DNA of 64,000 bases. It comes from Nitrospirota bacterium. Lineage in GTDB: Bacteria; Nitrospirota; Nitrospiria; Nitrospirales; Nitrospiraceae. The notes under the pieces were generated by a model. That model ran no database searches, was not told the DNA's origin, and worked only from the letters and a program-made list of their open reading frames with translations. The position numbers and the translations under genes were made by a program. The stretch is from contig CAVPBK010000009.1 of the NCBI GenBank assembly GCA_963701855.1, positions 256,001 through 320,000 on the forward strand, read 5' to 3'. Numbering within the stretch: the first letter of the stretch is position 1; the number at the start of each line of letters is the position of its first letter. Shown in pieces: positions 1-64,000 of this stretch.

Positions 1-2622
1 GCCCGCCCCGTTGTCCCCGTGAAAGTATTCATAGAACAGAACGTGGTCGCGCCAGTGGGGATCGGATTGGAACTTTTCCGTGCCTCCATACACCGGGCGC
101 CGGCCGCGCTCGTCCCGCAGAAAGATTCGGCTCAGTCGATCCGCAATCTCCTTGGAGACCTCGAAAAGGTTCATCATCCTGCCGGACCCGGTGGGGCATT
201 CAATTTTAAAATTGTCGCCGTAGTAGAGATAGAAATTGTAGAGCGCCCGGATGATCATGGCGTTTACCGGCATCCAGACCGGTCCTCGCCAGTTCGAGTT
301 GCCGCCGAACATGCCGGTGTTCGACTCAGCCGGCAGGTAGTCCACCCGAAACTCCTGTCCTCCGACATGCAAGATGTACGGGTGCTGCTCGTGAAACTTG
401 GAGAGGGAGCGGATACCGTAGGGGCTCAGGAACTCGTTCTCGTCGAGCATCTTCGAGAGGATCCGGCGGAGCCGTTCCTGATTAACCAGGGCCATGATAC
501 CTCGCTCGTTCACTCCCAAATGCCCTATGCCTGTGGGGTGGATAGACTTGAACACCTCAGGCATCTGGCGGGCACGGGCCTGAAACGCCCTGGTCGTGTT
601 TGGAATGCGTTCCCGCTGCCACGCCTCGGTCACCGAGGTGGCGCACAGGGGCAGCAGCCCCACCATCGAACGCACTTTGAGCCGCTGCGCGCTGCCGTCC
701 GGCAGTCGCAGCATATCGTAGTAGAAGCCGTCCTCTTCGTCCCACATGCCCTCCGGCCCAGGCCTGTTCATCCCAGCGGCGATATAGAGGAAGTGCTCGA
801 TGAATTTCGTGACCATTTCTTCGTAGGCTGGGTCGTGGGGTACCAGCTCCACCGCCAACTCGCCCATGTTTTGGCTGAACAGTGCCATCCAGGCTGTGCC
901 GTCCGCCTGCTCCAGGTGGCCGCCGGTGGGCAGCGGAGCGCTCCGGTCGAAGATGCCGATGTTGTCCAGACCGAGGAACCCGCCTTCGAACACGTTCTTG
1001 CCGAACCGGTCCTTGCGGTTCACCCACCAGGTGAAGTTCAGCAAGAGCTTGTTGAAGGCCGACTTGAGAAATTCCACGTCTGCCTCGCCGCCAAGGGCTT
1101 GCTCGACGCGGTGGAGGAAGAGGGTCGCAAAGGCGTGGACCGGCGGGTTCACGTCGCTAAAGTTCCATTCATAGGCGGGAATCTGCCCATTTGGGTGCAG
1201 GTAGAGTCCATGAAACATCAGTTGCATCTGCTGCTTCGCGAAGTCCGGGTCCACGATCGCAAGCGGTATCGTGTGGAAGGCCAGGTCCCAGGCCGCGTAC
1301 CAGGGGTATTCCCACTTGTCCGGCATCGAGATGATGTCCTTGTTGACCATGTGGAACCATTCTGAGTTTCGAGAGGCCTGATAGCCGGCATGGAGAGGGT
1401 TGGAGTGGTGTTCCTCCAACCAGCTATCCCCGTCGAAGAAGAAGAACTGCTTGCTCCACAGCATGCCGGCGAGGGCCTGGCGCATCACGTTGGCCGCGTC
1501 CGGGGAGACGGACGGCGGGGTCACGGAGCGATAGAACTCGTCCGCCTCCTTGAGGCGGGCCGCAAAGGTCTTGGCAAACGCCGGCCCGAAGGGGGCGGTA
1601 GAGGCTTGGCTGGTGAGACGCAATCGCACCGTCATCGACTGGCCTGGCCCCACCATCTGCCGGTAGTGCGCCGAGGCCTTCGTGCCCTGGTGTTCAGGGT
1701 TCACCGCCGTCTGGCGACCCTGCACCACCGCGTCATTGATCCCGTCCTTGGAGTAGGGGCTGGCATTCGGTATTCCGGGAAAGAGCCGGTCGTTGTTCGT
1801 GGTGTTATCGCAAAAGAGCAGTGGCGCCTCGCCGTCGCAGTACAGATAGTACATGCCCAGGGTAGAATGCTGCGCCTCGATCGCCCTTGTGCCCACCGCG
1901 GCGTGGATCTGCTTGAGGTGTGGCCTCTCGGCTGCCCTATTGGATGGGGCAATCCAATATGCCCAATCGTTGCGAAACCACAGGGTTGGTAGAAGATGTA
2001 ATTCGGCCTGATCCGGCCCCCGGTTAACCGCGGTGATCTGCACCAGCATGTTGTCCGGGCCATCTTTGGCATATTCTACAAAGACGTCGAAGTAGCGGTC
2101 GTCATTGAAGATGCCGGTGTCGAGCAGTTCATACTCCATCTCGTTCCGGGTGCGGCGACGGTTCGTCTCTACCAGATCGGCATAGGGGAAGGCCGCCTGC
2201 GGATACTTGTAGAGATACTTCATATAGGAATGTGTCGGCGTGCTGTCGAGGTAGAAATAATATTCTTTGACGTCCTCCCCGTGGTTGCCTTCGCTGTTCG
2301 TCAGCCCGAAGAGCCGCTCCTTGAGGATCGGGTCCTTGCCGTTCCAGAGGGCGAGAGCAAAACAGAGGTTCTGTTGGGCATCGGAGATCCCGGCAATGCC
2401 GTCCTCGCCCCAGCGATAGGCGCGCGAGCGGGCCTGATCGTGGGTGAAGAAATTCCAGGCGTCCCCGTTGGGACTATAGTCTTCCCGCACGGTGCCCCAT
2501 TGGCGCTCGCTGAGGTAGGGACCCCAGTTCTTCCATGCCTCCTTTCCGTCGCGCGCCTCCTGGAGACGGCGAGATTCGTCATTGATCTTCTGAGCTTGGA
2601 GATCCTTTGCTGAGTCGGCCAT
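1..2622 (-). CDS. GH63/MGH1-like glycoside hydrolase (glucosidase), copy 1; 3' end runs off the window
   Basis: Missing from the ORF track because it is truncated. ATG at 2622 with GAGGAG upstream reads MADSAKDLQ...WKNWGPYLSERQWGTVREDY, and the same frame reads YFHGDNGAG at position 1. Paralog of 7551-10274. Confidence 0.9.
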   Translation of the reverse strand, partial: MADSAKDLQAQKINDESRRLQEARDGKEAWKNWGPYLSERQWGTVREDYSPNGDAWNFFTHDQARSRAYRWGEDGIAGISDAQQNLCFALALWNGKDPILKERLFGLTNSEGNHGEDVKEYYFYLDSTPTHSYMKYLYKYPQAAFPYADLVETNRRRTRNEMEYELLDTGIFNDDRYFDVFVEYAKDGPDNMLVQITAVNRGPDQAELHLLPTLWFRNDWAYWIAPSNRAAERPHLKQIHAAVGTRAIEAQHSTLGMYYLYCDGEAPLLFCDNTTNNDRLFPGIPNASPYSKDGINDAVVQGRQTAVNPEHQGTKASAHYRQMVGPGQSMTVRLRLTSQASTAPFGPAFAKTFAARLKEADEFYRSVTPPSVSPDAANVMRQALAGMLWSKQFFFFDGDSWLEEHHSNPLHAGYQASRNSEWFHMVNKDIISMPDKWEYPWYAAWDLAFHTIPLAIVDPDFAKQQMQLMFHGLYLHPNGQIPAYEWNFSDVNPPVHAFATLFLHRVEQALGGEADVEFLKSAFNKLLLNFTWWVNRKDRFGKNVFEGGFLGLDNIGIFDRSAPLPTGGHLEQADGTAWMALFSQNMGELAVELVPHDPAYEEMVTKFIEHFLYIAAGMNRPGPEGMWDEEDGFYYDMLRLPDGSAQRLKVRSMVGLLPLCATSVTEAWQRERIPNTTRAFQARARQMPEVFKSIHPTGIGHLGVNERGIMALVNQERLRRILSKMLDENEFLSPYGIRSLSKFHEQHPYILHVGGQEFRVDYLPAESNTGMFGGNSNWRGPVWMPVNAMIIRALYNFYLYYGDNFKIECPTGSGRMMNLFEVSKEIADRLSRIFLRDERGRRPVYGGTEKFQSDPHWRDHVLFYEYFHGDNGAG

Positions 2623-2644
2623 GTTCAGTCTCCTCAGATTATTT

Positions 2645-3460
2645 TCAATATTTCTCCGGGATAAACCGTTTGCCCTTCAACGTCGCCTCGTCATCGTATT
2701 TGCCCTTGTTCGATCGCTTGGGTATTTTTATTTTTTCACGCGGAAGCTTTTCGTAAGGAATCAGCGACAGCAAATGGGTAATGCAGTTAAGGCGCGCGCG
2801 CTTCTTATCATCCGACCGCAAGAGATACCACGGCGCATGCTTCGAGTCCGTGGCCTCCAGCATCCGGTCGCGTGCGCGGGAGTAGTCGTACCACCTCTCG
2901 CGTGACGGCAGGTCCATGGGACTGAGCTTCCACTGTCGCAACGGATCCTCGACGCGGGCCTCGAACCGCCGTTCCTGTTCCTCGTTGTTCACCTCAAGCC
3001 AATACTTGATCAGGATGATCCCGGCCCTCGTGATATACCCTTCGACGGTCGGGGCGAGCTCGAGGAAGGCTTCGTACTGTTCCTTGGTGCAGAAGCCCAT
3101 GACATGTTCGACCCCGGCACGGTTGTACCAACTGCGGTCGAAGATGACGATTTCCCCGGCCGCCGGGAAGTGTGCCATGTAACGTTGAATGTACATCTGG
3201 GTCTTCTCGCGGTCGGAGGGCGCTGGGAGCGCCACGAGGCGGAACACGCGTGGACTGACGCGTTCGGTGATGGCGCGGATGGTGCCGCCCTTTCCGGCGC
3301 CGTCGCGGCCCTCGAATACCACCATGATGCGTAGACCTTTGGCTTTCACCCAGGCCTGAAGGTGGCAAAGCTCGGCCTGGAGCCGGCGTAACTCCTTCTC
3401 GTATTCCTTGCGTTTCAGTTTTGAGTGAACCTTGTCTTCCTTCTCCTTGTCTTTTGCCAT
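2645..3460 (-). CDS. ppk2: polyphosphate kinase 2
   Basis: Walker A FEGRDGAGKGG, Walker B FDRSWYNRAGVE, lid WKLSPMD, DKKRARLN. Confidence 0.95.
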   Translation of the reverse strand: MAKDKEKEDKVHSKLKRKEYEKELRRLQAELCHLQAWVKAKGLRIMVVFEGRDGAGKGGTIRAITERVSPRVFRLVALPAPSDREKTQMYIQRYMAHFPAAGEIVIFDRSWYNRAGVEHVMGFCTKEQYEAFLELAPTVEGYITRAGIILIKYWLEVNNEEQERRFEARVEDPLRQWKLSPMDLPSRERWYDYSRARDRMLEATDSKHAPWYLLRSDDKKRARLNCITHLLSLIPYEKLPREKIKIPKRSNKGKYDDEATLKGKRFIPEKY

Positions 3461-3524
3461 CGTGTTCCCCCTCTCTAGTCATTTCAAACCAGCGGACTGA
3501 TTACCTTCCATGCACCTCTGTCAC

Positions 3525-5597
3525 TCATTCCGATCCCTGACTGGCGAACAACACCACCACAGAGCGCGCCTCGGCCCGATAGCTGTCGCCGGAAATCGGC
3601 GGAGCGGTTTGCCAGGGAATAATGTCCAGGGGCGAGTCGAGCCCTGTATCGATCCACCGGCGCCAGGGATTCGCGCTGCCATTGCTCACCGGAGGCAGCT
3701 CGAAATGAAGCGGCTCCCAGTACGCGTTCAGGATCATGTAGAACAGGCGCCGTTCTCTCTTTAACTCCGCGCTGACCGCCACGCTATGCGATTGCGGGCT
3801 CCAATCCGGCTGCCCGAGTTTGACTCCGTGCCAAGTTTTCTCCGCTTGCTGGAGCAGTTGAGTCAGACTCGTACGCTGACGCTCGTGCTCCACGTCCCGT
3901 AAGATCCGTCGTTCGTTAAGCAATGTGACGAATCGGTGGACATCGGCGTGTTCGGCGACCAGCGCCCAATCGAACCAATTCAATTCGTTGTCGTGGCAGT
4001 AGGCGTTGTTGTTTCCGCGCTGGGTACGCCGCACTTCGTCGCCCATGAGGATCATGGGCAGACCCACGGAAAGCAGCGTGACGGCCAGGAAGTTCTTCAC
4101 CTGCCGGTTCCGCAGCTTCTCCACTACCGGATCGTCCGCCGGACCCTCGACGCCGCAGTTCCAACTTCGATTGTCGTCGGCTCCGTCCCGGTTCTGCTCG
4201 TCGTTTGCCTCATTGTGCTTGTGGTCATAGGAGACAAGATCGTTGAGCGTGAACCCATCGTGACAGGTCACAAAGTTGACGCTCTGCTCTGGTTCGCGCT
4301 CCTCGTGTCCATACATCTCCGGGCTTCCGACCATGCGGTCGGCAAAGCGCGCCAAAGAACCCTCTTCACCCCGGAAGAAGCTGCGGGCATCGTCACGGAA
4401 CCGCCCGTTCCATTCTTTCCAACTGTCCCCGATGAAGCTGCCCACCTGGTAGAGCCCGGCCGCATCCCACGCTTCGGCGATAAACTTCACGCCCGCCATT
4501 GACGGGTCCGTTTCGATATCCCACAGTACCGGCGGGTTCTCCATCACCACGCCAGACTCGCCCCGCGCGAGGATCGACGCGAGATCGAACCGGAACCCGT
4601 CCACGTGCATCTCCTCGACCCAATAACGGAGACTGTCCACGATCATGCGGCGGACGATCGGATGGTTGGCGTTGAGCGTGTTTCCCGTGCCGGTGTAGTT
4701 GGCATAGCGCGAACGGTCCTGCTCAAGGATGTAGTACGTCTTATTGTCCAGACCGCGGAAGCTCAGAGTCGGCCCGCGGTGGTCGCCTTCCGCCGTGTGG
4801 TTGAACACGACGTCGAGTATGACCTCGATGCCCGCCCGGTGCAGCGCCTTGACCATGTCGCGAAACTCGTCCACCGGGCCGAGCGGATCCTGGCGCGAAC
4901 TGTAGGCTGGATGAGGCGCGAAAAACGAAACCGGCGCATAGCCCCAGTAATTGATCTTTCCCGGCGGACAATCCTGGGCATCGAACTGGAACACCGGCAA
5001 CAGTTCGACGGCTGTGATGCCGAGTTGCTGGAGATAGGGTATCTTCTCGATCAGGCCGGCATAGGTGCCCCGTCTGTTCTCAGCGACGCCGGAACTGGGA
5101 TGGCGGGTGAATCCGCGCACGTGCATCTCGTAAACGATGGTCCGAGCGGAGGACCGCTTCAGCAGCGCATCGCCTTCCCAATCGTACGCCGACGGATCCA
5201 CTACCACACTCTTCATCGCCATCGCCGTATTGTCGCCTTCTCGACGAGCCGCGTCACGGCTGTAGTCTTTCGGCAGAACGACGCCGCGGCCATATGGATC
5301 GAGCAGCACTTTGGTCGCATCAAAACGCATCCCTTGAGCGGGATCACAGGGGCCTTGAGCGCGATAACCGTAAATCTGTCCCGGCCGTATGCCCGGCTGG
5401 AACACATGCCAGTAGTGGTAGGTGCGATTGGTGACGGGATCAAGACTAATCACGCGCGCTGGCTTGGCGTCATCCGGCCGGTCAAAGAACAGTAACTCCA
5501 CGCCCGTCGCGTCACGCGAGAACAGGCTGAAATTGACGCCGCCATGGCCGACGGTCGCGCCAAGAGGTGAAGAGCTACCGGTCGCCTGCATGGTCAT
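3525..5597 (-). CDS. glgX: glycogen debranching enzyme (isoamylase, GH13)
   Basis: Motifs YEMHVRGFT, NYWGY, DVVFNHT, DGFRFDLA, EAWD, HDGFTLND, GNNNAYC; start trimmed to ATG 5597. Confidence 0.95.
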   Translation of the reverse strand: MTMQATGSSSPLGATVGHGGVNFSLFSRDATGVELLFFDRPDDAKPARVISLDPVTNRTYHYWHVFQPGIRPGQIYGYRAQGPCDPAQGMRFDATKVLLDPYGRGVVLPKDYSRDAARREGDNTAMAMKSVVVDPSAYDWEGDALLKRSSARTIVYEMHVRGFTRHPSSGVAENRRGTYAGLIEKIPYLQQLGITAVELLPVFQFDAQDCPPGKINYWGYAPVSFFAPHPAYSSRQDPLGPVDEFRDMVKALHRAGIEVILDVVFNHTAEGDHRGPTLSFRGLDNKTYYILEQDRSRYANYTGTGNTLNANHPIVRRMIVDSLRYWVEEMHVDGFRFDLASILARGESGVVMENPPVLWDIETDPSMAGVKFIAEAWDAAGLYQVGSFIGDSWKEWNGRFRDDARSFFRGEEGSLARFADRMVGSPEMYGHEEREPEQSVNFVTCHDGFTLNDLVSYDHKHNEANDEQNRDGADDNRSWNCGVEGPADDPVVEKLRNRQVKNFLAVTLLSVGLPMILMGDEVRRTQRGNNNAYCHDNELNWFDWALVAEHADVHRFVTLLNERRILRDVEHERQRTSLTQLLQQAEKTWHGVKLGQPDWSPQSHSVAVSAELKRERRLFYMILNAYWEPLHFELPPVSNGSANPWRRWIDTGLDSPLDIIPWQTAPPISGDSYRAEARSVVVLFASQGSE

Positions 5598-5737
5598 CTC
5601 TCTCGTGGCCCACCCAGGTACAATTCTCACCTCTTCCAGAAAACACCCAGCTTCGGAACCTTGAGACACCGGATTAGCACGGCGCGCATAGTACCTGCTT
5701 CAATGGTCACTTGTCAGCACAACTCGGTCACACAAGT

Positions 5738-5768
5738 AAAAAGCCCTCCTTTTGGGGGGGGTCTTTTC
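5738..5768. terminator. possible intrinsic terminator hairpin
   Basis: AAAAAGCCCTCC-TTTT-GGGGGGGGTCTTTT, GC stem flanked by A/T tracts; stem imperfect. Confidence 0.35.
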
Positions 5769-5937
5769 TTCCTCCGCTATGCTACAGACTGCCATTCTTC
5801 CCTGCTCTTCCGAGCGGCGTATCCTGGCAGATCGATCTTCGCGACTAAAATGTGCTGGCACTTGGCCCTTTAGTGTTCTTGGCCAAAACAATTCCCCGGC
5901 ACGAAACCGTCACGATAGTCAGGAGGTGCTAGCCTCC

Positions 5938-6876
5938 CTATGGCTTAACCTCTCCGATGACCTGGGAGAGATCCCTCGGATACAGCACGATCTCGATTCG
6001 CCGGTTCTCCGTCCGTCCGTCCTCCGTGTCGTTACCGGCCACCGGTCTGGTATCCGCAAAGCCGACCGCCTCAAGACTCTCCCGACTCACGCCGCCACGA
6101 TCGATGAAGAATCGCACGACATTCGTGGCACGGGCGGTGGACAACTCCCAATTTGTGGGAAATTTATCCCGGATTTTCAGCCCGATCGGCACGTTGTCCG
6201 TATGTCCCTCGATCCGGATTTGCTTATCGGTCACGTTCTTGAGGACATCGCTGACTTGCGTGAGGATTTTCAGCCCGGCCGGTTTCACCTGAGCCTGACC
6301 GGAGTTAAACAGCACTTTTTCGACCATGTTGATCGTCAGCCGATCGCGCACCTGCTTGATCGTGATATCACCGCGTTCGATTTCAGCCTGTAGTGACTTG
6401 CTCAACTCCTGCTGGGTTCTGGTCAGCCGCTCAATCTCAGCTTCCTTGGCAGCCCGCTCCTTCTCTAGGCGCTCCTTCTCAGCGGCGAGCGCTTCCCCGC
6501 CTTGCTGTAGCCGGGTAACCGTAGCCTTCTCGGCCTGCAGTCTCTGTTCCAGATCATTCGCCTTTGCCTCCATTTCCTTCCGGCTGGCTAAGGCCTGATT
6601 CAGGTTTGCCGTCGTCCGATCAAGATCGCCTTGGGTATTGGCCGACACAGTCTTGGCAGACAGCAGATCATTCGAAAGCTTGGTCTTGTCCGCCTCAAGC
6701 CCGGCTATCTGCCCTGTTGCTTGCTTCTTATAAGCCTCGAACTCCCCCGCTGTCTTGGTTAAGGCCTTCTGTGCCTGTTCAAGCTCCGTCAGAGTCGCCA
6801 CATGGGTGCTTTTCGTGACGCACCCCGCCAACATTGCCCCGCATACGATGATGACCCCCAGAATTCTATATCTCAT
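5938..6876 (-). CDS. OmpA/MotB-family lipoprotein with coiled-coil linker
   Basis: RBS GAAGGAGG before ATG 6876; lipobox LAGC; heptad-rich middle; C-terminal EGHTDN..NWELSTARA..NRRIEI. Confidence 0.9.
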   Translation of the reverse strand: MRYRILGVIIVCGAMLAGCVTKSTHVATLTELEQAQKALTKTAGEFEAYKKQATGQIAGLEADKTKLSNDLLSAKTVSANTQGDLDRTTANLNQALASRKEMEAKANDLEQRLQAEKATVTRLQQGGEALAAEKERLEKERAAKEAEIERLTRTQQELSKSLQAEIERGDITIKQVRDRLTINMVEKVLFNSGQAQVKPAGLKILTQVSDVLKNVTDKQIRIEGHTDNVPIGLKIRDKFPTNWELSTARATNVVRFFIDRGGVSRESLEAVGFADTRPVAGNDTEDGRTENRRIEIVLYPRDLSQVIGEVKP

Positions 6877-7550
6877 GAGCTTCCTCCTTCGTTTGGCTTC
6901 GTCAAACAAGAAACCGGCTATACATTTTCAAATGGGCCCAAGACATCCATCGGCAGCATATGTCACGGCCGACGGTCGCACTTCCGCAAACAGCAACCGT
7001 GTGCTTGCCACACGGATATTTACCGACGGGTGCACGTCCTATGCCGTTACACCGCTCAAAGGATAGAACCATTACATAAAAAACAACTAGTATTTATATC
7101 CATCAAGGGCTTGATCTCGAAGCAAGGGCAATCCATTGAGGCATTTCGGGACAAACTTTTTTGGTTATCTGGTGACTTTTGCAACAGCAAGAGGGAACTT
7201 CTTCGAGATCAGGCCGACAGTAAGGACCGCGCTCACATGGCGGGCGCGACGATATTCACCCTTCTGTCGTGCGACAACCTCAATGCGGCTCAATCAGAAA
7301 TGCTGTGACACGGTCGTGCAGATCGTTTTCGCTGATGATTTTGTTTTTGACACTCGCTATACTGCTGCCTCTTTATGAGCCTTGACCAACGAAATACATC
7401 TGAGCGCATTCACAAACGCTGCTTCCTTCCCGACATCTTTACGGTTACCACCCTCGCAATGCCGCTGTTGGCAAGAGTCGGTTGTCTTATGCTCAAGGGA
7501 TCGATCTGCGTTGAGCAACGCGCCTGCTACGAAAACTGATGGAGGAATTG

Positions 7551-10274
7551 ATGGCACAAACCCCTGAGCACGATCGTTTGTCAAAGGATGGCCTCAACTG
7601 GAAGCACTGGGGTCCCTATCTGAGCGAGCGGCAGTGGGGCACTGTGCGGGAGGATTACAGCCAGGACGGCAATGCGTGGGACTACTTCAGCCATGACCAG
7701 GCGCGATCGCGCGCGTATCGTTGGGGTGAGGACGGTATCGCCGGGATCTCCGACAAACATCAAATATTGTGTTTCTCGCTGGCCCTCTGGAACGGCAAGG
7801 ACTCGATCCTCAAAGAACGGCTGTTCGGCCTGACCAATAGCGAAGGCAACCATGGAGAAGACGTCAAGGAGTACTATTTCTATCTCGACAGCACCCCGAC
7901 GCATTCCTACATGAAGTATCTCTACAAGTATCCGCAGGCGGCTTTTCCTTATGCCGACCTCGTTGACACGAACCGCAGCCGGAACCGCCAGGACATGGAG
8001 TATGAATTGCTCGACACGGGCTTGTTTGATCAGGATCGCTACTTCGATGTTCTTGTCGAGTACGCGAAGGAATCCCCCGACGACATCCTCATCAAGATCA
8101 CCGTCTGCAACCGAGGGAAAGAGGGGGCAGCGTTGCACCTCCTGCCGACACTATTGTTTCGCAACACCTGGTCTTGGCCGAAAGGCGGGTCGAAGCCTGT
8201 GCTCAAGTCGGTCAAGGAAGCAAAACACAGCGTGATTCACGCGCAGCATACCGATCCTTTGTTCCTGGAATCCCTGGCCGACTCCTATCTCTACTGCGAT
8301 GGCAAAGTGCCGTTGCTGTTCACCGAGAACGAAACCAACCAGCAGCGTATCTTCGGCGCTCCCAACCGATCTCCCTATGTGAAGGACGGCATCCACAATT
8401 ATATCGTCCACGGACAGAAGGACGCGGTGAATCCAGATGGGGTCGGGACTAAGGTATCGCCCCATTACCAACTGACTGTCGGTCCGGGAGCCAGCCAGGT
8501 CGTCCGGCTCCGTCTGACGAGAACTGCACCAGACGAGCTCCGCGATCCGTTCGGGACGTTCGACGCGGCAATGAACGAGCGGCTCAAGGAGGCGGACGAG
8601 TTCTATGACGCCCTGACCCCGCCGGCTCTCAAGGCGGATCGCGACCGCACCAACCTCATGCGCCAGGCCTTCGCCGGAATGCTCTGGACCAAACAGTACT
8701 ACTACTTCGACGCAGACCAGTGGCTGGAGGAACATCACGCACATCCGCTGCACCGGGGAAGCCAACAAGCGACCCGCAATCGCGAGTGGTTCCACATGGT
8801 CAACGACGATGTCATCTCGATGCCGGACAAGTGGGAGTATCCATGGTACGCAGCCTGGGACCTGGCATTCCATACGGTCGCTCTTACGGGCGTAGATCCT
8901 GATTTCGCCATGCAGCAGCTCAAGCTGATGCTCAGCCAGCACTATCTCCATCCCAACGGCCAGATTCCGGCCTACGAGTGGAACTTCAGCGATGTGAATC
9001 CGCCCGTCCATGCCTGGGCAACGCTGTTTCTCACCCGCCGCCAGATTTCGCAAAACGAGGAACTGAACTGGGATTTTCTCAAGTCGGCCTTTTCGAAGCT
9101 GCTCCTGAACTTTACCTGGTGGATCAACCGCAAAGACCGGTTCGGGAAGAACGTGTTTGAGGGGGGCTTCCTCGGACTCGACAACATCGGCATCTTCGAC
9201 CGGAGCGCCCCGCTGCCCACCGGTGGCCACCTGGAGCAAGCGGACGGTACAGCCTGGATGGCCTTCTTCAGCCAGAACATGGCGGAGCTCGCAATAATTC
9301 TGGCCGGTCACGATCCTGTCTACGATGAGATGGCCGCGAAGTTCTCGGAACACTTCCTCTGGATCGCGGCGGCAATGAACCAGCCTGGTGAGGACGGGAT
9401 GTGGGACGAGGAAGACGGCTTCTACTACGACATCCTTCGCACTCCCGACGGAAAAGCTACGAAGCTCAAAGTGCGATCTATGGTAGGACTGCTCCCGTTG
9501 TGCGCCACAACTGTCATCGAGCCCTGGCAACGAGCACTGATTCCCAAAACGATCGCGTCAAATCGCGAACGCATCAAGAAGATGCCGGAGCTGCTCAAAA
9601 CCATTCACCCAACAGGCCCGGGGCATTTCGGAGTCGGCGAGCGAGGCATCGTGGCCCTGGTCGATCAGGAGCGGCTCCGCCGGATCCTCTCGAAGATGCT
9701 CGACGAGAATGAGTTCCTGAGTCCCTACGGCATTCGTTCACTCTCCAAGTTCCACGAAAAGCACCCGTATGTTTTCCACGTCGGCGGCCAGGAATACCGG
9801 GTGGATTATTTGCCGGGGGAGTCGAACAGCGGCATGTTCGGCGGCAACTCCAACTGGCGAGGACCGATCTGGGTGCCGGTGAACACCCTCATCATCCGGG
9901 CGCTGGTAAACTTTTACCTGTATTATGGGGACAACTTCAAAATCGAATGCCCAACCGGGTCCGGTCGCATGATGAATCTATTTGAAGTTGCCAAGGAGAT
10001 CATGGAACGGCTCGCGCGAATCTTCCTGCGCGATAGCAGTGGACACCGACCTGTGTATGGAGGCACGGAAAAGTTCCAATCCGACCCCCACTGGCGGGAC
10101 CACCTCCTCTTTTACGAATACTTCCACGGCGACAACGGGGCGGGGCTTGGGGCGAGTCACCAGACCGGCTGGACCGGACTGGTAGGCGGGCTCATGCGGC
10201 TGCTCGGCGCGACAGATGCCGAGCAGCTTCTCAAAGGCGGTAACATTGCGATCGTGAAGAGTCTCAAGCGATGA
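7551..10274 (+). CDS. GH63/MGH1-like glycoside hydrolase (glucosidase), copy 2
   Basis: RBS GGAGG; motifs WGPYLSERQWG, MPDKWEYPWYAAWDLAFH, GGNSNWRGPIW, FYEYFHGDNGAGLGASHQTGWT. Confidence 0.92.
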   Translation: MAQTPEHDRLSKDGLNWKHWGPYLSERQWGTVREDYSQDGNAWDYFSHDQARSRAYRWGEDGIAGISDKHQILCFSLALWNGKDSILKERLFGLTNSEGNHGEDVKEYYFYLDSTPTHSYMKYLYKYPQAAFPYADLVDTNRSRNRQDMEYELLDTGLFDQDRYFDVLVEYAKESPDDILIKITVCNRGKEGAALHLLPTLLFRNTWSWPKGGSKPVLKSVKEAKHSVIHAQHTDPLFLESLADSYLYCDGKVPLLFTENETNQQRIFGAPNRSPYVKDGIHNYIVHGQKDAVNPDGVGTKVSPHYQLTVGPGASQVVRLRLTRTAPDELRDPFGTFDAAMNERLKEADEFYDALTPPALKADRDRTNLMRQAFAGMLWTKQYYYFDADQWLEEHHAHPLHRGSQQATRNREWFHMVNDDVISMPDKWEYPWYAAWDLAFHTVALTGVDPDFAMQQLKLMLSQHYLHPNGQIPAYEWNFSDVNPPVHAWATLFLTRRQISQNEELNWDFLKSAFSKLLLNFTWWINRKDRFGKNVFEGGFLGLDNIGIFDRSAPLPTGGHLEQADGTAWMAFFSQNMAELAIILAGHDPVYDEMAAKFSEHFLWIAAAMNQPGEDGMWDEEDGFYYDILRTPDGKATKLKVRSMVGLLPLCATTVIEPWQRALIPKTIASNRERIKKMPELLKTIHPTGPGHFGVGERGIVALVDQERLRRILSKMLDENEFLSPYGIRSLSKFHEKHPYVFHVGGQEYRVDYLPGESNSGMFGGNSNWRGPIWVPVNTLIIRALVNFYLYYGDNFKIECPTGSGRMMNLFEVAKEIMERLARIFLRDSSGHRPVYGGTEKFQSDPHWRDHLLFYEYFHGDNGAGLGASHQTGWTGLVGGLMRLLGATDAEQLLKGGNIAIVKSLKR

Positions 10275-10430
10275 GCATGAAAGTCTGACCTGGTCATCCC
10301 CTGATCTATCAGATCAACACCCGCGTCTGGTTGACTGGATTCTCCTGGACCCTTGGCCGGACAGCGACGCTCGACGACATCCCGGATTCCGAGCTGACCG
10401 ATGGGTGCTGGATGGGCTTCGCCTGGACGG
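10271..10430 (+). pseudogene. N-terminal relic of a GH13 alpha-amylase-like gene
   Basis: ATGA overlap with the GH63 stop; frame reads MSMKV*PGHPLIYQINTRVWLTGFSWTLGRTATLDDIPDSEL..MGF, with an internal TGA and loss of similarity after about 50 codons. Confidence 0.65.
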
Positions 10431-10600
10431 TGCGAGCTGGTGTGCGCTGGATGTTCGGAACACCACTGATTCCGCAGTCGTTTTTTCCACGCTTCGCTTG
10501 GCCTTCCTGCCAGCTCCAGATGACACGCATCGCGCGCTCTTTTGCTCTTGCAGATCAACAGGCGTATTGAGATATCTCCTTATTCTCGCCGATCAGCATA

Positions 10601-11644
10601 ATGGACGCGACACCGACCGGGCGCACTCAATCACGACATTGCAGCCGAGACTCTTGGCGCTGGACTGTCTCGGTCGGCCTCGCCTCAGCGTTGGGCGCAT
10701 GGCTTGGGATTGGAACCCTGTATGTTGCTTTGGCGGAGGAATCGTCGCAGGGGCCACGAGAGAGCAAGAGCGTCCGGCCAGTCGATCAGGACACGGATAG
10801 CCCTGCCACAAACGAACCCGAATCCGCTTCGGAACAGAAGCCTGAAGGTCCGCGTCGCGAACCCCGGTTTCTCCCGTCAATACTGAGGCCCGAACAACTG
10901 ACTCAGGAAGAATACGGGGAAGCCGAGAGATTCAGAAAGATGGCCGCCAAGTATGGGACGGATCCGACTGCGATTGTGGGCCGTGTGCAGCTGTCCTCTC
11001 AATACTCGAACTTACCTCATGGTGCTCAGCTCTCCGATACCGTAGCCCGAGTGGATCTCCCGTTCCGGGGTAACTGGCTGCTCCGAGTGGACACTCCGTT
11101 CCACCGGTGGCTCGATCCCAATCGTTCCGGCATGAGCAGCGCCCAGGGCTTGGGCAACCTATCGGCCATACTCGGGTGGCGCGCCTACAACACGCCCGAA
11201 TACGCCTTCTTGATCGGCGCCGCTTCCTCATTTCCCACCGCGTCCGAAGACACGTTGGGAAGCGGCAAGTATACGGTCGGCCCAATCATTGCCACGGGCC
11301 GTTTTCTCCCTCACTGGGAGTCCTTCCTGTTCGGAGTGTTCCAACATTCGGTCTCAGCCGGCGGCAATCCTGCGCGAGCAGACATCTCTTTCACTTCAGC
11401 GTCAGTACAGATTAATACCATTTGGGCCGAGCGTTGGTGGAGCACCGTACAGGGGGGGTGGCAGGTCAATTGGGAGCAAAAGGCAAAGAGCAGCATGACT
11501 CTCGAAGTCGAAGGCGGTCTCAATGTGGTGGGACGATGGGGAGTCTATATGCGTCCCGGGGTTGGGATTTGGGGAAACGATGTCATCGGAGCCTACGATT
11601 GGAGTGTGGAGGTCGGCACTCGCTACATGTTCAAATCGTTCTGA
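10601..11644 (+). CDS. putative outer-membrane beta-barrel protein, unknown function
   Basis: Signal-like N-terminus, alternating aromatic beta strands, C-terminal Phe; shares GTDPTAI, FPT..LGSGKYT.GP and NTIW.ERWW with 46618-47592. Confidence 0.7.
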   Translation: MDATPTGRTQSRHCSRDSWRWTVSVGLASALGAWLGIGTLYVALAEESSQGPRESKSVRPVDQDTDSPATNEPESASEQKPEGPRREPRFLPSILRPEQLTQEEYGEAERFRKMAAKYGTDPTAIVGRVQLSSQYSNLPHGAQLSDTVARVDLPFRGNWLLRVDTPFHRWLDPNRSGMSSAQGLGNLSAILGWRAYNTPEYAFLIGAASSFPTASEDTLGSGKYTVGPIIATGRFLPHWESFLFGVFQHSVSAGGNPARADISFTSASVQINTIWAERWWSTVQGGWQVNWEQKAKSSMTLEVEGGLNVVGRWGVYMRPGVGIWGNDVIGAYDWSVEVGTRYMFKSF

Positions 11645-11740
11645 AGTGTTCTGAATTTTGAACTTCACGTCGTGCTTGTCTCGCTCCTCCCGCCTGTCTC
11701 GCGTGCAAAAACAATGTCTGATCTCTGCTCAACCTCGACC

Positions 11741-12436
11741 TCAGCCTACTTCGCTCTCTGCCGCCGCTCGGTCGGCGAGCACGATGGCTTGCTCACGGTA
11801 AACTAGTCCCGCCGGAATCGACAGGTCTCTGTCACGCAGGCGGGCAAGCATTCCAGCCTTCTCGCTCCCGGTAACCAGCCACAGAATGCAGCGTGAACGA
11901 TTAAGAATGGGATAGGTCAATGTCATCCTACGCCTGCCCTGGTACATCCCCGTCAGGGCGACATCCGCTTCTGCCACCTTGAGCACAGGATCTTCCGGTA
12001 TGAGCGACGCCGTATGGCCATCAGGCCCAAGCCCGAGGTGGACCAGATCAAGCACCGGCGGCGAGCCGGCAATCTCTTGGAGCGTTGCGGCGTATTGTGC
12101 GGCAGCAGCCTCCAGGTCAGAGGCTTCCACCGGCATGGCATAAATTCTATCAACAGGTAGCCGCGCCTGTGAAAGCAAACTGTCGCGCAGATGCGTCAGG
12201 TTGCGATCCGGGTGCCCGGCCGGGGCTACTCGTTCGTCCACTTGCACCACATGTACCTTCTCCCACGGCATGTCCTGATTTGAGAGTGCGCGCAACATCA
12301 TCCAGGGCGTGCGACCGCCACTCACGGCCATGATAAAACGTCCGCGCGCGGCCACGCCTGATCGAGCCTTCTCGGCAATCATCGAAGCTGCCGCTCGGGC
12401 GACTGAATCGGCGTCGGCCAGTACGTCAATCTTCAT
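11741..12436 (-). CDS. pgl: 6-phosphogluconolactonase
   Basis: Motifs SGGRTP, VDERV, LGLGPDGHTASL, RMTLTYP. Confidence 0.93.
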   Translation of the reverse strand: MKIDVLADADSVARAAASMIAEKARSGVAARGRFIMAVSGGRTPWMMLRALSNQDMPWEKVHVVQVDERVAPAGHPDRNLTHLRDSLLSQARLPVDRIYAMPVEASDLEAAAAQYAATLQEIAGSPPVLDLVHLGLGPDGHTASLIPEDPVLKVAEADVALTGMYQGRRRMTLTYPILNRSRCILWLVTGSEKAGMLARLRDRDLSIPAGLVYREQAIVLADRAAAESEVG

Positions 12437-12468
12437 GAGGTGCCGTCATTGTTTGAGCGTCTCTTGCA

Positions 12469-13146
12469 TCATAATTTTTTATCCACGACCGGATAGACGC
12501 CGGTCAGCCGCGCGATCAGAATGGCGACATACATGACGCCTATGACCATCTCCAGGACTGTCAGGTAGCGGGATTGAACCAACGCAGGAGTAATATCGCC
12601 GAATCCAGCAGTCGTGAGCGCCGTGAAGCTGAAATAGAGCAGTTCTGTCATGTCGAGAGTCTTTGGCGTTCCCCCGAGCGCATAGGCGCCAGGGTAGAAG
12701 TACTGTGTCACGCCGTGCAGGTTTGCCCAGAAGACGGCGACCAGCATGTATGCAGCCACGGCGCCGTACAGCTTGTCTCCAGACATGAAATCCCGCCGGA
12801 ACACATAATGCAGAAGATTGGAAAGGATGAATGCGTAGAAAACGGCGTTGAAGCCCCAGGACAAGGCGAGGTACCCGGGCAGGCTCGACGCCAGCGCCAG
12901 GAATCGAAAGACAAGCGCCGGCAGAATCAGGATCACAGCAATGACAAACGATAACCACGAGCGCCCGACCGCCGCAACCGCGGTCAAGAGAATAGTGACG
13001 TTGACGACAACCAGTATCGCAGGGCCATGGGTGGTCTCGCTCAGGAACGGCAGCGCGACAAGCAGAGCGATCAGCGCCCAGAAAAGAAGTAAGCAGCGCT
13101 GCTCGATTATCTGCCCTAGGCGCAGGTTCAGCGGTTCATTCTCCAT
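12469..13146 (-). CDS. potassium/ion channel family membrane protein (Ion_trans_2-like)
   Basis: Multiple TM helices; pore helix and filter YFSFTALTTAGFGDITP. Confidence 0.85.
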   Translation of the reverse strand: MENEPLNLRLGQIIEQRCLLLFWALIALLVALPFLSETTHGPAILVVVNVTILLTAVAAVGRSWLSFVIAVILILPALVFRFLALASSLPGYLALSWGFNAVFYAFILSNLLHYVFRRDFMSGDKLYGAVAAYMLVAVFWANLHGVTQYFYPGAYALGGTPKTLDMTELLYFSFTALTTAGFGDITPALVQSRYLTVLEMVIGVMYVAILIARLTGVYPVVDKKL

Positions 13147-13244
13147 GACACGTGATCCTTCCCGTGATACGGGATGCGAGATGCGGGATATCTCGTATCC
13201 CATATCGCCCATCCCCTCTTGTCCGCACCCGGTCGAACTGGCCC

Positions 13245-14114
13245 CTACAGCACAGACGAGACCCAGCTATCAGCCGGAATTGCCAGCAACGGACAGCCGC
13301 ACTGCCGGAGCACTTGTTCACTAGTGCTGCCTCGCAGGGCATCAAGAAAGCCTTGTCGCCCCTCGGTGGACATGACGATGAGATCGGCCTCCATCCCGTG
13401 AGCGGTCTGCAGAATCAACTGTGTGATATCGCCCTTCTCCGACATCTTCGTCCATTCCCATCCCGGCAACTCCGGACAGCTGACCTCGGGCATCTCGCTG
13501 CCGTCACCCACATGAAGGATGGTGAACTGACCGGTGGGGCAGTTGAGCCGCTGCGCGAGCCGGACAGCGGCCTGGATCGCTGGCTGTGCCTGTGGAAGCG
13601 GCGCGATAGGGATCAAAATGTTCTTAAGCGATACGGAGCCGTCCATCAATGACACAAACCCCTCTACGCCCGCGGGAATGAAGAGCGTCATTTGATGCGA
13701 TTCCCTGGCCACAGGTTTGGCGACGGAGTTCTCCAGCCATAGGACACGCCCTTTGTCCTGTTGTGTGGCAAGGACAATCAGGTCGCTGGGCTGGTGCTCA
13801 AGAAACCCCAGCACCGCTTTCACCGGATTCTTGTCCTGAGCAACGACTTTATTGACCTTAATGCCCAGTTCAGGCACGGCTGACTGAGGGCTGTCTTTCG
13901 GCAGGATTCCCCACCGCTCGAGTGTCTGCTTCACGCCGGGAAACTCAGTCCAATTCTCCTTCCGATCTGGCGACACGTGGAAAATGGTGAGCGTGGCCTT
14001 GGCGACCAGCGCGGCTTTCAATGCGTGGGCAAAGGCGGTTTCGCTGGCTGGGCTAAAGTCGGAGGGATGAAACACGTGCTGCAGAATCGGCAGACTCAGA
14101 GGCGTCTTGCTCAC
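13245..14114 (-). CDS. tandem-domain universal stress protein
   Basis: HPSDFSPAS, DLIVLAT, DLIVMSTEGR..LRGSTSEQVLR; GTG 14114 follows GGAGGAG. Confidence 0.88.
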   Translation of the reverse strand: MSKTPLSLPILQHVFHPSDFSPASETAFAHALKAALVAKATLTIFHVSPDRKENWTEFPGVKQTLERWGILPKDSPQSAVPELGIKVNKVVAQDKNPVKAVLGFLEHQPSDLIVLATQQDKGRVLWLENSVAKPVARESHQMTLFIPAGVEGFVSLMDGSVSLKNILIPIAPLPQAQPAIQAAVRLAQRLNCPTGQFTILHVGDGSEMPEVSCPELPGWEWTKMSEKGDITQLILQTAHGMEADLIVMSTEGRQGFLDALRGSTSEQVLRQCGCPLLAIPADSWVSSVL

Positions 14115-14484
14115 GAAGCTCCTCCAGTTCGATCGGGCAATACCTAGCACAAGTATGATTGGAAAGTCATGAATACGGATACGGATGGAACCATCAGCGG
14201 CTCCTCTGGATCAACAGGAGTCCGAGAGGCACCTGTTTGATCTCAGAACCGATAGGTGGCCTCCACAGACCCGTTCGTGTTGAACAGGATCTCAGGGTTG
14301 AAACTCCGGCGGAAAGATGGGCCGGAAGTCTTTGTTGGAGTTATCAATTCCTTCGGAAGCTATGGGGGAAGGCGGTGTGAGGTAAAAGACAGGGAATCGG
14401 ATTTAGGTTTTGCCATCGCGCATTTCTCGTAGCCGTCCATTCTCGGATTTACATGGTGTCGTGCAATCCCTGGTTCTATCGGGA

Positions 14485-14648
14485 TCAGGTCGATATCAAC
14501 GCATCGTTGACACGCCGGACCTTGATTTTTCCAACGCGTTTCTCCGCCTGCGCCAGATCGTAGGCGACCTGCATCCGCAGCCATGTCTCGGCACACCCCC
14601 AAAGGCTTTTTCCAGGCGGATCGCCATTTCTGAGGAAATCACGGCCGC
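14485..14648 (-). pseudogene. HigA-type antitoxin C-terminal relic, frameshifted
   Basis: Reads ISSEMAIRLEKAFGG, frameshift, AETWLRMQVAYDLAQAEKRVGKIKVRRV; no N-terminus or toxin. Confidence 0.7.
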
Positions 14649-14702
14649 TGCCGCAGACCATGCTGCCCCGCTCGGATTTTCCTCGACGCAGGACGTTGCC
14701 GA

Positions 14703-16766
14703 CTACCTTGCTCGCCGCACTTGCTGCATGGCGGTTTCAATCACACGCTCCTTCGTGAAGCCGAACTCCTTCTGCAATACTTTCAATGGAGCCGACGCCC
14801 CAAACGTCGTCATGCCGACGATGGCGCCCGTGGGGCCGACGTAGTGTGCCCACCCGAAAGTCGAGGCCTGTTCAACCGCTACGCGAGCCGTCACCGCCGG
14901 CGGCAGCACCTGGTCGCGATAGGCTTGGTCCTGCTGCTCGAACAGTTCCCACGAAGGCATACTCACGACCCGAACCTTCATTCCTTCGGACTTGAGCTGT
15001 TCGTATGCTGCAACGCAGAGCGAGACTTCACTGCCGGTTCCAATAAGGATCACGTCAGGCATGCCATCGGCGGCATCGGCCAGGACATAGGCCCCCTTTG
15101 CCAAACCGGCCGCGGAGGCATATTTCGTACGGTCCAGCGTCGGCACGTCTTGCCGGGTTAGCATGAGCGCCACCGGCTCGTGATGCAGATTCATGATCAC
15201 GCGCCAGGCTGCCACTACCTCATTCGCATCGGCCGGCCGCAGGACAATCAGCCCGGGCATCGCGCGCAACGAGGCGAGATGTTCGATCGGCTGGTGGGTC
15301 GGCCCGTCTTCTCCCACGGCAATCGAGTCGTGCGTGAAAATGTGGATGACCGGCACTTCCATGATTGCGCCGAGCCGGATCCCGCCTCTGGCATAATCAC
15401 TGAAAATCAGGAATCCGGAACCATAGGCCCGGACCTTCACCAAGGCCATCCCGTTCAGGATCGCCGCCATCGCGTGCTCGCGGATCCCGAAGTGAAGATT
15501 GCGACCGCCGGGAGTCTCGGCAGTGACATCGCCCGCCCCTTCAAACGTCAACCGCGTTTTGACCGAAGGGGCCAGATCCGCCGACCCGCCCATCAACCAG
15601 GGCACACGCTTTCCCACCGCGTTCAACACCTGCCCGGACGAGACCCGCGTGGCCAGGCCCTTGGCGTCGGCCGGGAAGGCAGGCAAATCCTTGTCCCATC
15701 CGTCTGGCAACTGCCGGTGTTGCATCCGGTACAATTCATCGGCCAGCTCCGGGTATTTGGCCTTGTACTCTTTGATGCGCGTGAACCAGGCGCCGCGGAG
15801 CGTTTCCCCTCGAGCGCCGATCCCTTGCCTGAAATGCTCAGAGACGCCGTCGGGAATATGGAATTTGGCGTCCTCCGGCCATCCGTAATTTTTCTTGGTC
15901 TTTCGGATTTCCTCTTCGCCGAGCGGCTCTCCGTGAGCTGCCGAGGTGTCTTGTTTGTTGGGCGCCCCGTAGGCGATGTGGCTGTCCACGATGATCAGAG
16001 TCGGCCGGTCTGTCGTCTTCTGGAAGGTTCGAAACGCCCGCTCGAGCATCACGAGGTCGTTGGCGTCGCCGACGCGGGTGACGTTCCAGCCATAGGCGAT
16101 GAACCTTGTTGCGACATCGTCCGAGAAAGCCAGCGCGGTGTTGCCTTCGATCGTGATGTGATTGTTGTCGTAGATCCAGCAGAGGTTCGAGATGCCCAGG
16201 TGTCCGGCCATCGAGGCGGCCTCGTGAGAGATCCCCTCCATCATGTCACCGTCCCCGCACAAGGCATAGACGTTAAAATTGATTATGTCGTCGAAGCCGG
16301 GCCGATTGAAATGCTCAGCCATCCAGCGGCCGGCCAGGGCCATGCCCACGCTGTTCGAAATCCCCTGCCCGAGCGGTCCGGTTGTGGTTTCGACACCGGA
16401 GGTCCACCGGTACTCCGGATGACCGGGGCAGCGGCTCCCCAATTGACGAAACCGCTTGATGGCATCCAACGGCACCGACAGTTCACCGAGGGTCTCGTAC
16501 TCTTTGCTCACGGCCTTCACCCCGGTGAGATGAAGCAGGGAATACAGCAACATCGAGGCGTGGCCGATGGACAAGACAAAACGGTCGCGATTGGGCCAGA
16601 TCGGGTCTTGAGGATCGAAACGGAGAAATCGCTGCCACAGGCAATAGGCCACGGGAGCCAAGGCCATAGGCGTACCAGGATGGCCTGAGTTGGCCTGCTG
16701 AACGGCATCCATGGACAACGTGCGGATCGTGTTGATGCAGAGTTGATCGAGCTGTTCACGAGTCAT
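14703..16766 (-). CDS. tkt: transketolase
   Basis: Motifs SGHPG, GPLGQG, GDGDMMEG, GIREHAM, THDSIAVGEDGPTHQP. Confidence 0.97.
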   Translation of the reverse strand: MTREQLDQLCINTIRTLSMDAVQQANSGHPGTPMALAPVAYCLWQRFLRFDPQDPIWPNRDRFVLSIGHASMLLYSLLHLTGVKAVSKEYETLGELSVPLDAIKRFRQLGSRCPGHPEYRWTSGVETTTGPLGQGISNSVGMALAGRWMAEHFNRPGFDDIINFNVYALCGDGDMMEGISHEAASMAGHLGISNLCWIYDNNHITIEGNTALAFSDDVATRFIAYGWNVTRVGDANDLVMLERAFRTFQKTTDRPTLIIVDSHIAYGAPNKQDTSAAHGEPLGEEEIRKTKKNYGWPEDAKFHIPDGVSEHFRQGIGARGETLRGAWFTRIKEYKAKYPELADELYRMQHRQLPDGWDKDLPAFPADAKGLATRVSSGQVLNAVGKRVPWLMGGSADLAPSVKTRLTFEGAGDVTAETPGGRNLHFGIREHAMAAILNGMALVKVRAYGSGFLIFSDYARGGIRLGAIMEVPVIHIFTHDSIAVGEDGPTHQPIEHLASLRAMPGLIVLRPADANEVVAAWRVIMNLHHEPVALMLTRQDVPTLDRTKYASAAGLAKGAYVLADAADGMPDVILIGTGSEVSLCVAAYEQLKSEGMKVRVVSMPSWELFEQQDQAYRDQVLPPAVTARVAVEQASTFGWAHYVGPTGAIVGMTTFGASAPLKVLQKEFGFTKERVIETAMQQVRRAR

Positions 16767-16809
16767 CGCAAGCCTTTCGGGTTATGTGTTGTTGGCGGAA
16801 CGAGGTGTC

Positions 16810-18451
<1,642 letters not shown>

Positions 18452-18500
18452 CGCATCACCTCCTTGGCATTCCAGCGATTCCTCATGTGATCCTTTCTCC

Positions 18501-18680
18501 CTAACAGGCTGTTGACAAAGTCCGCCAACGTGTGAAGACCGTTATTTGGTTTGTCTGGTCTATTTTGTTTGTCTGGTTTTTTGATTGAACGAAACTAACC
18601 ATATGAACCAAATCAACCAGATAAACAAAACAAACCAGATGAACCAGACAAACCAACTTAGTTTTTCCGCAACCTGTCAG
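18501..18680. mobile_element. family A MITE-like element with inverted 9-bp-period arrays
   Basis: Ends CTAACAGGCTGTTGACAAA and TTTTTCCGCAACCTGTCAG are imperfect inverted repeats; interior TTTGTCTGG-like then CCAGACAAA-like units; close inverted copy at 60203-60353. Confidence 0.75.
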
Positions 18681-19267
18681 AACTGAACCGGCGCGTTCCA
18701 TCGCTTGATCGCCGGGATGCCACGGTAATAGCTCAGGATGTTCATTGTGGCTGTATCAAGCAAAAAGCGTTGGCCTTCCGAAGGAGGGAGGCCCAGCCAG
18801 CGAGCCGCAAAGACTCTGAGCACGTGCCCATGGGCGAACAAGATGACATTGCCCTTGACGGCGCGCGCTTTCTCAATCACACGATCGACCCGTGCGCCGA
18901 TTTCACCTGGCTGTTCCCCGCCAGGGCCGCCATCTCGAAAGAGCAACCAGCCTGGGACCGTCGCATGGATCTGGCCGGGCGTCAATCCCTCATAGCTCCC
19001 GTAGTTCCACTCCACCAGATCAGGCTCGATCTGTGCCACGTCTCCGAAACCGGCTAGCTTGCAGGTATCTCTGGCTCGTTGCAAAGGACTCGTCAGGGCC
19101 AGCGCGAACGACTCCTTCGCGAGGATCGGCTGCAATAGTCTCGCCACTTGTCGGCCGTTTTCCGTCAGCGGGATATCGGTGGTCCCGGTGTGTCGTCCGT
19201 TGAGACTCCACTCGGTTTCGCCGTGACGCACGAGAAATACTTGTTGCGTCTGGAGCAGCCATAGCAA
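18677..19267 (-). CDS. histidine phosphatase / phosphoglycerate mutase family protein
   Basis: Motifs RHGETEWS, SPLQRA, EWNYG.YEG, AHGH; true start may be ATG 19262 with an extra base near 19250. Confidence 0.88.
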   Translation of the reverse strand: MLWLLQTQQVFLVRHGETEWSLNGRHTGTTDIPLTENGRQVARLLQPILAKESFALALTSPLQRARDTCKLAGFGDVAQIEPDLVEWNYGSYEGLTPGQIHATVPGWLLFRDGGPGGEQPGEIGARVDRVIEKARAVKGNVILFAHGHVLRVFAARWLGLPPSEGQRFLLDTATMNILSYYRGIPAIKRWNAPVQF

Positions 19268-19334
19268 GCCTACCGAATAGGAGCACGAGTACTGCGCCGT
19301 TCGAGTGACAAAGAAGAGACAATCGGGCTTGCGG

Positions 19335-20904
19335 TCATGATGCGGCCTCCACTCTTCCGGCCATTTGTGGACTGCGAAGCCCAGCCGAGCGGTTCGAGGT
19401 GATCGTTAGCGCACGCAGCCATTCCAAAGCCGAGTCGGACAGCATCTGCTCTGTGCAGCGCCAGCGCCAGTTGCCCTCGGCACTGCCGGGCACGTTCATC
19501 CGAGCCTCTTTACCCAGGTTGAGCACGTCCTGTAGCGGTGCGATCGCGAGCGCGGCAATCGACGACCAGGCCAGACGTATCAGCGCGGGCGCGGCCTCGC
19601 TGCTGTCGCCCCCGGAACGTTTCATACAACTCCAGAGGTTCTGCCGCTGGATCGTCGGGCAGATCCTCGTACCACTCACGAGTCGTGGGATTGTCATGGG
19701 TACCGGTGTACACCACGGTGTTCGCGACATAGTTGCTCGGCAGATACGGATTGTCCGCATGACCGTCGAAGGCGAACTGGAGGACTCGCGTCCCTGGCAC
19801 ATTGAAACGGTCGCGGAGATCATAGACGTCCGGCGTAATCTCCCCCAAGTCCTCCGCGATGAAGGGAAGCCCGCACAGCTCTTTCTGGACGGTACTGAAT
19901 AATTCGGCCCCGGGCCCCGGCACCCAGCGGCCAGTTTGGGCCGTCGGCGCGCCGGCCGGAATGTGCCAGGCGGCTGCGAACGCGCGGAAATGGTCCAGGC
20001 GAATGGCGTCCACGTGGGCGAGCAATGCGCGCACGCGGTCCACCCACCAACGGTAGCCGGTCCGGCGCAGAGCGTCCCAGTCGTAAACGGGGTTGCCCCA
20101 AAGCTGTCCCTGGGCAGTGAAGTAGTCGGGGGGGCAACCGGCGAGGACCAGCGGCCGGCATTGCTCATCCAGCAAGAACAGCTCAGGGTTCGCCCACACG
20201 TCGCTCGAGTCCGGAGACACGAAGAACGGCAGGTCACCGATCAGCCGCACGCCCCGGGATTGCGCATGCTGCTTCAGGCGCGCCGCCTGGCGAAAGAACA
20301 GGAACTGGGCGAGACGGACCTGATCGATCTGGCTCGCCAACTCTTGCCGGGCCTGGGCCAGCGCGCTCGGAGCGCGACGAGTCAGCTCGGCCGGCCATTC
20401 AAGATAGTGGACCCCATCGTACCTCAACTTCAGTGCGCGAAACAGCGCGTAGTCCTCCAGCCAGCAGGCATGGTCCCGGCAGAACTGTGCATAAGCGGGC
20501 CGCAGATCCGGCCGCGCGCCGGCATTGAAATTGGTCCAGGCCTTGTCGAGCAGCCGAAGCTTGAACATGAAGACGGCGTCGTAGTCGACCGCGTCTGACG
20601 AAAACGACCGACCCTCACAATCGCTCACCTGCAACAGTCCGTCCTCGATCAACCAGTCCGGGCTCATGAGGAGCCCATTGCCGGCGAATGACGACAGTGG
20701 TTGATATGGAGAATCGCCGTCACCTACGCCGATTGGTCCCACCGGCAACGCCTGCCACCAGCTCTGCCCCGCCTCGTGGAGGCGGTCGATCCAGGCGAGC
20801 GCCATTGGGCCCACATCGCCTATGCCGTAGGGCGAGGGCAGCGACGTGATGTGCAGCAGCACACCGGAGGCCCGGTAGTTGGATGGGAACGGGGGAAGGC
20901 TCAT
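19335..20904 (-). pseudogene. malQ: 4-alpha-glucanotransferase (amylomaltase) with +1 frameshift near 19650 (possibly a sequence error)
   Basis: Motifs SGVLLHITSLP, GQLWGNP, RLDHFR, IAEDLG, YTGTHDN; tail ARMNVPG...NWRWR continues in another frame after GAT [C] CAG. Confidence 0.9.
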
Positions 20905-22553
20905 CGGTGGTCACTCCCCAGTGCGTGGTTCACCATCTCTTGGGCCTCTCTCACGAGGGCCTCTAGGTGGCCCTGATTCTTGAAACTCTCTGCATAGATC
21001 TTGTAAATGTTTTCGGTCCCGGAGGGCCGGGCCGCGAACCAGCCGTTGGCGGTGATGACTTTCAATCCGCCGATCGAGGCGTTGTTGCCCGGCGCTTTGG
21101 TTAGCTTGGCAGTGATCTGGTCGCCGGCAAGCGTTGATGCCGTGACGGCATCGGGCGACAATTTTCCCAGCCTTTCTTTCTGCTCGGGCGTGGCCGCCGC
21201 ATCGATGCGTGTGTAGAGAGGATTTCCAAATTCAGCCGTCAGTTCGCGGTAATGCTCCCCCGGATCTTTGCCGGTTCTGGCCGTGATCTCGGCCGCGAGC
21301 AGGTTCATGATCGGGCCATCCTTGTCGGTCGTCCACACGGTGCCGTCGTGACGGAGAAAGCTTGCTCCGGCGCTCTCTTCACCGCCGAAGCAGCATGAGC
21401 CGTCGAACAGGCCTGGCACAAACCACTTGAAACCGACCGGCACTTCGCACAGCCGGCGGCCGAGTTTGGCGACGACACGGTCGATCATGCCGCTTGACAC
21501 CAACGTCTTGCCGACGAACGCGTCGGTGGGCCACTGAGGTCGATGCGTGAGCAGATAGCGAATCGCCACGGCAAGATAATGGTTGGGATTCATCAGCCCG
21601 GCGGACGGCGTCACGATCCCGTGGCGGTCCGAGTCCGGGTCGTTGGCAAAGGCAAGTCGAAACCGGTCTTTCAGGCCGACGAGGCTGGCCATCGCATAGG
21701 GGCTCGAGCAATCCATCCGGATCTTGCCGTCGTGATCAACCGTCATGAAGGAGAAGGTCGGGTCGACTTTCGGATTCACGACGGTGATGTTCAGCTTATA
21801 GACCCTATTGATCGGCTCCCAGTAATGGACCGCAGCGCCGCCAAGCGGATCCACGCCCAGCACGAGACCCGCCTCGCGGATGATCTCCATGTCGATCACG
21901 TTCCGAAGGTCTTGCACATAGGGCAGGATGTAGTCTTCCTGCCGCGTGGTCGCCGCCTTGAACGCCTTCTCGAACGGCACCCGCTTGACGCCGGCGTTGC
22001 CTTCACGCAGCAATGCATTCGCACGATCCTGCATCCATTTCGTCACATCGGTATCGGCCGGTCCGCCGTTGGGCGGGTTGTACTTGATGCCCCCGTCCTC
22101 CGGCGGGTTATGCGAGGGCGTGACCACGATCCCGTCCGCGAGATGCGCCTTGCGGCCGTGGTTGTAGGCCAGGATGGCTCGTGAGATGACAGGCGTGGGC
22201 GTCACACCGTCGTCCTGCTGGATGACGGTGTGCACGTCGTTCGCCGCCAGGACTTCGAGCGCCGTTCGCTGAGCCGGCCCGGAGAGCGCGTGCGTGTCCT
22301 TGCCCATATAGAGCGGGCCGTCGATGCCCTGACCGCGCCGGTAGTCGCAAATGGCCTGCGTAATGGCGAGAATGTGCGCCTCGTTGAACGAGCCGCGGAA
22401 CGACGATCCGCGATGCCCGCTCGTGCCGAAGGCGACCGACTGGTTGGGATCTCCCATATCCGGTTTGCGCGCGTAATAGTCCCCTTCGAGCTTGGCCAGA
22501 TCCACTAACATCCCGATCGGAGCCGGCTTGCCTGCTAAAGGTGAAATCGCCAT
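20901..22553 (-). CDS. pgm: phosphoglucomutase
   Basis: Motifs [33 protein letters not shown]. Confidence 0.96.
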
Positions 22554-22590
22554 GAGTGTCAAACCTTCTCTGTGACAGATCGTCGTGGTG

Positions 22591-25065
22591 TTATGGCACC
22601 GGACACGGCTTCACATTCCAAATGTCTTCTGCGTACTCCGCGATCGTACGGTCGCTGGAGAACTTCCCTGAGCCGGCGATATTCAAGATCGCTTTGCGTA
22701 CCCATCCATCCGAGTCGTAGTAAAGGTCGCACAGCTTCCGGTCGGCCCTGAGATAGGCCGTGAGGTCCGCCAGATGCATATAATGGTCTCCACCCGTCAG
22801 CAACGTGTGCCGCAGCGGTTCAAAGACGCCCGGTTCATACTGGTTGAAGTAGCCGGAGAAGATCAGGTCCAGCGCCGCGCGGGTTTCCGCCTCATTGTCA
22901 TAATGCCATTGTGGTCTGTACCAGTCCTTGCTGCCGGCCACCTGGTCCGCCGTGAGGCCGAACATGAAGAAGTGCTCCTCGCCCACTTCTTCTGCCATCT
23001 CGATGGTCGCGCCGTCGCGCGTCCCCAGCGTCAAGGCTCCGTTCATCATGAACTTCATGTTGCTCGTACCGCTGGCCTCGTACCCGGCTGTCGAAATCTG
23101 GTTGGAGACATCGGTGGCTGGAATCAGCCGCTCGGCAAGCGACACACAGTATTCCGGCAGGAACACGACCTTGAGTCGTCCGCGGACGATCGGATCTCCA
23201 TCGATGGTGCCGGCCAGATTATTGATGAACTTGATGATGACCTTGGCCAAATGGTAGGCCGGCGCCGCCTTGCCGGCAAAGAAAAATGTCCGCGGGGCTA
23301 TATCGAGGTTCGGATTCTCCCGCAACCGGTTGTACAATACGACGATGCGCAGCGCATTGAGCAGTTGCCGCTTGTATTCATGGATGCGTTTCACCTGGCA
23401 ATCGAAGATGCTATCCGGATCGACCGTTTGCCCGGATGTCGTCTTGAGCCACTGAACAAACTGCGATTTCGCATCGCGCTTGGCTTTACGGACCGCGTCG
23501 CGAAAGCCCTTGTCGCTGGACAGTTTTTTGAGCTTGCTCAGTTGACTGAGATCGGTAATCCATCCGTCTCCGATGGCTTCGGTGATGGCGTGCGAGAGCG
23601 CGGGGTTCGCCAGCAGCAACCAGCGTCGCGGCGTCACGCCGTTGGTCTTGTTGTTGAACCGCTCCGGAAACATCTCCGCCAGGTCCTTGACCGTCATCGT
23701 GCGGAGCAATCCTGAGTGAATGGCGGCCACGCCATTCGTACTATGCGTTCCAACGATGGCGAGATTGGCCATACGGACTTTACGCGTCGCGCCCTCCTCG
23801 ATGAGGCTTACGTTGGCGAGACGGCCTTCGTCGTCGCCGAATCGGACGCGCGCTTGGTCAAGATGCCGGCGGTTGATCTCGTAAATAATTTCCAAATGAC
23901 GCGGCAGCAAGAGCTTGAACCATTCCAGCGGCCATTTTTCCAATGCTTCGGGCAGCAGTGTATGGTTGGTATAGGCAAGCGATCGTTGAGTCAGATCCCA
24001 AGCATGGTCCCAACCGAGCTGCGCGTCGTCCAGAAGAATCCGCATCAGCTCGGGGACGGCCATCGTCGGATGCGTATCGTTCATCTGGATGGCGACTTTC
24101 TCGGGCAGGGCGTTCCAGTCGGTGTTGCCGCGCCGGAAGCGCCGCACAAGGTCGCCCAGCGAGCAGGCGACGAGGAAATACTCCTGCAGGAACCGCAACC
24201 CCTGGCCTCGCACTGTGGAGTCGTCGGGATAGAGCACACGCGTCAGGGACTCGGCCGCAAGCGTTCCAGCCAACGCGGCTACGAAATCACCGCTGCTGAA
24301 TCGCTGGAAGTCGAAGTAATCCGGTACCGCCGCAGCCCAAAGCCGGAGTGTATTGATGTTCTTTCCACCGTACCCGACGACGGGACGGTCGAACGGGATG
24401 CCGATAATGCTGGACGTCCGCCCAGGGATCATGCGTAATACCCCGTCGTGCAGCCCGAACGAGCAGTTCAATTTTACTTCAACCGATTCCTCGAGCCGTG
24501 CCACTTCCCAGGGATCAGGACGACGCAACCAATTATCCGGCTGTTCGCATTGCCAGCCATCCTTGATTGTTTGCTTGAAGATTCCGTATTCGTAACGAAG
24601 TCCATAACCCATCCCGGGAATCTGCATCGTCGCCATCGAATCGATGAAACAAGCCGCCAGCCGGCCAAGCCCGCCGTTGCCTAAACCGGCATCCGGCTCC
24701 CTTTCGACCAATGCCAGGAAGTCGACGCCTTTTATTTTCGCGGCCTCCATCGCCAATGGGTTGAGCAAGGCATTGGTGACGTTGTTCGCAAGCGACCTCC
24801 CAAGCAGAAATTCCATCGACAGGTAATACACCCGCTTGGCATTCTTCTGCTCGTAGGTATTTTCTGTCTTAAGCCAGCGTTGTGAAATGATATCGCGGAT
24901 CGACCGTGCTGCCGATTCAAACTGCTCCCGCAAATCGGCCTTCTTGGGATCAACGACATGGTCGAAAATCAGATGCCGCTCAAAGAGGGCGTCTTTCGTG
25001 CCCGAGAACTGGATGAGATCCGCTCCATATTGTTGAAGAATTTCGTTCTGGCGGTTCTTTTCCAT
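22591..25065 (-). CDS. glgP: glycogen/alpha-glucan phosphorylase
   Basis: Motifs [36 protein letters not shown] (PLP lysine). Confidence 0.96.
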
Positions 25066-25075
25066 AATTCCTCCA

Positions 25076-25167
25076 ACTGGTCTGTCTCGTCTATCTGGTC
25101 CGTCTGGTTAAACAAGATCAACCAGATGAACCAGACAAACCGACTCAGCTTTTCCGCAGCCTGTTAA
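25076..25167. repeat. family A repeat, partial
   Basis: Short inverted 9-mer array ending CTTTTCCGCAGCCTGTTAA, overlapping the xfp stop codon. Confidence 0.65.
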
Positions 25168-27572
25168 ACGTTGTCTCCCTCCGTCGTGGTCCTCTTCCTC
25201 GTTGCCGCTTTCACCTTACCCCATTGCCAGTCGGTGATTTCCGGCATGTCTTCGCCATACTTCGCGATGTATTCTTTGTGCTCGATCAGTTTGTCGCGAA
25301 TCGCCTGCTTGAAATAGGCGGCGCGGGACCCGAGTTGCGGCAGCCGATCGATCACGTCGGCGGCGAGGTGAAACCGGTCGAGATCGTTCATCACCACCAT
25401 GTCGAACGGCGTGCTCGTCGTGCCTTCTTCCTTATAGCCTCGCACATGCATGTTCTTATGGTTCGTCCGCCGATAGGTGAGCCGATGGATGAGCCACGGG
25501 TAGCCGTGGAAGGCAAACACGATCGGCTTGTCCTTGGTGAACAGCGCATCGAAGTCCAGGTCGGACAGGCCATGCGGGTGCTCGCTCTGCGGCTGCAGTT
25601 TCATTAAATTGACGACGTTGATGACGCGGATCTTCAGCTCCGGGAGATGCTGACGAAACAGATCCACGGCGGCCAGCGTCTCCAGCGTCGGCACGTCTCC
25701 GCAACAGGCCATGACGACATCAGGATCTCCCCCCTTGTCGTTGCTGGCCCATTCCCAGATTCCGATGCCCGCCGTGCAGTGCTTGATCGCCTGGTCCATC
25801 GTCAACCATTGCGGAGCAGGCTGCTTGCCCGCGACGATGACGTTCACATAATTACGGCTGCGCAGACAGTGATCGGTGACCGACAGAAGCGTGTTGGCAT
25901 CCGGCGGCAGATAGACGCGCACTACCTCCGCTTTCTTGTTCACGACGTGATCGATGAAGCCGGGGTCTTGATGGCTGAATCCATTATGATCCTGCCGCCA
26001 GACGTGGGAGGACAAGAGATAGTTGAGCGACGCAATCGGCCGCCGCCAAGGGATGTGGTTGCAGACCTTCAGCCACTTGGCATGCTGGTTGAACATCGAG
26101 TCGATAATGTGAATGAACGCCTCGTAGCAGGAAAAAAACCCGTGCCGGCCGCTCAAGAGATACCCTTCCAGCCACCCCTGGCACTGGTGCTCACTGAGCA
26201 TTTCCATTACGCGTCCGTCAGGGGCCAAATGGTCATCGTATGGATAGCGATCCGCCATCCACGCGCGGTTGGTGACCTCCAGCGCATCTTGCCAGCGGTT
26301 TGAGTTGTTCTCGTCCGGACTGAACAGACGGAAATTACGGCTCTCCCTGTTCATCTTCATCGTGTCGGCCAGGAACTTTCCCATGTGGCGGGTGGACTCG
26401 GCCTCAATGGCGCCGGGTGTCGTGACCTTGACGGCATAGTCGCGGAAGTCCGGCAGACGCAAGTCCCTGAGCAGGAGGCCGCCGTTGGCGTGCGGATTGG
26501 CGCTCATGCGGCGCGTACCCTTCGGCGGAAGATCAGCGAGCTCAGGCATCAGCCGGCCGGTTTTGTCGAACAGCTCCTCCGGCTTGTAGCTCTTCATCCA
26601 CTTTTCGAGAATTTTCACGTGCTCGGGCTTCTCGTGCATTTCACCCATCGGCACCTGGTGGCTACGCCAGTAGTCCTCGCACCGTTTGCCGTCGATTTCC
26701 TTCGGACAGGTCCACCCCTTGGGCGAACGGAGGATGATCATCGGCCAACGCGGCCGCTCCTTCACACCTTTCGTCCGCGCCTGGGTCTGGATGCTGCGGA
26801 TTTCATCCATGCAGGTGTCGATGGTGTCAGCCATGAGCTGGTGCATCTTGGCCGGATCACTGCCCTCGACAAAATGGGGCGTGTATCCATAGCCGCGGAA
26901 GAGCTGATCCAATTCTTCGTGGCTGATACGAGCCAACACGCAAGGATTGGCGATCTTGTACCCGTTCAGGTGCAGGATCGGCAGCACGGCTCCGTCGGTC
27001 GCCGGATTGAGGAACTTGTTGGAGTGCCAGGAAGTCGCCAATGGTCCGGTTTCCGCCTCGCCGTCGCCGACCACGCAGGCGACGATCAGGTCGGGATTGT
27101 CATACGCAGCCCCGTATGCGTGAGAAACCGCATACCCCAATTCGCCGCCTTCGTGTATGGAGCCGGGGGTCTCGGGCGCCACGTGGCTGGGAATGCCTCC
27201 GGGGAACGAGAACTGCTTGAACAGCCGCTGCATGCCCTCCTCGTCCTGTGCGATATTCGGATAGACCTCCGAGTAGGTGCCTTCCATGTAGGTATTGGCG
27301 ACGATGCCGGGGCCGCCATGACCCGGACCGATAATGTAGATCATGCTGAGGTCGCGTGCCTTGATCGCTCGATTCAGATGGGCATAGATGAAATTCAGGC
27401 CCGGGGTGGTGCCCCAGTGACCCAGCAGCCGCGCCTTCACATGCTCCTTACTCAGCGGCTTCTTCAGCAGCGGGTTATCGTGCAGATAAATCTGTCCCAC
27501 CGAGAGATAGTTCGCCGCCCTCCAATAGGCATCAATCAATTTCAGTTCCTTCTGCGATATCGGATTTCCCAT
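25164..27572 (-). CDS. xfp: xylulose-5-P/fructose-6-P phosphoketolase
   Basis: Motifs [49 protein letters not shown]; start ATG 27572 after an RBS-like purine run. Confidence 0.96.
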
Positions 27573-27615
27573 GACCTCTCCTTTCCCTCTGATTGATATA
27601 CTCGGCTCTGTTGAC

Positions 27616-28842
27616 TTATGGACGTCCGCCTCGCACGCACTGAACCGTCTCCCTGGCGATCCAGGTTTCTTCGTCCGCCGCGACCACGTAAGCCGCCAAC
27701 CGCGATCCATCCACACTGATTTTTGCTGCACGACCAGGCGCAAGCCCGATCGCCGCTCGATTAAAGTCGGGATCGAGCCTCAAGCCGCACCATTCCATCT
27801 TCTTGCAAATCCGGTCTCGAATCTCCGGTGCGTTTTCTCCGATCCCACCTCCGAAGACGATGGCATCGGCGCCGCCTAACAGGGCAAGGTAGGAACCGAG
27901 ATACTTGCGCGCCCGATAGCAGAATAGATCAATGGCGAACTCCGCCCGTTTGTCCTGCTCCTGCTCGGCCGCGCGAAGCAGCTCCCGCATGTCGTTTGAG
28001 CGACCTGACAGTCCGAGGAGGCCCGACCGCTCGTTGAGCCACCGCTCGACTTCTGCTGCTTCGACCTTCTCCCGGTCGGACAAGTAGCCGACGATGGAGG
28101 CATCGACATCGCCCGAACGTGTCCCCATCACCAACCCCTCCAACGGGGTGAACCCCATCGAGGTTTCGACCGACCGGCCTTGTGCGATCGCGGCGATGGA
28201 GCAGCCATTGCCCAACTGCAGGGTGATCAGACGCGCCTCCTCCAAGGGAGTCCCCGTCACTGCCGCATATCCATCCGCGAGCGAAGCGTGAGCTATCCCA
28301 TGGAATCCGTAGCGGCGGATCCGGTGCCGCTCTGCCAGCTCAACAGGGAGCGCATACTGCCTGGCGACTTCCGGCATGGTCTGGTGAAAGGCCGTGTCGA
28401 ACACTGCCACCATCGGTCGCGTCGGGCCAAAAGCCGCCCGCGCTCCGCGAATCCCTGCGAGGCACGAGGGATTATGCAGGGGCGCCAACTCGGACAGCGC
28501 CTCGATTCCGGCCTCTACCTGCTCAGTAATCATTGTGGACTTCACAAACTGATCTCCTCCGTGCACCACCCGATGTCCGACCGCTTCGATCTGGCCCAGA
28601 GATCCGGCCAGTCGATCGAGCAGAACACGCAACGCATGCGCATGGTCCCGAATCTCCAACGTCGTCGTCGAACGGTCTACAGCCTGTCCCGTCACCTCGA
28701 AGCTTGCGACGCTCCCGATGCCCTTCACGGCGCCTTGGAGCAATGCCGGCCGAGTTGTCAGTACGCCCCCCGGCTCTTCGACCACCTCCACGAGCCGAAA
28801 CTTGATCGACGAACTCCCGCTGTTGATCACCAGAACCTGCAT
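27616..28842 (-). CDS. ackA: acetate kinase, copy 1
   Basis: Motifs [40 protein letters not shown]. Confidence 0.93.
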
Positions 28843-28880
28843 GTCAATGCTGAAGCCTCGCGGCATGTGCCCGGAAGATA

Positions 28881-29956
28881 TCAGTCATCGTGCCAGTCCG
28901 AGCGATGCGCGGCTGCACTCCGCAGCGGCCGGTTCGTGCCTCCAAGGCTTGTCGGTATAGCTGCCGATGGCGGCTCGCTGTTGCATTTGGCCCGATGATG
29001 GAAGGCCAGCTGGGCGGCTTTCAGGTTTTCGTTTTTGCCGATGCCAGGCTTCCAGCGCCACGATCCTGCAGGGCGCGACCGTATGAAAAACTGATCGTCC
29101 AGGGTTTCGGTCAGATCCAGGCGATTGATGGCATCGAGATGCGCGGTCGCAAGTCACGCTCGGCTGCCCGCCGGACAAGAACACGATGCCGGGAACCGCC
29201 GCCGGCACATGACGGCGCAAACAGCGCAACGTGGCCGTTGCGACCTCCTGCACGGAGGCCTGCTTGGGACAAACTTTTCCGGCGATCACCATGCTGGGTT
29301 TCAGAGAGCATGCCTTCCAGCCGGACGCACTGCTCGAAGAGCGCGTCGAAGACCGTATGGAGCACCCAACTCGTGACCTCCTCGCAGCGTTCGATGGTGT
29401 GAGACCCGTCCATGAGAACCTCCGGCTCCACAATCGGCACGATGCCTTGTTCCTGGCACAGGGCGGCATACCGGGCCAGCGCATGGGCGTTGACGTTCAC
29501 GCACATCGGGCTGGGCAGTGCGTCGGTGATGCGAATGACCGCCCGCCACTTGGCGAATCGCGCGCCTATGGCCGCGTATTCCTTCAGGCGGTCCCGAAGT
29601 CCATCGAGTCCTTCGGTCATCTTTTCCTCCGGTGAACCGGTAAGCACCTTTGCACCGGTATCCACTTTGATCCCCGGAATAATCCCCTGCTTGGATAACA
29701 CTTCAGCCAACGGTATGCCCGCGGCGTTCTTCTGACGGATGGTCTCGTCATACATGATGACGCCGCTGATAAAAGCGGCAGCTCCCGGCGTCGTAAAAAA
29801 CATTTCGCGATAGGTGCGTCGGCTGTCCTCGGTGGAGGTAATCTTCAATGCGTCGAACCGCTTGGTGATTGTGGAAACTGTTTCATCTGCTGCCAGAATG
29901 CCCTTGCCTTCGGCTATCAACTCTCTTGCCGTCTGTTCCAGTTCTTGTCGTCCCAT
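28881..29956 (-). pseudogene. class I fructose-bisphosphate aldolase; 3' part broken by several frameshifts
   Basis: KGILAADE, FAKWR, PIVEPEV in frame; [25 protein letters not shown] and HRAKCN recoverable only by switching frames from about 29305. Confidence 0.88.
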
Positions 29957-30304
29957 ATGGATGCCCCCCAATCTCTGGATTCGTTACTCCTCAATCCCCC
30001 CCGACCCAGTCCCTCTTATTTCCGGCAGATCCATCCGAAATATCTAAAAGAGGAAATACCTTATACATCGCTCTAAGTAGTTGCAACGGTAAATTTTTTG
30101 TAAATTTCCCGTCCTGTTCAGCTCGTCAAGCAAGAGCCTTGCCGTAAATACGTAGCGGGAATGAGTACGCTCTTTTCCTCAGAAACTTTAACTTTTCCAG
30201 AAGTTCAGAAGGGGACAGGCTTCAGATGGAAGGAGGTCCATGGGGAGAAACGCAACAAGCCGCAAGGGGAGTTGTCCTCATTCTCCTCACCCGGGAAAGA
30301 CTTA

Positions 30305-30461
30305 GCCGCTTCCAGGTTCAGCGTGGGTTCAGATCGATTCCGCCGCACCGAAAGTCGATTGCCGTCTTGAGTTTTCCCGTGTTGCGGAACCAGCAGGCCA
30401 TGCTCTTGATCTTCTGGATCTTACTGTTGAGCCCCTCGCTCACCGCGTTGGTCACCGGATG
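30305..30461 (-). mobile_element. ISL3-family transposase C-terminal relic
   Basis: Reads HPVTNAVSEGLNSKIQKIKSMACWFRN..KLKTAIDFRCGGIDLNPR*, followed by a degenerate end ACCTGGAAGCGGC. Confidence 0.75.
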
Positions 30462-30544
30462 TTGCCCCCACAATGTACGCCTTGTTCATCGCGTAGGCAT
30501 ACTGAAGCCGCGGCTGCAGCTTGAAGATGCAGGAGTTTGGCCCG

Positions 30545-30588
30545 TTGTAAACCGCAGGTTGGAGATTCAATTCCTTTCGCCGGCTCCA
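30545..30588 (+). other. 3' half of a tRNA (Thr-TGT-like), att-site-like fragment
   Basis: TTGTAA anticodon-loop remnant, T-arm-like GATTCAATTCC, acceptor strand CGCCGGC-T-CCA; no 5' half upstream. Confidence 0.6.
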
Positions 30589-30709
30589 CACAGTTGAACC
30601 TCCAACCTAGGGGTTTCGAAGGGGATGTGTCCCCTTCGTGGGGAGTATGCGAGGGGGCTGCCCCCTTCGCAAGAGCCGATGAGGCAAGTTTCAGAGCCGA
30701 CCCGGCGAT

Positions 30710-30742
30710 GGTTGGATGGTTCGATTCCTCCCGCCAGCTCCA
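30710..30742 (+). other. second tRNA 3'-end fragment
   Basis: GGTTGGATGGTTCGATTCCTCCCGCCAGCTCCA: T-loop plus acceptor strand and CCA, similar to 30545-30588. Confidence 0.6.
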
Positions 30743-30819
30743 GACTACTCGCTGACATCCCAACCGATTCGGAATCGTCCTCTCCGCTGCTCCGGAGTTT
30801 TGGATACGATCCAGGCCTG

Positions 30820-31641
30820 TCAGTATACCTTCAGGCCTTCCGCGGCAAATTGAGCGCACACGCGTTGAACCAGTTCATGAGTAGGGGGCTCTGTATTTTG
30901 GAGAGTGTAGTTGAGGCCAAGTTCCTTCCATTTGAATCGGCCCAGCTGATGAAAAGGCAGGACGTCGACGCGCTCGATATTCCCCAGACCGGCCGCGAAC
31001 TTGGCGATATGCGAAACGTCCTGCGGGTCGTCGGTTAATGCCGGCACCAGGACAAAGCGGAGCCAGCAAGGCCGTTTGCGGGCAGCCAGCCGGCGCGCGA
31101 ATTCAAGTACAGGGCCGACATCTTTACCGGTCAGATGTCGATGGCGTTCTGCATCCCACGTCTTAATATCGAGCAGCACGAGGTTGATCTTCTCCAACTC
31201 GCCGTCACTGAGGCGATCGCCGAGAAAGCCGTTGGTGTCCAACGCAGTGTGGACCCCCATTTCCTGCGCGGCGGCAAATAACCTGACGACAAACCGGTCC
31301 TGCATCAGTGGCTCGCCACCGCTGATGGTGAGTCCCCCGGACATCACCTTCAGTCCGTGCCGATATTTTCGAAGCTCCTCGATCGCGCGTGAGAGGGGGA
31401 CGGGCGTGCCATTCGTCAGGCTCCATGTATCTGGATTGTGGCAATACAGACATCGGAACTGGCAACCAGACAGCCATGCGACGACACGCATTCCGGGTCC
31501 ATCGACGGCCGATCCAGTGGTAAATGAATGAATGAAGCCGATGTCTCCGCTCTCGAGCGCTTGTTTGATGACCGACTCGGATACTTTGCTACCTTTGTTC
31601 ACCCGGAGCTCGAACGGGCTTTTTGCCTCGAGCAGACTCAT
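30820..31641 (-). CDS. pflA: pyruvate formate-lyase activating enzyme (radical SAM)
   Basis: VDGPG, CQFRCLYCHNPDTW (CxxxCxxC), SGGEPL, LPFHQLG; adjacent to pflB. Confidence 0.96.
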   Translation of the reverse strand: MSLLEAKSPFELRVNKGSKVSESVIKQALESGDIGFIHSFTTGSAVDGPGMRVVAWLSGCQFRCLYCHNPDTWSLTNGTPVPLSRAIEELRKYRHGLKVMSGGLTISGGEPLMQDRFVVRLFAAAQEMGVHTALDTNGFLGDRLSDGELEKINLVLLDIKTWDAERHRHLTGKDVGPVLEFARRLAARKRPCWLRFVLVPALTDDPQDVSHIAKFAAGLGNIERVDVLPFHQLGRFKWKELGLNYTLQNTEPPTHELVQRVCAQFAAEGLKVY

Positions 31642-31850
31642 TTATCATTTCCGGTGCCATGGCTTGTTACCTCCCGCCGTAGCAGTGATTGTAATCCGTT
31701 CCGCCTTGGCGCAAACCCGCGCAGAGCGCAATCAACCCCACGATGCCGACATGCCATTGACGGCATAGGCTTTCTCCACTCTCAACGACGATTTTAAAAC
31801 CAAGAGCCCCAGTTCTCGTGTTTGCCTGCAAAAGTTTACGAGCACGCCCG

Positions 31851-34118
31851 TCATGACCCATGGAATGTGCGATTGATGACATCCAGTTGTTGCTCCCGCG
31901 AGAGGCGCACGAAGTTGACGGCATAGCCCGAGACCCGAATCGTCAAGGACGGATATTTCTCTGGATGATCCATGGCATCAAGCAGGGTTTCACGGTTCAG
32001 TACGTTCACGTTCATGTGATACCCCGTAGCACCAAAAAACGCGTCGAGTATGCCACGTAGGTTCTTGATTCTATCCTCTTCGATCCTCCCAAGGCCCTCC
32101 GGCAGTAACGTTGTCGTGAGTGAAATGCCGTCAGCGGCGTCGCGGTATGGAATTTTGGCCACCGAAGCAGCCGATGCATGAACGCCGTGCTTGTCGCGTC
32201 CGTGCATCGGATTGGCGCCTGGAGCGAACGGCTGCCCCTTCCTCCGCCCATCCGGGGTGTTGCCGGTATTCTTTCCGTAGACAACATTTGACGTGATGGT
32301 CAGGATCGATTGTGTGTGCAGGGCATGTCGATAGGTCGGATATTTCCTCAGCTTCTTCATGAACGTACTGACAACCCAGGTCGCCATCTGGTCGACGCGG
32401 TTGTCGTTATTTCCAAACTGCGGGAACTCGCCTTCGGTTTGATAGTCGGTAATCAGGCCCGTTTGATCGCGGATCACGCGGACCTTGGCATATCGGATAG
32501 CGGAGAGGCTATCGGCAACCACCGACAGACCTGCCATACCAAACGCCATAGTTCGCAACGGTGCATAATCGTGGAGGGCCATTTCAATCCGCTCATATGC
32601 ATATTTGTCGTGCATGTAGTGGATGATATTCATGGCATTGACGTAGACCCCGGCGAGCCAGTCCATCATCGTCTCGAAGCGATCGATCATGTCCTCGATA
32701 TCGAGGTACTCGCCCTTGACTGGCTCGGTTGCCGGACCCACCTGCTTGCCGGTGAGTTCATCGCGGCCACCATTGATCGAGTACAAGAGGCATTTTGCCA
32801 TATTGGCTCGAGCGCCGAAGAACTGCATTTGTTTGCCGACCAGCATCGGAGAGACACAGCAGGCGATGGCGCCGTCATCCCCCCAGGTACTTCGCATAAT
32901 CTCGTCGTTTTCGAATTGAATTGAACTGGTGTCGATCGCCACTTTTGCAGCAAAACTGCGAAATCCATCGGGAAGACGCGGGGAATACCAGATCGTCAGG
33001 TTTGGTTCCGGCGCCGGACCGAGATTGGAGAGCGTTTGCAGATACCGAAAGCTTGTCTTGGTGACGAGTGGCCGTCCGTCATCTCCCATGCCGGCAATCG
33101 ATTCGGTGACCCATGTTGGGTCACCCGCAAACAGTTCATCGTATTCAGGCGTGCGCAAAAAACGAACGATTCGCAGCTTGATGACAAAATCATCGATGAT
33201 TTCCTGCGCCTGCTGTTCCGTGATCGCGCCGGCCGCAAGGTCGCGCTCGAAATAGATATCCAGAAACGTCGAGGTCCGCCCCAAAGACATCGCCGCGCCG
33301 TTCTGCTCTTTCACCGCAGCCAAGTAAGCGAAGTACAGCCACTGAACAGCCTCGCGTGACGTGCGAGCCGGAACGGAGATATCGAACCCGTACTTCGAGG
33401 CCATCTGCTGAAGTTCCTCGAGTGCGCGAATCTGTTCACTGAGCTCTTCGCGGTCCCGAATGATCTCATCGGTGGACATGGCCGAATCGAGGCCGCATTT
33501 CTCTTCCTGCTTTCGTTCAATGAGCCGGGCGACACCGTAGAGGGCAACTCGGCGATAATCGCCGATGATTCGACCTCGACCATAGGCGTCAGGAAGCCCG
33601 GTCAAAATATGCGAACTGCGGCAATTTCTGACGTCCGCCGTGTAGGCATCGAACACGGCTTCGTTATGAGTCTTTCGATATTTGGTAAAGGTCTCAACTA
33701 GATGTGGCTCTGGTTCGTATCCGTATGTCTTCAGCGCGTTGAGAACCATCCGGAATCCGCCGTTTGGCATGATTGCCCGCTTGAGCGGCGCATCGGTTTG
33801 TAGGCCGACGATCACTTCATGATCTCGATCGATGTACCCTGGAGCATGCGCCGTGATGGAGCTGGGAATCTGAGAGATATCGAGTACCCCCTTCTTGCGC
33901 TCCTCCACAAAAAGGTCAGTGAGGATTTTCCAGATCTTCTTGGTACGCTCGGTTGCCGGAGCGAGAAATGAATGATCTCCTTCGTATGGTTTGTAATTCT
34001 GCTGGATAAAGTTGCGAACATTGATTTCCCTTTGCCAAAGACCCGGATTGAATCCCTCCCAGCCTGGAGCTATCTTGGCGCGGTTGGATTCAGGTTTCGC
34101 TGAAACAGAGGTAGCCAT
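31851..34118 (-). CDS. pflB: pyruvate formate-lyase (formate C-acetyltransferase)
   Basis: [17 protein letters not shown], active-site IACCVS, glycyl-radical loop IRVSGYAV. Confidence 0.97.
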
Positions 34119-34134
34119 GGTACTTCTCCTCCTG

Positions 34135-35314
34135 TTAACGCAATTTAAGCAGGTTTGCCGTATGCCGGGCGATCATCAATTCCTCATTGGTGGGGATCAC
34201 CCACACGGAGACCTTGCTTTGGAGCGTCGAGATCCGCGGACCTTTTCGGGCATTTGCCTGCGTATCGAGTGCGACGCCCAACCATGCCGACGCTTCGCAG
34301 ATCCGCTGGCGAATCGCCGGCGAGTTTTCGCCGATGCCGGCGGTAAACACGAGGGCATCGACCCCGCATAGAACGGCGGCGAGTGCACCGATCTCCTTGG
34401 CGGCGCGATAGACAAAGTAGTCCACCGCAAGCCGCGCTTCCGGCTCGGCTCGTCCCAGCAGGTCGCGCATATCGTTGCTGATCCCTGAGATCCCCAAAAG
34501 ACCGGACTTTTTGTACAGCACAGTTTCTACTTCTTTCGCTGAGAGTTTCAGGCCTTGAAAGAGATGCAGCACGACGCCTGGATCGAGCGTGCCGGGCCTC
34601 GTACCCATACAGAGACCATCAAGCGGAGTGAAGCCGAGCGTGCAATCGACGCTTTTCCCTCCTCGCAGCGCGCATAAGCTCGCCCCGCTTCCGAGATGTG
34701 CGACGATGACGCGGGCATTGGCAATTTCTGGAGCGACCTCCGGCAAAACCGACGCGATATATTCGTAAGACAAGCCATGAAAGCCGTATCGTTGCAGACC
34801 TGCTTGGCGAAGGTCACGCGGGAGCGGGATCAGTTCGGCAACGGCGGGTTGTCCACGATGAAAGCTGGTATCGAAGCATGCCACCTGCGGCACATCGGGC
34901 AATCGTTCGGAGACGGCTTCGATGGCTGCCAGATTGTGAGGCTGATGAAGGGGCGCCAGTGGAATCAACTCGCGAAGCTCCGTAAGGACTTTCGGGTTCA
35001 AGATTGTCGGCCCGGCGAAATGCGCCCCACCGTGGACGACGCGATGGCCGACGCCCACCACTCGCGAGCCGCCATATTTCGATCTCAGCCACACCGCGCT
35101 CGCATTTATGGCCTCACGACCGTCGCGAGCGGCAACATCCTGGTTTGCCAAGCGGTTCTCCGTCGGCGTCTTTCACAGAGAGACGAGGTGACGTGCCGAT
35201 TCCTTCGATTTGGCCCCGCGCTTCCACGCGCCAGGCTTCGCCAGCCGGTCGCTGAAACACGCAGAACTTCAGACTCGACGATCCTGCATTGACCACCAGC
35301 CCATAGTCGTCCAC
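34135..35314 (-). pseudogene. ackA: acetate/propionate kinase, copy 2, with +1 frameshift near 35158 (possibly a sequence error)
   Basis: N-terminus VNAGSSSLKF (GTG 35314 after AGGAGG) and body [19 protein letters not shown] lie in different frames. Confidence 0.88.
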
Positions 35315-35323
35315 GGCCACCTC

Positions 35324-36256
35324 CTACGGCCTCTTCCGCCGCGCATGAGCCACCAATACTGCAACGGCACAACTGGCGATCCTGGCACGCACGCTATCGG
35401 CCCGGCTGGTTAGGATAATGGGAACCCGTGCACCCAGGACCATGCCTGCGCTGTCGGCTTTGGCAAGAAAGCTCAATTGCTTGGCAAGCATGTTACCCGC
35501 TTCCAAATCAGGGGCGAGCAAGATGTCGGGATCGCCGGCAACCGCGGATTGAATGCCTTTTGTCTCGGCTGCTTCCTTGCTGATGGCGTTGTCAAATGCC
35601 AGTGGTCCATCCAGGATGCCATTCTTGATCTGCCCACGATCAGCCATCTTGCAGAGCGCCGCCGCATCGATCGTGGCCGGCATTTTTGACGTAACAATTT
35701 CAACCGCGGCGAGGATGGCCACCTTGGGTCTTTCCAGACCCAAAGAGACTGCGAGATCGATTGCGTTCTGGCAGATATCAACCTTGTCCTCCAGACCAGG
35801 CGCGATATTGATCGCGCCGTCCGTAATGAGCAGAGGCTTGTGATAAGTCGGGACATCCATGAGGAAGGCGTGGCTGATGCGGCGTCCCGTGCGCAATCCA
35901 CCCTCGCGCGAGACGACCGCGCCCATGAGCTCATCCGTGTGCAGGCTTCCCTTCATCAGAATCTCAGCTCGACCTTCTCGAATGAGGGCAACAGCCTTCT
36001 CTGCTGCCGCATGGCTGTGCGGTACATCGATGATCTCCAGGTTCTTGAGATCGATGCCGGACGCCGCTGCCGTCTTTCTAATGCTGGCGGCTGGTCCAAC
36101 CAACAGCGGTATGATCAATCCTCGCTGGTACGCTTCGACCGCTCCGCTCAAGGCCGTCGCTTCACAGGGATGTGCCACCGCGGTAGGAATTGGCTCAAGA
36201 TTTTCGCACCGCGCAAGGAGTTGTTCGTATTTTCCTGTTCCAGTGGCATAGGTCAT
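35324..36256 (-). CDS. pta: phosphate acetyl/butyryltransferase
   Basis: Motifs LMKGSLHTDE, DGPLAFDNA, PDLEAGNML, LTSRADS. Confidence 0.88.
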   Translation of the reverse strand: MTYATGTGKYEQLLARCENLEPIPTAVAHPCEATALSGAVEAYQRGLIIPLLVGPAASIRKTAAASGIDLKNLEIIDVPHSHAAAEKAVALIREGRAEILMKGSLHTDELMGAVVSREGGLRTGRRISHAFLMDVPTYHKPLLITDGAINIAPGLEDKVDICQNAIDLAVSLGLERPKVAILAAVEIVTSKMPATIDAAALCKMADRGQIKNGILDGPLAFDNAISKEAAETKGIQSAVAGDPDILLAPDLEAGNMLAKQLSFLAKADSAGMVLGARVPIILTSRADSVRARIASCAVAVLVAHARRKRP

Positions 36257-36259
36257 GGC

Positions 36260-37558
36260 TTATCTCCTCCTTGCGTCGGCTGCCGTCGGTGTGGTGCGTG
36301 CTGCCGATCCCGTCTCTTTCAACAACATGGTCAACACGACCGCGATGGCCACGCCATAGAGAAGAGAGACAAAGGTAGACTGGTAATGCTCCGCCTTCAT
36401 TGGCGAAGCTCCCCCTGACGCGGTGTACAGAATCCAACTGAACACCGGTCCGAGTAAGGCGCTGAACGTAAAATTCAGGAAGTTGATCACACCAGTCGCG
36501 GTGCCACCAAAGTGCGGCGGGTTGGCCTCTTTGATCACGGTGTAGGGCAACATCGCCGCACCGGATGCGATGCCGGCGATAAGGCCTACCGAATACGGAG
36601 GGAACAGGCCCGTCTTCCCGTAGAGGATCCAGCCCAGACACGCGAGCAGCACCAGGGAGGCGCTGATGATCACCGGCTTGCGCCGTCCGATTCGATCGGA
36701 AATAAGTCCAAGCAGGGGGCAACCAATGATCCAACCGAAGGGAACTGCGGCCGAGCGCATGACTGCCGAGCCGTACTCCAGACCATGCGCTTCCTGGAGG
36801 TAGCGGACACCCCAAATCATGTCGAAGATCGTTGTCGGGATGAATAGCAACCCGGAGATCACGCCACACAAAATCGACTGCGGATTCTTGAACACGGTTT
36901 TGAAACCTCTGGCCGTGCTCTTCAATCCACTACCGGGCAGTTTGGTCGGTTCGTCTTTCGGAAGGAGGACAAACAAGATTGCGCCAATCAACAAACCGCC
37001 GACTCCCATTCCTGTCCAAAAGATATTCCAGGCTAACCCGTGCCCGATCAGAGGCCCGACGAGGAACTGTCCTGCCGATCCGCCCCCCATTCCAAACATC
37101 TGGGTGGCGCCGATCAACGTGGCGGCACGCGACGGCGAAAAGTTTGTGGTTGCGATATAGATCGCGCCTACAAGCGCAAAGACTCCGCCGGCGCCCTGCA
37201 TGAACCTCCCGACACTCGCGAAATTGTGGTTGCCTGTCGCAAACAGCAACGCCCCAATACCGACGACAGCCGCCGCTCCTGGCAATAGGCGGCGCGGCCC
37301 AAGTCGATCCATCGCCGCTCCAGCGACCAAACTGAAGGGCGAGTATCCGTAATAGAACAAGCCGACGAGGGAAGCGACAGCGAGCGGGCTGATTCCGAAC
37401 GCATCGCTCAGCTCCGGCATCATCACCGCCGGAGCCGAGCGAAGAGCGTACTGGTAGAAATAGTAGATCGCCGTTAACATCCAGGCAATGACAGCGAGAC
37501 GGACGCTCTTGTGTAAATCTCTCTTGCCTGTCACTTCAATAGTGGCTGCCGTTTCCAT
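36260..37558 (-). CDS. MFS transporter
   Basis: About 12 TM segments; motif A GAAMDRLGPRR and SDRIGRRK. Confidence 0.92.
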   Translation of the reverse strand: METAATIEVTGKRDLHKSVRLAVIAWMLTAIYYFYQYALRSAPAVMMPELSDAFGISPLAVASLVGLFYYGYSPFSLVAGAAMDRLGPRRLLPGAAAVVGIGALLFATGNHNFASVGRFMQGAGGVFALVGAIYIATTNFSPSRAATLIGATQMFGMGGGSAGQFLVGPLIGHGLAWNIFWTGMGVGGLLIGAILFVLLPKDEPTKLPGSGLKSTARGFKTVFKNPQSILCGVISGLLFIPTTIFDMIWGVRYLQEAHGLEYGSAVMRSAAVPFGWIIGCPLLGLISDRIGRRKPVIISASLVLLACLGWILYGKTGLFPPYSVGLIAGIASGAAMLPYTVIKEANPPHFGGTATGVINFLNFTFSALLGPVFSWILYTASGGASPMKAEHYQSTFVSLLYGVAIAVVLTMLLKETGSAARTTPTAADARRR

Positions 37559-37585
37559 CAGTTCTCCGTCCGTTGCGCGGCTCGA

Positions 37586-39136
37586 TCAACAGAGCGTCAC
37601 GGAGACGGCCAGTCCGGCCTCGCTCGTTTCCTTGTACTTACTGTTCATTTCCTTGGCGGTCTGAGCCATCGCCGTGATCGTGGCGTCCAAATCAACCCGA
37701 TGTCTGCTTTCGATCTCATTGGTGGCGATCACGTAAGCGGTCCAGGCCTTGACGGCGCCGAAAGCGCATCGCTCAATGCACGGGACCTGAACGAATCCGG
37801 CGACCGGGTCGCAGGTCATTCCCAGATGATGTTCCAGCGCCGACTCCGCCGCGTTCTCGACGACCCGGGGACTCGCGTCGTATGCGGTCGTGAGGAGTGC
37901 CGCGGCCATCGCCGACGCGACGCCGATCTCCGCCTGGCAGCCACCCTCGGCGGCAGATAGCGTCGCATTGTGCTTGCACAGGTAACCAATCGCCGCCGCC
38001 GCAAGCATGCCTTGGCGGATCTTATCTGCCGGAACCTTGCGCTGTTCGCTCAGCCCGTACACCAGGGCTGGCATGACTCCGGCGGACCCTCCTGTCGGCG
38101 CGGTGATGACGAGGTGGCCCCGCGCGTTTTCCTCGGACGCCGCCAGCGCCCACGCCGAGACGACACCAATGGCGCGATCCGTCTCGTATTTATCGTCCAT
38201 GGCGCGTTTGAACACGGTTGCCGCCTTGCTGTGCAGCTTGATGGGGCCAGGCAACACGCTGTCTTCCGGAGCACTCAACCCTGACTTCACAGCGGCGATC
38301 ATCGCGTTCGTGATCTTGTCGATGAAGGCATAGACCTCCGCCTCGCTCCTCCCGGGGATCGCCATCTCGTTGGCGAGGATGACTTGCGCAATCGTCAAGT
38401 TGTTTTTCTCCGCGTGCTGCCGAAGTTCTTTCATCGTCGAGAACGGGTACTTCGGCTGGTTTTTCTTCGGAGGCGTATAGCCTTTCCACTCGATGAATCC
38501 GCCGCCCACAGAGTAGTACTCTTGCTCCAGCAGCACATCCTTTCCTGCCAGGAGCTTGCAGGTCATGGTGTTGGGGTGCGGGAAGTCGCCCTTGGGGGCA
38601 TCGTAGACAATGTCCTTGAGACTCACGCTAACGGTCTTGCTGCCGAGCTTCACCGGAAACGACTGGTCAGGCTTATCGCGCAGGCTGTCGAGAAACGCGG
38701 GGTCAACGGTTGCCGGCTCCTTCCCGACCAACCCCGCGAGCGAGGCACGCTCCGTACCGTGCCCTTTGCCCGTCGCACTGAGGCTGCCATACAAGTGAAC
38801 CTTGAGCGCTGTTGCTTTGTCGAGTGTGTCCGCCGGCAGTTTGGTACAGCGCTGGTAGAATTCGTAGGTAATGCGCATCGGGCCGATCGTGTGCGAGCTC
38901 GAGGGACCAGGCCCGACTTTGTAGAATTCGTCCAGCGTCGTCATCACCGGCCCCTTTTTCTCCTTCACGACGTTCAGATCGTTTGAGAGCGGCGGCGGCG
39001 GCCCTGCAGTGGACCGCTTTGTTCTCTCCTCAGCGCTGACCGGTTGACCCAGTATCACCGCAGTTGCGCCGATCAACGCGCTTCGCATTAAGAAAGTGCG
39101 ACGATCGACACCAGGCGGGATTTCTTGCGAAATCAA
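37586..39136 (-). CDS. sdaA: Fe-S L-serine ammonia-lyase (single chain) with twin-arginine signal-like leader
   Basis: VGPGPSSSHTIGP, APTGGSAG, GGCQAEIG, GMTCDPVAG..VPCIERC; leader DRRTFLMRSALIGATAVILGQPVSA. Best RBS/ATG is at 39233, one base out of frame. Confidence 0.92.
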   Translation of the reverse strand: MISQEIPPGVDRRTFLMRSALIGATAVILGQPVSAEERTKRSTAGPPPPLSNDLNVVKEKKGPVMTTLDEFYKVGPGPSSSHTIGPMRITYEFYQRCTKLPADTLDKATALKVHLYGSLSATGKGHGTERASLAGLVGKEPATVDPAFLDSLRDKPDQSFPVKLGSKTVSVSLKDIVYDAPKGDFPHPNTMTCKLLAGKDVLLEQEYYSVGGGFIEWKGYTPPKKNQPKYPFSTMKELRQHAEKNNLTIAQVILANEMAIPGRSEAEVYAFIDKITNAMIAAVKSGLSAPEDSVLPGPIKLHSKAATVFKRAMDDKYETDRAIGVVSAWALAASEENARGHLVITAPTGGSAGVMPALVYGLSEQRKVPADKIRQGMLAAAAIGYLCKHNATLSAAEGGCQAEIGVASAMAAALLTTAYDASPRVVENAAESALEHHLGMTCDPVAGFVQVPCIERCAFGAVKAWTAYVIATNEIESRHRVDLDATITAMAQTAKEMNSKYKETSEAGLAVSVTLC

Positions 39137-39359
39137 CCGGTCCGCGCGGCCAAGCGGGCCTTCCTGGCCGGCCTCATGTGTGTGTTCTTCCGAATTGAGA
39201 TCACCAGCCTCGTGTCTTTTCTTTGTTCCTCATGTCGTCCCTCCTTCGTTTGAAGCAATGTAATCTCGTTCGTCAAACTCGTCGACTACCGTGATGAGCG
39301 CAGCCGCCGTTGTTGTGAGCACGGCGCATGTGCGACGCCGGTTCACGGCCGACAAAAGG

Positions 39360-40907
39360 TCACCAATTCCCCAGATTCACGAGGTCGTACTGCAAGACGA
39401 AGTTAAGCCGGATGTCGTCCCCTCGCTCCCCGGTTTTCACCGTATGTTGCCCCCACAAGAGTCCGCCCCCGACCGTGAATCCTGCACCAGGACTGTACAT
39501 CAGATTGCCTTCCGCATACTGGGTGCTCGTGAAGTTACTGTTCGAGTTGAGGGTTACCGTAGGAGACGCGATGTTCGTCGTACTGACATGCAAATATCCA
39601 TAGGTGAATGACGAGCGCCATCGTTCAGCCCAAAAATGCTGATACGAACCAAACGCTCCCCATGCCGGCAGAGCGACAATCGTCCCGTCCGGCTTGACGC
39701 CGACGTCTAGGCCGGTCCCCTCCCCGAGGTCGTTTATGTACCGGGCAATCCCGTCCCCGATGATGCCTTGGACCATGACGTTGTCTTTCTTATAGACCGT
39801 CGCGGCAGCCGACACCATGCCGCCCCATCCGAAGACATGTTTATCAGTCCCCGGAGTGACAAAGCCGCCCAGGTCGCGGAACAACCAGGCATTCTGAATG
39901 TGGAATCGGCTCTGCTCATGGCGGTATCGAAGGACAAAGTCAGGGATCGGGTTGTTTACATTGATGGCTGTGGTTCCACTCGTGACGGTCCCTGGCATTT
40001 GCGTGTTCGGTTGCTCGACAGACACCGCAATATTGTTCTCCTTGTTCATCGCGTAGGTATACCGGACCTGCGGTTGCAGTCTGAAGATCCAGGAGTTCGG
40101 TCCTTCGAAGTCCACCGTGTCCGGAATGGCATCCTGGTCTCCCCAGGCAGTCCAGGTCTGTCCGACGAGTACATTCTGCCATTGACCATAAAAATGGCGC
40201 AGCCGGAAGCTGTTCGTCGTATTCGGGCCGTTGTTGAAGTCGTTCTCATAATAGATGCGCAGGGGGCCGTAATTCGTGTTGTTCCTGATTTCGAAGCTGA
40301 TTCTCGACGGAGCCACACTCATGCTGGTGTTGTCGCTTCCCGGATTGGGACCGGTTGGAATCGATGAGGTCACAAATTTGGACGTATTGCCGGCTGGGCT
40401 GAAATCATGAATCACGTCCGTCCTCGCGAACCCCCCGAGCCGCAACATGGTCTCGGTTCCAGGCAGGCGAAAGAATCCCCTGAGTTGAGGATCGAACGGT
40501 GCATTGTCAAGCCGCGGATCGGCGTAGTTGTCTTGGCGCAGCATCCCGCGCTCGCGTTCATGCTCGGGAACTTCGGCGCTCGTACCCGGCGTCGGACGCT
40601 GGTATCCCTCCTCACGGTTGACGTTGCTCTCGCCAACCTTAGGTGAGCCGCGATCTTTCTTCAGTTCCTCCACCATCTGTTCGAGAGACTTCACCCGTTC
40701 TTTTAACGATTCATCCGACGCCGCTGATGGCGCTGGGCCTTGTCCCGGTTTACCCTGATCTTGGGCCACGGAAAAGGTCGGACACAACAGAACAAGAATT
40801 GAGGCGATCGCGAGAATCGTCCGGACTATCGAGGACACGGGACGCCTTCGTGCGTCGGACGGACAGGTTTCGACCATCTCCTTGTTGGTTAGTTGTGATC
40901 TTCTCAT
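39360..40907 (-). CDS. DcaP-like trimeric outer-membrane porin
   Basis: Signal peptide, short coiled coil, then FRLRHFY, GQTWT, DFEGP, QPQVRY, PDFVLRY strands; RBS AAGGAG. Confidence 0.82.
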   Translation of the reverse strand: MRRSQLTNKEMVETCPSDARRRPVSSIVRTILAIASILVLLCPTFSVAQDQGKPGQGPAPSAASDESLKERVKSLEQMVEELKKDRGSPKVGESNVNREEGYQRPTPGTSAEVPEHERERGMLRQDNYADPRLDNAPFDPQLRGFFRLPGTETMLRLGGFARTDVIHDFSPAGNTSKFVTSSIPTGPNPGSDNTSMSVAPSRISFEIRNNTNYGPLRIYYENDFNNGPNTTNSFRLRHFYGQWQNVLVGQTWTAWGDQDAIPDTVDFEGPNSWIFRLQPQVRYTYAMNKENNIAVSVEQPNTQMPGTVTSGTTAINVNNPIPDFVLRYRHEQSRFHIQNAWLFRDLGGFVTPGTDKHVFGWGGMVSAAATVYKKDNVMVQGIIGDGIARYINDLGEGTGLDVGVKPDGTIVALPAWGAFGSYQHFWAERWRSSFTYGYLHVSTTNIASPTVTLNSNSNFTSTQYAEGNLMYSPGAGFTVGGGLLWGQHTVKTGERGDDIRLNFVLQYDLVNLGNW

Positions 40908-41029
40908 GGCAATTCTCCTTGTCGTTGAGGTCACTGCCCACTGTCTGCCGCAGCCTTGCATGGCTGAATGGGAAAGGATCCCTTGAATCGCAGATCGAGC
41001 GGTGTCTTGTCTGGTCTCGGCTCAGCATG

Positions 41030-41145
41030 GGGGTCCTGCCGGAGCATCATCTCAGGAACGAGTCCGAGGACACGGTCAATCGTGGCATTAGGCTCATCGT
41101 CACGATAAGCACCCTAGTTCTAGGCTTGGTCACGGCCTCAGCCAG
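41030..41145 (+). pseudogene. internal fragment of a DUF4239-like membrane protein gene
   Basis: LPEHHLRNESEDTVNRGIRLIVTISTLVLGLVTASA with no convincing start or continuation. Confidence 0.5.
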
Positions 41146-41340
41146 TCAAAGGAATCTGAGCGGCCAGAAATTCTTGGCCTCCGCGTCGGTGAGAATCCTA
41201 TTGGCGGCGACGATGAGCTTCTTGTCGGCTTTGATTTTCTCTTTCAGAATGTCCATGTTCATCTGCTCAGCCTGCTGAGCATGAACCGGCCCTAGAATGA
41301 GAAACGACAGCATGAGCATCCCGATCTGCAGAATCATCAT
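41146..41340 (-). pseudogene. truncated secreted protein
   Basis: RBS GGAGGAG, signal peptide ending VHA, then DILKEKIKADKKLIVAAN..LTDAEAKNFWP and an abrupt stop at the junction with the opposite-strand fragment. Confidence 0.5.
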
Positions 41341-41404
41341 GATACGTTCTCCTCCCTTGGTTAATTCACGACCGGCCATAGACATATCTCGACGGTAGCT
41401 ACGC

Positions 41405-42043
41405 CTACAACACCGGCTTAATCTCGACGAATGGGGTGACCTCTTTCACCCCTTCGGTGGCGCGGATGATGCGCAGGACGCTCTGCCGCTCATCCTCGCT
41501 CCGAGACCGGCCGATGAGGTACACGACGTTCCGGACCGACCGCCACCGGTAGTTGACCGAGTTGATACCGCGAGTCGAGATCAACTGCGCGTTGATCTTC
41601 GTTTCGATCCAAAAATCGTTGACGGTCTGTTCGACGCCGCTTTTCTGGGAAGCGTCCTTGTTCTTGGCCGCCTCCCGCCGCTGTTCCTGCTCCGCCTTGG
41701 ACACAAGCTGGATCTCGTCGTAGATCTTTCGTATGCGGGGATCCGACTGCTGGACTAGTTGGACCACGTCCTTCTTCATCTTGGCATCGTCGAGCGTGCC
41801 AGTCAGCATCACCCGCTGCTCCCAGACGTCCGTCTTGACGTCGAGCAGCAGACTTTTATCCTTGTCAGCCAGGGCGGAGAGGATACCGGTGTCGATCTTC
41901 GCATCAAGGATATGATCGTCATTGGAACGATCTTCCAGGGCCGTTTTGGCCGCTTGCTCATAGACCTGCATGCATCCGGTCGCGCCGAGCACGGCGACCC
42001 CCGCCACAGTGACCAAGACCATCCGTGCAATACATTGATTCAT
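41405..42043 (-). CDS. dual BON-domain lipoprotein
   Basis: Lipobox ATGC; two BON repeats (D..LDAKI..V..LTG; D.WIETKI..VYLIG..GVKEV). Confidence 0.88.
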   Translation of the reverse strand: MNQCIARMVLVTVAGVAVLGATGCMQVYEQAAKTALEDRSNDDHILDAKIDTGILSALADKDKSLLLDVKTDVWEQRVMLTGTLDDAKMKKDVVQLVQQSDPRIRKIYDEIQLVSKAEQEQRREAAKNKDASQKSGVEQTVNDFWIETKINAQLISTRGINSVNYRWRSVRNVVYLIGRSRSEDERQSVLRIIRATEGVKEVTPFVEIKPVL

Positions 42044-42074
42044 GATGTCCTCCCCTTTTGTTGAGTGCATGGCA

Positions 42075-42232
42075 TTAGCAGGATGCTGAAAAAGTCCGCC
42101 AGCGTTATTGAAAGGTTAAGGCTGAGGCTAAGGTTGAGCAAACAAGAACCTGTTCGATGCTTAACCTTAACCTCCACCTAAGCCTTCTTCATTTGCTGCG
42201 GCCTTGCTGAACAGCCTTTTTGAGCATCCTGC
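42075..42232. mobile_element. MITE-like element with family A ends and a different (6-bp period) interior
   Basis: CAGGATGCTGAAAAAG ... CTTTTTGAGCATCCTG inverted ends; interior GGTTAA/GGCTGA units then TTAACC/TCCACC units. Confidence 0.7.
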
Positions 42233-42819
42233 GACTATTTTGACATCGGCATCCACACCGTTTACAAACCTGGCCCTTTGGGCTCAGTTCGAGCGCTCCT
42301 TCTCGACTGAACGATCGACGGTCAAGAAAACCTAGTTCCATGTGAGTCCTGGACATTCGAGCACGATGTCATCGAATGCGCTGCCCGGCGAGCGAGGAAT
42401 TTTTCCCTGACTTGCTGATCAAGGCGGTACATATTGGGGACTCATATATCAACTGCTGAAGAAATGCAATGCACAGTCACCGCGTCGTGCAGCTAGAGCG
42501 CCAGGCAATGTTCGGGAGACTGCGTAGCAGCATAAATTCGGATTAACAAAGGGTTAAGCATTTCGAAGAGCTACTCGTGTAATGCGACTCAATCATGTGG
42601 TGGGGTGTTTAGGGGCAACCACGTACTGTATGGTTGCCCCTAATTTCCAGAATTAAGCCCGATGGTTCCCATCGAGTTGAAGCGGCTCAGGCACAGCTTC
42701 TCTTTTCAGAATGTCAAAACCCCAAAGAGAGTTTCCGGCATATGGCTGCTATATAGCTGGTCTTTCTCACAACCGCTCTCGGAAGGCGAATTCGATCAAT
42801 AGAATTGCCGCTGATACCA

Positions 42820-43007
42820 TAGGAGCCTGCCCGACATTGACCGTTCTACTGCGGCGAACGATCTGCAACCATCTGCGTCGTGCTCGGCCCTGAAAAATCC
42901 TCAACGTATTCCAGTGAATACGCCTCCGGTTTTTTCTGGCCTTGCGCCGCTCATCTGGTTGTATCTCCTTCGCCTCGCCACGAAGGCAATGTCGGACAGG
43001 CTCCTAG
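42820..43007. mobile_element. family B MITE, 188 bp, copy 1
   Basis: Terminal inverted repeats TAGGAGCCTG(C/T)CCGACATTG; near-identical inverted copy at 47590-47777. Confidence 0.85.
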
Positions 43008-43093
43008 TCCTTGAGGACTGTATGATGTCCATGGCGGGACATCATGCAAAGAATACATTTTCCCTACGAGCCAAACTTTACCAGTACGCAAAC

Positions 43094-43123
43094 TTGACGC
43101 ACCTTGACTGCTGATGATAGTTT
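43094..43123 (+). promoter_or_regulatory. putative sigma70 promoter for atpG
   Basis: TTGACG, 18-nt spacer, extended -10 TG-A-TAGTTT, about 70 bp upstream of the atpG start. Confidence 0.4.
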
Positions 43124-43190
43124 CCGTCTCCTATTTCGCACTGAGTTACCATAAAAACTCTTCTTCGACGAACAAGTAGGTATAGCCGAC

Positions 43191-44093
43191 ATGCCCAGCC
43201 TTCAATCCGTCAGACGCAAGATCGATTCCGTTAAAAAAACCCAAAAAATCACGAAAGCCATGAAAATGGTTGCGGCGGCGAAACTCAAACGCACGCAGGC
43301 CCGCATTCTCGCGGCGCGGCCCTATGCCCTGAAGATGCGGGAGGCGATCCGCAACCTCAGCCGGCGTGTCAATCGAGAGGCTCACCCGTTGCTCCGTAAA
43401 CGGGAAGGCGCCCACCGTAACGTGATCGTAACGGTCGTGACGAGCGACCGCGGATTATGCGGGGCATTTAACGCGAACATTCTCCGCACGGCCGTCAATG
43501 CACTGAAGGAATTGGAATCCCGCGGTGTGAAGGCTGAGGTCGCTGTGGTCGGTCGGAAAGGCCGCGACTTTTTTCGGCGACGAGACTGGACGGTGCGTCG
43601 TGAGGTGGTGGACATCTTCGATAAATTGTCGTTCGAGCACGGGATGGTGATGGGAGAAGAATTTCCAGCCATCGTCGAATACTCGGAGGGGCATATCGAT
43701 GCGGTGTATATCATCTACAATGAGTTCAAATCCGCCATCCAGCAACGGGTGGTTGTCGAACAGCTCCTTCCATTCGACTGGATCGTTGAAATCACCGGCG
43801 TGAAGGACCTTGACCAAGCCACCGATGTCGTCCCCGGAGGTTATCAGTATGAACCGAGTGAGGACGAACTGCTTAGGCAGCTTCTTCACCGTAACCTCCA
43901 CGTCCAGGCGTACCGTGTGCTGCTGGAATCTTCGGCCGCCGAGCAGGGTGCCCGCATGGCGGCTATGGACGGCGCCACGCGCAACGCGGGTGAACTCATC
44001 AAAAAGCTGACGACCTACTATAACAAGACCAGGCAATCCGTGATCACCAAGGAACTCATGGATATAGTCGGTGGCGCCGAAGCCCTGAAATAA
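43191..44093 (+). CDS. atpG: F1Fo ATP synthase gamma subunit (no other atp genes adjacent)
   Basis: KITKAMKMVAAAK, TSDRGLCGAFN, ARMAAMDGATRNA, YNKTRQSVITKELMDIVGGAEAL. Confidence 0.97.
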   Translation: MPSLQSVRRKIDSVKKTQKITKAMKMVAAAKLKRTQARILAARPYALKMREAIRNLSRRVNREAHPLLRKREGAHRNVIVTVVTSDRGLCGAFNANILRTAVNALKELESRGVKAEVAVVGRKGRDFFRRRDWTVRREVVDIFDKLSFEHGMVMGEEFPAIVEYSEGHIDAVYIIYNEFKSAIQQRVVVEQLLPFDWIVEITGVKDLDQATDVVPGGYQYEPSEDELLRQLLHRNLHVQAYRVLLESSAAEQGARMAAMDGATRNAGELIKKLTTYYNKTRQSVITKELMDIVGGAEALK

Positions 44094-44228
44094 CCCTGTT
44101 GGTTCATTTGGTTGCTCAGGTTTGTTTTGTTTATCTGGTTGGTCTCGTTTAACCAAAAAAACAAGACAAACCAAACAAGCCAAATAACGTTCTTCTTACG
44201 CTGGTAGACTTTTTCAACATCCTTTTAG
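44094..44228. repeat. family A repeat
   Basis: Inverted 9-mer arrays plus end ACTTTTTCAACATCCTTTTAG immediately after the atpG stop. Confidence 0.7.
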
Positions 44229-44238
44229 GAGAAGACTG

Positions 44239-45342
44239 ATGGACCGACTCAAGACGGTAACCCATTCCCCTTCCGTTCGCCTCCACCACTGGTTCATGAC
44301 CTACCGGATCGTCACCTGCGCCGCCCTCAGCCTCTGGGCCGGCCTGACGTTCAACGGATCCATCCTTGAGGCAGCAACTCTCCCGACGGCCGATGAAGTC
44401 TTTCAAGAATTGCATCTATCGGACATCGACCGGAAAAACATCATGCAGGGCAAGATCGTCGATTGGTCGGCCAGTGAAGGGTCGGATCGGGAGTTGGCGA
44501 TTGGTTTTGCCGGGCTGGTCAAAGCCAAACCACAGGATCTGTATCCGTCTTATCGGGAAGCCCTCGTGCTCAAAGAGGTGCCGGTGATCACGGCCTATGG
44601 TCGCCTCACAGGAGAAGGCACCATGGCGGACTTGGCCGGGGTAAAGTTGCAACCGAATGGAGAGAAGGAAGCCAAGCGTTATTTGAATGTGCAACCGGGC
44701 AACGAATTGAATCTCGACGCGAAGGAGATCGCGGCTTTCCAAGCGCTGAAGGCAGGAGGCGATGCGGACGCCGTGCCTGTAGAAAAAGTCGAGGCCCTTG
44801 TGCGCCAGGGGTTGTTGGCCCGATACCAAGCCTATCGAAAAGGAGGACTGTCCGGCATCGCACCCTATGAGCGTGGCGGTTCGGATCAGCTGCGTGCCGG
44901 GGATGAGTTGCTGCTATCCACGAAGAGCTTGACTGGTACCGCCAAGCATCTCCCGGCTTTCCACAAGTTCCTGCTCAACTATCCCAACGGTCTGACCACG
45001 GAGGAGGCCAAGAATCTGGAAGAATTCTTCTTTTGGCTCAATATCGACGTGTTCGGCCGCCCGACCTATGTGCTGGTTCATCGTATGCTATACCACATAG
45101 GCGACGCAGCGCTCGCTGTCGAGCGCCATTTTTACGCGAGCCACGATTACAACAGCATGCTCCAGCAAGTCGCCGCGGTTCCGACCAAAGACGGCACCGT
45201 GTTATTTTACATCGGTCGGGTCTCGACCGATCAAGTGGCGGGGTTTGGGTCTTCAGCGCTTCATCCTGTGTCCCGCGCTATCGCCGCGCCATATCTCAAG
45301 GACATGTTCATCAAAATTCAGGCCAAAGAGGGGAGGAAGTAG
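44239..45342 (+). CDS. secreted hypothetical protein, paralog 1
   Basis: RBS AGGAG, signal-like segment; shares SDRELA, LNLDAKEIAAF, FGRPTY, SHDYNS and RVSTDQV with the next gene. Confidence 0.8.
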   Translation: MDRLKTVTHSPSVRLHHWFMTYRIVTCAALSLWAGLTFNGSILEAATLPTADEVFQELHLSDIDRKNIMQGKIVDWSASEGSDRELAIGFAGLVKAKPQDLYPSYREALVLKEVPVITAYGRLTGEGTMADLAGVKLQPNGEKEAKRYLNVQPGNELNLDAKEIAAFQALKAGGDADAVPVEKVEALVRQGLLARYQAYRKGGLSGIAPYERGGSDQLRAGDELLLSTKSLTGTAKHLPAFHKFLLNYPNGLTTEEAKNLEEFFFWLNIDVFGRPTYVLVHRMLYHIGDAALAVERHFYASHDYNSMLQQVAAVPTKDGTVLFYIGRVSTDQVAGFGSSALHPVSRAIAAPYLKDMFIKIQAKEGRK

Positions 45343-45344
45343 CT

Positions 45345-46457
45345 ATGAAAATGGTCGCGGCGGCGAAATTCACCGGTACGCAGAACCGCTCTCTCGCGTC
45401 AGGGCCCTGCTTCATGACCCGCAGAATCGTCACCTGCGTCGCCCTCAGCCTCTGGATCGGCCTGACGTTCAACGGATCCATTCTTGATGCAGCAACCCTC
45501 CCGACGGCCGACACAGTCCTTCTAGATTTACATCTATCGGACAGCGACCGGGCAGACATCCGGCAGGGCAAGATCGTTAAATGGTCGGCCACTGAAGGGT
45601 CGGATCGGGAACTGGCGGTCGGCATGGTCTTGCTGGCCAAGACAAAAGCCGAGAATCTTGTCGAGATCTTTCGTGAGGCCAGTGCCTATAAAGAAGAAAA
45701 AGCGGTCACGGCGCATGGCGAGATTGCGGGTGACGGAACGCTGGCCGATTTCGCGGGCGTGAAGCTGGAACCGAACGGAGAGAAGGAGGCCCTCCGCTAC
45801 CTCTCGGCGGGACCGGGCGGGGACCTGAATCTGGACGCGAAGGAGATCGCCGCCTTTCGAGCGCTGAAACCAGCCGGCGGGAAGGTTGCCGTGACAGACG
45901 AGCAGGTCGAGGCACTAGTGCGCCAGACCTTATTGTCGCGATACCAGGCCTACCGGGCGAATGGACTTGCAGGCATCGCACCCTACGAGCGTAAAAACGG
46001 GCTTCGCCTGCAGGCGAGCGACGAACTGTCCCTGGCAGTCAAGCAGATGAAACTCCTGGCCATATATGCCCCGTCCGTGCATACCGCATTGCTCAATTAT
46101 CCGGCTGCCAAGGAAGGCCAGAAGGCTCTTGAAGAACATTTCTACTGGCTGAATATGGACCTCTTTGGACGTCCGACATACGCCTTGTCTCACCGCATGC
46201 TCTTCCAGGTCGGCGAAGTCTACTTCGCCTCGGATCGCCACTACTACACCAGCCACGATTACAACAGCCTGCAGCAGGGAGTGACAGCGCTTCCAACCAA
46301 GGACGGCACGCTCGTGATCACCCTGGTCCGAGTGTCAACCGACCAGGTGGGCGGCTTTGGATCTTCGGCAAAACATTCCATCTCTCGTGCCCTTATGGGA
46401 CCCTACTTTGACAGCCTGTACGAAACCCTTCGAGCCAAGGCAGAGAAGAAACAGTAG
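45345..46457 (+). CDS. secreted hypothetical protein, paralog 2, with AtpG-like N-terminal peptide
   Basis: ATG 45345 after GGAGG; starts MKMVAAAKFTGTQNRSLASGP, then aligns with paralog 1. Confidence 0.8.
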   Translation: MKMVAAAKFTGTQNRSLASGPCFMTRRIVTCVALSLWIGLTFNGSILDAATLPTADTVLLDLHLSDSDRADIRQGKIVKWSATEGSDRELAVGMVLLAKTKAENLVEIFREASAYKEEKAVTAHGEIAGDGTLADFAGVKLEPNGEKEALRYLSAGPGGDLNLDAKEIAAFRALKPAGGKVAVTDEQVEALVRQTLLSRYQAYRANGLAGIAPYERKNGLRLQASDELSLAVKQMKLLAIYAPSVHTALLNYPAAKEGQKALEEHFYWLNMDLFGRPTYALSHRMLFQVGEVYFASDRHYYTSHDYNSLQQGVTALPTKDGTLVITLVRVSTDQVGGFGSSAKHSISRALMGPYFDSLYETLRAKAEKKQ

Positions 46458-46617
46458 CCGGTTCGGACTGCGACCAGGATTTTTTGATCTGACCGTCCGG
46501 CGCGCTTCTCACAAATGAGGCTCGGTTGTGACTTGGCAAATGCGGCCGTTCCTTTCATTCTTACCTTGAGCGCCGCATCATGATCACCCGTTTCACTGGG
46601 AATACCAGAATACAGGG

Positions 46618-47592
46618 GTGGTTGTGAGCACGGGCTTCTTGCTCATTGCACTCGTGACGCTTTCGCTAGCTGTGGCAGAGAGCGGTACGACACCGGCAGC
46701 CGCCGCAGTATCTGAAAGTAGCGAAGAAGCCAAACCTGACGCGAAGCCGGCGGAGGGTAAACGCCGCCCGTTGCAATCATTCCTGCAGGGCGCCACTCCT
46801 GAAGAGCACGAACGGCTCGAGGAAGAACGAAAGCGTATCTCGGCGGCCGCCAAGACCTTCGGCACAGACCCCACCGCCATCAACGGTTATTATCAACTCG
46901 AATATGGTCACAATACCTTCACTAACAATCTGCGCGTCGATTCGGCGACCGCAGAAGCCCGCCTGCCCATCACACCGAACTTTATCATGCGGGTGACCAT
47001 GCCCTATGTGTTCGCCGATCTGGACCAGTCCAGAGGATTTACGACGAATGGCGCGAGCGATCTCCTGGTTCGAACGGGCGGACGGGTATATGCCACCCCG
47101 GATGTGGCCCTGTTCGTCGGTACCGATGTCTTTTTTCCGACAGGCTCGAACGATCGACTGAGCACAGGAAAATATACCCTTGGGCCAGCAGCTGCGGTGG
47201 CGGTCCCATTACCCAGGGCGCGCTCGTTATTCATTACATTTCTCCAGGACTTCGACTCTGTCGGGGGTGATCCCAGCCGCCGCGACATCCACTTCATGCG
47301 AGTCTCGTCAGCGGTCAACACCATCTGGTCCGAGCGGTGGTGGACCACAGCGTCCATGGAATGGGACATGGATTGGAACAGGAATCGAAAGACCACGATG
47401 AACCTGCTGGGTGAGGTCGGCCACCGGTTTGATAAACATTGGAATCTCTTTGTCTCATCCGGCGCGGGAGTGATGGGAAGGGAGTCATTTTTGGGTTTGG
47501 ACTGGACAGTGCAAGCCGGCGTGCGTTGGGTGTTCCAGACCCCGTTCTTTTCCGAAAAAGTCGTGGAAGAGCTTCCAATAGAAGGACGTTAG
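46618..47592 (+). CDS. putative outer-membrane beta-barrel protein (paralog of 10601-11644)
   Basis: Signal-like N-terminus; GTDPTAI, FPTG..LSTGKYTLGP, NTIWSERWW; start uncertain. Confidence 0.7.
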   Translation: MVVSTGFLLIALVTLSLAVAESGTTPAAAAVSESSEEAKPDAKPAEGKRRPLQSFLQGATPEEHERLEEERKRISAAAKTFGTDPTAINGYYQLEYGHNTFTNNLRVDSATAEARLPITPNFIMRVTMPYVFADLDQSRGFTTNGASDLLVRTGGRVYATPDVALFVGTDVFFPTGSNDRLSTGKYTLGPAAAVAVPLPRARSLFITFLQDFDSVGGDPSRRDIHFMRVSSAVNTIWSERWWTTASMEWDMDWNRNRKTTMNLLGEVGHRFDKHWNLFVSSGAGVMGRESFLGLDWTVQAGVRWVFQTPFFSEKVVEELPIEGR

Positions 47593-47777
47593 GAGCCTGT
47601 CCGACATTGCCTTCGTGGCGAGGCGAAGGAGATACAACCAGATGCAAGGCCGCAGGCTCGGAAAAACCGGAGGCGTGTTCACTGGAATACGTTGAGGATT
47701 TTTCAGGGCCGAGAACGACGCAGATGGTTGCAGATCGTTCGCCGCAGTAGAACGGTCAATGTCGGACAGGCTCCTAG
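47590..47777. mobile_element. family B MITE, 188 bp, copy 2 (inverted)
   Basis: TAGGAGCCTGTCCGACATTG ... CAATGTCGGACAGGCTCCTAG; left TAG is the stop codon of the upstream gene. Confidence 0.85.
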
Positions 47778-47794
47778 CCCGCATCCGAAGATCG

Positions 47795-47845
47795 TTGTTT
47801 GGTTTGTCTCGTTTATTTGGTCAACCAGAGAAACCAGACAGACCT
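47795..47845. repeat. short inverted 9-mer array
   Basis: GTTTGGTTTGTCTCGTTTATTTGG ... CCAGAGAAACCAGACAGAC between convergent genes. Confidence 0.55.
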
Positions 47846-47854
47846 GCGCCGCTC

Positions 47855-48649
47855 TTACTTCATCCCGGCCAGAAGATCGATGAGCCCCTGGTCGGCAAAA
47901 TCGAGCTGAATGAGACCGAACCGCGGGTAGTCGAGATCGAAGATCACATAAATGGTGAGCGTCACGACGACCGCGAACGTGAATACGTGGAGCCTGACGT
48001 TGCGTGTCTTGGTGTAGGCCAATACATACCCGGCCAGCAAGGAGCAGACCAGCCCGAGAATCAGGAGGACGGCAAAAATTAATATAGGGGTGTGCGTACG
48101 TGCCGCAATGGTGCGAGCGGTGGTCACGTCGATCATTTGGTTCAGCGCCGGGACCATGACGATCGTCGCCTGCGGCGGCGCCTCTTTCAATGCAACGAGA
48201 GCCCCGGCCCAGATCTCATTCTGCAACGTCATGCCAACCGCTGCCCGCGCATTAGAGGCCTCAATGTCGGGTAACAGCCGATAGACCGCGATGCGCGCTT
48301 CGGCATACTGGCGGAACTTCTCCCGCAGCGCCGGTTGCGATGCAGCCGGCAGGAGATCGAGCCGTAAATAGGCCGTGCTGATGGCATTCGCTTCCTCCAC
48401 GATCAACTCGCGGCGCAGCTCATACCGGGAAGCGGCGCCCGAGAACGTGAACGCAATCATCAAGCCCATGAGGCCAAAGATAGCGGTTTCGACTCCCGTC
48501 AGTCGTGAACGAACGACATCCGTCTCTTGTCCGAGGCTTCGCTGTCCCCATCGCTGCCCGATTGTCAGCATCAGGAGCATGCCGGCAAAGAGACCCAGGA
48601 TCAGTAAGAACGCGATGGCGTTATAACTCAGGCCAGACTCACCAGCCAT
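47855..48649 (-). CDS. DUF4239-like integral membrane protein
   Basis: GLMIAFTFS.A.SRYE.RR..IVEEANAISTAYLR and C-terminal DLDYPR.GLI. Confidence 0.8.
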   Translation of the reverse strand: MAGESGLSYNAIAFLLILGLFAGMLLMLTIGQRWGQRSLGQETDVVRSRLTGVETAIFGLMGLMIAFTFSGAASRYELRRELIVEEANAISTAYLRLDLLPAASQPALREKFRQYAEARIAVYRLLPDIEASNARAAVGMTLQNEIWAGALVALKEAPPQATIVMVPALNQMIDVTTARTIAARTHTPILIFAVLLILGLVCSLLAGYVLAYTKTRNVRLHVFTFAVVVTLTIYVIFDLDYPRFGLIQLDFADQGLIDLLAGMK

Positions 48650-48699
48650 ATCTCTCCCTCACCCGGCCGGACAATGCACTCGCTCTATCAGCTCACTCT

Positions 48700-48818
48700 T
48701 GTTCGTTTGGTCTGTCTCGTCTATCTGATTTATTTGGTTTGTCTTGTTGATTTGGTTCATCGAATTGGTCTTGTCTAACCAAATAAACTAAATAAACCAG
48801 ACCAACCAAACAGACCAC
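48700..48818. repeat. inverted 9-mer array in 5' region of the DUF4239-like gene
   Basis: TTTGGTCTG/TTTGTCTTG units followed by AAACCAGAC/AAATAAACT units. Confidence 0.65.
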
Positions 48819-49169
48819 ACCGGAAGTAAAAATGGCGCTCAGAGTAGCACAAGCTTGTGTAGGCGGGTAAGAGGTCTTATCGGTCGATAGAGGCACATGC
48901 GTTCGACCGGCATATAGGGGGGATCTAGCCCGTGCCGAAGAGGCGAGCTGCTGATCGGAGTTCGCGGCCTCAGCTCAAAGTTTCAATCTCTAACGATCCA
49001 TGCCCATCGCATCATTCTCGGCCGGCTCTCAAGAACCGTGAAGCGTGAAACGAGGGTCAGCCTCGGCCCTGCGGCCTCGCATATCGAGCTTGTCGCTGAA
49101 CTTGAAGAGCAACGTGCATGGTTTCTGGCCTACCGAGCCGCCGGTATCCACGCCCATGTCGGCAGCTGG

Positions 49170-49457
49170 TTAGGCTACTTCCAACTCCTCGTGCACGCGC
49201 CGGCCAAGCGCCGTGGCGATATTCACCAAAGCATCCAGGGAGAACCGCGACACCCTCCCGCCCAACAGGTCATTAATGCGCGGCTGAGTGACGCCGCAAT
49301 GAGTTGCAGCGTCGGACTGCTTCCAGTCCTTGGCCTTGATGATAACCGCGATCTGCTGCATCAATTCGGCCCGCGCCTGAAGATTGGCTGCCTGCTCAGG
49401 CGTGTCGGCAATCGCATCCCACAGGCTACTGAAAGTCTTGGTTTTGTTCTTGGTCAT
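49170..49457 (-). CDS. XRE/HigA-like HTH antitoxin
   Basis: WDAIADTP..AANL..RAELM, HTH QSDAATHCGVTQPRINDLL.G..SRFSLDALV. Confidence 0.85.
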   Translation of the reverse strand: MTKNKTKTFSSLWDAIADTPEQAANLQARAELMQQIAVIIKAKDWKQSDAATHCGVTQPRINDLLGGRVSRFSLDALVNIATALGRRVHEELEVA

Positions 49458-49465
49458 AGTCCACC

Positions 49466-49512
49466 TCACATCAGTTCGGTGAATGACTTTTTAGCAAGCT
49501 CGAAGTCACCGG
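49466..49512 (-). pseudogene. C-terminal stub of a RelE/HigB-like toxin
   Basis: GDFELAKKSFTELM* directly upstream of the antitoxin; the rest is unrecognisable. Confidence 0.4.
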
Positions 49513-49811
49513 AGAAGCCATGCCCGTGCAGCCGGCCATAATCTAATTTTCTCTCAGCATGTACTACTTCTTCCTGTGAATGGATGACTGGTGCGCAGAA
49601 CTCACCGGCGGCAGCACGAACAAGCAGGGTTCGCCTGTGCTGATATAGCAAGCAGATTCTCTGCGACGTGCGTGAGAGCATAAAGATTCGGAATTGACGT
49701 GTCTACGCAGAACAACCGGACACCCGTGTCTTGCCGAATGCGTCCACTCCGTCCTGCATTGCTCCAAAGCAGACGGTTTGCTAATCTCCGCTCGGACCAC
49801 TATTCGAGCGA

Positions 49812-51386
49812 ATGACAATCTTGATCAAACATGTGGTAGTGAACGTCGCTGCACTGTTTGTCCTGTTACTCTCTGCCATCCATTTCTGGACCCAGCCAGC
49901 CTGGGCAGGTGAGGCACAAGCCGCCTCGCCATCCCCATCCGAACCCACGCAGGTGGACAAACCGTCCCCGGTGGAGCAACCCGCTGATCGCCCCTCTGAA
50001 CAGCGCCTCGGACCGCTCGCACATCGCTTCCAAGAGATTATCTTCTCGGACGGTTCGGGACTGAGCGTCCCGCAGTCCCCGCTCCACCTTGATCAGTTGC
50101 TCCATGTCCCCGAATGGCTGCACCTGGGTCTCGACTTCCGTACACGCTACGAAGCCTACAGCCAGCCGGTCAAAAAGAACGAGACGACTGGAGCCGCGCA
50201 ATTTTCTGAGCGCACGGATGTTCAGCTCGGCATCCATTATAAGCCGTTCAAATTTCACGCGGAGTTTCTGGACGCCCGCCCGCTCTACAACTACGGCCTC
50301 ACGGTCAGCAACCGGATGGAAAACCAGAACGATCTGCTGCAACTCTATGGCAGCGTGGGGACGGACAATTTCCTCGAATCGGGCCTACCGGCCGAGCTGC
50401 AGGTTGGTAAGTTTACTCAAGTTTTTGGAAAGGGCCGGCTCATCGCTAGGAGTCAGTACAGCAACGTCCCCATTTCGTTCGTGGGCGCTCACTGGACATT
50501 GGGAACACTCAAGGATTGGGAAATCAGGGCGTTTGTCATGCGCCCGGTACAAAATCATCAGACATCACCGGACACCGTCCCCTCGAATACTCTGTTTAGC
50601 GGCATGTCGTATCTGGACCAGCGCATGCCCTGGTTCCATACTGAGCTGTACGCCTATTACATATCGCAGAACGAGCAGGTACAGGGCACCACCGGCATCA
50701 ATCAGGACCAGAGTACCCAAGGTCAACTGGCGGACCTCTACACCCCAGGCTTCCGGCTCTTCAAGCCGGAAGCCAAGGCAACCTTCGATTATGAAATCGA
50801 ATCCGCCTACCAGTTCGGTCGATCGGCACTCAAGCCCGGATCCCCTGTATTAACCACATTCGCGTACTTTCAGCATGCGGAGGTAGGGTACACGTTCGAT
50901 CACCCCTGGACACCGTCGATCCGTTTCAAATACGACTATGCCAGCGGCGACAGTGATCCCAACGACAACAAGAACGGCCGTTTCAATCCACTCTTCGGTA
51001 CACAAAGTTTCCCATTCACGTACACGGGCATCTGGTCCCTATTCAAACGGGCGAATATCAGCTCCCCAGGCTATGTCCTGTCCATGGAACCGCTGAAGGA
51101 TGTCCACGTCTTCTTCAAACAGCGCTTTTGGTGGTTGGCCCAGTCCAAAGACGAGTTCGTCGGATCTGGTCTGCAGGATTCAACCGGGCGTGCCGGCAAG
51201 TATGTGGGATCGGAAATTGATCTGCGGCTGGCCTGGACCGTCAGCCAGAATCTGCTGCTTGAAGGAGGATGGATGTATCTGATCAAGGGGAGTTACTATT
51301 CCAATCTCTTGAGCCAAGGCGTTGCGGGCGCCCCCAACGACAACAATACTAATTATGTGTTCGTGTCTATGCGGCTCTTTTTCTGA
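49812..51386 (+). CDS. alginate export family outer-membrane porin
   Basis: Signal peptide ending AWA, DFRTRYE, DYASGDSDP.D....F.PLFG, GSEIDL, C-terminal Phe. Confidence 0.85.
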   Translation: MTILIKHVVVNVAALFVLLLSAIHFWTQPAWAGEAQAASPSPSEPTQVDKPSPVEQPADRPSEQRLGPLAHRFQEIIFSDGSGLSVPQSPLHLDQLLHVPEWLHLGLDFRTRYEAYSQPVKKNETTGAAQFSERTDVQLGIHYKPFKFHAEFLDARPLYNYGLTVSNRMENQNDLLQLYGSVGTDNFLESGLPAELQVGKFTQVFGKGRLIARSQYSNVPISFVGAHWTLGTLKDWEIRAFVMRPVQNHQTSPDTVPSNTLFSGMSYLDQRMPWFHTELYAYYISQNEQVQGTTGINQDQSTQGQLADLYTPGFRLFKPEAKATFDYEIESAYQFGRSALKPGSPVLTTFAYFQHAEVGYTFDHPWTPSIRFKYDYASGDSDPNDNKNGRFNPLFGTQSFPFTYTGIWSLFKRANISSPGYVLSMEPLKDVHVFFKQRFWWLAQSKDEFVGSGLQDSTGRAGKYVGSEIDLRLAWTVSQNLLLEGGWMYLIKGSYYSNLLSQGVAGAPNDNNTNYVFVSMRLFF

Positions 51387-51796
51387 ACTCCGTTGTCCGC
51401 GCAAGCCTCTGGGTCTCATCTCGCTCTGTTCATTGCCGGGAGCGCTTTGGCCCCGACTATTCTTTCATTGACAGTCCCGACGCGCCACGATGGGTTCCCC
51501 TCTCCTCGTAGCTTGAAACCAGCATATCTCTGTGAATAGGGGCCAAGGAAATTGAGTAGGAGAGTCGACTCATCCTACGGCCGACATTTCGTGTGGCTGG
51601 GAGCAGCTTATGTGGTGGTGGGCGAAACGCGATTAACACTGTCTGGCGCTGGGTGATGATAACTTCTACGGGTAACGATGTGAAGGCAAGAGCAACTCGG
51701 CACATCGCGTTGCTGCAGCCTCTGGTGGATCGTCCTACATTCCACCTCACTGAAAGGAAACATGCGTGATACAGCCCGTGACGTCCGCGCGAAACT

Positions 51797-52162
51797 TTAA
51801 ACGTCCTCCGGGATAGGCTTGTTTATCTCTTTTTTCTCAAGAGTGCCTGACTCGAACTTGATGGCCTTTTCAATAGCCTCGCTTAACGATTCTCCATACG
51901 CGAAATATCTGTAGCTGACATAAGCCGTGAAACACCCCACTGCCAACTCACCGACTCCAAGCAGCATGGCAGCGCCGACACCTACTACGAACCCTGGAAG
52001 GGTCCCGTGGCCCGGGAGGACGTGAAACACATGCCGGACTCCAGTACCTACCGCGTCCCAGCCTTCCTCTAGGGCATTGACTACGCCCTTGCCGCTCGCA
52101 GCAACAGAATCAGTCAAAGTCGCCGATTCTGTTTCCATCGTGTCGGTTGTGCTCTCTTCCAT
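51797..52162 (-). CDS. small Gly-rich membrane protein
   Basis: ATG 52162 after GGAGGAGAGG; hydrophobic GFVVGVGAAMLLGVGELAVG segment with GxxxG spacing. Confidence 0.65.
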   Translation of the reverse strand: MEESTTDTMETESATLTDSVAASGKGVVNALEEGWDAVGTGVRHVFHVLPGHGTLPGFVVGVGAAMLLGVGELAVGCFTAYVSYRYFAYGESLSEAIEKAIKFESGTLEKKEINKPIPEDV

Positions 52163-52667
52163 GTTCCTCTCCTCCATATTCATTTCCTTCAGACTCAATA
52201 ATTCACGCGCAAATGTTATCTGAACCGTAATCGCTTGTAAAGATGTCCGAGGAGGGGCACCTCGGTTACACCGGCCACTGTCGCTGAAGAGAGAGCTTGA
52301 TAACGAGACACTCCTCCAGCGCACATTCGCCGCTCCTGAGTCTTCCGCTGTCGGCAGAAGGCCAGGCGTTTTGTGAGCTTCTGCATTTAAACAAATAAAC
52401 CAGCACAGAGCGTACACAGCCTGCTGTTGTTTCTTTTACACAGGGACTCGGTTCAAATCAGGCCCCGGGCGAAATAGTTAAAGCATACAATTATAGATAA
52501 TGGCATACATAACTGTTATACATGAATTATACTGATTGTAGATGGTCTCTCATGCTCATTTGTGTCACAGACCAACACCATTATATATATGCATCTGACT
52601 CATTATAAGGAAATTGCCTCCAGTTCCCCAGGTAGACACAAGACATCGGAATGGATCAATCAGGCGC

Positions 52668-53315
52668 TCAGGGGTTGTTGATGGGGGACGAGCCGGGAGA
52701 TACCCGGAGCATAAAGAACAGTTCTCTCAACGGCAGGAGGATCCAGAGGAGCAGCGCGACATTGTTGCTCACGAGGGAGACAATGATGCTTACCAACGCG
52801 AGTCCGGGAGCGGCATAGACGGCCCACACCGGAACCGTCACCCAGGTTCCGCCCGTCTCATCCGTCCGCCATTTTTCCCTCGCCAACACATACTGCCCCA
52901 ACACGTTCATCGACAAGGAGGCCAGCCCAAGATTCGCGGAGAAGACGATCGTGGCAATACGGTCGCCCTCATAATGACCGATCAGAGAGGCGGCATACGG
53001 GGCCAGCGAGATGAAGAGCAAATGCACGAAGTTGAGCACCAGCGCACGCGCATCACACTTGGTTACTGACTGAAAGATCCGGTGATGATTCAACCAGAAG
53101 AAAGCGACCACAGAAAAACTGATGATATAGGCGAAAAAGTTAGGGAGTTGCTCAAACAGGTCGGTGGTCAACTGGGGATTGGTGATCCCCGGAATCTCCG
53201 GCACCTTGAGATCCAGCACGAGCAGTGTGAGGGCAAACGCATACACGCCGTCCGAGACGGCGCACAGGCGGTCATGTGTGTGCGTGTGTTTCAGAAACAG
53301 GGGCAGTGCTCTCAT
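52668..53315 (-). CDS. TMEM175-family potassium channel
   Basis: RLCAVSDGVYAFALTLLVLDL (RxxxFSD-type motif), YIISF.VV..FW..HH. Confidence 0.88.
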   Translation of the reverse strand: MRALPLFLKHTHTHDRLCAVSDGVYAFALTLLVLDLKVPEIPGITNPQLTTDLFEQLPNFFAYIISFSVVAFFWLNHHRIFQSVTKCDARALVLNFVHLLFISLAPYAASLIGHYEGDRIATIVFSANLGLASLSMNVLGQYVLAREKWRTDETGGTWVTVPVWAVYAAPGLALVSIIVSLVSNNVALLLWILLPLRELFFMLRVSPGSSPINNP

Positions 53316-53458
53316 GAATTAGCCTCAGACCCTGGCGCACGTTGAAGCGGCCCGTATTTCTTGAGCCAATGATGGAGAGAGACTATGTCACGGATATATT
53401 GCGAAAAAAGTCAGGAAAAACGCTCGACCGAGGCTCGCGCATGAGGCAGTGAGAAGGC

Positions 53459-54130
53459 CTACTGCCCTGCTTTGGGAACTGGCTCTCCGGCTTCAGGCTC
53501 ATCGCCTGTCTTCAAGATGGTGGCCTTGGAGAAGCAGTACGTGGACAGGATCAGGAACGGTACGCCAGGAACCCCCGGCACAGCAAACATCGCTACTCCC
53601 ACGACCATGCTGGCATATCCCACCATCCAATAGCCTTGCTTGACTGACCCGGCTGCTTGAGGCACACCATTGGAACCAGGGCTACTTTCTGCCGTATTCA
53701 GGTATCGCCACGGCTGCAACCAGGTCATCGCAAACGAATTGGTTGCAGCCTCGGGCAACGCGGCAGATGCACACTGTTCGAGCTCTTCGCGATTACGACT
53801 TTGCAGGAATAGGCACAGCGACTTCGAAGTCCACATCGCGGGATCGTGCACGACCGTGACACTCTGGCAGCCTGGCGCAACAGTGACTTCAGTGACGCCA
53901 GCTTGCACCGACAGCAATGGTCGTAGTCCGCCGACCATATGCGAATCGGCTTTGAGAGTCGGCACACGCAGCCGGACACGCCCAGGAATCGAATGAATGA
54001 CGTGGGTGGCCGCCAAGGGTCCGTTGAGTTGCACCGATGCAGACCGGTTCTCTCCACCTCCAGGCACGGACGAGGAGTTGTTGACTCCCTCAAGTGGCAT
54101 ATCAGATGGGCTCAGATCATTCCGGGCCAT
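53459..54130 (-). CDS. HMA2-domain membrane protein
   Basis: VIHSIPGRVRLRVP..GVTEV.....SVTV.HD domain; C-terminal TM with PGVPFLILS..CF. Confidence 0.75.
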   Translation of the reverse strand: MARNDLSPSDMPLEGVNNSSSVPGGGENRSASVQLNGPLAATHVIHSIPGRVRLRVPTLKADSHMVGGLRPLLSVQAGVTEVTVAPGCQSVTVVHDPAMWTSKSLCLFLQSRNREELEQCASAALPEAATNSFAMTWLQPWRYLNTAESSPGSNGVPQAAGSVKQGYWMVGYASMVVGVAMFAVPGVPGVPFLILSTYCFSKATILKTGDEPEAGEPVPKAGQ

Positions 54131-54143
54131 TCGTACGACCTCG

Positions 54144-56663
54144 TCATCCCGCGATGGTGACCTTCTCAGTCATAGGTGAAGGCAGGAGTTTTATGCCAGG
54201 ACGCGCTGGAGAAACGACCTTGACCGGTTGCTGCTCCATGATCGGACGAAGGCCGTTGAGCGTCGCGATAATCGCCGACCCGTTGCTGAGCAGTGTGGCC
54301 CCAATCGGTCCAAGCAAGCCGATACAGGCCAGACCGGCTGCGAACGTGTTGGGAATTGAAATGATCTTCCAATTCTGCCGGATCAACGCGACCGTTTCGC
54401 GGCCGATGTCGATCGCGAGGGGAACCTTCCAGAGCCCCCCGTGCAAGAGCACCACAGGCGCCGTTTCCCTGGCTGCTTCCGTGCCTCCTTCAACGGCAAT
54501 GCCCACGTCGGCATAGGCCAGCATGGGAGAGTCGTTGACTCCGTCTCCGACAACGGCGACCTTATATCCCTCGCGTTGCAGACGCTGGACTGCCTCCGAC
54601 TTGTCTCCCGGAAACACTTCGGCCAGGTACTCGGTGATCCCAAGTTCCGCGGCAATTCTCCTGGCAACATCCTTGTGATCGCCGGTGATCATCACGATAC
54701 GTTTAATTCCCCGATCCCTCAATGCCTGGACGATATCCCGTGCCTCGGGCCGCAAGGGGTCGGAGATGGCTAGTAATCCGATTACGAGCCCGTCTTTCGC
54801 TACGCAGAGTGGAGAAATCGCCTGTTGCTGCATCATCAAGATCAGTTCCTGCGTCTCCGGCGATAGGGTCAACCCACGAAGCGTCATGAACCTGGGACTT
54901 CCCACCAGAACCACCGAATCGTTTACAATCGCCTCAACACCGAGACCCAGGCTGTAATCCGACGCGGTCCGGTCCGGGATCGACAGCTGTCTGGCCTCTG
55001 CAGCCCGGACGATGGCGTCCGCCACAGGATGCGTCATCCGCAGTTCCGCTGCGGCGGCCAGCGCGAGCACCTCATCGGCTGTACTGCCGTTGACCGGCAC
55101 CACATCCAGGATGTCGGGATGCCCCGTGGTCAAGGTGCCGGTCTTGTCGAAGACGACGGCATCCACTTCCGCGAGGCTTTCCAGATGCCGCCCTCCTTTG
55201 ATCAGAATCCCGTTCCGAATTGCCTTCGTCATAGCGGATAAGACAGTCGTGGGAGCCGCAATCCTGATTCCCGTTCCGTAGTCGACAACAAGGACGGCAG
55301 CCGCGCCCTGAAGACCGCCTCCCATCACGGCTCCGATGGCGCTTCCCACGAAGCTGTAGGGTACGAGATCGTTCGCCCACTTGACGGCGTAATTCTGGAT
55401 TTTGGTTTCACGAGCCGGCGCGGCCTCCACGAGCCGCAGGATCTGAGCGGCCTCTGTTGCGTTTCCAATCCGCTCGGCGCAGATATAGATTTTCCCTTCC
55501 CGCACCACCGTGGCAGCGTAGACAAGAGCGCCCTCCTCCTTCTCGACCGGGAGCGATTCGCCGGTGAGCGAGGCCTGGTCCACCAGAGCCTTGCCGCTGA
55601 GCACAGTGCCATCCACGGCAATACGCTCGCCCGGATAGACGACCACGGTCTCGCCGATTTGAACCTCTGCCACGCTGACGCGCACTTTCTGTCCGTCGCG
55701 CACCACCCAGGCCTCGATGTTCTGGTAGCCGAGGATTTCCTCGATCGCCTTCTTCGATTGCATCATGGTGAGGTCGCGAATCCAGTCCGCGACGTTGATA
55801 AGCCAGACCATGAAGATTGCCATCGGGAAGGTGCCTTGCATGACGAGCAACGTAGTGGCGGAGGCATCCAGCACATCGACGTTGAGCTTGCCGTCTTCCG
55901 AAATCGAGTGATGGGCCCGCTTGAGCATCGGCATGGCGCTGGCCAGAAGCAACAGGGGCACCAGCGGCAGCACCAGCGGTTCGACGAGGAACACCAGACA
56001 GATTCCGGCGCTCGAATACCAGAGTTCATTTCCCGCCTCATCAGTCGGGGCCTGTGCCTGATCTACCGCCTCTTTCGCAGATTTGTACGATAGAACCTCT
56101 GCTGCCGAGAGTAGTTGCAGCCACACGCAGAGCCTGTTGGGCGTCCAGACGGCGGGGTCGCAGGTGACCGTCACACTGTGACACCAGTCATTCACTGTGA
56201 CATCGGTCACGCCTGGCTGGTCCTTGAGAAGCCGCTGCAGTGGTTCGACTAGGCCTGGCGAGGTCTTGAGCGCCGGCACTCGCAATCTGATACGTCCGCG
56301 AACTGCATGGACCACGCTGGTATCAGCCAGCGTATCGGTAGGTTTCGCACGCGTTGTTATGAGCTCAGCAATGGCAACCGACGGAGAGGGATGATCTCCG
56401 TTCTTGGGTTCAGCAATCGCAACAGACGCAGAAGGATGATCTCCATTTTTCTGGTGCGGTGGTATCTGGTGAGGGATCAGGGCCGAGAGCGCATCCCGCT
56501 CGCTTCCATTCGGGAGGAGACTGAAGACAAAGCCGTTCCCCTTTTCATCTTCAGGGTTCAATGATTTCCGCTTTTTCCCAACCTTTATGATTCGCTTTTC
56601 GGCCCGAATTGTTTTCACGATGATACAAATCCTTTTCGGAAATGAATCGGCCGCTGCCTCCAT
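54144..56663 (-). CDS. P1B-type heavy-metal ATPase with HMA2 domain (FezB/P1B-6-like, non-CPx)
   Basis: TGES, DKTGT, HP, TGD, GDGVND; N-terminal HAVRGRIRLR; membrane motif VDYGTGIR in place of CPx; start uncertain. Confidence 0.92.
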   Translation of the reverse strand: MEAAADSFPKRICIIVKTIRAEKRIIKVGKKRKSLNPEDEKGNGFVFSLLPNGSERDALSALIPHQIPPHQKNGDHPSASVAIAEPKNGDHPSPSVAIAELITTRAKPTDTLADTSVVHAVRGRIRLRVPALKTSPGLVEPLQRLLKDQPGVTDVTVNDWCHSVTVTCDPAVWTPNRLCVWLQLLSAAEVLSYKSAKEAVDQAQAPTDEAGNELWYSSAGICLVFLVEPLVLPLVPLLLLASAMPMLKRAHHSISEDGKLNVDVLDASATTLLVMQGTFPMAIFMVWLINVADWIRDLTMMQSKKAIEEILGYQNIEAWVVRDGQKVRVSVAEVQIGETVVVYPGERIAVDGTVLSGKALVDQASLTGESLPVEKEEGALVYAATVVREGKIYICAERIGNATEAAQILRLVEAAPARETKIQNYAVKWANDLVPYSFVGSAIGAVMGGGLQGAAAVLVVDYGTGIRIAAPTTVLSAMTKAIRNGILIKGGRHLESLAEVDAVVFDKTGTLTTGHPDILDVVPVNGSTADEVLALAAAAELRMTHPVADAIVRAAEARQLSIPDRTASDYSLGLGVEAIVNDSVVLVGSPRFMTLRGLTLSPETQELILMMQQQAISPLCVAKDGLVIGLLAISDPLRPEARDIVQALRDRGIKRIVMITGDHKDVARRIAAELGITEYLAEVFPGDKSEAVQRLQREGYKVAVVGDGVNDSPMLAYADVGIAVEGGTEAARETAPVVLLHGGLWKVPLAIDIGRETVALIRQNWKIISIPNTFAAGLACIGLLGPIGATLLSNGSAIIATLNGLRPIMEQQPVKVVSPARPGIKLLPSPMTEKVTIAG

Positions 56664-56781
56664 CAATTCCAAATATGAATTTCACATTGCTGATCGAGCA
56701 CTATCGGCTGATTACGAGTGGGCGATCTTCGTCGCCTAATAACACGTGCCCTCAACCGCAGGCGGCTCAAGCGCTCAGTCC

Positions 56782-56997
56782 TTACTGGCCACCCTTGTCA
56801 TCAGTCTTGTCCGTCTCCTGTGCCTGGGTCTTCGACGTCTCCAACTCGGACTTTGCCTCCGCAAGAAGATCCTTGAACTTCTCGCCCGTCTCAGAGGCAT
56901 ATTCGGAGGCCGCACCAGCCACAACGATTCCACCCTTGATCAGTTCTTTAAGAATGGGACGGAACATGGACCCGATCCCTGATACGATGCGCTCCAC
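56782..56997 (-). CDS. small DUF5132-like protein
   Basis: RBS GAAGGAGG; RPILKELIKGGI...EKFKDLLAEAKSEL. Confidence 0.75.
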   Translation of the reverse strand: MERIVSGIGSMFRPILKELIKGGIVVAGAASEYASETGEKFKDLLAEAKSELETSKTQAQETDKTDDKGGQ

Positions 56998-57355
56998 AGT
57001 TGACCTCCTTCGTTAGCAGCCTGCTCGAACAACAACGGCAGTTCTTTTAATCTACATCGCCGTAAGTAAATAATTCAATGAATGCATCCCTGATGATTGT
57101 GTGTTATATACCCATCTAATAGGGGGGACCGACGCAGACAATATGAGTGATTTCTTGGTCTAAGGGAGCGACGGTAATCTGGATTTGGAGAGTCGTACGA
57201 ACGCGAACTTCAGCTTGCGAGCCCCTTCGACAGACTCTACTTACCCCCGTCGAAGGGATCATGCGCGAGAGAGCAACCGGCTGCCTCAGCCAGCCTGAGC
57301 AGGTTGGCCCTGACAGGAATGTGAGCGGAAACCCTTGGCGCGATAGCTTCAGACG

Positions 57356-57625
57356 TTAATGAGTCGCTTGCACCTCGGCCGGCAAGGTTTCTCCCGTAGG
57401 GGTCGCAGCCAGTTCAGCTTTAGCTTCCGCAACTAAATCACTGAAGTAGCTACCCCCTCCGGAACACATATCGGACACGGCTTCTTGGACGACCAGCCCG
57501 CCCTTGACCACTTCCTTTGCCGCAGCCCACGCCACCGTCCCTGCGCTTGACGCGACACTCATGACTACCTTCGAAGCGACTGCACCGATTACCACACCGG
57601 CTACGCTGCCGATAATAACTTCCAT
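57356..57625 (-). CDS. small DUF5132-like GxxxG membrane protein
   Basis: RBS GGGAGGGAG; GSVAGVVIGA, AKEVVKGGL...FSDLVAEAKAEL; paralog of 56782-56997. Confidence 0.75.
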   Translation of the reverse strand: MEVIIGSVAGVVIGAVASKVVMSVASSAGTVAWAAAKEVVKGGLVVQEAVSDMCSGGGSYFSDLVAEAKAELAATPTGETLPAEVQATH

Positions 57626-57859
57626 AACTCCCTCCCTTTCGGTTAGATCATCCCTCATGCGTGAAGGATTCACCAGGCGTTAACGCTTTCTCACTGTAGC
57701 CGAACTATTTCTCTGGAGTCAACTGCTTCGAAAAGCTCAACGGACCCCTCTGCCGATTCATGACATGACGAACCGTTGCCACTGGCTGGCAAATCATATA
57801 CGATGCGGCTTCGCGCCATCTAGGAAAGGTGCGGAGAAAAATTGAGGAGCCTACCGATC

Positions 57860-58648
57860 GTGGCACGCCTCATCGCCATCATCAATCAAAAGGGCGGAAG
57901 CGCCAAGACGACGACCACTGTCAACCTGGCATCGGCACTGGGCAGGCAGGATCGGCGAGTGCTCGTGCTGGATCTCGATCCGCAAGCTTCCGCATCAAGT
58001 TGGCTCGGAGCGAAAGACGGTGAACGAGGTCTGCTGGACGTCTTGACCAACGGATTGGCCCTGGCCGGACTGATTCAACCGACGTCGGCCGACGGTGTCG
58101 AGATAGTTCCTTCTTCTACCTGGCTGGTCGGAGTTGAGAAAGCCCTCGCGAGTACAGTCGGAGCGGAAACGATTCTGCGTCAACGACTCGCCGCGCTGGA
58201 GGGACGGTGGCACTATATCCTCATCGACTGCCCCCCCACGCTCGGCATCCTGGCGACCAACGCGTTGGTCGCAGCCAAGGAGGTGCTGATTCCCGTGGAG
58301 TGCCATGTCATGGGTCTTGGTGGACTTGCGCGGTTGCTCCAAACTATCGAGATCATCAAGGAGCGACTCAATCCCGATATCAAGGTGGCCGGCATTCTGG
58401 CTTGCCGCGTCGATGCGAGAACTCGCCACGCGCAGGAAGTGGTCGAGCAACTCCGAAACCGCTTCGGTCCGCTCGTATATGACACGATGATCCGGGAAAA
58501 TATTCGTTTGGCCGAATGTCCCTCGTTCTGCCAGCCCATCGATCGCTATGATCCGTTCTGTGCCGGAGCGGTGGACTACCGGAAGCTGGCAAGCGACGTC
58601 ATGAAGCAAGAAAGTCAATCACCGGCACGAGTTACCGCTCTCAGGTAA
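57860..58648 (+). CDS. ParA/Soj-family ATPase
   Basis: Deviant Walker A NQKGGSAKTTT, DLDPQAS, IDCPPTLG, IRENIRLAECPS; GTG after GAGGAG. Confidence 0.92.
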   Translation: MARLIAIINQKGGSAKTTTTVNLASALGRQDRRVLVLDLDPQASASSWLGAKDGERGLLDVLTNGLALAGLIQPTSADGVEIVPSSTWLVGVEKALASTVGAETILRQRLAALEGRWHYILIDCPPTLGILATNALVAAKEVLIPVECHVMGLGGLARLLQTIEIIKERLNPDIKVAGILACRVDARTRHAQEVVEQLRNRFGPLVYDTMIRENIRLAECPSFCQPIDRYDPFCAGAVDYRKLASDVMKQESQSPARVTALR

Positions 58649-58679
58649 CCGTCCACCCGCTACAGAAAAATGTATTCAG

Positions 58680-59018
58680 ATGGCAAAGCGAAAAACGATC
58701 GGGGAAAATCCACTAGACGCGATCGCGCCTGATCGCACAGCGCGTCAAAAGAAAGAGACCGTTGCGGCTACGAACCCACGGCCTGCTGTTGCAGTCTCGC
58801 CCGCTGAGCCACGGCGGCCGGCGAAGACGGCGCCGGCCGCCGTTAATCCTGAAAAGGGAACGGCCACCTCTATTATCCAGGCTACTCGGACACAAGCCCC
58901 GGCTCGACAAACACCAGCGCAACAAGATTTGCTCCGCCGCATCAAGTCTCTAGAGGAGCAGAATACGTTGATGAAATGGCTGGTCTATGGAGCGATTGGG
59001 CTGGCCTTTCTGTTGTGA
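58680..59018 (+). CDS. small putative ParA partner with C-terminal membrane anchor
   Basis: Basic N-terminus MAKRKTIGENPLD, Pro/Ala/Thr linker, short coiled coil LLRRIKSLEEQN, terminal WLVYGAIGLAFLL. Confidence 0.75.
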   Translation: MAKRKTIGENPLDAIAPDRTARQKKETVAATNPRPAVAVSPAEPRRPAKTAPAAVNPEKGTATSIIQATRTQAPARQTPAQQDLLRRIKSLEEQNTLMKWLVYGAIGLAFLL

Positions 59019-59090
59019 CCGAACGAACCTCCCGCGGCAAGGTCTGACCGGCTACCTCTCGCCTTCGCGACATACCTCGGCACGCTCGAT

Positions 59091-60149
59091 TCATACCGGT
59101 AGAAAGAAAAACCCGATCGCGAGCATCAGATAGACGGCGATCAGCATCACTCCCTCCATCCAGTGACACTCTCCGTCGGAGGTCTGGCGACTGACGATGG
59201 CGACGGCGAGGACGATCGCCACGATCTCAAAGGCGGTGAAGTGCAGATCCATGGGCTTCCCCATGAAGTAGCCTGCAAACACCAGTACCGGAGCTACGAA
59301 CAACGCCACCTGCGTGCTGGCCCCGACCGCGATGCCGAACGATAAATCCATCTGGTCTTTTCTGGCGAACCCCACGGCATTCATGGCCTCTGCGGCATTG
59401 CCGACCAGCGCGAGAAAAATGATGCCCGTGAAAATCGGCGTCATCCCGATCGAGGCAGACGCAGGTTCGATCGCTCCGACGAGGATTTCACTCACGACGG
59501 CGATCACGACGGTCACACCGGCCAGTACGGCGATGGATTTCCCTTTGCTCCATGGAGCTTCATGCGAGGCTTCATGCGCCTCTGCCGCACCGGAGGCGTC
59601 AGGTCCAGGCTGGATGAGTTGCCGATGGGTCTTGAGTGTAAACACGAGACTCAACAGATAGGTGACAAAGAGCACGATAGAGATTTGCATGCTCACCTCG
59701 CGCTCTTTGCCTGTTGCAAAATGAAACATGGCCGGGATCAGCAGCGCGACCGCCGCCACGAACAAAAGGCCCCCGCTCATGCCCGCGACGGTGGGATTGA
59801 ACCGCTGACGTTCCCGGCCCCACCCGCCGATGATCATCGACAGGCCGAGTGAAAAAAGCGTATTGCCGAGAATCGAACCGGTGATTGACGCCTTGACGAC
59901 ATCGACAAGCCCCTCTTTCAGAGCAAAGCCGGCGATGATCAGCTCAGGGGCATTCCCGAGGGACGCGCTCAGCAAGCCGCCGATGGTGGCTCCGACATAG
60001 GTCGAGAGATGTTCCGTGGAGCGCCCCATCAGGCCGGCCAGCGGTATGATGGCGAGCGCGGCGGCGGCAAACACCATGACAGGGTTGGCGCCATACCAAT
60101 CAAGCCCCACGGCGATCGGAATAAACACCAACAACAGATTCAAGCCCAT
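59091..60149 (-). CDS. cax: calcium/proton exchanger (CaCA family)
   Basis: Alpha repeats GNAPELI and GNAAEA, GSILGN, GASTQVALFVAP. Confidence 0.93.
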   Translation of the reverse strand: MGLNLLLVFIPIAVGLDWYGANPVMVFAAAALAIIPLAGLMGRSTEHLSTYVGATIGGLLSASLGNAPELIIAGFALKEGLVDVVKASITGSILGNTLFSLGLSMIIGGWGRERQRFNPTVAGMSGGLLFVAAVALLIPAMFHFATGKEREVSMQISIVLFVTYLLSLVFTLKTHRQLIQPGPDASGAAEAHEASHEAPWSKGKSIAVLAGVTVVIAVVSEILVGAIEPASASIGMTPIFTGIIFLALVGNAAEAMNAVGFARKDQMDLSFGIAVGASTQVALFVAPVLVFAGYFMGKPMDLHFTAFEIVAIVLAVAIVSRQTSDGECHWMEGVMLIAVYLMLAIGFFFLPV

Positions 60150-60202
60150 GCTAGTTGTCCTTTCTCGCGGTGTCGATCACACATTTTCAGCACGTCTTGG
60201 AC

Positions 60203-60353
60203 AAGTCTGGTCTGTCTGGTTTGTTTTGTTTATCTGGTTGATTTGGTTCCTCCGGTTAGTTTCGTATACCCAAAAAACCGGAAAAACGAAACAGACCAGA
60301 CAAACCAAATAACGGTCTTCACACGTTGGCGGACTTTTTCAGCATCCTGTTAG
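60203..60353. mobile_element. family A MITE-like element, inverted relative to 18501-18680
   Basis: Reverse complement begins CTAACAGGATGCTGAAAAAGTCCGCCAACGTGTGAAGACCGTTATTTGG; overlaps the TolC stop. Confidence 0.75.
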
Positions 60354-61768
60354 ATCGTAATATCGCGCCCGGCCGCCCACTCGAGCCGGAGCCAGTTCTG
60401 CTGGTGACCGAAGATCGCTTCCAGATGGTTCTCCTCCGTGTCCGCATAGGAACGACGCGTATTCTCCAGATCCAAAATCCCGATCTCTTTCTTGGTGAAC
60501 GCCTGCTGCGCCGCGCTGAACAGCGTCGACGCCTGCACCAGAGCACCGTTCATGGCTTCAACAAGTTTCCGCCCGTGCAAGAACTTCCGGTACGCGACGG
60601 CGACCTCATTCTGAATCTGGATCTCCGTCTTCTCGATCTCCGCGTCAATCGAACTGATTGCGACTTCAGCCTCGACGATCCCGCCCTGATTCCGGTCAAA
60701 GACTGGCAGCGGAACAGAAAGACCAACGCCCCACTGTTGCTGGTTATCAGGCCCATGCGCTCCCTGCATCGAATAGCCGAGGTTGGTTGTCACGTTGGGG
60801 ATCCGTATCGCCTTGGCAAGCTGCAGTTCAGTCTTTCGCTTGTCACGGGTCAGCCGTTTGGACCGGATGTCCGGCCGATTCGCCAGAGCATAATCCAATA
60901 ACTTCGCAAAATTCGGCTCAGCCGTACGATACGCGAGACTCGTGTCGAGTTCCAGTTCCACGTCCGGCGGAATTTGCAACATCATGCGAAAATCTCCCGA
61001 CACTTCTTCGATCCGCTGCATATCTCGGAGCACCTCGGAGTCTGCATTCACAGCCAGCAGGCCCAGCCGGACGCGATCGAGATCTGAGCCGCCCCGTTTC
61101 CCCTCACCGCTGAAGCCTTGCAGTAACTTGATAAGAACGCTTTGGACTTCTAGGTCCACCGCAAGGTGCCCTCGCTGCCGTTGCACCCGGAAATACGTCT
61201 CCTTGAGCGTGAACCCCAACTGCCGCACCGCATCTTCAAACTTCGCTTCGTTGGACATGGTATCCAATGCGGCAGCCTCCATCCGGTATCCTCGTCTCCC
61301 CGCAACCTCGAACAGTTGGGTCAACGACGGGGCCACCGCACCGCACTTGTCAAGGTTGCACCCCTGCGTATAGGAGCTAAGAGTACTGACCGATAACGTC
61401 GGATTCGGATATAGCCGCGCCGTGATCTGCCGGCCCTTCGCAGCATCGATTCCGTAGCTTGCGATGATGAGATCGAGGTTTCGCTTCAGGAATAGCGCCA
61501 TCGCTTCATCCAGCGTGAGCCGCAAAACCTTCTGAGAGGAAGGAAGCGGCGACGGCTTCGGTTCCGGCGCCTGACCAAACCTGATCCCAGACCTCCCAAG
61601 AATATTATCGACCCAGGATTCTATCGTTTCTTTCTGGCTCGCCGCGTACGCCGGAGCATCTACGATCAACCCTGGCCATGCGACGGCGATCATGAGCGCC
61701 GAAGCCAACACCCAACGAATGAGAGGGCGTCGGGTTCCCGTGCTCCCATGCCTAAACTGAATGTCCAT
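60350..61768 (-). CDS. TolC/CzcC-family outer-membrane efflux protein
   Basis: LTLDEA, PNPTLS, LTQLFE, NRPD, LSVPLPVFDRNQG; ATG 61768 after AGGAGG (the ORF-track extension is repeat-derived). Confidence 0.9.
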   Translation of the reverse strand: MDIQFRHGSTGTRRPLIRWVLASALMIAVAWPGLIVDAPAYAASQKETIESWVDNILGRSGIRFGQAPEPKPSPLPSSQKVLRLTLDEAMALFLKRNLDLIIASYGIDAAKGRQITARLYPNPTLSVSTLSSYTQGCNLDKCGAVAPSLTQLFEVAGRRGYRMEAAALDTMSNEAKFEDAVRQLGFTLKETYFRVQRQRGHLAVDLEVQSVLIKLLQGFSGEGKRGGSDLDRVRLGLLAVNADSEVLRDMQRIEEVSGDFRMMLQIPPDVELELDTSLAYRTAEPNFAKLLDYALANRPDIRSKRLTRDKRKTELQLAKAIRIPNVTTNLGYSMQGAHGPDNQQQWGVGLSVPLPVFDRNQGGIVEAEVAISSIDAEIEKTEIQIQNEVAVAYRKFLHGRKLVEAMNGALVQASTLFSAAQQAFTKKEIGILDLENTRRSYADTEENHLEAIFGHQQNWLRLEWAAGRDITI

Positions 61769-61784
61769 AAGCACCCTCCTTGAT

Positions 61785-61936
61785 CCTGGTCGGTCGTGTC
61801 TGTCTGGTCTATGTGGTCTGTCTTGTCTGTTTGGTCTGTCTGGTTTATTTGGTTGAACAAGACCAACTTGATGAACTAAACAAACCAGACAAACTAGATA
61901 GACCAGACCACCAGATGAACTAGATAGACTAGACAC
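61785..61936. repeat. inverted 9-mer array in 5' region of the TolC gene
   Basis: (TCTGTCTGG)-like units then (CCAGACAAA/CTAGATAGA)-like units. Confidence 0.7.
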
Positions 61937-62174
61937 GAAGTGTAAAGGGAAATAAAGTTAGCACAGCTTGTGCGCGCAAGGAAGAGGTCTTGTCAGTTGA
62001 AAGAGCTGCATGGTACAAACGGCCAGGATTGGCAGAACGTGAGCGAATTCTGACCGATCAGTATCCAAGGCCACGACGCGTGGTCTACACATCAGCCTCA
62101 CCACCACCGGAAAACAGCATGGTCTTCACCCACGTCGCCGAATTTCGGCGATACGATCGAAAAGCAATGTGCGC

Positions 62175-63086
62175 ATGACACTGCACGGCACCCTCTACGA
62201 GATCACGAATTTCACATCGTTCTTCCAGACGCATGTGCTGGAGTCGCGCCGGCCAGATCCGAATAGCATCCGCCCGATCAAGAATGGCTGGATCAGACTC
62301 TGCCGAGGCGAAGGAGCCCATTCAGGATCTCCATTGCCCCTCCCTTGTCGAACGGATGACAACGGGCGTTTCGATTTGGACCTGTCACAAGTCCCCGATG
62401 CCCCGGTGTTCGTGGTCGCGGGCGGCTCAGAAAAACTGCGGGAGAATTATTGGTATCGATCCGCATGCATTCAACTCGTCACGCTCAACCAGCATGCACA
62501 AGAAATCTACCTGGCCCGCGCCACGATTTCAGACGAATCCGGATTTTCTCAAGCCGAACTCGCCGGCCTGTTGGAACAGACGAAAAAACAGGTCGCCGAC
62601 CTCGAACGGATTCACGGAACGATTACCCAGAGTGGTATCGCCCTACACTGTGGAGGAAAAGGCGGGAAGGCATCGTGCCGGCTCCTGCTCAATCCCGATC
62701 AGTCCGGTAATCTGAAGTCGATCCTGCACCATTCTGTTGAGGACTTTCGCTTGGAACTGCCCGGTCCGTCGTGGCTGGTCGGACTCCTCGTTTCAAGGGA
62801 CGCGATCGAAACATCCATCCGAAACGGCCTCCGGAATCTCGCGCGTGAGATCGACGAACGGCTGCGCCTCCGTGCCATCGCGTTTTTCACGGACCAGGTT
62901 AAGACGATGGACCCCGCGCTTGACACCAAGCTGGCCGGCGCGGCCACGCTGACCGTGGAACGTCTACGATACCCTGTTGTGGCACGTCAAAGCGGAGCAA
63001 GCGGCGGCGACCGAGCCATCGCGGGTGATGTGTTCCTGGGTTTTCCCCAGACCTTTCGAGGGGCAGGACACCAGAAAACATCGTAA
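62175..63086 (+). CDS. hypothetical protein
   Basis: About 300-codon ORF with no competing long ORF; TDDNGRF..D motif suggests a beta-sandwich N-domain. Confidence 0.6.
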   Translation: MTLHGTLYEITNFTSFFQTHVLESRRPDPNSIRPIKNGWIRLCRGEGAHSGSPLPLPCRTDDNGRFDLDLSQVPDAPVFVVAGGSEKLRENYWYRSACIQLVTLNQHAQEIYLARATISDESGFSQAELAGLLEQTKKQVADLERIHGTITQSGIALHCGGKGGKASCRLLLNPDQSGNLKSILHHSVEDFRLELPGPSWLVGLLVSRDAIETSIRNGLRNLAREIDERLRLRAIAFFTDQVKTMDPALDTKLAGAATLTVERLRYPVVARQSGASGGDRAIAGDVFLGFPQTFRGAGHQKTS

Positions 63087-63205
63087 GAGTAGGGTGAATC
63101 CCCTGCTGAGACAGTTTGATATGAGCACACATGTTGGATCAATGGATGATGCTCCTCACCGGCGAGATCATATGCTAAGCCCTCTGCAAATTCTTCGCAG
63201 ATTTG

Positions 63206-63461
63206 CCCGCAGTATTCATGACGGTTCGTCGCGAAATCGCAGAGCCGCGTCGCGAGACAGGCGCGCGAAGCCTAGGGGACTGGCTCCGCCGTCTGTGGCG
63301 GTGCCTGTCCCGCTTCCAGAACGGGGACAGGCACCAAAAAGAAGGGGTGCCAGTCCCCAACAGTACGTGGAGGGTCCGAGGAGCGAGCCCGCTGGCCGAA
63401 GGCTCGTCGTAGCAACGGATCAGCGATTGCAGCAGAAGTGTTCATGAATAATGCGGGTTAG
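63206..63461. mobile_element. family C MITE-like element with nested palindromes
   Basis: CCCGCAGTATTCATGA ... TCATGAATAATGCGGG (15/16 inverted match); interior GGGGACTGGC..GTGCCTGTCCC / GGGGACAGGCAC..GCCAGTCCCC. Confidence 0.65.
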
Positions 63462-63821
63462 CGCTGACACAAACAGGACGCCAAGCACAGCATGGCCAAT
63501 CCCCGCTCCCCACAGCAACAGGCCGCCGAGACCCAACTCTGCCGCAGTCCAGAATAAAACCACGGCGGCCAGCACGTTATATGCGGTGATCCCGAGGCTC
63601 ACCGCCAGCCCGGCAGGAGTCCCGGCATGATCGCGGGCTTTCAGACAGGCCAGCCCAAGAGCGAAGACTCCCGCGCCGAAGAGCCGCGCCAGGACTGACG
63701 TGATCGGATCTACCGGCCCTCTGAGCAGTAACGATAGCAGCGGTCCCGGGGTAATCAGTGCCGGCACCCCCGCAAGTATTTCAAGACCGCCGCACAGAGT
63801 CAGCAAGAGTCTCAGCGACAT
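63420..63821 (-). CDS. small four-helix membrane protein
   Basis: Four hydrophobic segments; C-terminal tail lies inside the family C element. Confidence 0.7.
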   Translation of the reverse strand: MSLRLLLTLCGGLEILAGVPALITPGPLLSLLLRGPVDPITSVLARLFGAGVFALGLACLKARDHAGTPAGLAVSLGITAYNVLAAVVLFWTAAELGLGGLLLWGAGIGHAVLGVLFVSALTRIIHEHFCCNR

Positions 63822-64000
63822 CGCGTCTCATCCTTTCGATCAACAAAGGAATGCTCGGCATCGATAGTCTCTCTCATTGCGCAATTGACATCAATATGTT
63901 CCTTCGATATGCTTTGATGCATGCGAACAACCATTAACCTCCCGGATGACCTTTTGTCCCAAATCAAGAGGCTTGCGGCTACGTCACATTCCACGGTCAC

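Follow-up and report, generated by a model that had tools for sequence, protein, structure and literature searches.

A mobile gene cassette with a putative role in gaining energy from L-serine without oxygen, and with a conserved Tat-type leader on its serine dehydratase

Introduction

The closest known analogue of the gene cassette described here is the tdc operon of E. coli (tdcABCDEFG), which serves anaerobic threonine and serine degradation and by which ATP is gained without oxygen. According to a table in PMC2634741, the operon is FNR-activated and encodes the Fe-S L-serine deaminase TdcG, the carrier TdcC, the acetate/propionate-type kinase TdcD and the PFL-type keto-acid formate-lyase TdcE. 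The cassette likewise brings together an Fe-S serine deaminase, a carrier, an acetate/propionate-type kinase and a PFL-type enzyme. It differs in lacking the PLP threonine dehydratase TdcB, the TdcA/TdcR regulator and the RidA-type TdcF, in having an MFS carrier rather than a TdcC-type permease, in including Pta and a PFL activase, and in the Tat leader on its dehydratase. Whereas tdc is FNR-activated, a search for an FNR-type site for the cassette found none. Membership in an E. coli-type tdc operon was rejected, as 0 of the 7 genes matched the TdcB, TdcC-type permease or TdcA families. The tdc precedent was absent from the first-pass annotation of this DNA.

PflB, its activase, Pta and AckA are also common to the cassette and to E. 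coli mixed-acid fermentation (focA-pflB-pflA with pta-ackA), but the cassette has no FocA and carries pta, ackA, pflB and pflA in one block behind sdaA and an MFS gene. The dehydratase shares its core, including the cluster cysteines and the C-terminal Cys, with the Type 2 single-chain [4Fe-4S] L-serine dehydratases (Legionella pneumophila LSD, 4RQO; E. coli SdaA, SdaB and TdcG). In contrast to these enzymes, it has an additional N-terminal leader and linker of ~95-105 residues, counted from the upstream ATG, in which a twin-arginine motif is followed by an uncharged stretch and by a site for cleavage or a lipobox. Our literature search found no paper that describes an exported SdaA. With AnsB, and with the periplasmic asparaginase and GGT of Campylobacter, nitrogen is split off in the periplasm before the carbon skeleton is taken up, and the cassette may have this concept in common with them. 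Those enzymes are cofactor-free, Sec-exported hydrolases, whereas the dehydratase studied here, as an Fe-S lyase, would depend on Tat. PMC2634741 lists AnsB as "periplasmic L-asparaginase II".

Results

Within the window (the whole stretch of 64,000 nucleotides that was analysed), the cassette spans positions 30820-40961 and consists of seven co-directional minus-strand genes for a DcaP-like porin, an Fe-S L-serine dehydratase (SdaA), an MFS carrier, Pta, AckA, PflB and PflA. Seven co-directional genes of these families had been named in the first-pass annotation, and all seven ORFs matched them, the porin and the MFS carrier above Pfam cut-offs and the other five above NCBIfam cut-offs. The gaps from sdaA to pflB, described earlier as below 30 bp, were 3-27 nt by coordinates (sdaA-MFS 27, MFS-pta 3, pta-ackA 9 and ackA-pflB 16 nt), and the genes may be co-transcribed. 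Wider gaps were found at the ends of the cassette, between porin and sdaA (127 nt, to the ATG at 39232) and between pflB and pflA (209 nt). The porin ORF starts at 40961, not at 40907 where it had been placed.

The pta gene (35324..36256) encodes a phosphate acetyltransferase of the short PRK11890 type (NF008852, 518.4 bits; cut-off 413), and ackA (34135..35314), which lies in a split frame, encodes an acetate/propionate kinase whose 338-aa part scored 345.3 bits against TIGR00016 (cut-off 293.4). The product of pflB (31851..34118; TIGR01255, 1135.5 bits, cut-off 994.2) is a pyruvate formate-lyase, a glycyl-radical enzyme, and its translation contains the Cys-Cys motif IACCVS and the glycyl-radical motif RVSGYAV. 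The PFL-activating radical-SAM enzyme encoded by pflA (30820..31641; TIGR02493, 288.5 bits, cut-off 231.75) contains the CxxxCxxC cluster motif of activases as CQFRCLYC.

The sdaA gene (37586..39232) encodes a single-chain [4Fe-4S] L-serine dehydratase with an N-terminal Tat leader, which scored 415.2 bits against TIGR00720 (cut-off 345.1) with the beta and alpha domains in one chain (SDH_beta, residues 70-218; SDH_alpha, residues 244-510). Residues 66-516 align end to end with Legionella LSD 4RQO (E 2e-93). The cysteines of GCQ, TCDP and PCIER, presumably the cluster ligands of the solved enzyme, are kept in this alignment, and the protein ends in Cys. It is the sole SdaA of the host genome. 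Canonical SdaAs of the same family, which have no such leader, share ~41% identity with it (leaderless relatives overall, ~37-48%), and the Tat-type SdaAs formed one separate clade in the tree, with a support of 100 and a branch length of 0.81.

The Tat signal peptide of SdaA was predicted at 39032..39232, with the RR codons at 39098-39103; the call was based on motif rules and comparison. A long acidic n-region is followed by VDRRTFLMRSALIGATAVILGQPVSA, with the predicted cut before EE. The twin-Arg motif, D-R-R-T-F-L-M, fits an S/T-R-R-x-F-L-K-like pattern, and the stretch behind it, SALIGATAVILGQPVSA, consists of 17 uncharged residues and ends in V-S-A. The leader has two oddities: its n-region is of unusual length, with RR only at about residue 44, and Gln replaces the Arg that most relatives have in the c-region. 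RR-x-F was present in 76 of 80 genome loci, among which RR never varied and F was kept in 74, and the remaining 4 loci were contig edges or had a broken frame. Among the 120 closest proteins, 116 had RR-x-F and the other 4 were gene calls that start at the Met right after the motif. The leader ends were of the signal-peptidase-I type in 45 loci and had a lipobox Cys in 31. The residue 19 positions past RR is an Arg in 32 loci, where V-S-A follows, and the Cys of a V-M/I-T/N-G-C lipobox in 31. At the motif codons D, R, R, F, R, S and A, 270 synonymous differences were counted against 18 non-synonymous ones. Two tatC matches above cut-off (180 and 171 bits) indicated that the host genome has Tat machinery. 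The Tat signal claimed in the earlier annotation is conserved and alternates with lipobox forms, and the leader is, to judge from these comparisons, a selected export signal under purifying selection.

An alternative reading is that SdaA is cytoplasmic or only partly exported, its leader serving in maturation, in chaperone binding or as a tether to the membrane, and that the MFS carrier imports serine for an ordinary tdc-like pathway. To our knowledge, all characterised SdaA-family enzymes are cytoplasmic, and some proteins, such as NarG, have a vestigial Tat motif that is bound by a chaperone but does not lead to export. A solvent-exposed, oxygen-labile [4Fe-4S] cluster in the periplasm, far from repair systems, is also biochemically awkward. 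Of 78 loci, 55 have Met at the canonical start and could make a leaderless isoform, but in the other 23 it is replaced by Leu, Val or Ile. A serine carrier beside a serine dehydratase would furthermore be the classical arrangement, as with tdcC in what PMC2634741 relates of that operon. The leader, however, has all the parts of an export signal beyond RR, namely the uncharged stretch and the V-S-A or lipobox Cys, an ending that would make sense only after translocation, and the linker behind it is Pro/Ala-rich and varies in length among loci. Stand-alone copies of Tat-type sdaA, moreover, neighbour porins and Sec-signal enzymes: a Sec-signal RidA in L024, L026 and L035, and a Sec-signal asparaginase in L007 and L054; an aspartase-like lyase was found in L007 and L012. 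With the carrier data given below, we regard the cytoplasmic reading as unlikely and favor export of SdaA.

The 12-helix MFS carrier (36260..37558; MFS_1, 129 bits) had weak matches in NCBIfam to organic-anion subfamilies alone, all far below cut-offs, and none to known serine carriers, which argues against serine import. Membership in these subfamilies (ACS, OPA, AAHS) was rejected, as even the best match, TIGR00893, scored 62 bits (cut-off 395). A sequence search of the PDB with the carrier gave no match, and its AF2 model (pLDDT 85) retrieved generic MFS proteins with Foldseek (FLVCR2, SfMCT, G6PT, MdfA and DgoT). An orthologue follows sdaA in most cassette loci; two cassette loci (L061 and L076) lack the MFS gene. 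It remains with sdaA in L056, L066 and L068, where pfl genes are absent within 10 kb, which fits a role tied to the dehydratase and not to formate. We propose that the carrier is a pyruvate importer or a pyruvate/product exchanger.

The porin gene (39360..40961) encodes a DcaP/Porin_2-like outer-membrane porin whose N-terminus resembles a signal peptide and which has a short coiled coil. As in the DcaP channel of Acinetobacter, the coiled coil stands ahead of the barrel, and the family match (PF19577) is above cut-off at 51 bits (cut-off 27); unlike that channel, however, the protein covers only profile positions 66-352 of 410 and scores equally well against Porin_2 (50.6 bits). It is 79% identical to the porin encoded directly upstream of sdaA in L001, and a porin, from one of two families, lies within 3 kb of Tat-type sdaA in 36 of 80 loci. 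The proposed tie between porin and sdaA thus stands as a recurrent linkage, but not as a core part of the cassette outside the host lineage, as an adjacent porin is absent from most cassette loci.

Of 80 loci, at least 29, which represent about seven phyla, have the full order sdaA-MFS-pta-ackA-pflB-pflA (28 by the script's rule and 29 with L036, further loci being cut by contig ends), and identities across phyla ranged from 62% to 94%. The gene order noted earlier is therefore kept across phyla, and the refuting condition set in the first-pass annotation, a lack of joint conservation, does not hold. The cassette is rare in the host's own family (3 of 201 genomes) and was found in 0 of 30 congeners. 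In L001 the porin-to-pflA block is 77-85% identical in nucleotide sequence to that of the window while the flanks differ, the similarity starting within the porin gene at 40741. Just past the end of the cassette, on the plus strand, lies a 3' fragment of a tRNA-Thr gene (30545..30595), which over 46 nt shares 93% identity with the 3' part of the complete tRNA-Thr(TGT) found on contig C11; neither ARAGORN nor Rfam found a whole tRNA at 30545-30595. Contigs from soil metagenome runs X2 and X4 have a different sequence up to 30545, which may be a tRNA 5' part. Next to it, on the minus strand, is a remnant of an ISL3-family transposase (30321..30485) that comprises the last 36 residues (PF01610 positions 205-240 of 240; 27.5 bits, cut-off 23; E 3.4e-6). 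The cassette is a mobile, horizontally spread block that is carried by many soil bacteria.

The identities of sdaA and ackA assigned in the first-pass annotation were borne out, but frameshifts in both had been overlooked. One extra base near 39212 disrupts the sdaA frame from the ATG at 39232, which is preceded by AAGGAGG, and the longest intact ORF starts at a TTG (37586-39136). The first 54 codons of ackA, from the GTG at 35314, stand in a different frame owing to one extra base at 35150, and the ORF of the remainder is 34135-35151; the N-terminal piece matched positions 3-36 of the Acetate_kinase profile with 19.6 bits (E 4e-4), just missing the cut-off of 22. It is conceivable that these frameshifts are real and that the cassette is a decaying, non-functional acquisition, a relic beside mobile-element debris: 2 of its 7 genes are out of frame as assembled, the ISL3 remnant and the truncated tRNA-Thr adjoin it, and the 30 congeners of the host lack it. 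However, at least 4 genes in the 64 kb have a single-base break of the same kind, among them the housekeeping genes for class-I aldolase (28885-29971) and PGI (16810-18451). Short-read contigs from runs X1-X4 have exactly one base fewer at the three break points compared (29306, 35150 and 39212), the base at 39212 being absent in X1 and X3 contigs and that at 35150 in X1, X2 and X3 contigs. The window therefore has one-base insertions, probably assembly errors, and aldolase, ackA and sdaA are intact in near-identical strains. No premature stops or larger deletions were seen, and SdaA of the window has 98% identity to P0001 and, over 97% of its own length, 100% identity to P0002, a catalogued protein of 500 aa. 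Decay of this copy is thus highly improbable.

Discussion

On every point that could be compared at the sequence level, the outcome favored the first-pass interpretation, and the features of this cassette suggest the following route. SdaA would be loaded with its [4Fe-4S] cluster in the cytoplasm, exported folded via Tat, and freed by signal peptidase I in the host or lipid-anchored in many relatives. Serine would enter the periplasm via the DcaP-like porin and be converted there to pyruvate and ammonium, and the MFS carrier would import the pyruvate, perhaps against formate or acetate. Activated PflB would then yield acetyl-CoA and formate, and Pta and AckA would form acetate, with a gain of one ATP for each serine, the route as a whole being redox-neutral. 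The biochemistry of this route is established, in that PflB, its activase, Pta and AckA turn pyruvate into acetate, formate and ATP. The cassette would be used, and may be induced, under anoxia, although it speaks against this route that the search found no FNR-type site.

The host is a probable nitrifier, a possibility that the first-pass annotation had raised: its genome has a formate dehydrogenase, a gene of the AmoA family and two molybdoenzyme frames of NxrA size (1146 aa each). The statement that FocA is missing is true of the window but not of the genome, whose sole FNT channel lies next to the formate dehydrogenase on a different contig from the cassette.

The surroundings of the cassette suggest another use, in which pfl-pta-ackA would mainly ferment pyruvate derived from glycogen stores, the deamination of serine would be secondary and serve to scavenge nitrogen or to remove serine, and the cassette would belong to a larger region for survival under anoxia. 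On the same strand, the ~27 kb downstream hold genes for a debranching enzyme, 6-phosphogluconolactonase, a Usp protein, transketolase, PGI, a phosphoglycerate-mutase-type phosphatase, 4-alpha-glucanotransferase, phosphoglucomutase, glycogen phosphorylase, phosphoketolase, a second AckA and class-I aldolase, and PflB is the only PFL of the genome. However, sdaA to pflA is kept as a unit in many phyla and in other contexts, and L001 shares the porin-to-pflA block with different flanks; the serine link therefore belongs to the cassette and not to the neighborhood. As the main function, glycogen-derived fermentation seems to us quite unlikely, yet the two uses are compatible and not mutually exclusive. 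On balance, we lean towards the view that the cassette is a horizontally spread means of gaining energy from L-serine without oxygen, the first step of which would take place outside the cytoplasm.

Arrangement of the serine dehydratase gene block

The ORF listing and family scans confirmed a proposed set of seven co-directional genes on the minus strand of the window, at 30820-40961. From 5' to 3' these encode a DcaP/Porin_2-like porin (39360-40961), the single-chain Fe-S L-serine dehydratase SdaA (longest ORF 37586-39136; TIGR00720, 415 bits against a cut-off of 345), an MFS carrier (36260-37558), the short phosphate acetyltransferase Pta (35324-36256; NF008852, 518 bits against 413), the acetate/propionate kinase AckA (34135-35151; TIGR00016, 345 bits against 293), pyruvate formate-lyase PflB (31851-34118; TIGR01255, 1135.5 bits against 994) and the PflB activase PflA (30820-31641; TIGR02493, 288.5 bits against 232). 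The cut-offs for the five enzymes are the NCBIfam curated values. The gaps from sdaA to pflB, measured from the coordinates, are 27, 3, 9 and 16 nt and thus all below 30 nt, as had been claimed; the porin-sdaA and pflB-pflA gaps are 127 and 209 nt. A promoter and terminator scan of 30000-43200 returned nothing that exceeded shuffled controls. The FNR/CRP-type consensus matched 26 times in the window, compared with 21.4 matches expected, and no cassette gene had one upstream. With up to one mismatch allowed, the 350 nt before sdaA contained a match in just 1 of 40 loci.

Adjoining the cassette on the minus strand (3525-29971) is a series of glycogen-breakdown and phosphoketolase-pathway genes, encoding a debranching enzyme, 6-phosphogluconolactonase, Usp, transketolase, phosphoglucose isomerase (PGI), a phosphatase, MalQ, PGM, glycogen phosphorylase, phosphoketolase, a second AckA and a class-I aldolase. 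These surroundings suggest a broader region for survival under anoxia, and a further source of pyruvate. On the plus strand is a lone ATP synthase gamma-type gene (43191-44093), followed by three ORFs without a Pfam match; it could belong to an alternative ATPase operon.

The first-pass annotation had taken sdaA and ackA without noting breaks in their frames, and one was found in each. In sdaA, an ATG at 39232 lies behind AAGGAGG, and one extra base near 39212 breaks its frame, so that the longest ORF starts at a TTG inside the leader. In ackA, the first 54 codons, from a GTG at 35314, are in a different frame and match positions 3-36 of the Acetate_kinase profile (E 4e-4, 19.6 bits). The same kind of split was observed in the class-I aldolase gene (28885-29971) and in the PGI gene (16810-18451), which consists of two overlapping frames and is the fourth single-base break in the window. 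Contigs of four soil-metagenome runs (X1-X4) were compared with the window over 28800-41000, a range outside which the PGI break lies. These contigs lacked exactly one base at 29306, 35150 and 39212, indicating that the genes are intact in near-identical strains and that the window carries single-base insertions, which are most simply assembly errors. The contigs also differed from the window at the end of the MFS gene, by a compensating +1/-1 pair at 36263 and 36277 that alters the last codons, and in the pflB-pflA spacer, where a 139-nt stretch (31633-31773) is swapped for 45 other letters.

The serine dehydratase carries a conserved twin-arginine leader

Fe-S serine dehydratases are textbook cytoplasmic enzymes. 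Residues 66-516 of SdaA match the Legionella enzyme of known structure (4RQO) from end to end, and both the cluster cysteines and the C-terminal cysteine are retained. N-terminal to this part the window encodes ...ISQEIPPGVDRRTFLMRSALIGATAVILGQPVSA/EERTKRSTAGPPPPLSNDLNVVKEKKGPVM, in which a twin-arginine motif is followed by 17 uncharged residues that end in V-S-A, and then by a proline-rich linker. The extension was present in all 120 of the closest catalogued proteins (82-100% identity), and RR-x-F in 116 of them; the remaining four are gene calls whose start is the Met immediately behind the motif. When one genome per species was scanned, 553 relatives were obtained among 598 candidate stretches, and the best 80 loci were examined. 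The motif was found in 76 of these, the four misses being contig edges (L047, L062, L073) or a broken frame (L069).

Two kinds of leader end were distinguished from sequence motifs. At residue 19 past RR, 32 loci have Arg with x-V-S-A behind it, and 31 have Cys, where V-M/I-T/N-G ahead of the Cys forms a lipobox. By such motifs the ends resemble signal-peptidase-I substrates in 45 loci and Tat-dependent lipoproteins in 31. The linker that follows is Pro/Ala-rich, and between RR and the catalytic domain there are 61 to 169 residues, depending on the locus. Codons for D, R, R, F, R, S and A in the 76 loci differed from those of the window by 270 synonymous and 18 non-synonymous changes; this count, no formal test because the loci are related, does show a translated and constrained leader as judged at the codon level. 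In 23 of 78 loci, Leu, Val or Ile replaces the Met at which an enzyme without the leader would begin. The host genome has two tatC genes, and no second SdaA was found in it. The predicted export of an Fe-S dehydratase is the one surprising feature of the cassette, and as a prediction it is well supported by these comparisons.

Among cluster representatives at 50% identity, the Tat-type proteins collapse into a single full-length representative, P0121; full-length relatives next in line share 37-48% identity, and most of them begin at the catalytic domain. In the tree a single clade (support 100, branch 0.81) holds the Tat-type proteins, with phyla interleaved inside it, and five SdaAs from the host's own family that lack the leader stand apart from it. 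Two distant representatives of 44-45% identity, P0127 and P0130, have different Tat-like leaders (MDRRDF... and MTLRRTFLK...), and export signals may have been added to SdaA more than once.

The cassette is conserved across phyla and moves as a block

Conservation of gene order in other genomes, which the first-pass annotation had named as a check, was borne out by tblastn searches with the window proteins. The order sdaA-MFS-pta-ackA-pflB-pflA on one strand was recovered by a script rule in 28 of the 80 loci, and L036, where the match to the MFS shares 15 nt with the end of sdaA, brings the count to 29, in several phyla. Four loci lack pta alone, L061 and L076 lack the MFS gene, L065 lacks pta and ackA, and L069 has the other cassette genes upstream of sdaA. 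Seven of the 80 loci are cut off by contig ends. In 34 the script rule found none of the other cassette genes downstream, a number that includes L069 and five loci with less than 3 kb of room. Record titles name Acidobacteriota, Planctomycetota, Pseudomonadota, Myxococcota, Binatota, Verrucomicrobiota and Nitrospirota. Identity to the window across loci is 80-94% for PflB and 62-86% for the MFS carrier. Housekeeping proteins compared between phyla have identities far below these, so the block moves horizontally.

The distribution of the block was further assessed in 200 other genomes of the host's family, including 30 of the same genus. Tat-type SdaA was found in three (G172, 91%; G042, 88%; G177, 76% identity) and PflB above cut-off in two, G172 and G042, where it lies about 3.5 kb past the sdaA end on the same contig and strand. 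Neither protein was found in any of the 30 same-genus genomes. A leaderless SdaA of about 41% identity occurs in seven family genomes. Compared with L001, a locus labelled 'uncultured Nitrospiraceae bacterium', nucleotide similarity of 77-85% extends from 40741, inside the porin gene, to 30733, where it stops about 90 nt beyond pflA; past pflA, L001 instead resembles the window at 2-2537 and 7599-10177 (72-77%). The seven genes are therefore one movable block, placed differently in two related genomes.

Two traces of mobile elements border the block, the remnant of an ISL3 transposase (its last 36 residues, 30321-30485; PF01610, 27.5 bits) and a tRNA-Thr 3' fragment (30545-30595). The latter shares 93% identity with the corresponding end of a complete tRNA-Thr(TGT) gene on host contig C11. 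Further partial copies of this tRNA piece were observed in the host genome, two on contig C6 and one on C9. The X2 and X4 contigs reach 30545 with sequence other than that of the window, which may represent the missing 5' part of a tRNA. No second tRNA-Thr fragment marking another island end was found in the window, and Rfam and ARAGORN gave no match on the cassette flank.

In the host genome (4.3 Mb, 97% complete), an AmoA-family protein (309 bits) was found along with two 1146-aa frames for molybdoenzymes the size of NxrA. A formate dehydrogenase alpha subunit (819 bits) is also encoded, and an FNT channel adjoins it. These genes fit a complete-ammonia-oxidiser-type Nitrospira. The nearest named relatives of the AmoA-family protein are betaproteobacterial AmoA (about 58% identity) and no Nitrospira-named relatives were found, so this label for the host is used as a putative one.

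Neighbours of Tat-type sdaA genes and associated porins

Neighbours were surveyed in 29 of the 33 loci classed by eye as lacking the cassette (L029, L040, L042 and L059 were left out). RidA (Ribonuc_L-PSP) homologues with Sec-type signals adjoin Tat-sdaA in three loci (L024:13020-13559, L026:5536-5970 and L035:11580-12017). RidA clears the enamine/imine product of serine dehydratases, and these homologues suggest a periplasmic enamine/imine deaminase partner; the search for a signal-bearing RidA in the host genome gave one weak match of 28% identity. Stand-alone Tat-sdaA genes were also accompanied by signal-bearing aspartase-like lyases (L007, L012), signal-bearing asparaginases (L007, L054), a glutaminase (L034), subtilases and a DcaP-like porin (L054). 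In four Acidobacteriota loci a signal-less 2OG-FeII_Oxy_5 protein lies about 14 nt downstream of Tat-sdaA (L009:11592-12332, L011:11568-12227, L026:7690-8433 and L028:11568-12227).

A second family, without a Pfam match, lies directly behind stand-alone Tat-sdaA genes (L014:7210-8952, L018:11740-13167 and about 23 further loci). Its members consist of a signal, a short coiled coil and a beta-rich body, and the best matches of its AF2 model (pLDDT 69.7, all-beta from residue 86) were OprP (E 1e-10), Omp32 and OprO, which are anion-selective porins. No homology of this family to the DcaP-like porin of the window was detected (hhalign probability 6.5%). With both families counted, 36 of the 80 loci have a porin no more than 3 kb from Tat-sdaA, and 26 have one within 500 nt. 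Most cassette-type loci have no adjacent porin, indicating that the porin is a frequent companion and not a core part.

The MFS carrier and the proposed pathway

Family scans of the MFS carrier gave weak matches, and every one was to an organic-anion subfamily: ACS scored 62 bits (cut-off 395), with OPA and AAHS next. No sequence match was found in the PDB, and its Atlas clusters were generic. An alignment of 35 orthologues showed R40 to be invariant within a YYFYQYxLRSAP motif in the first helix. In Foldseek searches the AF2 model (pLDDT 85) gave matches of similar quality to FLVCR2, SfMCT (a bacterial monocarboxylate carrier), G6PT, MdfA and DgoT, and these PDB, Atlas and Foldseek comparisons separated pyruvate from neither serine nor formate as the substrate. 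Three loci (L056, L066, L068) keep the sdaA-MFS pair with no pfl genes within 10 kb; the pair is followed by unrelated genes, a SulP transporter and glycogen phosphorylase, and no pyruvate-using enzyme was found behind it. Pyruvate is thus proposed as cargo because of the location of SdaA and the sdaA-MFS pairs, not because of the carrier itself.

The conversion of pyruvate to acetate, formate and ATP by PFL, Pta and AckA is established biochemistry. In the proposed pathway, SdaA would be loaded with its cluster, exported by Tat and, in the host, released into the periplasm. Serine would enter via the porin and be deaminated there, and pyruvate would enter via the MFS carrier. PFL, Pta and AckA would then convert the pyruvate to acetate and formate in a redox-neutral way, gaining one ATP for each serine. 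The first-pass annotation had read the genes as a periplasmic serine-fermentation operon, and this reading stands as far as families, leader and gene order reach; the mobility of the block is likewise documented at the level of sequence.

Relation to known systems and implications

The closest known system is the FNR-activated tdc operon of E. coli, the products of which are given in a table of PMC2634741, and the cassette would work like it. In contrast to tdc, family scans of the cassette found no TdcB, TdcC-type permease or TdcA, which places it outside the tdc operons. Full-text searches of open-access papers and preprints gave no description of an exported serine dehydratase or of such a cassette, and searches for Nitrospira or comammox with PFL gave no description of it either. 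The pathway is of a known kind, and the exported Fe-S dehydratase would be the new feature.

In the host, ammonia from the exported dehydratase could arise at the periplasmic face near ammonia monooxygenase, and PFL formate could supply formate dehydrogenase, so that serine would feed nitrification, formate oxidation and substrate-level phosphorylation together. We consider this joint scheme improbable. If true, it would be a direct entry of organic nitrogen into nitrification, gained as a mobile cassette, and SdaA would be the first non-redox [4Fe-4S] hydro-lyase at work outside the cytoplasm. A widespread exported clade, free or lipid-anchored, would represent a new class of Tat cargo and a new layout of amino-acid fermentation, with deamination ahead of uptake, in abundant and poorly cultured soil phyla. 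The cassette bears on how aerobic soil bacteria, a probable nitrifier included, might keep making ATP through anoxic spells, with serine possibly connecting organic nitrogen, the release of ammonium and cross-feeding on formate.

Follow-up and report, generated by a model that had tools for sequence, protein, structure and literature searches.

The window, that is, the whole 64,000-nucleotide stretch of DNA analysed, carries on its minus strand sdaA, a gene for an iron-sulfur L-serine dehydratase with a predicted N-terminal export signal. As read, sdaA opens an operon comprising a porin, sdaA, an MFS transporter, pta, ackA, pflB and pflA (Table 1). The host is a member of the Nitrospiraceae with an amoA-family gene, grouping with Nitrospira. 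Its genome holds no other SdaA, the window copy being the sole SDH_alpha gene, and none was found among 30 searched genomes of the same genus; the role of the enzyme in this host is thus uncertain. The operon is a rare accessory of this genome, probably acquired horizontally. Base composition around it reveals no foreign island. The minus strand, a frameshift, the operon context and the nitrifier host are points absent from the initial annotation.

Table 1. Features of the sdaA locus, in window coordinates
Feature	Position	Strand	Basis or remark
DcaP/Porin_2-like outer-membrane channel	39360..40961	minus	Pfam DcaP 51 bits, Porin_2 50.6 bits; signal peptide, coiled-coil N-terminus
Shine-Dalgarno GGAGGG	39239..39244	minus	5 nt upstream of ATG 39233-39231, read from sequence
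sdaA, single-chain [4Fe-4S] L-serine dehydratase precursor	37586..39233	minus	TIGR00720, SDH_beta + SDH_alpha
One extra base	39211..39212		comparison with relatives
sdaA uninterrupted ORF	37586..39136	minus	516 aa from TTG
Predicted Tat signal peptide, part readable in window	39032..39136	minus	TIGR01409, conservation, codon analysis
V10	39109-39107	minus	SdaA leader codon
Twin-arginine motif DRRTFLMR	39106-39083	minus	SdaA leader
D11-R12-R13	39106-39098	minus	SdaA leader codons
F15-L16	39094-39089	minus	SdaA leader codons
h-region S19-G30, SALIGATAVILG	39082-39047	minus	SdaA leader
c-region QPVSA	39046-39032	minus	SdaA leader
V33-S34-A35, predicted small-x-small site	39040-39032	minus	cut expected between 39032 and 39031
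Linker EERTKRSTAGPPPPLSNDLNVVKEKKGPVM, predicted cleavage site to catalytic domain	38942..39031	minus	PPPP-containing; pLDDT, relatives' alignment
Catalytic beta + alpha domains	37589..38941	minus	4RQO match over aa 66-516
C400	37939-37937	minus	cluster cysteine
C442	37813-37811	minus	cluster cysteine
C453	37780-37778	minus	cluster cysteine
C516	37591-37589	minus	C-terminal cysteine
MFS_1 transporter	36260..37558	minus	downstream of sdaA; best, weak likeness to anion:cation symporter subfamily TIGR00893
pta (phosphate acetyltransferase)	35324..36256	minus	PF01515, 142 bits
ackA (acetate kinase)	34135..35310	minus	PF00871 from profile position 57 onward
pflB (pyruvate formate-lyase, glycyl-radical enzyme)	31851..34118	minus	PFL-like 695 bits, Gly_radical 120 bits
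pflA (PFL-activating radical-SAM enzyme)	30820..31641	minus	Radical_SAM + Fer4_12

The dehydratase and its neighbours

The curated TIGR00720 (sda_mono) profile matches residues 70-513 of window SdaA over its positions 5-450 of 450 with 415.2 bits, above the equivalog threshold of 345.1. Pfam places SDH_beta (aa 70-218) ahead of SDH_alpha (aa 244-510) in one chain, and the catalytic domain begins near T66 (38941). The L-serine dehydratase of Legionella pneumophila (PDB 4RQO), a cytoplasmic type 2 single-chain [4Fe-4S] enzyme, aligns to residues 66-516 (E 2.1e-93) and shares the beta-then-alpha order, the three cluster cysteines, the GPSSSH motif and the C-terminal cysteine; the alignment covers none of the 65 residues of leader and linker. 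C400, C442 and C453 are invariant among 50 sequences and C516 is at least 90% conserved, each aligning with a 4RQO cysteine, and GPSSSH is likewise invariant. In the published work on 4RQO the first three cysteines are reportedly the [4Fe-4S] ligands and the last is the C-terminal cysteine of type 2 enzymes. Identity to other full-length family representatives is ~40-48%, and NF011614 and NF011598 score 318 and 300 bits against far higher equivalog cut-offs of 873 and 942. E. coli SdaA, SdaB and TdcG, which are cytoplasmic and lack a signal peptide, belong to the same family with the same predicted reaction. By its sequence the window gene is a type-2 (single-chain) [4Fe-4S] L-serine dehydratase, with a predicted activity that converts L-serine to pyruvate and ammonium; the Fe-S serine dehydratase identity originally proposed is borne out by the TIGR00720 score, the 4RQO match, the cluster cysteines and GPSSSH.

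Relatives numbering 559 were confirmed in species-level genomes, and the locus counts given here come from the best 80 of these 559, which carry the labels of about eight phyla. Same-strand matches at the 80 loci include the MFS gene at 44 (directly downstream of sdaA), pta at 37, ackA at 41 and pflB at 40, the fermentation operon context being missing at about half. The family of the window porin (fam1, Pfam DcaP) occurs at 18 of the 80, and either a fam1 outer-membrane-channel gene or a gene of a second family, fam2, lies near sdaA at 38. Fam2 is an OprO/P-like porin by Atlas cluster names only, was counted with a fixed profile and an E cut-off of 1e-10, and gave no match in a Pfam search save coiled-coil noise; its homology to fam1 is not detectable (hhalign probability 0.3%). 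An iterative HMM search for fam2 drifted in rounds 3-4 into sdaA ORFs via Pro/Ala-rich stretches and was discarded. RidA with a Sec signal peptide is found near sdaA at 3 of the 80 loci. At one further locus (L013) the neighbours are a secreted subtilase, a signal-peptide-bearing aspartase-like lyase and an asparaginase, itself with a signal peptide and two genes away from the Tat-type sdaA. For the MFS protein, neither a single sequence nor a 22-sequence profile retrieved a relative from the PDB, and its NCBIfam matches fall far below all cut-offs. The Atlas automatically names its cluster the MFSD1 dipeptide transporter family, a name for which confirmation was sought but not obtained.

The E. 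coli tdcABCDEFG operon serves anoxic breakdown of threonine and serine and yields one ATP per amino acid. The window operon follows a similar logic, pairing a dehydratase and a transporter with a glycyl-radical keto-acid formate-lyase and an acyl kinase. It differs from tdc in the Tat leader on its first enzyme, in the attached porin gene, and in other families of transporter and regulator; the E. coli partner transporters SdaC and TdcC are of another family than the MFS partner in the window.

Reading frame at the start of sdaA

The full gene runs from an ATG at 39233 and is broken by a 1-nt insertion; the same arrangement of GGAGGG and ATG is found at one related locus (L008). Translation from this ATG gives MRNKEKTRGW followed by a stop. 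In relatives the same start region reads MSNKEKTQAGDLNSEE without leaving the frame, which shows a single surplus base in the window, at 39211/39212. The leader start is also in frame in two genomes of the same family, and SdaA proteins of relatives are 532-550 aa long, starting ~31 aa further upstream than the window TTG. Contigs of related strains, in which parts of the stretch are without cover, agree: run X2 yields a 1048-nt contig, from a 97%-identical strain, with one base fewer at 39212, and a 151-nt contig of run X4, with only ~27 nt on one side, has one base fewer at 39211. The initial annotation had assigned the leader to 39030..39233; the peptide is real, but in the window the ORF lies in another frame than the ATG at 39233.

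An assembly error is the most likely source of the extra base, given that ackA and a class-I aldolase gene in the same 10 kb are frameshifted as well; the ackA N-terminus, LVVNAGSSSLKF, lies in another frame, which places a frameshift near 35160, and a third frameshift site lies near 29480. A gene truly frameshifted in this genome, with a 10-codon product and a dehydratase that is absent or poorly made from the TTG at 39136, is unlikely. Such a lesion would agree with the assembly as it stands, which contains the base, and no sequencing run of the exact strain was found for comparison (the best shared 0.45 of sampled words). Decay is conceivable for an operon that is a rare accessory in its lineage, and the TTG has no ribosome-binding site and shortens the n-region. 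Against this, three conserved genes within 10 kb (sdaA, ackA and the class-I aldolase) are each shifted by a single base and otherwise intact and highly similar to relatives, as is typical of indel errors; the extra base is missing from related strains, and the other 516 sdaA codons are free of stops and share 91-98% identity with relatives. Programmed frameshifting at 39201-39212 was rejected, since relatives are in frame without a shift site and no plausible slip precedes the TGA, the latter point being argued by reasoning from the preceding codons. Gene callers trimmed the leader in 4 of the 120 top protein matches, this genome's own call among them, with the result that localisation predictions miss it.

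The twin-arginine leader

The minus-strand N-terminus of window SdaA reads VDRRTFLMRSALIGATAVILGQPVSA-EE. With E values up to 10 admitted, the Pfam TAT_signal model still matched none of three full-length relatives, because HMMER filters discard such short matches, and the NCBIfam model TIGR01409 (TAT_signal_seq) was therefore run on the isolated leader. It matched residues 10-35 over the whole profile with 20.1 bits (cut-off 16.7, E 5.6e-4), D-R-R-T-F-L-M-R standing where the Tat consensus has S/T-R-R-x-F-L-K. Among five clade relatives, two scored above the cut-off, two below, and one had no match. The score, DRRTFLMR and the h-region thus uphold the initial proposal of a Tat-type leader with a hydrophobic region; the AxA-like cleavage site it described corresponds to V-S-A, as a predicted site, and the Pro-rich linker ahead of the catalytic domain to the PPPP-containing stretch. 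A basic c-region residue, which disfavours Sec and is frequent in Tat signals though not obligatory, is replaced by Q in the window leader (LGQPVSA), and a lipobox ([LVI][ASTVI][GAS]C) is absent from it (LGQP, no Cys). An AlphaFold2 model contains a helix at residues 12-29 and pLDDT below 50 at residues 49-59, confirming at the level of prediction that the leader helix is detached and the linker floppy. At ~45 aa the n-region is unusually long; it is conserved in part, ending in the conserved ISQEIPPGV, and could have another role.

DRRxF is found at 76 of the best 80 of the 559 related loci and in 116 of the 120 top protein matches. Three of the four loci that lack it are cut by contig ends and the fourth is a broken copy, so that the arginine pair, whose conservation in close homologs had been singled out at the outset as a check, is kept in every assessable locus save that copy. 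Differences at codon positions 1, 2 and 3 of the leader number 544, 195 and 1212. Across the 76 loci, the D, R, R, F, R(+7) and A(+9) codons have 0 non-synonymous and 8-60 synonymous changes. Judged from these substitutions, the leader is under purifying selection; by its counts at related loci and in protein matches, DRRxF is conserved beyond chance.

The c-region comes in two types, signal-peptidase-I at 43 loci and lipobox at 33 of the 80. Leaders of the first type carry R or K in the c-region in 34 of 43 cases and a small-x-small site in 38 of 43; in the second, [MIL]xGC always places its Cys at +20 from the D of DRR. At least 17 switches between the types are counted on a quick tree, and in two genomes with one copy of each, the mature domains are 94-95% identical, the leaders and linkers 58-59%. 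Alternation of this kind, with Cys at a fixed position, can be understood only if the export signal is real. The mean Kyte-Doolittle value of the h-region in the clade is 1.58, and relatives have Pro/Ala-rich linkers of 33 to 58 aa. The leader-bearing sequences form one well-separated clade (77 rows, SH-aLRT 100, stem 0.42), whose members share at least 70% identity with one another and no more than 48% with other full-length SdaA.

Proposed export and pathway

The reading we favour, at a probability of about 0.68, is that the gene encodes the Tat-signal precursor of an exported type-2 serine dehydratase, deaminating outside and fermenting inside, with the frameshift as an error. Tat exports folded, cofactor-loaded proteins. 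The [4Fe-4S] cluster would be inserted and SdaA folded in the cytoplasm, which is the reason Tat would be needed, and TatABC would then export the folded enzyme. The host genome has two TatC matches (205 and 194 bits) and four TatA_B_E matches (56-60 bits). Cleavage by signal peptidase I after VSA would free the enzyme, with its flexible linker, as a soluble periplasmic protein; the lipobox of ~40% of relatives would make theirs a lipoprotein instead. Serine may enter through the neighbouring outer-membrane channel and, outside the cytoplasm, be converted by deamination to pyruvate and ammonium. In the weakest step, pyruvate would be taken up, probably via the adjoining MFS transporter, and PflB/PflA, Pta and AckA would ferment it to formate and acetate, with a gain of one ATP. 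A dehydratase-type cluster with exposed iron is oxygen-labile, and pyruvate formate-lyase is active only without oxygen, which fits such a cluster lying outside the cytoplasm. The exported subfamily of Fe-S serine deaminases suggested by the initial annotation gains support from the separate clade, the kept arginine pair, the alternation of signal-peptidase-I and lipobox types, and the Tat genes, and SdaA probably works outside the cytoplasm.

Known Tat-exported Fe-S proteins include hydrogenase small subunits, NrfC, DmsB-type subunits and Rieske proteins, whose clusters carry electrons. They share with the proposed SdaA route an RR leader and a cluster acquired before transport, but the predicted SdaA cluster is catalytic, substrate-binding and of the hydro-lyase type. 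No exported hydro-lyase-type catalytic cluster is known, nor any dehydratase-type Fe-S enzyme outside the cytoplasm. The AnsB asparaginase II and the periplasmic glutaminase and GGT of Campylobacter strip nitrogen in the periplasm, after which the carbon skeleton is imported. These deamidases share the logic proposed for the window but are Sec-exported, cofactor-free hydrolases, as opposed to an Fe-S lyase. Literature searches found no exported hydro-lyase Fe-S enzyme and no published account of an exported Fe-S serine dehydratase family; the passages checked in PMC5082522 and PMC12817590 are unrelated to the subject.

SdaA might instead stay in the cytoplasm, with the RR leader as an extension for membrane association beside the MFS protein, chaperone docking or regulation, and with the MFS protein importing serine or serine dipeptides. 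The characterised SdaA, SdaB, TdcG and Legionella enzymes are all cytoplasmic as far as is known, the transporter beside sdaA is usually a serine importer such as E. coli sdaC, and the automatic dipeptide-transporter name would fit import for a cytoplasmic enzyme. The long, conserved n-region and the TIGR01409 scores below cut-off or absent in three of five relatives point the same way. We nevertheless regard this as improbable, for it leaves unexplained why signal-peptidase-I site and lipobox have repeatedly replaced each other at a constant spacing from RR, why precisely the Tat consensus positions are absolutely conserved, why 34 of 43 leaders have a basic residue in the c-region, why the Pro/Ala-rich tether varies, and why exported RidA, asparaginase and porin are encoded nearby. 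An exported enzyme acting on L-threonine, D-serine or a periplasmic serine derivative is very improbable: the long stem to characterised enzymes, with its low identity to other full-length SdaA, and the loci where sdaA lies outside the fermentation operon would allow it, but the score exceeds the TIGR00720 equivalog cut-off, GPSSSH, the three cysteine ligands and the C-terminal cysteine of the Legionella enzyme are all kept, and the PFL/Pta/AckA context calls for pyruvate.

Ammonia monooxygenase probably takes up its substrate in the periplasm. For an exported SdaA in this amoA-bearing host, it is highly speculative, on the predictions above, that periplasmic ammonia feeds nitrification, that this is the first non-redox Fe-S hydro-lyase outside the cytoplasm, and that serine is fermented under anoxic conditions. 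If true, this would open a direct path by which an amino acid supplies nitrification. Fe-S serine dehydratases are cytoplasmic and oxygen-labile in the textbook account. A large, strongly conserved clade bearing an export signal would be novel for its size (the 559 relatives), for putting a catalytic [4Fe-4S] hydro-lyase into the periplasm, and for defining a new class of Tat cargo together with a new use of amino acids by soil bacteria, with deamination outside followed by keto-acid import. In this nitrifier host it would mean an unexpected fermentative and organic-nitrogen option. RR- or KR-type leaders also occur in other SdaA lineages (P0130, P0127 and P0148).

The enzyme and its twin-arginine leader

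The sdaA gene of the window encodes what is, by its sequence, a single-chain iron-sulfur L-serine ammonia-lyase. The protein scores 415.2 bits against the NCBIfam model TIGR00720 (curated cut-off 345.1), carries the Pfam domains SDH_beta (residues 70-218) and SDH_alpha (residues 244-510), and aligns over residues 66-516 with the Legionella enzyme of solved structure 4RQO (E 2.1e-93). The GPSSSH motif (residues 77-82), C400, C442 and C453 are invariant in a 50-sequence alignment, in which the C-terminal C516 is at least 90% conserved. No other SDH_alpha gene is found in the genome.

The first 65 residues form an extra N-terminal part, whose leader and linker read M-ISQEIPPGV-DRRTFLMR-SALIGATAVILG-QPVSA/EERTKRSTAGPPPPLSNDLNVVKEKKGPVM, the slash marking the predicted cleavage site. 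The curated Tat-signal model TIGR01409 matches the isolated leader over the full profile length (residues 10-35; 20.1 bits, cut-off 16.7, E 5.6e-4), and the Tat leader on an Fe-S L-serine dehydratase proposed in the initial annotation is borne out for leader and enzyme alike. Residues 12-29 form a detached helix in the AlphaFold model (mean pLDDT 87.9), and the pLDDT of linker residues 49-59 falls below 50. Tat components are present in the genome, with two matches to TatC and four to TatA/B. Two results count against the Tat reading: among five clade relatives TIGR01409 places two above its cut-off and two below, with one giving no match, and the Pfam model TAT_signal does not match the full-length proteins.

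Conservation of the RRxFL motif among homologs, which the initial annotation proposed as a check, is extensive. DRRxF occurs in 116 of the 120 best protein matches and in 76 of 80 related loci, the best of 559 confirmed relatives in species-level genomes; of the other four loci, three run off the end of a contig and L075 is a broken copy. With the window as reference, the 26 leader codons of these 76 loci differ 544, 195 and 1212 times at codon positions 1, 2 and 3. The codons for D, R, R, F, R(+7) and A(+9) each carry 8-60 synonymous changes and not one that alters the amino acid. This pattern, together with the unchanged residues, indicates that the leader is translated and that selection acts precisely on the residues of the Tat consensus. 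At L075, pflB and pflA lie upstream of the gene, not downstream.

The c-region of the leader exists in two forms. A signal-peptidase-I-like end is found in 43 loci, 38 with a small-x-small site and 34 with R or K ahead of it, and a lipobox ([MIL]xGC) in 33, its Cys invariably 20 residues past the D of DRR. At least 17 changes of form are counted on a quick maximum-likelihood tree of mature domains, a rough figure with many forks weakly supported. In two genomes both forms are present, one copy each (L030 with L036; L025 with L034). The mature domains of these pairs are 94-95% identical (429/450 and 424/450) and their leaders plus linkers 58-59%, which points to paralogues of which one is soluble and one anchored, and which gene conversion may have kept alike.

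Reading frame of the leader

The initial annotation began the leader at 39233. An ATG does stand there, with GGAGGG five bases ahead of it, but as read in the window it is out of frame with the dehydratase and yields MRNKEKTRGW-stop. Relatives are mostly 532-550 aa long, with an in-frame start MSNKEKTQAGDLNSEE..., and DNA comparison locates one surplus base in the window at 39211/39212 (ACA-CGAG-GCT versus ACA-CAG-GCT). A contig of sequencing run X2 (1048 nt, from a 97%-identical strain) spans the site and has one base fewer at 39212. One base is likewise missing at 39211 from a shorter contig (151 nt, run X4), whose flank on one side measures only about 27 nt. The leader is also read in frame in two same-family genomes. 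Single-base frameshifts also affect two otherwise intact genes of the same 10 kb, ackA (near 35160) and that of a class-I aldolase (near 29480), and the three together point to indel errors of assembly. Given the related strains and same-family genomes that lack it and these neighbouring frameshifts, the surplus base is very probably such an error. A sequencing-run search for the window's own strain gave a highest share of sampled words of 0.45.

In the annotation of this genome the gene (P0002, 500 aa) is called from a conserved Met within FLMRSA (39086-39088), so that the RR motif is lost from the annotated protein. The same start is used in P0034, P0035 and P0037, which leaves four of the 120 top matches without RR in their annotation.

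A putative fermentation operon and the site of deamination

The gene is a member of a minus-strand operon of a porin-like gene, sdaA, an MFS transporter gene, pta, ackA, pflB and pflA. Downstream same-strand matches recur in the 80 loci for MFS (44), pta (37), ackA (41) and pflB (40); pflA seldom falls within the 4.5-kb flank examined per locus. The operon reads as a route from serine through pyruvate to acetyl-CoA and formate, and on to acetate and ATP, the same logic as in the tdc operon of E. coli.

Features in the window and at related loci
Feature	Location	Strand	Remark
DcaP/Porin_2-like outer-membrane protein	39360-40961	minus	
sdaA	37586..39136	minus	516 aa from TTG
MFS transporter	36260-37558	minus	
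pta	35324-36256	minus	
ackA	34135-35310	minus	split; N-terminus LVVNAGSSSLKF in other frame
pflB	31851-34118	minus	
pflA	30820-31641	minus	
Class-I fructose-bisphosphate aldolase	28885-29971	minus	seen as two overlapping ORFs
Second acetate kinase, phosphoketolase (XFP), glycogen phosphorylase	22591-28866	minus	downstream of operon
AmoA/PmoA-family gene (L094)	G000 contig C5:108602-109306		same genome
Exported RidA-family genes	L030:7451-8059, L031:3974-4408, L043:6095-6532		
Subtilase, Tat-type sdaA, lyase, asparaginase cluster	L013:2530-8755		
Family 2 genes	L014:6262-8004, L024:6233-7975, L025:6211-7752, L055:6104-7660, and others		
2OG-Fe(II) oxygenase-like genes (PF13759)	L016:6170-6910, L018:6164-6823, L031:6128-6871		directly downstream of Tat-type sdaA
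Stop or frameshift	L075:4500-4650		just upstream of linker; no readable RR leader

The best-supported reading is a Tat-exported periplasmic serine dehydratase that feeds PFL-based fermentation. The Fe-S cluster would be loaded in the cytoplasm, the folded enzyme exported by Tat and its leader cleaved by signal peptidase I after VSA; serine would then be deaminated in the periplasm and the pyruvate imported for fermentation. Oxygen lability of the cluster is less of a problem here, since PFL, in the same operon context, also needs anoxia. The weakest link is the MFS protein. All 22 members tested are most like organic-anion transporters among the NCBIfam models (TIGR00893, best E 2.2e-26, then PgtP), far below the cut-offs, and no solved relative was found. 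The enzyme might instead stay in the cytoplasm, with the MFS protein importing serine or serine-containing dipeptides. The automatic Atlas name of its protein cluster is dipeptide transporter, and import of serine would strengthen this alternative. Swaps between soluble and lipid-anchored forms at a fixed distance from RR would nonetheless be hard to explain unless the leader truly directs export.

In loci without the fermentation operon, other exported proteins adjoin the Tat-type gene. RidA/YjgF-family proteins with Sec-type signal peptides do so in 3 of the 80 loci; an exported enamine/imine quencher and an exported serine dehydratase would make a matched pair. At L013 the gene is clustered with a secreted subtilase, an aspartase/fumarase-class lyase and an asparaginase, the last two with signal peptides, in a possible periplasmic amino-acid deamination island; export of an aspartase-like lyase would itself be unusual. 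A second exported family (family 2) occurs in 27 of the 80 loci, directly downstream of sdaA in 24, and consists of a signal peptide, a coiled-coil or Pro/Ala-rich stretch and about 400 aa ending in ...TVLAF. It has no Pfam match and no detectable relationship to the window's DcaP-like porin; Atlas cluster names offer, as a lead only, a likeness to phosphate-selective porin O/P. One or other of the two families lies near sdaA in 38 of the 80 loci. In the window, the genes downstream of the operon would form a glycogen-to-acetate module beside the serine-to-acetate route, in a nitrifier genome.

Host and distribution of the family

The genome carries an AmoA/PmoA-family gene (309 bits), and the 40 best relatives of an ATP synthase gamma gene 3 kb from the operon are labelled Nitrospira or Nitrospiraceae (up to 96% identical). 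None of 30 same-genus genomes has any match to the window protein. Ten of 200 same-family genomes do, seven leaderless (40-41% identity) and three of the Tat type (91, 88 and 76%, in three genera), the latter without an AMO match. With no Tat type among these same-genus genomes and three among the same-family ones, the operon is a rare accessory in this lineage. It was probably acquired horizontally; no foreign island was seen around it by base composition. Among the genomes searched, operon and amoA occur together only in that of the window.

Labels of the 80 loci include Acidobacteriota (58), Pseudomonadota (9), Planctomycetota, Myxococcota, Verrucomicrobiota, Binatota, Nitrospirota and one 'cyanobacterium' bin. 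In a protein set of 1.84 billion representatives (50% identity clustering), essentially a single full-length cluster, P0121 (75% identical), accounts for the Tat-type clade; other full-length SdaA reach at most 48% identity, and the tree sets the clade well apart (SH-aLRT 100, stem 0.42). It would represent an exported variant of a known enzyme family. Full-text searches of a library without subscription-only papers turned up no account of Fe-S serine dehydratases that are exported or depend on Tat, and none of this operon in Nitrospira; matching passages in PMC5082522 and PMC12817590 are unrelated.

RR- or KR-type leaders also appear in three other SdaA lineages, whose distant representatives share 41-45% identity with the protein of the window: P0130 (MTLRRTFLKMAGASALMLA...), P0127 (MDRRDFCKLAVLS...) and P0148 (...KRCFLKNCAFGCAALGC...). 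None passes TIGR01409 (16.1 bits, no match and 15.3 bits, respectively). Their leader sequences hint that export signals may have been gained independently within the SdaA family.

Follow-up and report, generated by a model that had tools for sequence, protein, structure and literature searches.

Gene content of the locus

The window analyzed here, a 64,000-nucleotide stretch of DNA from a soil Nitrospira, contains a minus-strand gene cluster that lies head to head with a parA gene and a small gene downstream of it. All of the genes described in an earlier sequence-only reading are present at the positions given there, while its list of the cluster left out a TMEM175 channel gene located inside the cluster and a cax gene located next to it. 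Two of the minus-strand genes encode DUF5132 proteins that, as that reading had proposed, are paralogues (42% identity over 57 aa). Protein a (bp 56782-56997, minus strand, 71 aa) matches PF17195 (E-value: 2.4e-6; score: 28 bits, cut-off: 25) and is without a strongly hydrophobic segment (Kyte-Doolittle maximum: 1.37). Protein b (bp 57356-57673, minus strand, 105 aa; PF17195 E-value: 6.2e-4) has a hydrophobic segment with GxxxGxxxG at its N-terminal end, where the Kyte-Doolittle values peak at residue 19 (2.53).

The largest protein of the cluster is a P1B-type ATPase (bp 54144-56672, minus strand; TIGR01525 E-value: 2.9e-150) with TGES, DKTGT and GDGVND motifs in its translation, DYGTGIRIAAPT in TM4 and SNGSA in TM6. 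The start codon of this gene is not certain, as alignments with orthologues begin only at residue ~55 or ~110. The N-terminus contains HAVRGRIRLR and an HMA_2 (CoBaHMA) domain that scores 26 bits, below the Pfam cut-off of 30, while the same domain scores 69-81 bits in orthologues. With DYGTG in TM4 and this N-terminal sequence, the protein is indeed a non-CPx ATPase with an HxxxGRxRLR head. A second protein of the HxxPGRxRLR type with a membrane tail had also been predicted, and is encoded at bp 53459-54130 (minus strand, 223 aa): it combines HSIPGRVRLR in a CoBaHMA (HMA_2) domain with a DUF454-like C-terminal membrane hairpin. Both domain matches are below the Pfam cut-offs (DUF454 E-value: 4.8e-6; HMA_2 E-value: 5e-4), and homologues of this protein contain both PF04304 and PF19991.

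The channel gene (bp 52668-53315, minus strand) encodes a 215 aa TMEM175-family K+ channel (PF06736 E-value: 1.2e-27) and is syntenic in related loci L005, L006, L007 and L008 and in genome G295. The last gene of the cluster (bp 51797-52183, minus strand) encodes a small GxxxG-type membrane protein of 128 aa, counted from the ATG at bp 52183; the ORF can be extended to bp 52417. This is the further GxxxG protein of the sequence-only reading. It has no match in Pfam or NCBIfam, but its alignment contains a conserved block, FFHxLPGHG...GLGAAMxxGVxEL...YRIFAYGESLxEAIExAIKF, with a single Gly/Ala-rich hydrophobic segment. Orthologues with 33-70% identity are found in related loci, including minimal clusters, and the protein belongs to the core of the island.

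Directly after the ParA pair, a minus-strand gene (bp 59091-60149) encodes a 352 aa CAX Ca2+/H+ exchanger (TIGR00378 E-value: 3.8e-107). Of 20 related loci, 12 have the cax gene in a syntenic position; in G295, where the ParA pair is missing, it directly abuts the DUF5132 b gene. Genes for an outer-membrane efflux protein (OEP) and an alginate-export-type porin are also part of the island and are syntenic. No integrase or plasmid genes were seen among the window ORFs scanned. Contigs from one metatranscriptome library partially cover the genes for the pump, DUF5132 a, ParA, the small downstream protein and CAX, which is a weak hint that these parts are expressed, as DNA carry-over is possible.

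ParA, its adaptor and the divergent promoters

The parA gene (bp 57842-58648, plus strand) encodes a 268 aa Soj-type ATPase (AAA_31 E-value: 9e-50; CbiA E-value: 2e-24) with the Walker A sequence KGGSAKT. It is the second ParA of this genome and is 38% identical to the genome's own Soj. The canonical soj gene is located on another contig and is followed by the only ParB_N gene of the genome. Because this separate Soj-ParB pair is present and the small protein encoded beside the second ParA has no ParB or HTH domain, we consider the latter to be an orphan ParA. Its closest solved structures are 8ray (E-value: 4e-59) and Soj 1wcv (E-value: 2e-53), while McdA 6non is matched at only 5e-15. No C-terminal membrane helix like that of MinD is evident in the alignment. 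A Soj-type protein without such an evident helix would suit a cargo carried over the nucleoid.

The small downstream gene (bp 58680-59018, plus strand) encodes a 112 aa protein that we refer to as the adaptor. As had been predicted, this protein and ParA lie head to head with the cluster, and the adaptor lacks any ParB or HTH match (no hit in Pfam or NCBIfam). At its N-terminus is the invariant peptide MAKRKTIGENPLD, followed by a disordered linker rich in indels, a helix at residues 79-111 and the tail KWLVYGAIGLAFLL. The basic N-terminal peptide, linker and hydrophobic tail agree with the architecture first proposed; the "coiled coil" is instead one helix, predicted from AF2 secondary structure, that runs into the tail. 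Thirty-nine homologues were found, every named one of which is annotated as hypothetical, and 23 were used for alignment. A partner ORF of 103-155 aa lies downstream of ParA in all seven loci that have a whole ParA ORF (the adaptor ORF of L009 is read in two frames). The architecture is conserved: with overall identity as low as 27%, the relatives still keep the helix, the terminal hydrophobic tail and the N-terminal motif MAKRKTIGxNPLD (in its wider form, M[AST]KR[KRS]TIGxNPLD). The tail of the present adaptor is short and moderately hydrophobic (13-14 residues; maximum of 1.69 in a 15-residue Kyte-Doolittle window), while relatives of 137 aa have tails of 16-17 residues with a maximum of 2.88.

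Binding of the adaptor N-terminus to ParA, which the sequence-only reading had suggested checking by co-folding, is supported by the model. Three runs with a ParA dimer gave ipSAE values of 0.70, 0.69 and 0.70, compared with 0.01 for the best of three controls; 116 of 157 solved complexes reach the mark used for such co-folds, as do 2 of 215 mismatched pairs. The pLDDT of the partner was 51-54 and the contact agreement between runs was at least 56%. In the models, adaptor residues 4-18 touch both ParA copies, such that the peptide is predicted to sit at the dimer interface. The co-fold score possibly reflects likeness to solved ParA-peptide complexes.

The region between the DUF5132 b and parA genes (bp 57674-57841) contains putative back-to-back sigma-70-like promoters, one on the plus strand (bp 57776-57804) and one on the minus strand (bp 57722-57693). 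In an alignment of five relatives, the -35 and -10 elements of both are conserved in most rows and the box CTGCCGATTCATG at bp 57750-57762 is an invariant 13-mer. An inverted repeat, TTGCC-N7-GGCAA (bp 57776-57792), overlaps the parA -35 element. This divergent promoter region is both shared and conserved.

Distribution and gene order of the ParA pair

The co-occurrence of the ParA pair and the cluster, proposed as a check in the sequence-only reading, was confirmed at two levels. In a census of 371 genomes of the family, 30 have the ATPase orthologue, and the 10 genomes with a ParA orthologue are all among them; in a sample of 401 genomes of the order Nitrospirales, the corresponding numbers are 33 and 22, with both genes in 22 genomes and ParA alone in none, although related genomes are not independent and these counts overstate the number of events. 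ParA is thus strictly nested within the island-bearing genomes, and its link to the island is well supported. The ParA-positive genomes belong to two families and seven genera and are patchily distributed; two of the genera, for instance, have 2 positive genomes among 50 and 3 among 102.

Three gene orders were found. In eight of the nine ParA-positive genomes of the first family in the order sample, parA lies next to the cluster in divergent orientation, and its distance to the pump gene is 1.1-1.8 kb; the same arrangement, within this range of distances, is seen in G599, a genome from the family census only. In G318 and L020, parA is found past the 3' end of the pump gene, between this gene and cax. 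In 7 of 13 genomes of the second family, parA is 5.8-10.5 kb away, behind the OEP genes, and in the remaining six the parA and pump genes are on different contigs. ParA is missing from 11 of the 33 ATPase-positive genomes of the order sample, and the complete genome G295 has the island without the ParA pair. In G591 and G706, parA appears to be broken, but both genomes are MAGs and may contain assembly errors. Overall, the pair is dispensable. Outside of Nitrospirales, no ParA orthologue was found beside this class of pump in 80 metagenome loci (there was one 23-bit match), and none of 286 neighbouring ORFs from 30 such loci had a ParA-family Pfam match.

Relationship to known clusters and proposed function

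Within Nitrospirales the locus forms an accessory gene island, the core of which is made up of the CoBaHMA-headed pump, the DUF5132 proteins, the GxxxG protein and the CoBaHMA-DUF454 protein. The present genome adds the TMEM175 and CAX ion carriers to this core. Relatives further add a carbonic anhydrase of the LCIB type, found in 11 of 20 related loci, and an EF-hand protein, which in L012, L019 and L023 adjoins the ParA pair. The small-protein set of the present locus (two DUF5132 proteins, CoBaHMA-DUF454 and cax) is the set found around ccyA in Microcystis, where ccyA is described as a marker of intracellular Ca-carbonate and these neighbours are reported to be co-expressed with it. Specifically, the CoBaHMA-DUF454 protein has the same two-domain architecture as the protein at position -3 of ccyA. 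The island of the present genome lacks a carbonic anhydrase gene and no remnant is found within the window; the sole LCIB match of this genome is on another contig.

In architecture, the nearest relative of the cluster is fez, the ferrosome gene cluster, as both have a pump with a CoBaHMA or R-rich head, a further R-rich membrane protein and small GxxxG proteins (the CoBaHMA domain corresponds to the "R-rich" motif reported for fez proteins, and small proteins with GxxxG are described as a feature of fez). The sequence-only reading had labeled the cluster ferrosome-like, and it is conceivable that this is a true ferrosome cluster with a divergent FezB pump, in which the ParA pair positions iron-phosphate ferrosomes. 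All of the fez features listed above are present, the pump clade and the DYSCA clade are sisters, an additional R-rich P1B ATPase ("FezH") whose transmembrane sites are distinct is reported from some fez clusters, and phosphate or polyphosphate genes lie beside a related pump in 7 of 30 metagenome loci, ferrosome content being described as iron phosphate. The identity of the pump argues otherwise. According to a preprint, the FezB (P1B-6) group is defined by D[Y/F]SCA in TM4 and HNxxT in TM6; both are absent here, replaced by DYGTG and SNGSA, which contain no Cys or His. A tree with 118 rows places the pump in a D[YF]GTG clade of 67 rows (support: 99), the sister group of which is the main clade with the DYSCA motif (31 rows, support: 98). 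By the tree comparison that the earlier reading itself had called for, assignment to fez fails, while the likeness in architecture stands. Moreover, no FeoAB, Fur, DtxR, ferritin-like or DUF4405 genes were seen among the window ORFs scanned, and CAX, the EF-hand protein and carbonic anhydrase point to calcium and carbonate. We therefore regard a true ferrosome cluster as improbable. The island is a sister system of fez clusters that has small proteins in common with the ccyA neighbourhood; it most likely builds or loads a membrane-bounded cation store, for which Ca2+ is a better guess than Fe and in which carbonate or phosphate may serve as counter-ion.

Two further explanations concern the cargo of the ParA pair. 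One is that the pair is tied to the island but positions a cytoplasmic-membrane complex (patches of pump, CAX and small proteins) relative to the nucleoid, rather than an organelle. The co-occurrence and co-fold evidence would be the same, ParA-like ATPases have been reported to position chemoreceptor arrays, flagella and cellulose synthase (such that membrane-associated machines are among known ParA/MinD cargos), the island encodes envelope proteins (OEP, the porin and CAX) and the short adaptor tail could sit in any membrane. Nevertheless, we find this unlikely: the closest relatives of the core, the fez clusters, are described as making intracellular vesicles, the same small proteins flank a marker gene of intracellular carbonate granules, and ParA is of the Soj type with no evident MinD-like helix. 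We also doubt that the island is an ordinary envelope locus for cation homeostasis or efflux (P1B pump, CAX, TolC-like protein and K+ channel) to which the ParA pair is linked only by descent, for example as a remnant of the partition system of a mobile element or as a module with an unrelated cargo. Consistent with such hitch-hiking are the patchy distribution, like that of an accessory island (33 of 401 genomes), the syntenic OEP and porin genes, the loss or apparent breakage of the pair in several island-bearing genomes and the lack of ParA in related pump clusters of other phyla. On the other hand, neither a ParB nor an HTH domain is present and the ORFs scanned include no integrase or plasmid gene, the adaptor keeps its N-terminus and C-terminal anchor between lineages with an overall identity of 27%, the pair remains close to the island in three gene orders and two families and occurs without it in 0 of 401 genomes, and the divergent control region is conserved.

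The reading that we tentatively prefer is that ParA and the adaptor are an McdAB-like positioning module for a putative membrane-bounded cation store that the island would build. The Soj-type ParA and small adaptor would constitute a two-gene module added to the island in two Nitrospirales families. ATP-bound ParA dimers would coat the nucleoid, while the C-terminal hydrophobic helix would hold the adaptor in the membrane of its presumed cargo. The basic N-terminal peptide, on its long disordered linker, would then enter the ParA dimer interface and stimulate ATP hydrolysis, and the resulting ParA depletion zones would move cargoes apart, as in McdAB positioning of carboxysomes. Several observations count against this reading: the OEP and porin fit plain ion efflux across the envelope, the adaptor tail is short, ParA is dispensable, the island here has no carbonic anhydrase and no ParA accompanies this pump class outside of Nitrospirales. 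Such positioning is nevertheless feasible, as McdA, together with a peptide tag on FezB, is reported to have distributed ferrosomes over the nucleoid of E. coli. If the preferred reading is correct, the ParA-adaptor pair of Nitrospirales may be a naturally occurring system that spaces membrane-bound storage bodies.

Gene content and control region of the island

The pump gene cluster lies on the minus strand of the window and is transcribed in the order DUF5132b (57356-57673; 105 aa, with an N-terminal hydrophobic GxxxGxxxG segment), DUF5132a (56782-56997; 71 aa), a P1B ATPase referred to here as the pump (54144-56672; TIGR01525, E = 2.9e-150, with TGES, DKTGT and GDGVND intact), a 223-aa protein in which a CoBaHMA/HMA_2 head (HSIPGRVRLR) is followed by a DUF454-like membrane hairpin (53459-54130), a TMEM175 K+ channel (52668-53315) and a 128-aa GxxxG protein (51797-52183). 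Across a 168-bp spacer and divergent from these genes are parA (57842-58648, plus strand) and the gene for a 112-aa protein, the adaptor (58680-59018, plus strand). The next gene encodes a CAX Ca2+/H+ exchanger (59091-60149), beyond which lies a TolC-like OEP gene. ORF listing and profile scans located every element that the sequence-only reading had named; that reading had left out the TMEM175 gene, which sits within the pump cluster, with synteny preserved in close relatives. The TMEM175 family is known from eukaryotic endolysosomal membranes, and the channel could let counter-ions flow if the pump loads a compartment.

Close relatives of the pump all come from Nitrospirales records, and the DNA runs containing most of the window are soil metagenomes. 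The two window proteins with an HMA_2 head score 26.0 and 20.4 bits against a Pfam cut-off of 30 and carry the HxxxGRxRLR signature, while 69-81 bits are reached by the orthologous pumps of three related loci (L012, L015 and L020), and PF19991 is present in homologues of the 223-aa protein. In ESM Atlas look-ups, the GxxxG protein had no usable match (best score 0.79) and the adaptor had none. As orthologues of the pump align only from residue ~55 or ~110, its N-terminal stretch may be partly untranslated leader. Within this uncertain extension, residues ~75-105 (window ~56350-56450) contain a direct duplication in which NGDHPS[AP]SVAIAE occurs twice.

One flank of the island encodes a bestrophin-like protein (47855-48649, minus strand; PF14023, E = 2.7e-15) and an alginate-export-type porin (49812-51386, plus strand; PF13372, E = 3e-51). 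Bestrophins are anion conductors, bicarbonate included. The porin is syntenic in three related loci (L005, L007 and L009) and in the compared genome G295, and is more distant in L012. At the same edge of the island, an HTH_37/Xre-type small protein gene (49170-49469, minus strand; PF13744, E = 7e-25) is overlapped by 4 bases by a small upstream ORF (49466-49681, minus strand), and the two look like a toxin-antitoxin-type pair. Further out is an ATP-synthase gamma-chain gene (43191-44093, plus strand; PF00231, E = 1e-96), followed downstream by two long ORFs with no Pfam match (44239-45342 and 45033-46457); the usual alpha and beta genes are absent there. Short sequences repeated in tandem, with periods of 9, 18 and 27 nt and units such as CTGGTCTGT, were observed at 61786-61934, 48777-48810 and ~60200-60330. 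They occupy spacers and the ends of genes, and comparable strings turn up in several parts of the window. They give ORFs on the two strands unusual ends, for example LVYLVCLV and DRPNRQDRP.

The spacer between the divergent genes contains sigma-70-like promoters facing both ways. In an alignment of five relatives, a CTGCCGATTCATG box between these promoters (57750-57762) is invariant and the -35 and -10 elements are conserved in most rows. An inverted repeat, TTGCC-N7-GGCAA (57776-57792), covers the -35 element of parA. This arrangement suggests that the divergent operons may be under joint control. The same inverted repeat was considered as a sigma-54 promoter and dropped for its spacing, which by eye did not fit. 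One metatranscriptome library contained contigs matching parts of the pump, DUF5132a, ParA, adaptor and CAX genes at 91-100% identity, with DNA carry-over possible; runs X21 and X22 contained only short low-identity pieces. Parts of the window without RNA cover are uninformative on expression.

The ParA-adaptor pair and its association with the pump

The ParA of the window matches AAA_31 (E = 9e-50) and CbiA (E = 2e-24) and has a deviant Walker A motif, KGGSAKT (KGGSGKT in relatives). Its best PDB matches are 8ray (4e-59) and Soj 1wcv (2e-53), which makes it Soj type, while the McdA structures 6non and 6noo match it at only 5e-15, over residues 11-173. The alignment shows a conserved DAR motif, whose residues we take to be linked to DNA binding, and no evident MinD-like terminal amphipathic helix. 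The host genome encodes a separate Soj, 38% identical to the window ParA, and its only ParB_N gene adjoins that soj gene on another contig (C6); the window ParA is therefore an orphan. The description of an orphan ParA with a partner lacking ParB and HTH domains thus holds, since the adaptor has no Pfam or NCBIfam match and the sole ParB_N gene lies beside soj.

A total of 39 adaptor homologues were found, and those that are named are all called hypothetical. In an alignment of 23 of them, the N-terminus MAKRKTIGENPLD (MAKRKTIGxNPLD) is invariant and is followed by an indel-rich linker high in Pro, Ala, Ser and Thr, a conserved helix (DLLxRIxSLEEQN) and a terminal KWLVxGAIxLAxLL segment. AlphaFold2 models residues 1-78 as disordered and residues 79-111 as a single helix. 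Adaptors of distant lineages are 137-155 aa long and only ~27% identical overall; both ends are kept, and their tails are longer (16-17 residues) and more hydrophobic.

When two copies of ParA, two ATP and adaptor residues 1-40 were co-folded, the ipSAE values were 0.70, 0.69 and 0.70, compared to 0.01 for the best of three controls. Of 157 solved complexes, 116 reach the mark used for such co-folds, as do 2 of 215 mismatched pairs. Adaptor residues 4-18 contact both ParA copies, with a partner pLDDT of 51-54 and at least 56% contact agreement between runs. The co-fold thus supports, in silico, the proposal that ParA binds the N-terminus of its partner. A peptide at the dimer interface is a known binding mode of ParA proteins, and so the score may partly reflect memory of solved complexes. 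We consider it quite likely that ParA and the adaptor are partners.

Orthologues were called at E ≤ 1e-150 for the ATPase and E ≤ 1e-70 for ParA. A family census of 371 genomes identified the ATPase in 30 and ParA in 10, all 10 of which have both, and a sample of 401 genomes from the order Nitrospirales identified the ATPase in 33 and ParA in 22, again with no ParA-only genome in either set; 11 genomes of the order sample have the pump without ParA. The co-occurrence check proposed in the sequence-only reading came out in its favour: all 22 ParA-positive genomes of the order sample encode the ATPase. These genomes belong to two Nitrospirales families and seven genera and are patchily distributed within genera. 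Among 301 genomes sampled across the phylum, a ParA orthologue was found only in the host genome and in G177, the other matches listed all being Soj-level (≤45% identity).

Gene order varies among these genomes. ParA is divergent from the pump at a distance of 1.1-1.8 kb in eight of the nine ParA-positive genomes of the first family in the order sample and in G599, which is from the family census only. It lies past the 3' end of the pump gene in G318 and in the related locus L020. In seven of the 13 genomes of the second family the two are 5.8-10.5 kb apart, and in the other six, which are fragmented assemblies, they are on different contigs. The lack of ParA-only genomes and the linkage retained through three gene orders argue for a functional tie, with the reservation that related genomes are not independent and the counts therefore overstate the number of events. 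Taking these points together, a tie of the ParA-adaptor pair to the island is probable. In the single-contig genome G295 the pair is absent and CAX directly abuts DUF5132b. ParA is fragmented in G591, where the adaptor match is limited to the C-terminus; G706 retains only a ParA fragment; and the adaptor of L009 is split between two reading frames. Decay of the pair in these three is a possibility, unproven because they are MAGs in which assembly indels may occur.

Three known systems can be compared with this pair. In the available text of a review (PMC13052382) and of Pulianmackal et al. (PMC10241942), McdAB resembles it in that an orphan ParA-type ATPase is encoded beside cargo genes. As McdB is described in the portions of the literature at hand, both it and the adaptor are small, fast-evolving proteins of variable length whose N-terminus is disordered and charged and, by prediction, binds the dimeric ATPase, and the near-invariant Trp by the adaptor C-terminus (W100) recalls the invariant C-terminal Trp of McdB. 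The differences are that the window ParA is of Soj type (2e-53 to Soj versus 5e-15 to McdA 6non), that the adaptor ends in a hydrophobic tail where those same portions describe a shell-binding region for McdB, and that the presumed cargo is a membrane system here and a protein shell for McdAB. No carboxysome genes were found among the window ORFs scanned. Chromosomal ParABS (Soj/Spo0J) is the closest sequence relative of the window ParA, and the peptide is modelled at the dimer interface; unlike the ParABS partner, the adaptor lacks ParB_N, HTH or any other DNA-binding domain and has a hydrophobic tail as a predicted anchor. The third system is an engineered one in E. coli, in which, according to the accessible part of the preprint, McdA and MapTag-FezB, a ParA-type ATPase and an N-terminal peptide on an organelle membrane protein, spread a lipid-bounded storage organelle over the nucleoid (bioRxiv 10.1101/2025.09.22.677801). 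As described there, that system was built artificially and its tag is part of the pump, whereas a natural, separate tail-anchored adaptor is proposed here.

The pump class and its neighbourhoods

FezB (P1B-6) ATPases are defined, in the part of the preprint available, by D[Y/F]SCA in TM4 and HNxxT in TM6 (Grant et al., bioRxiv 10.1101/2020.01.10.902569). The pump of the window reads VVDYGTGIRIAAPT in TM4, with DYGTG in place of D[Y/F]SCA, and LLSNGSAIIATLNGLRP in TM6, with SNGSA in place of HNxxT. An exhaustive HMMER search was clustered at 50% identity and the 150 nearest representatives were sorted by TM4 motif, which gave 79 D[YF]GTG-like, 35 DYSCA and 15 CPC representatives, 12 with other motifs and 9 fragments. 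A FastTree phylogeny of 118 rows (33 representatives being left out as fragments or for odd length) recovered the D[YF]GTG class as a single clade of 67 rows (support 99), with the pump nested deep inside it. The main DYSCA clade (31 rows, support 98) is its sister, and their union has a support of 100; the DYSCA rows are labelled by motif alone, the named FezB, FezH and CtpC not being among them. The sequence-only reading had named an ATPase outside the FezB clade as grounds for refuting its ferrosome proposal. On those grounds the assignment to fez fails, the pump lying in the sister clade of the motif-labelled DYSCA clade.

The D[YF]GTG class is large, accounting for at least 79 of the 150 nearest clusters formed at 50% identity. 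Its pumps have no Cys or His in the ion site, and it spans several phyla, cluster-member names including Anaerolineae, Melainabacteria, Desulfobacterales, Leptolyngbyaceae and Cyanothece sp. PCC 7425, which is counted among the strains forming intracellular carbonate. Some representatives (P0051, P0062, P0081, P0109 and P0152) have a long C-terminal extension ending in a conserved ...SKRKSKPDF..W......DP.G..W.Y..., which looks like an added domain.

The genes surrounding these pumps differ among loci. Of 20 related Nitrospirales loci, 12 contain CAX and 11 an LCIB-type beta-carbonic anhydrase (PF18599, E = 1e-55 in L012), encoded at L012:8469-9191, L023:8428-9150 and in nine more loci; in L012-type loci this gene lies between CAX and the pump cluster. 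The host genome has a single LCIB match, on another contig (G000:C6:714958-715602), and a control search found this family in none of 14 well-known genomes. In L012, L019 and L023 the ParA pair is flanked by an EF-hand protein and CorA. The window itself was searched for EF-hand and CorA genes and for any remnant of a carbonic anhydrase, with no match. A more distant pump type (46-56% identity) is accompanied by GxxxG and DUF5132 genes only, with no ParA. Genome G468 has both island types (G468:C7:962263-966593 and G468:C7:1534948-1537062): a full island with ParA and a pump 80% identical to that of the window, and a minimal second copy with a pump 52-55% identical and only CorA- and DUF5132-like neighbours. 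A 5.6-kb contig (L010) from a Pyrinomonadaceae bacterium MAG labelled Acidobacteriota encodes ParA, DUF5132, pump and CoBaHMA-DUF454 proteins 71-86% identical to those of the window; it is probably mis-binned Nitrospira rather than a case of transfer.

A scan of metagenomes for the DNA pattern of the TM4 motif found at least 80 loci, and phmmer searches of the 80 listed identified DUF5132 relatives in 19 and CAX in 3, with no ParA orthologue (one 23-bit match) and no adaptor. From the 33 loci flanked by 5 kb or more, 310 neighbouring ORFs were then chosen, and 286 of these, from 30 loci, were scanned with Pfam. None had a ParA-family match. The neighbours that recurred were stand-alone HMA_2 proteins (10 of 30 loci), EcsC (7), phosphate or polyphosphate genes (PPK2, PHO4, PhoU and CHAD/CYTH; 7), DUF5132 (6), DUF445 (4), DUF454 (3), CAX (3) and a beta-carbonic anhydrase (Pro_CA; 2), and several loci also have a second HMA_2-headed ATPase. 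From these recurrent neighbours, the core that is kept consists of the pump, proteins with a CoBaHMA domain, and DUF5132 or GxxxG proteins, while the accessory genes suggest that cations are stored together with phosphate or carbonate.

Relation to storage organelles and proposed function

The cluster had been described as ferrosome-like, and this is correct in part. As fez clusters are presented in the available text, both they and the island contain a P1B ATPase with an N-terminal R-rich (CoBaHMA-like) motif, an additional R-rich membrane protein and small hydrophobic GxxxG proteins. The R-rich motif reads HAVRGRIRLR in the pump and HSIPGRVRLR in the 223-aa protein, with weak HMA_2 matches, and GxxxG segments occur in the protein at 51797-52183 and in the DUF5132b N-terminus (GSVAGVVIGAVA); in the tree, the clade of the pump and the FezB-motif clade are sisters. 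On the other side, the pump has neither the FezB motifs nor a place in the FezB-motif clade, and a Pfam scan of 25 window ORFs revealed no iron-homeostasis genes (Feo, Fur/DtxR or ferritin-like). Unlike fez clusters, the island has DUF5132, TMEM175 and CAX and lacks DUF4405, FeoA and DUF2202, and the portion of Grant et al. available reports no ParA in fez clusters (bioRxiv 10.1101/2020.01.10.902569).

A second likeness is to the neighbourhood of ccyA, the marker of intracellular amorphous Ca-carbonate, where candidate genes for this biomineral lie. In the part of Bruley et al. available (bioRxiv 10.1101/2024.07.07.602159), the genes around ccyA in Microcystis aeruginosa PCC 7806 comprise cax, a pair of DUF5132 genes and two genes with a CoBaHMA domain, one of them of the CoBaHMA-DUF454 type; glycine-zipper proteins are encoded nearby, and several of these genes are co-expressed with ccyA. 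The same source equates Pfam HMA_2 with the CoBaHMA domain, whose HxxxGRxRxR signature is, in the text at hand, the R-rich motif of the ferrosome paper. The window likewise groups cax with genes for DUF5132 proteins and for a CoBaHMA-DUF454 protein and, compared with that description, matches it in having two DUF5132 proteins, the DUF454-like hairpin protein, a further CoBaHMA protein, an adjacent cax and a Gly-zipper-type membrane protein nearby. Because of this matching content, the small-protein set of the window equals that of the ccyA neighbourhood as judged by domain architecture. The Fischerella ccyA region also has cation ATPases and a carbonic anhydrase, and relatives of the island have the LCIB-type enzyme. 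The two differ in that a P1B pump carries the CoBaHMA head in the island, the host is a chemolithotroph rather than a cyanobacterium, and the 128-aa GxxxG protein has one Gly/Ala-rich segment where calcyanin has a C-terminal (GlyZip)3. A search for CoBaHMA-DUF454 homologues returned only Nitrospira-like sequences (at least 54% identity), with no bridge to the cyanobacterial proteins.

Based on these comparisons, the best-supported reading is that a McdAB-like Brownian-ratchet module was added in Nitrospirales to a ferrosome-related cation-storage island, with the adaptor held on its cargo by the C-terminal membrane anchor, if the prediction is right. That the island forms an intracellular compartment is a tentative proposal, with a chance somewhat short of even, and, as a guess, the ion is more probably Ca than Fe. 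The fullest version, unlikely as a whole, is that some soil Nitrospira (nitrite-oxidising or comammox) build membrane-bounded Ca carbonate or phosphate stores by means of a sister system of the ferrosome genes, one sharing small proteins with the cyanobacterial Ca-carbonate locus, and segregate them by a dedicated Soj-derived ParA and a tail-anchored adaptor.

Positioning by a ParA-type ATPase is established for protein-shelled carboxysomes. For lipid-bounded magnetosomes, the available text of a 2025 review describes an actin-like system (PMC13052382). The list of ParA/MinD cargos in the accessible part of Pulianmackal et al. (2023, PMC10241942) includes no lipid-bounded organelle, and ferrosome positioning, as far as the 2026 preprint is available, had to be engineered (bioRxiv 10.1101/2025.09.22.677801). 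The literature covered on organelle positioning, which was not exhaustive, describes no naturally occurring ParA system whose cargo is a lipid-bounded organelle. If the fullest version is true, this would be the first such natural ParA-type positioning system in bacteria: a ParA and tail-anchored adaptor nested in a ferrosome-like island would be a solution already present in nature, would offer synthetic biology a minimal 'luggage tag plus membrane anchor' design, and would mark out the cargo genes for study. The island also defines a large uncharacterised class of P1B pumps and links it to Ca, carbonate and phosphate genes. In the literature consulted on intracellular carbonates of non-cyanobacterial bacteria, we found no gene set named for making them. 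The island bears on how such bacteria might do so and, if that fullest version holds, would provide the first genetic handle on this biomineralisation outside ccyA-bearing lineages.
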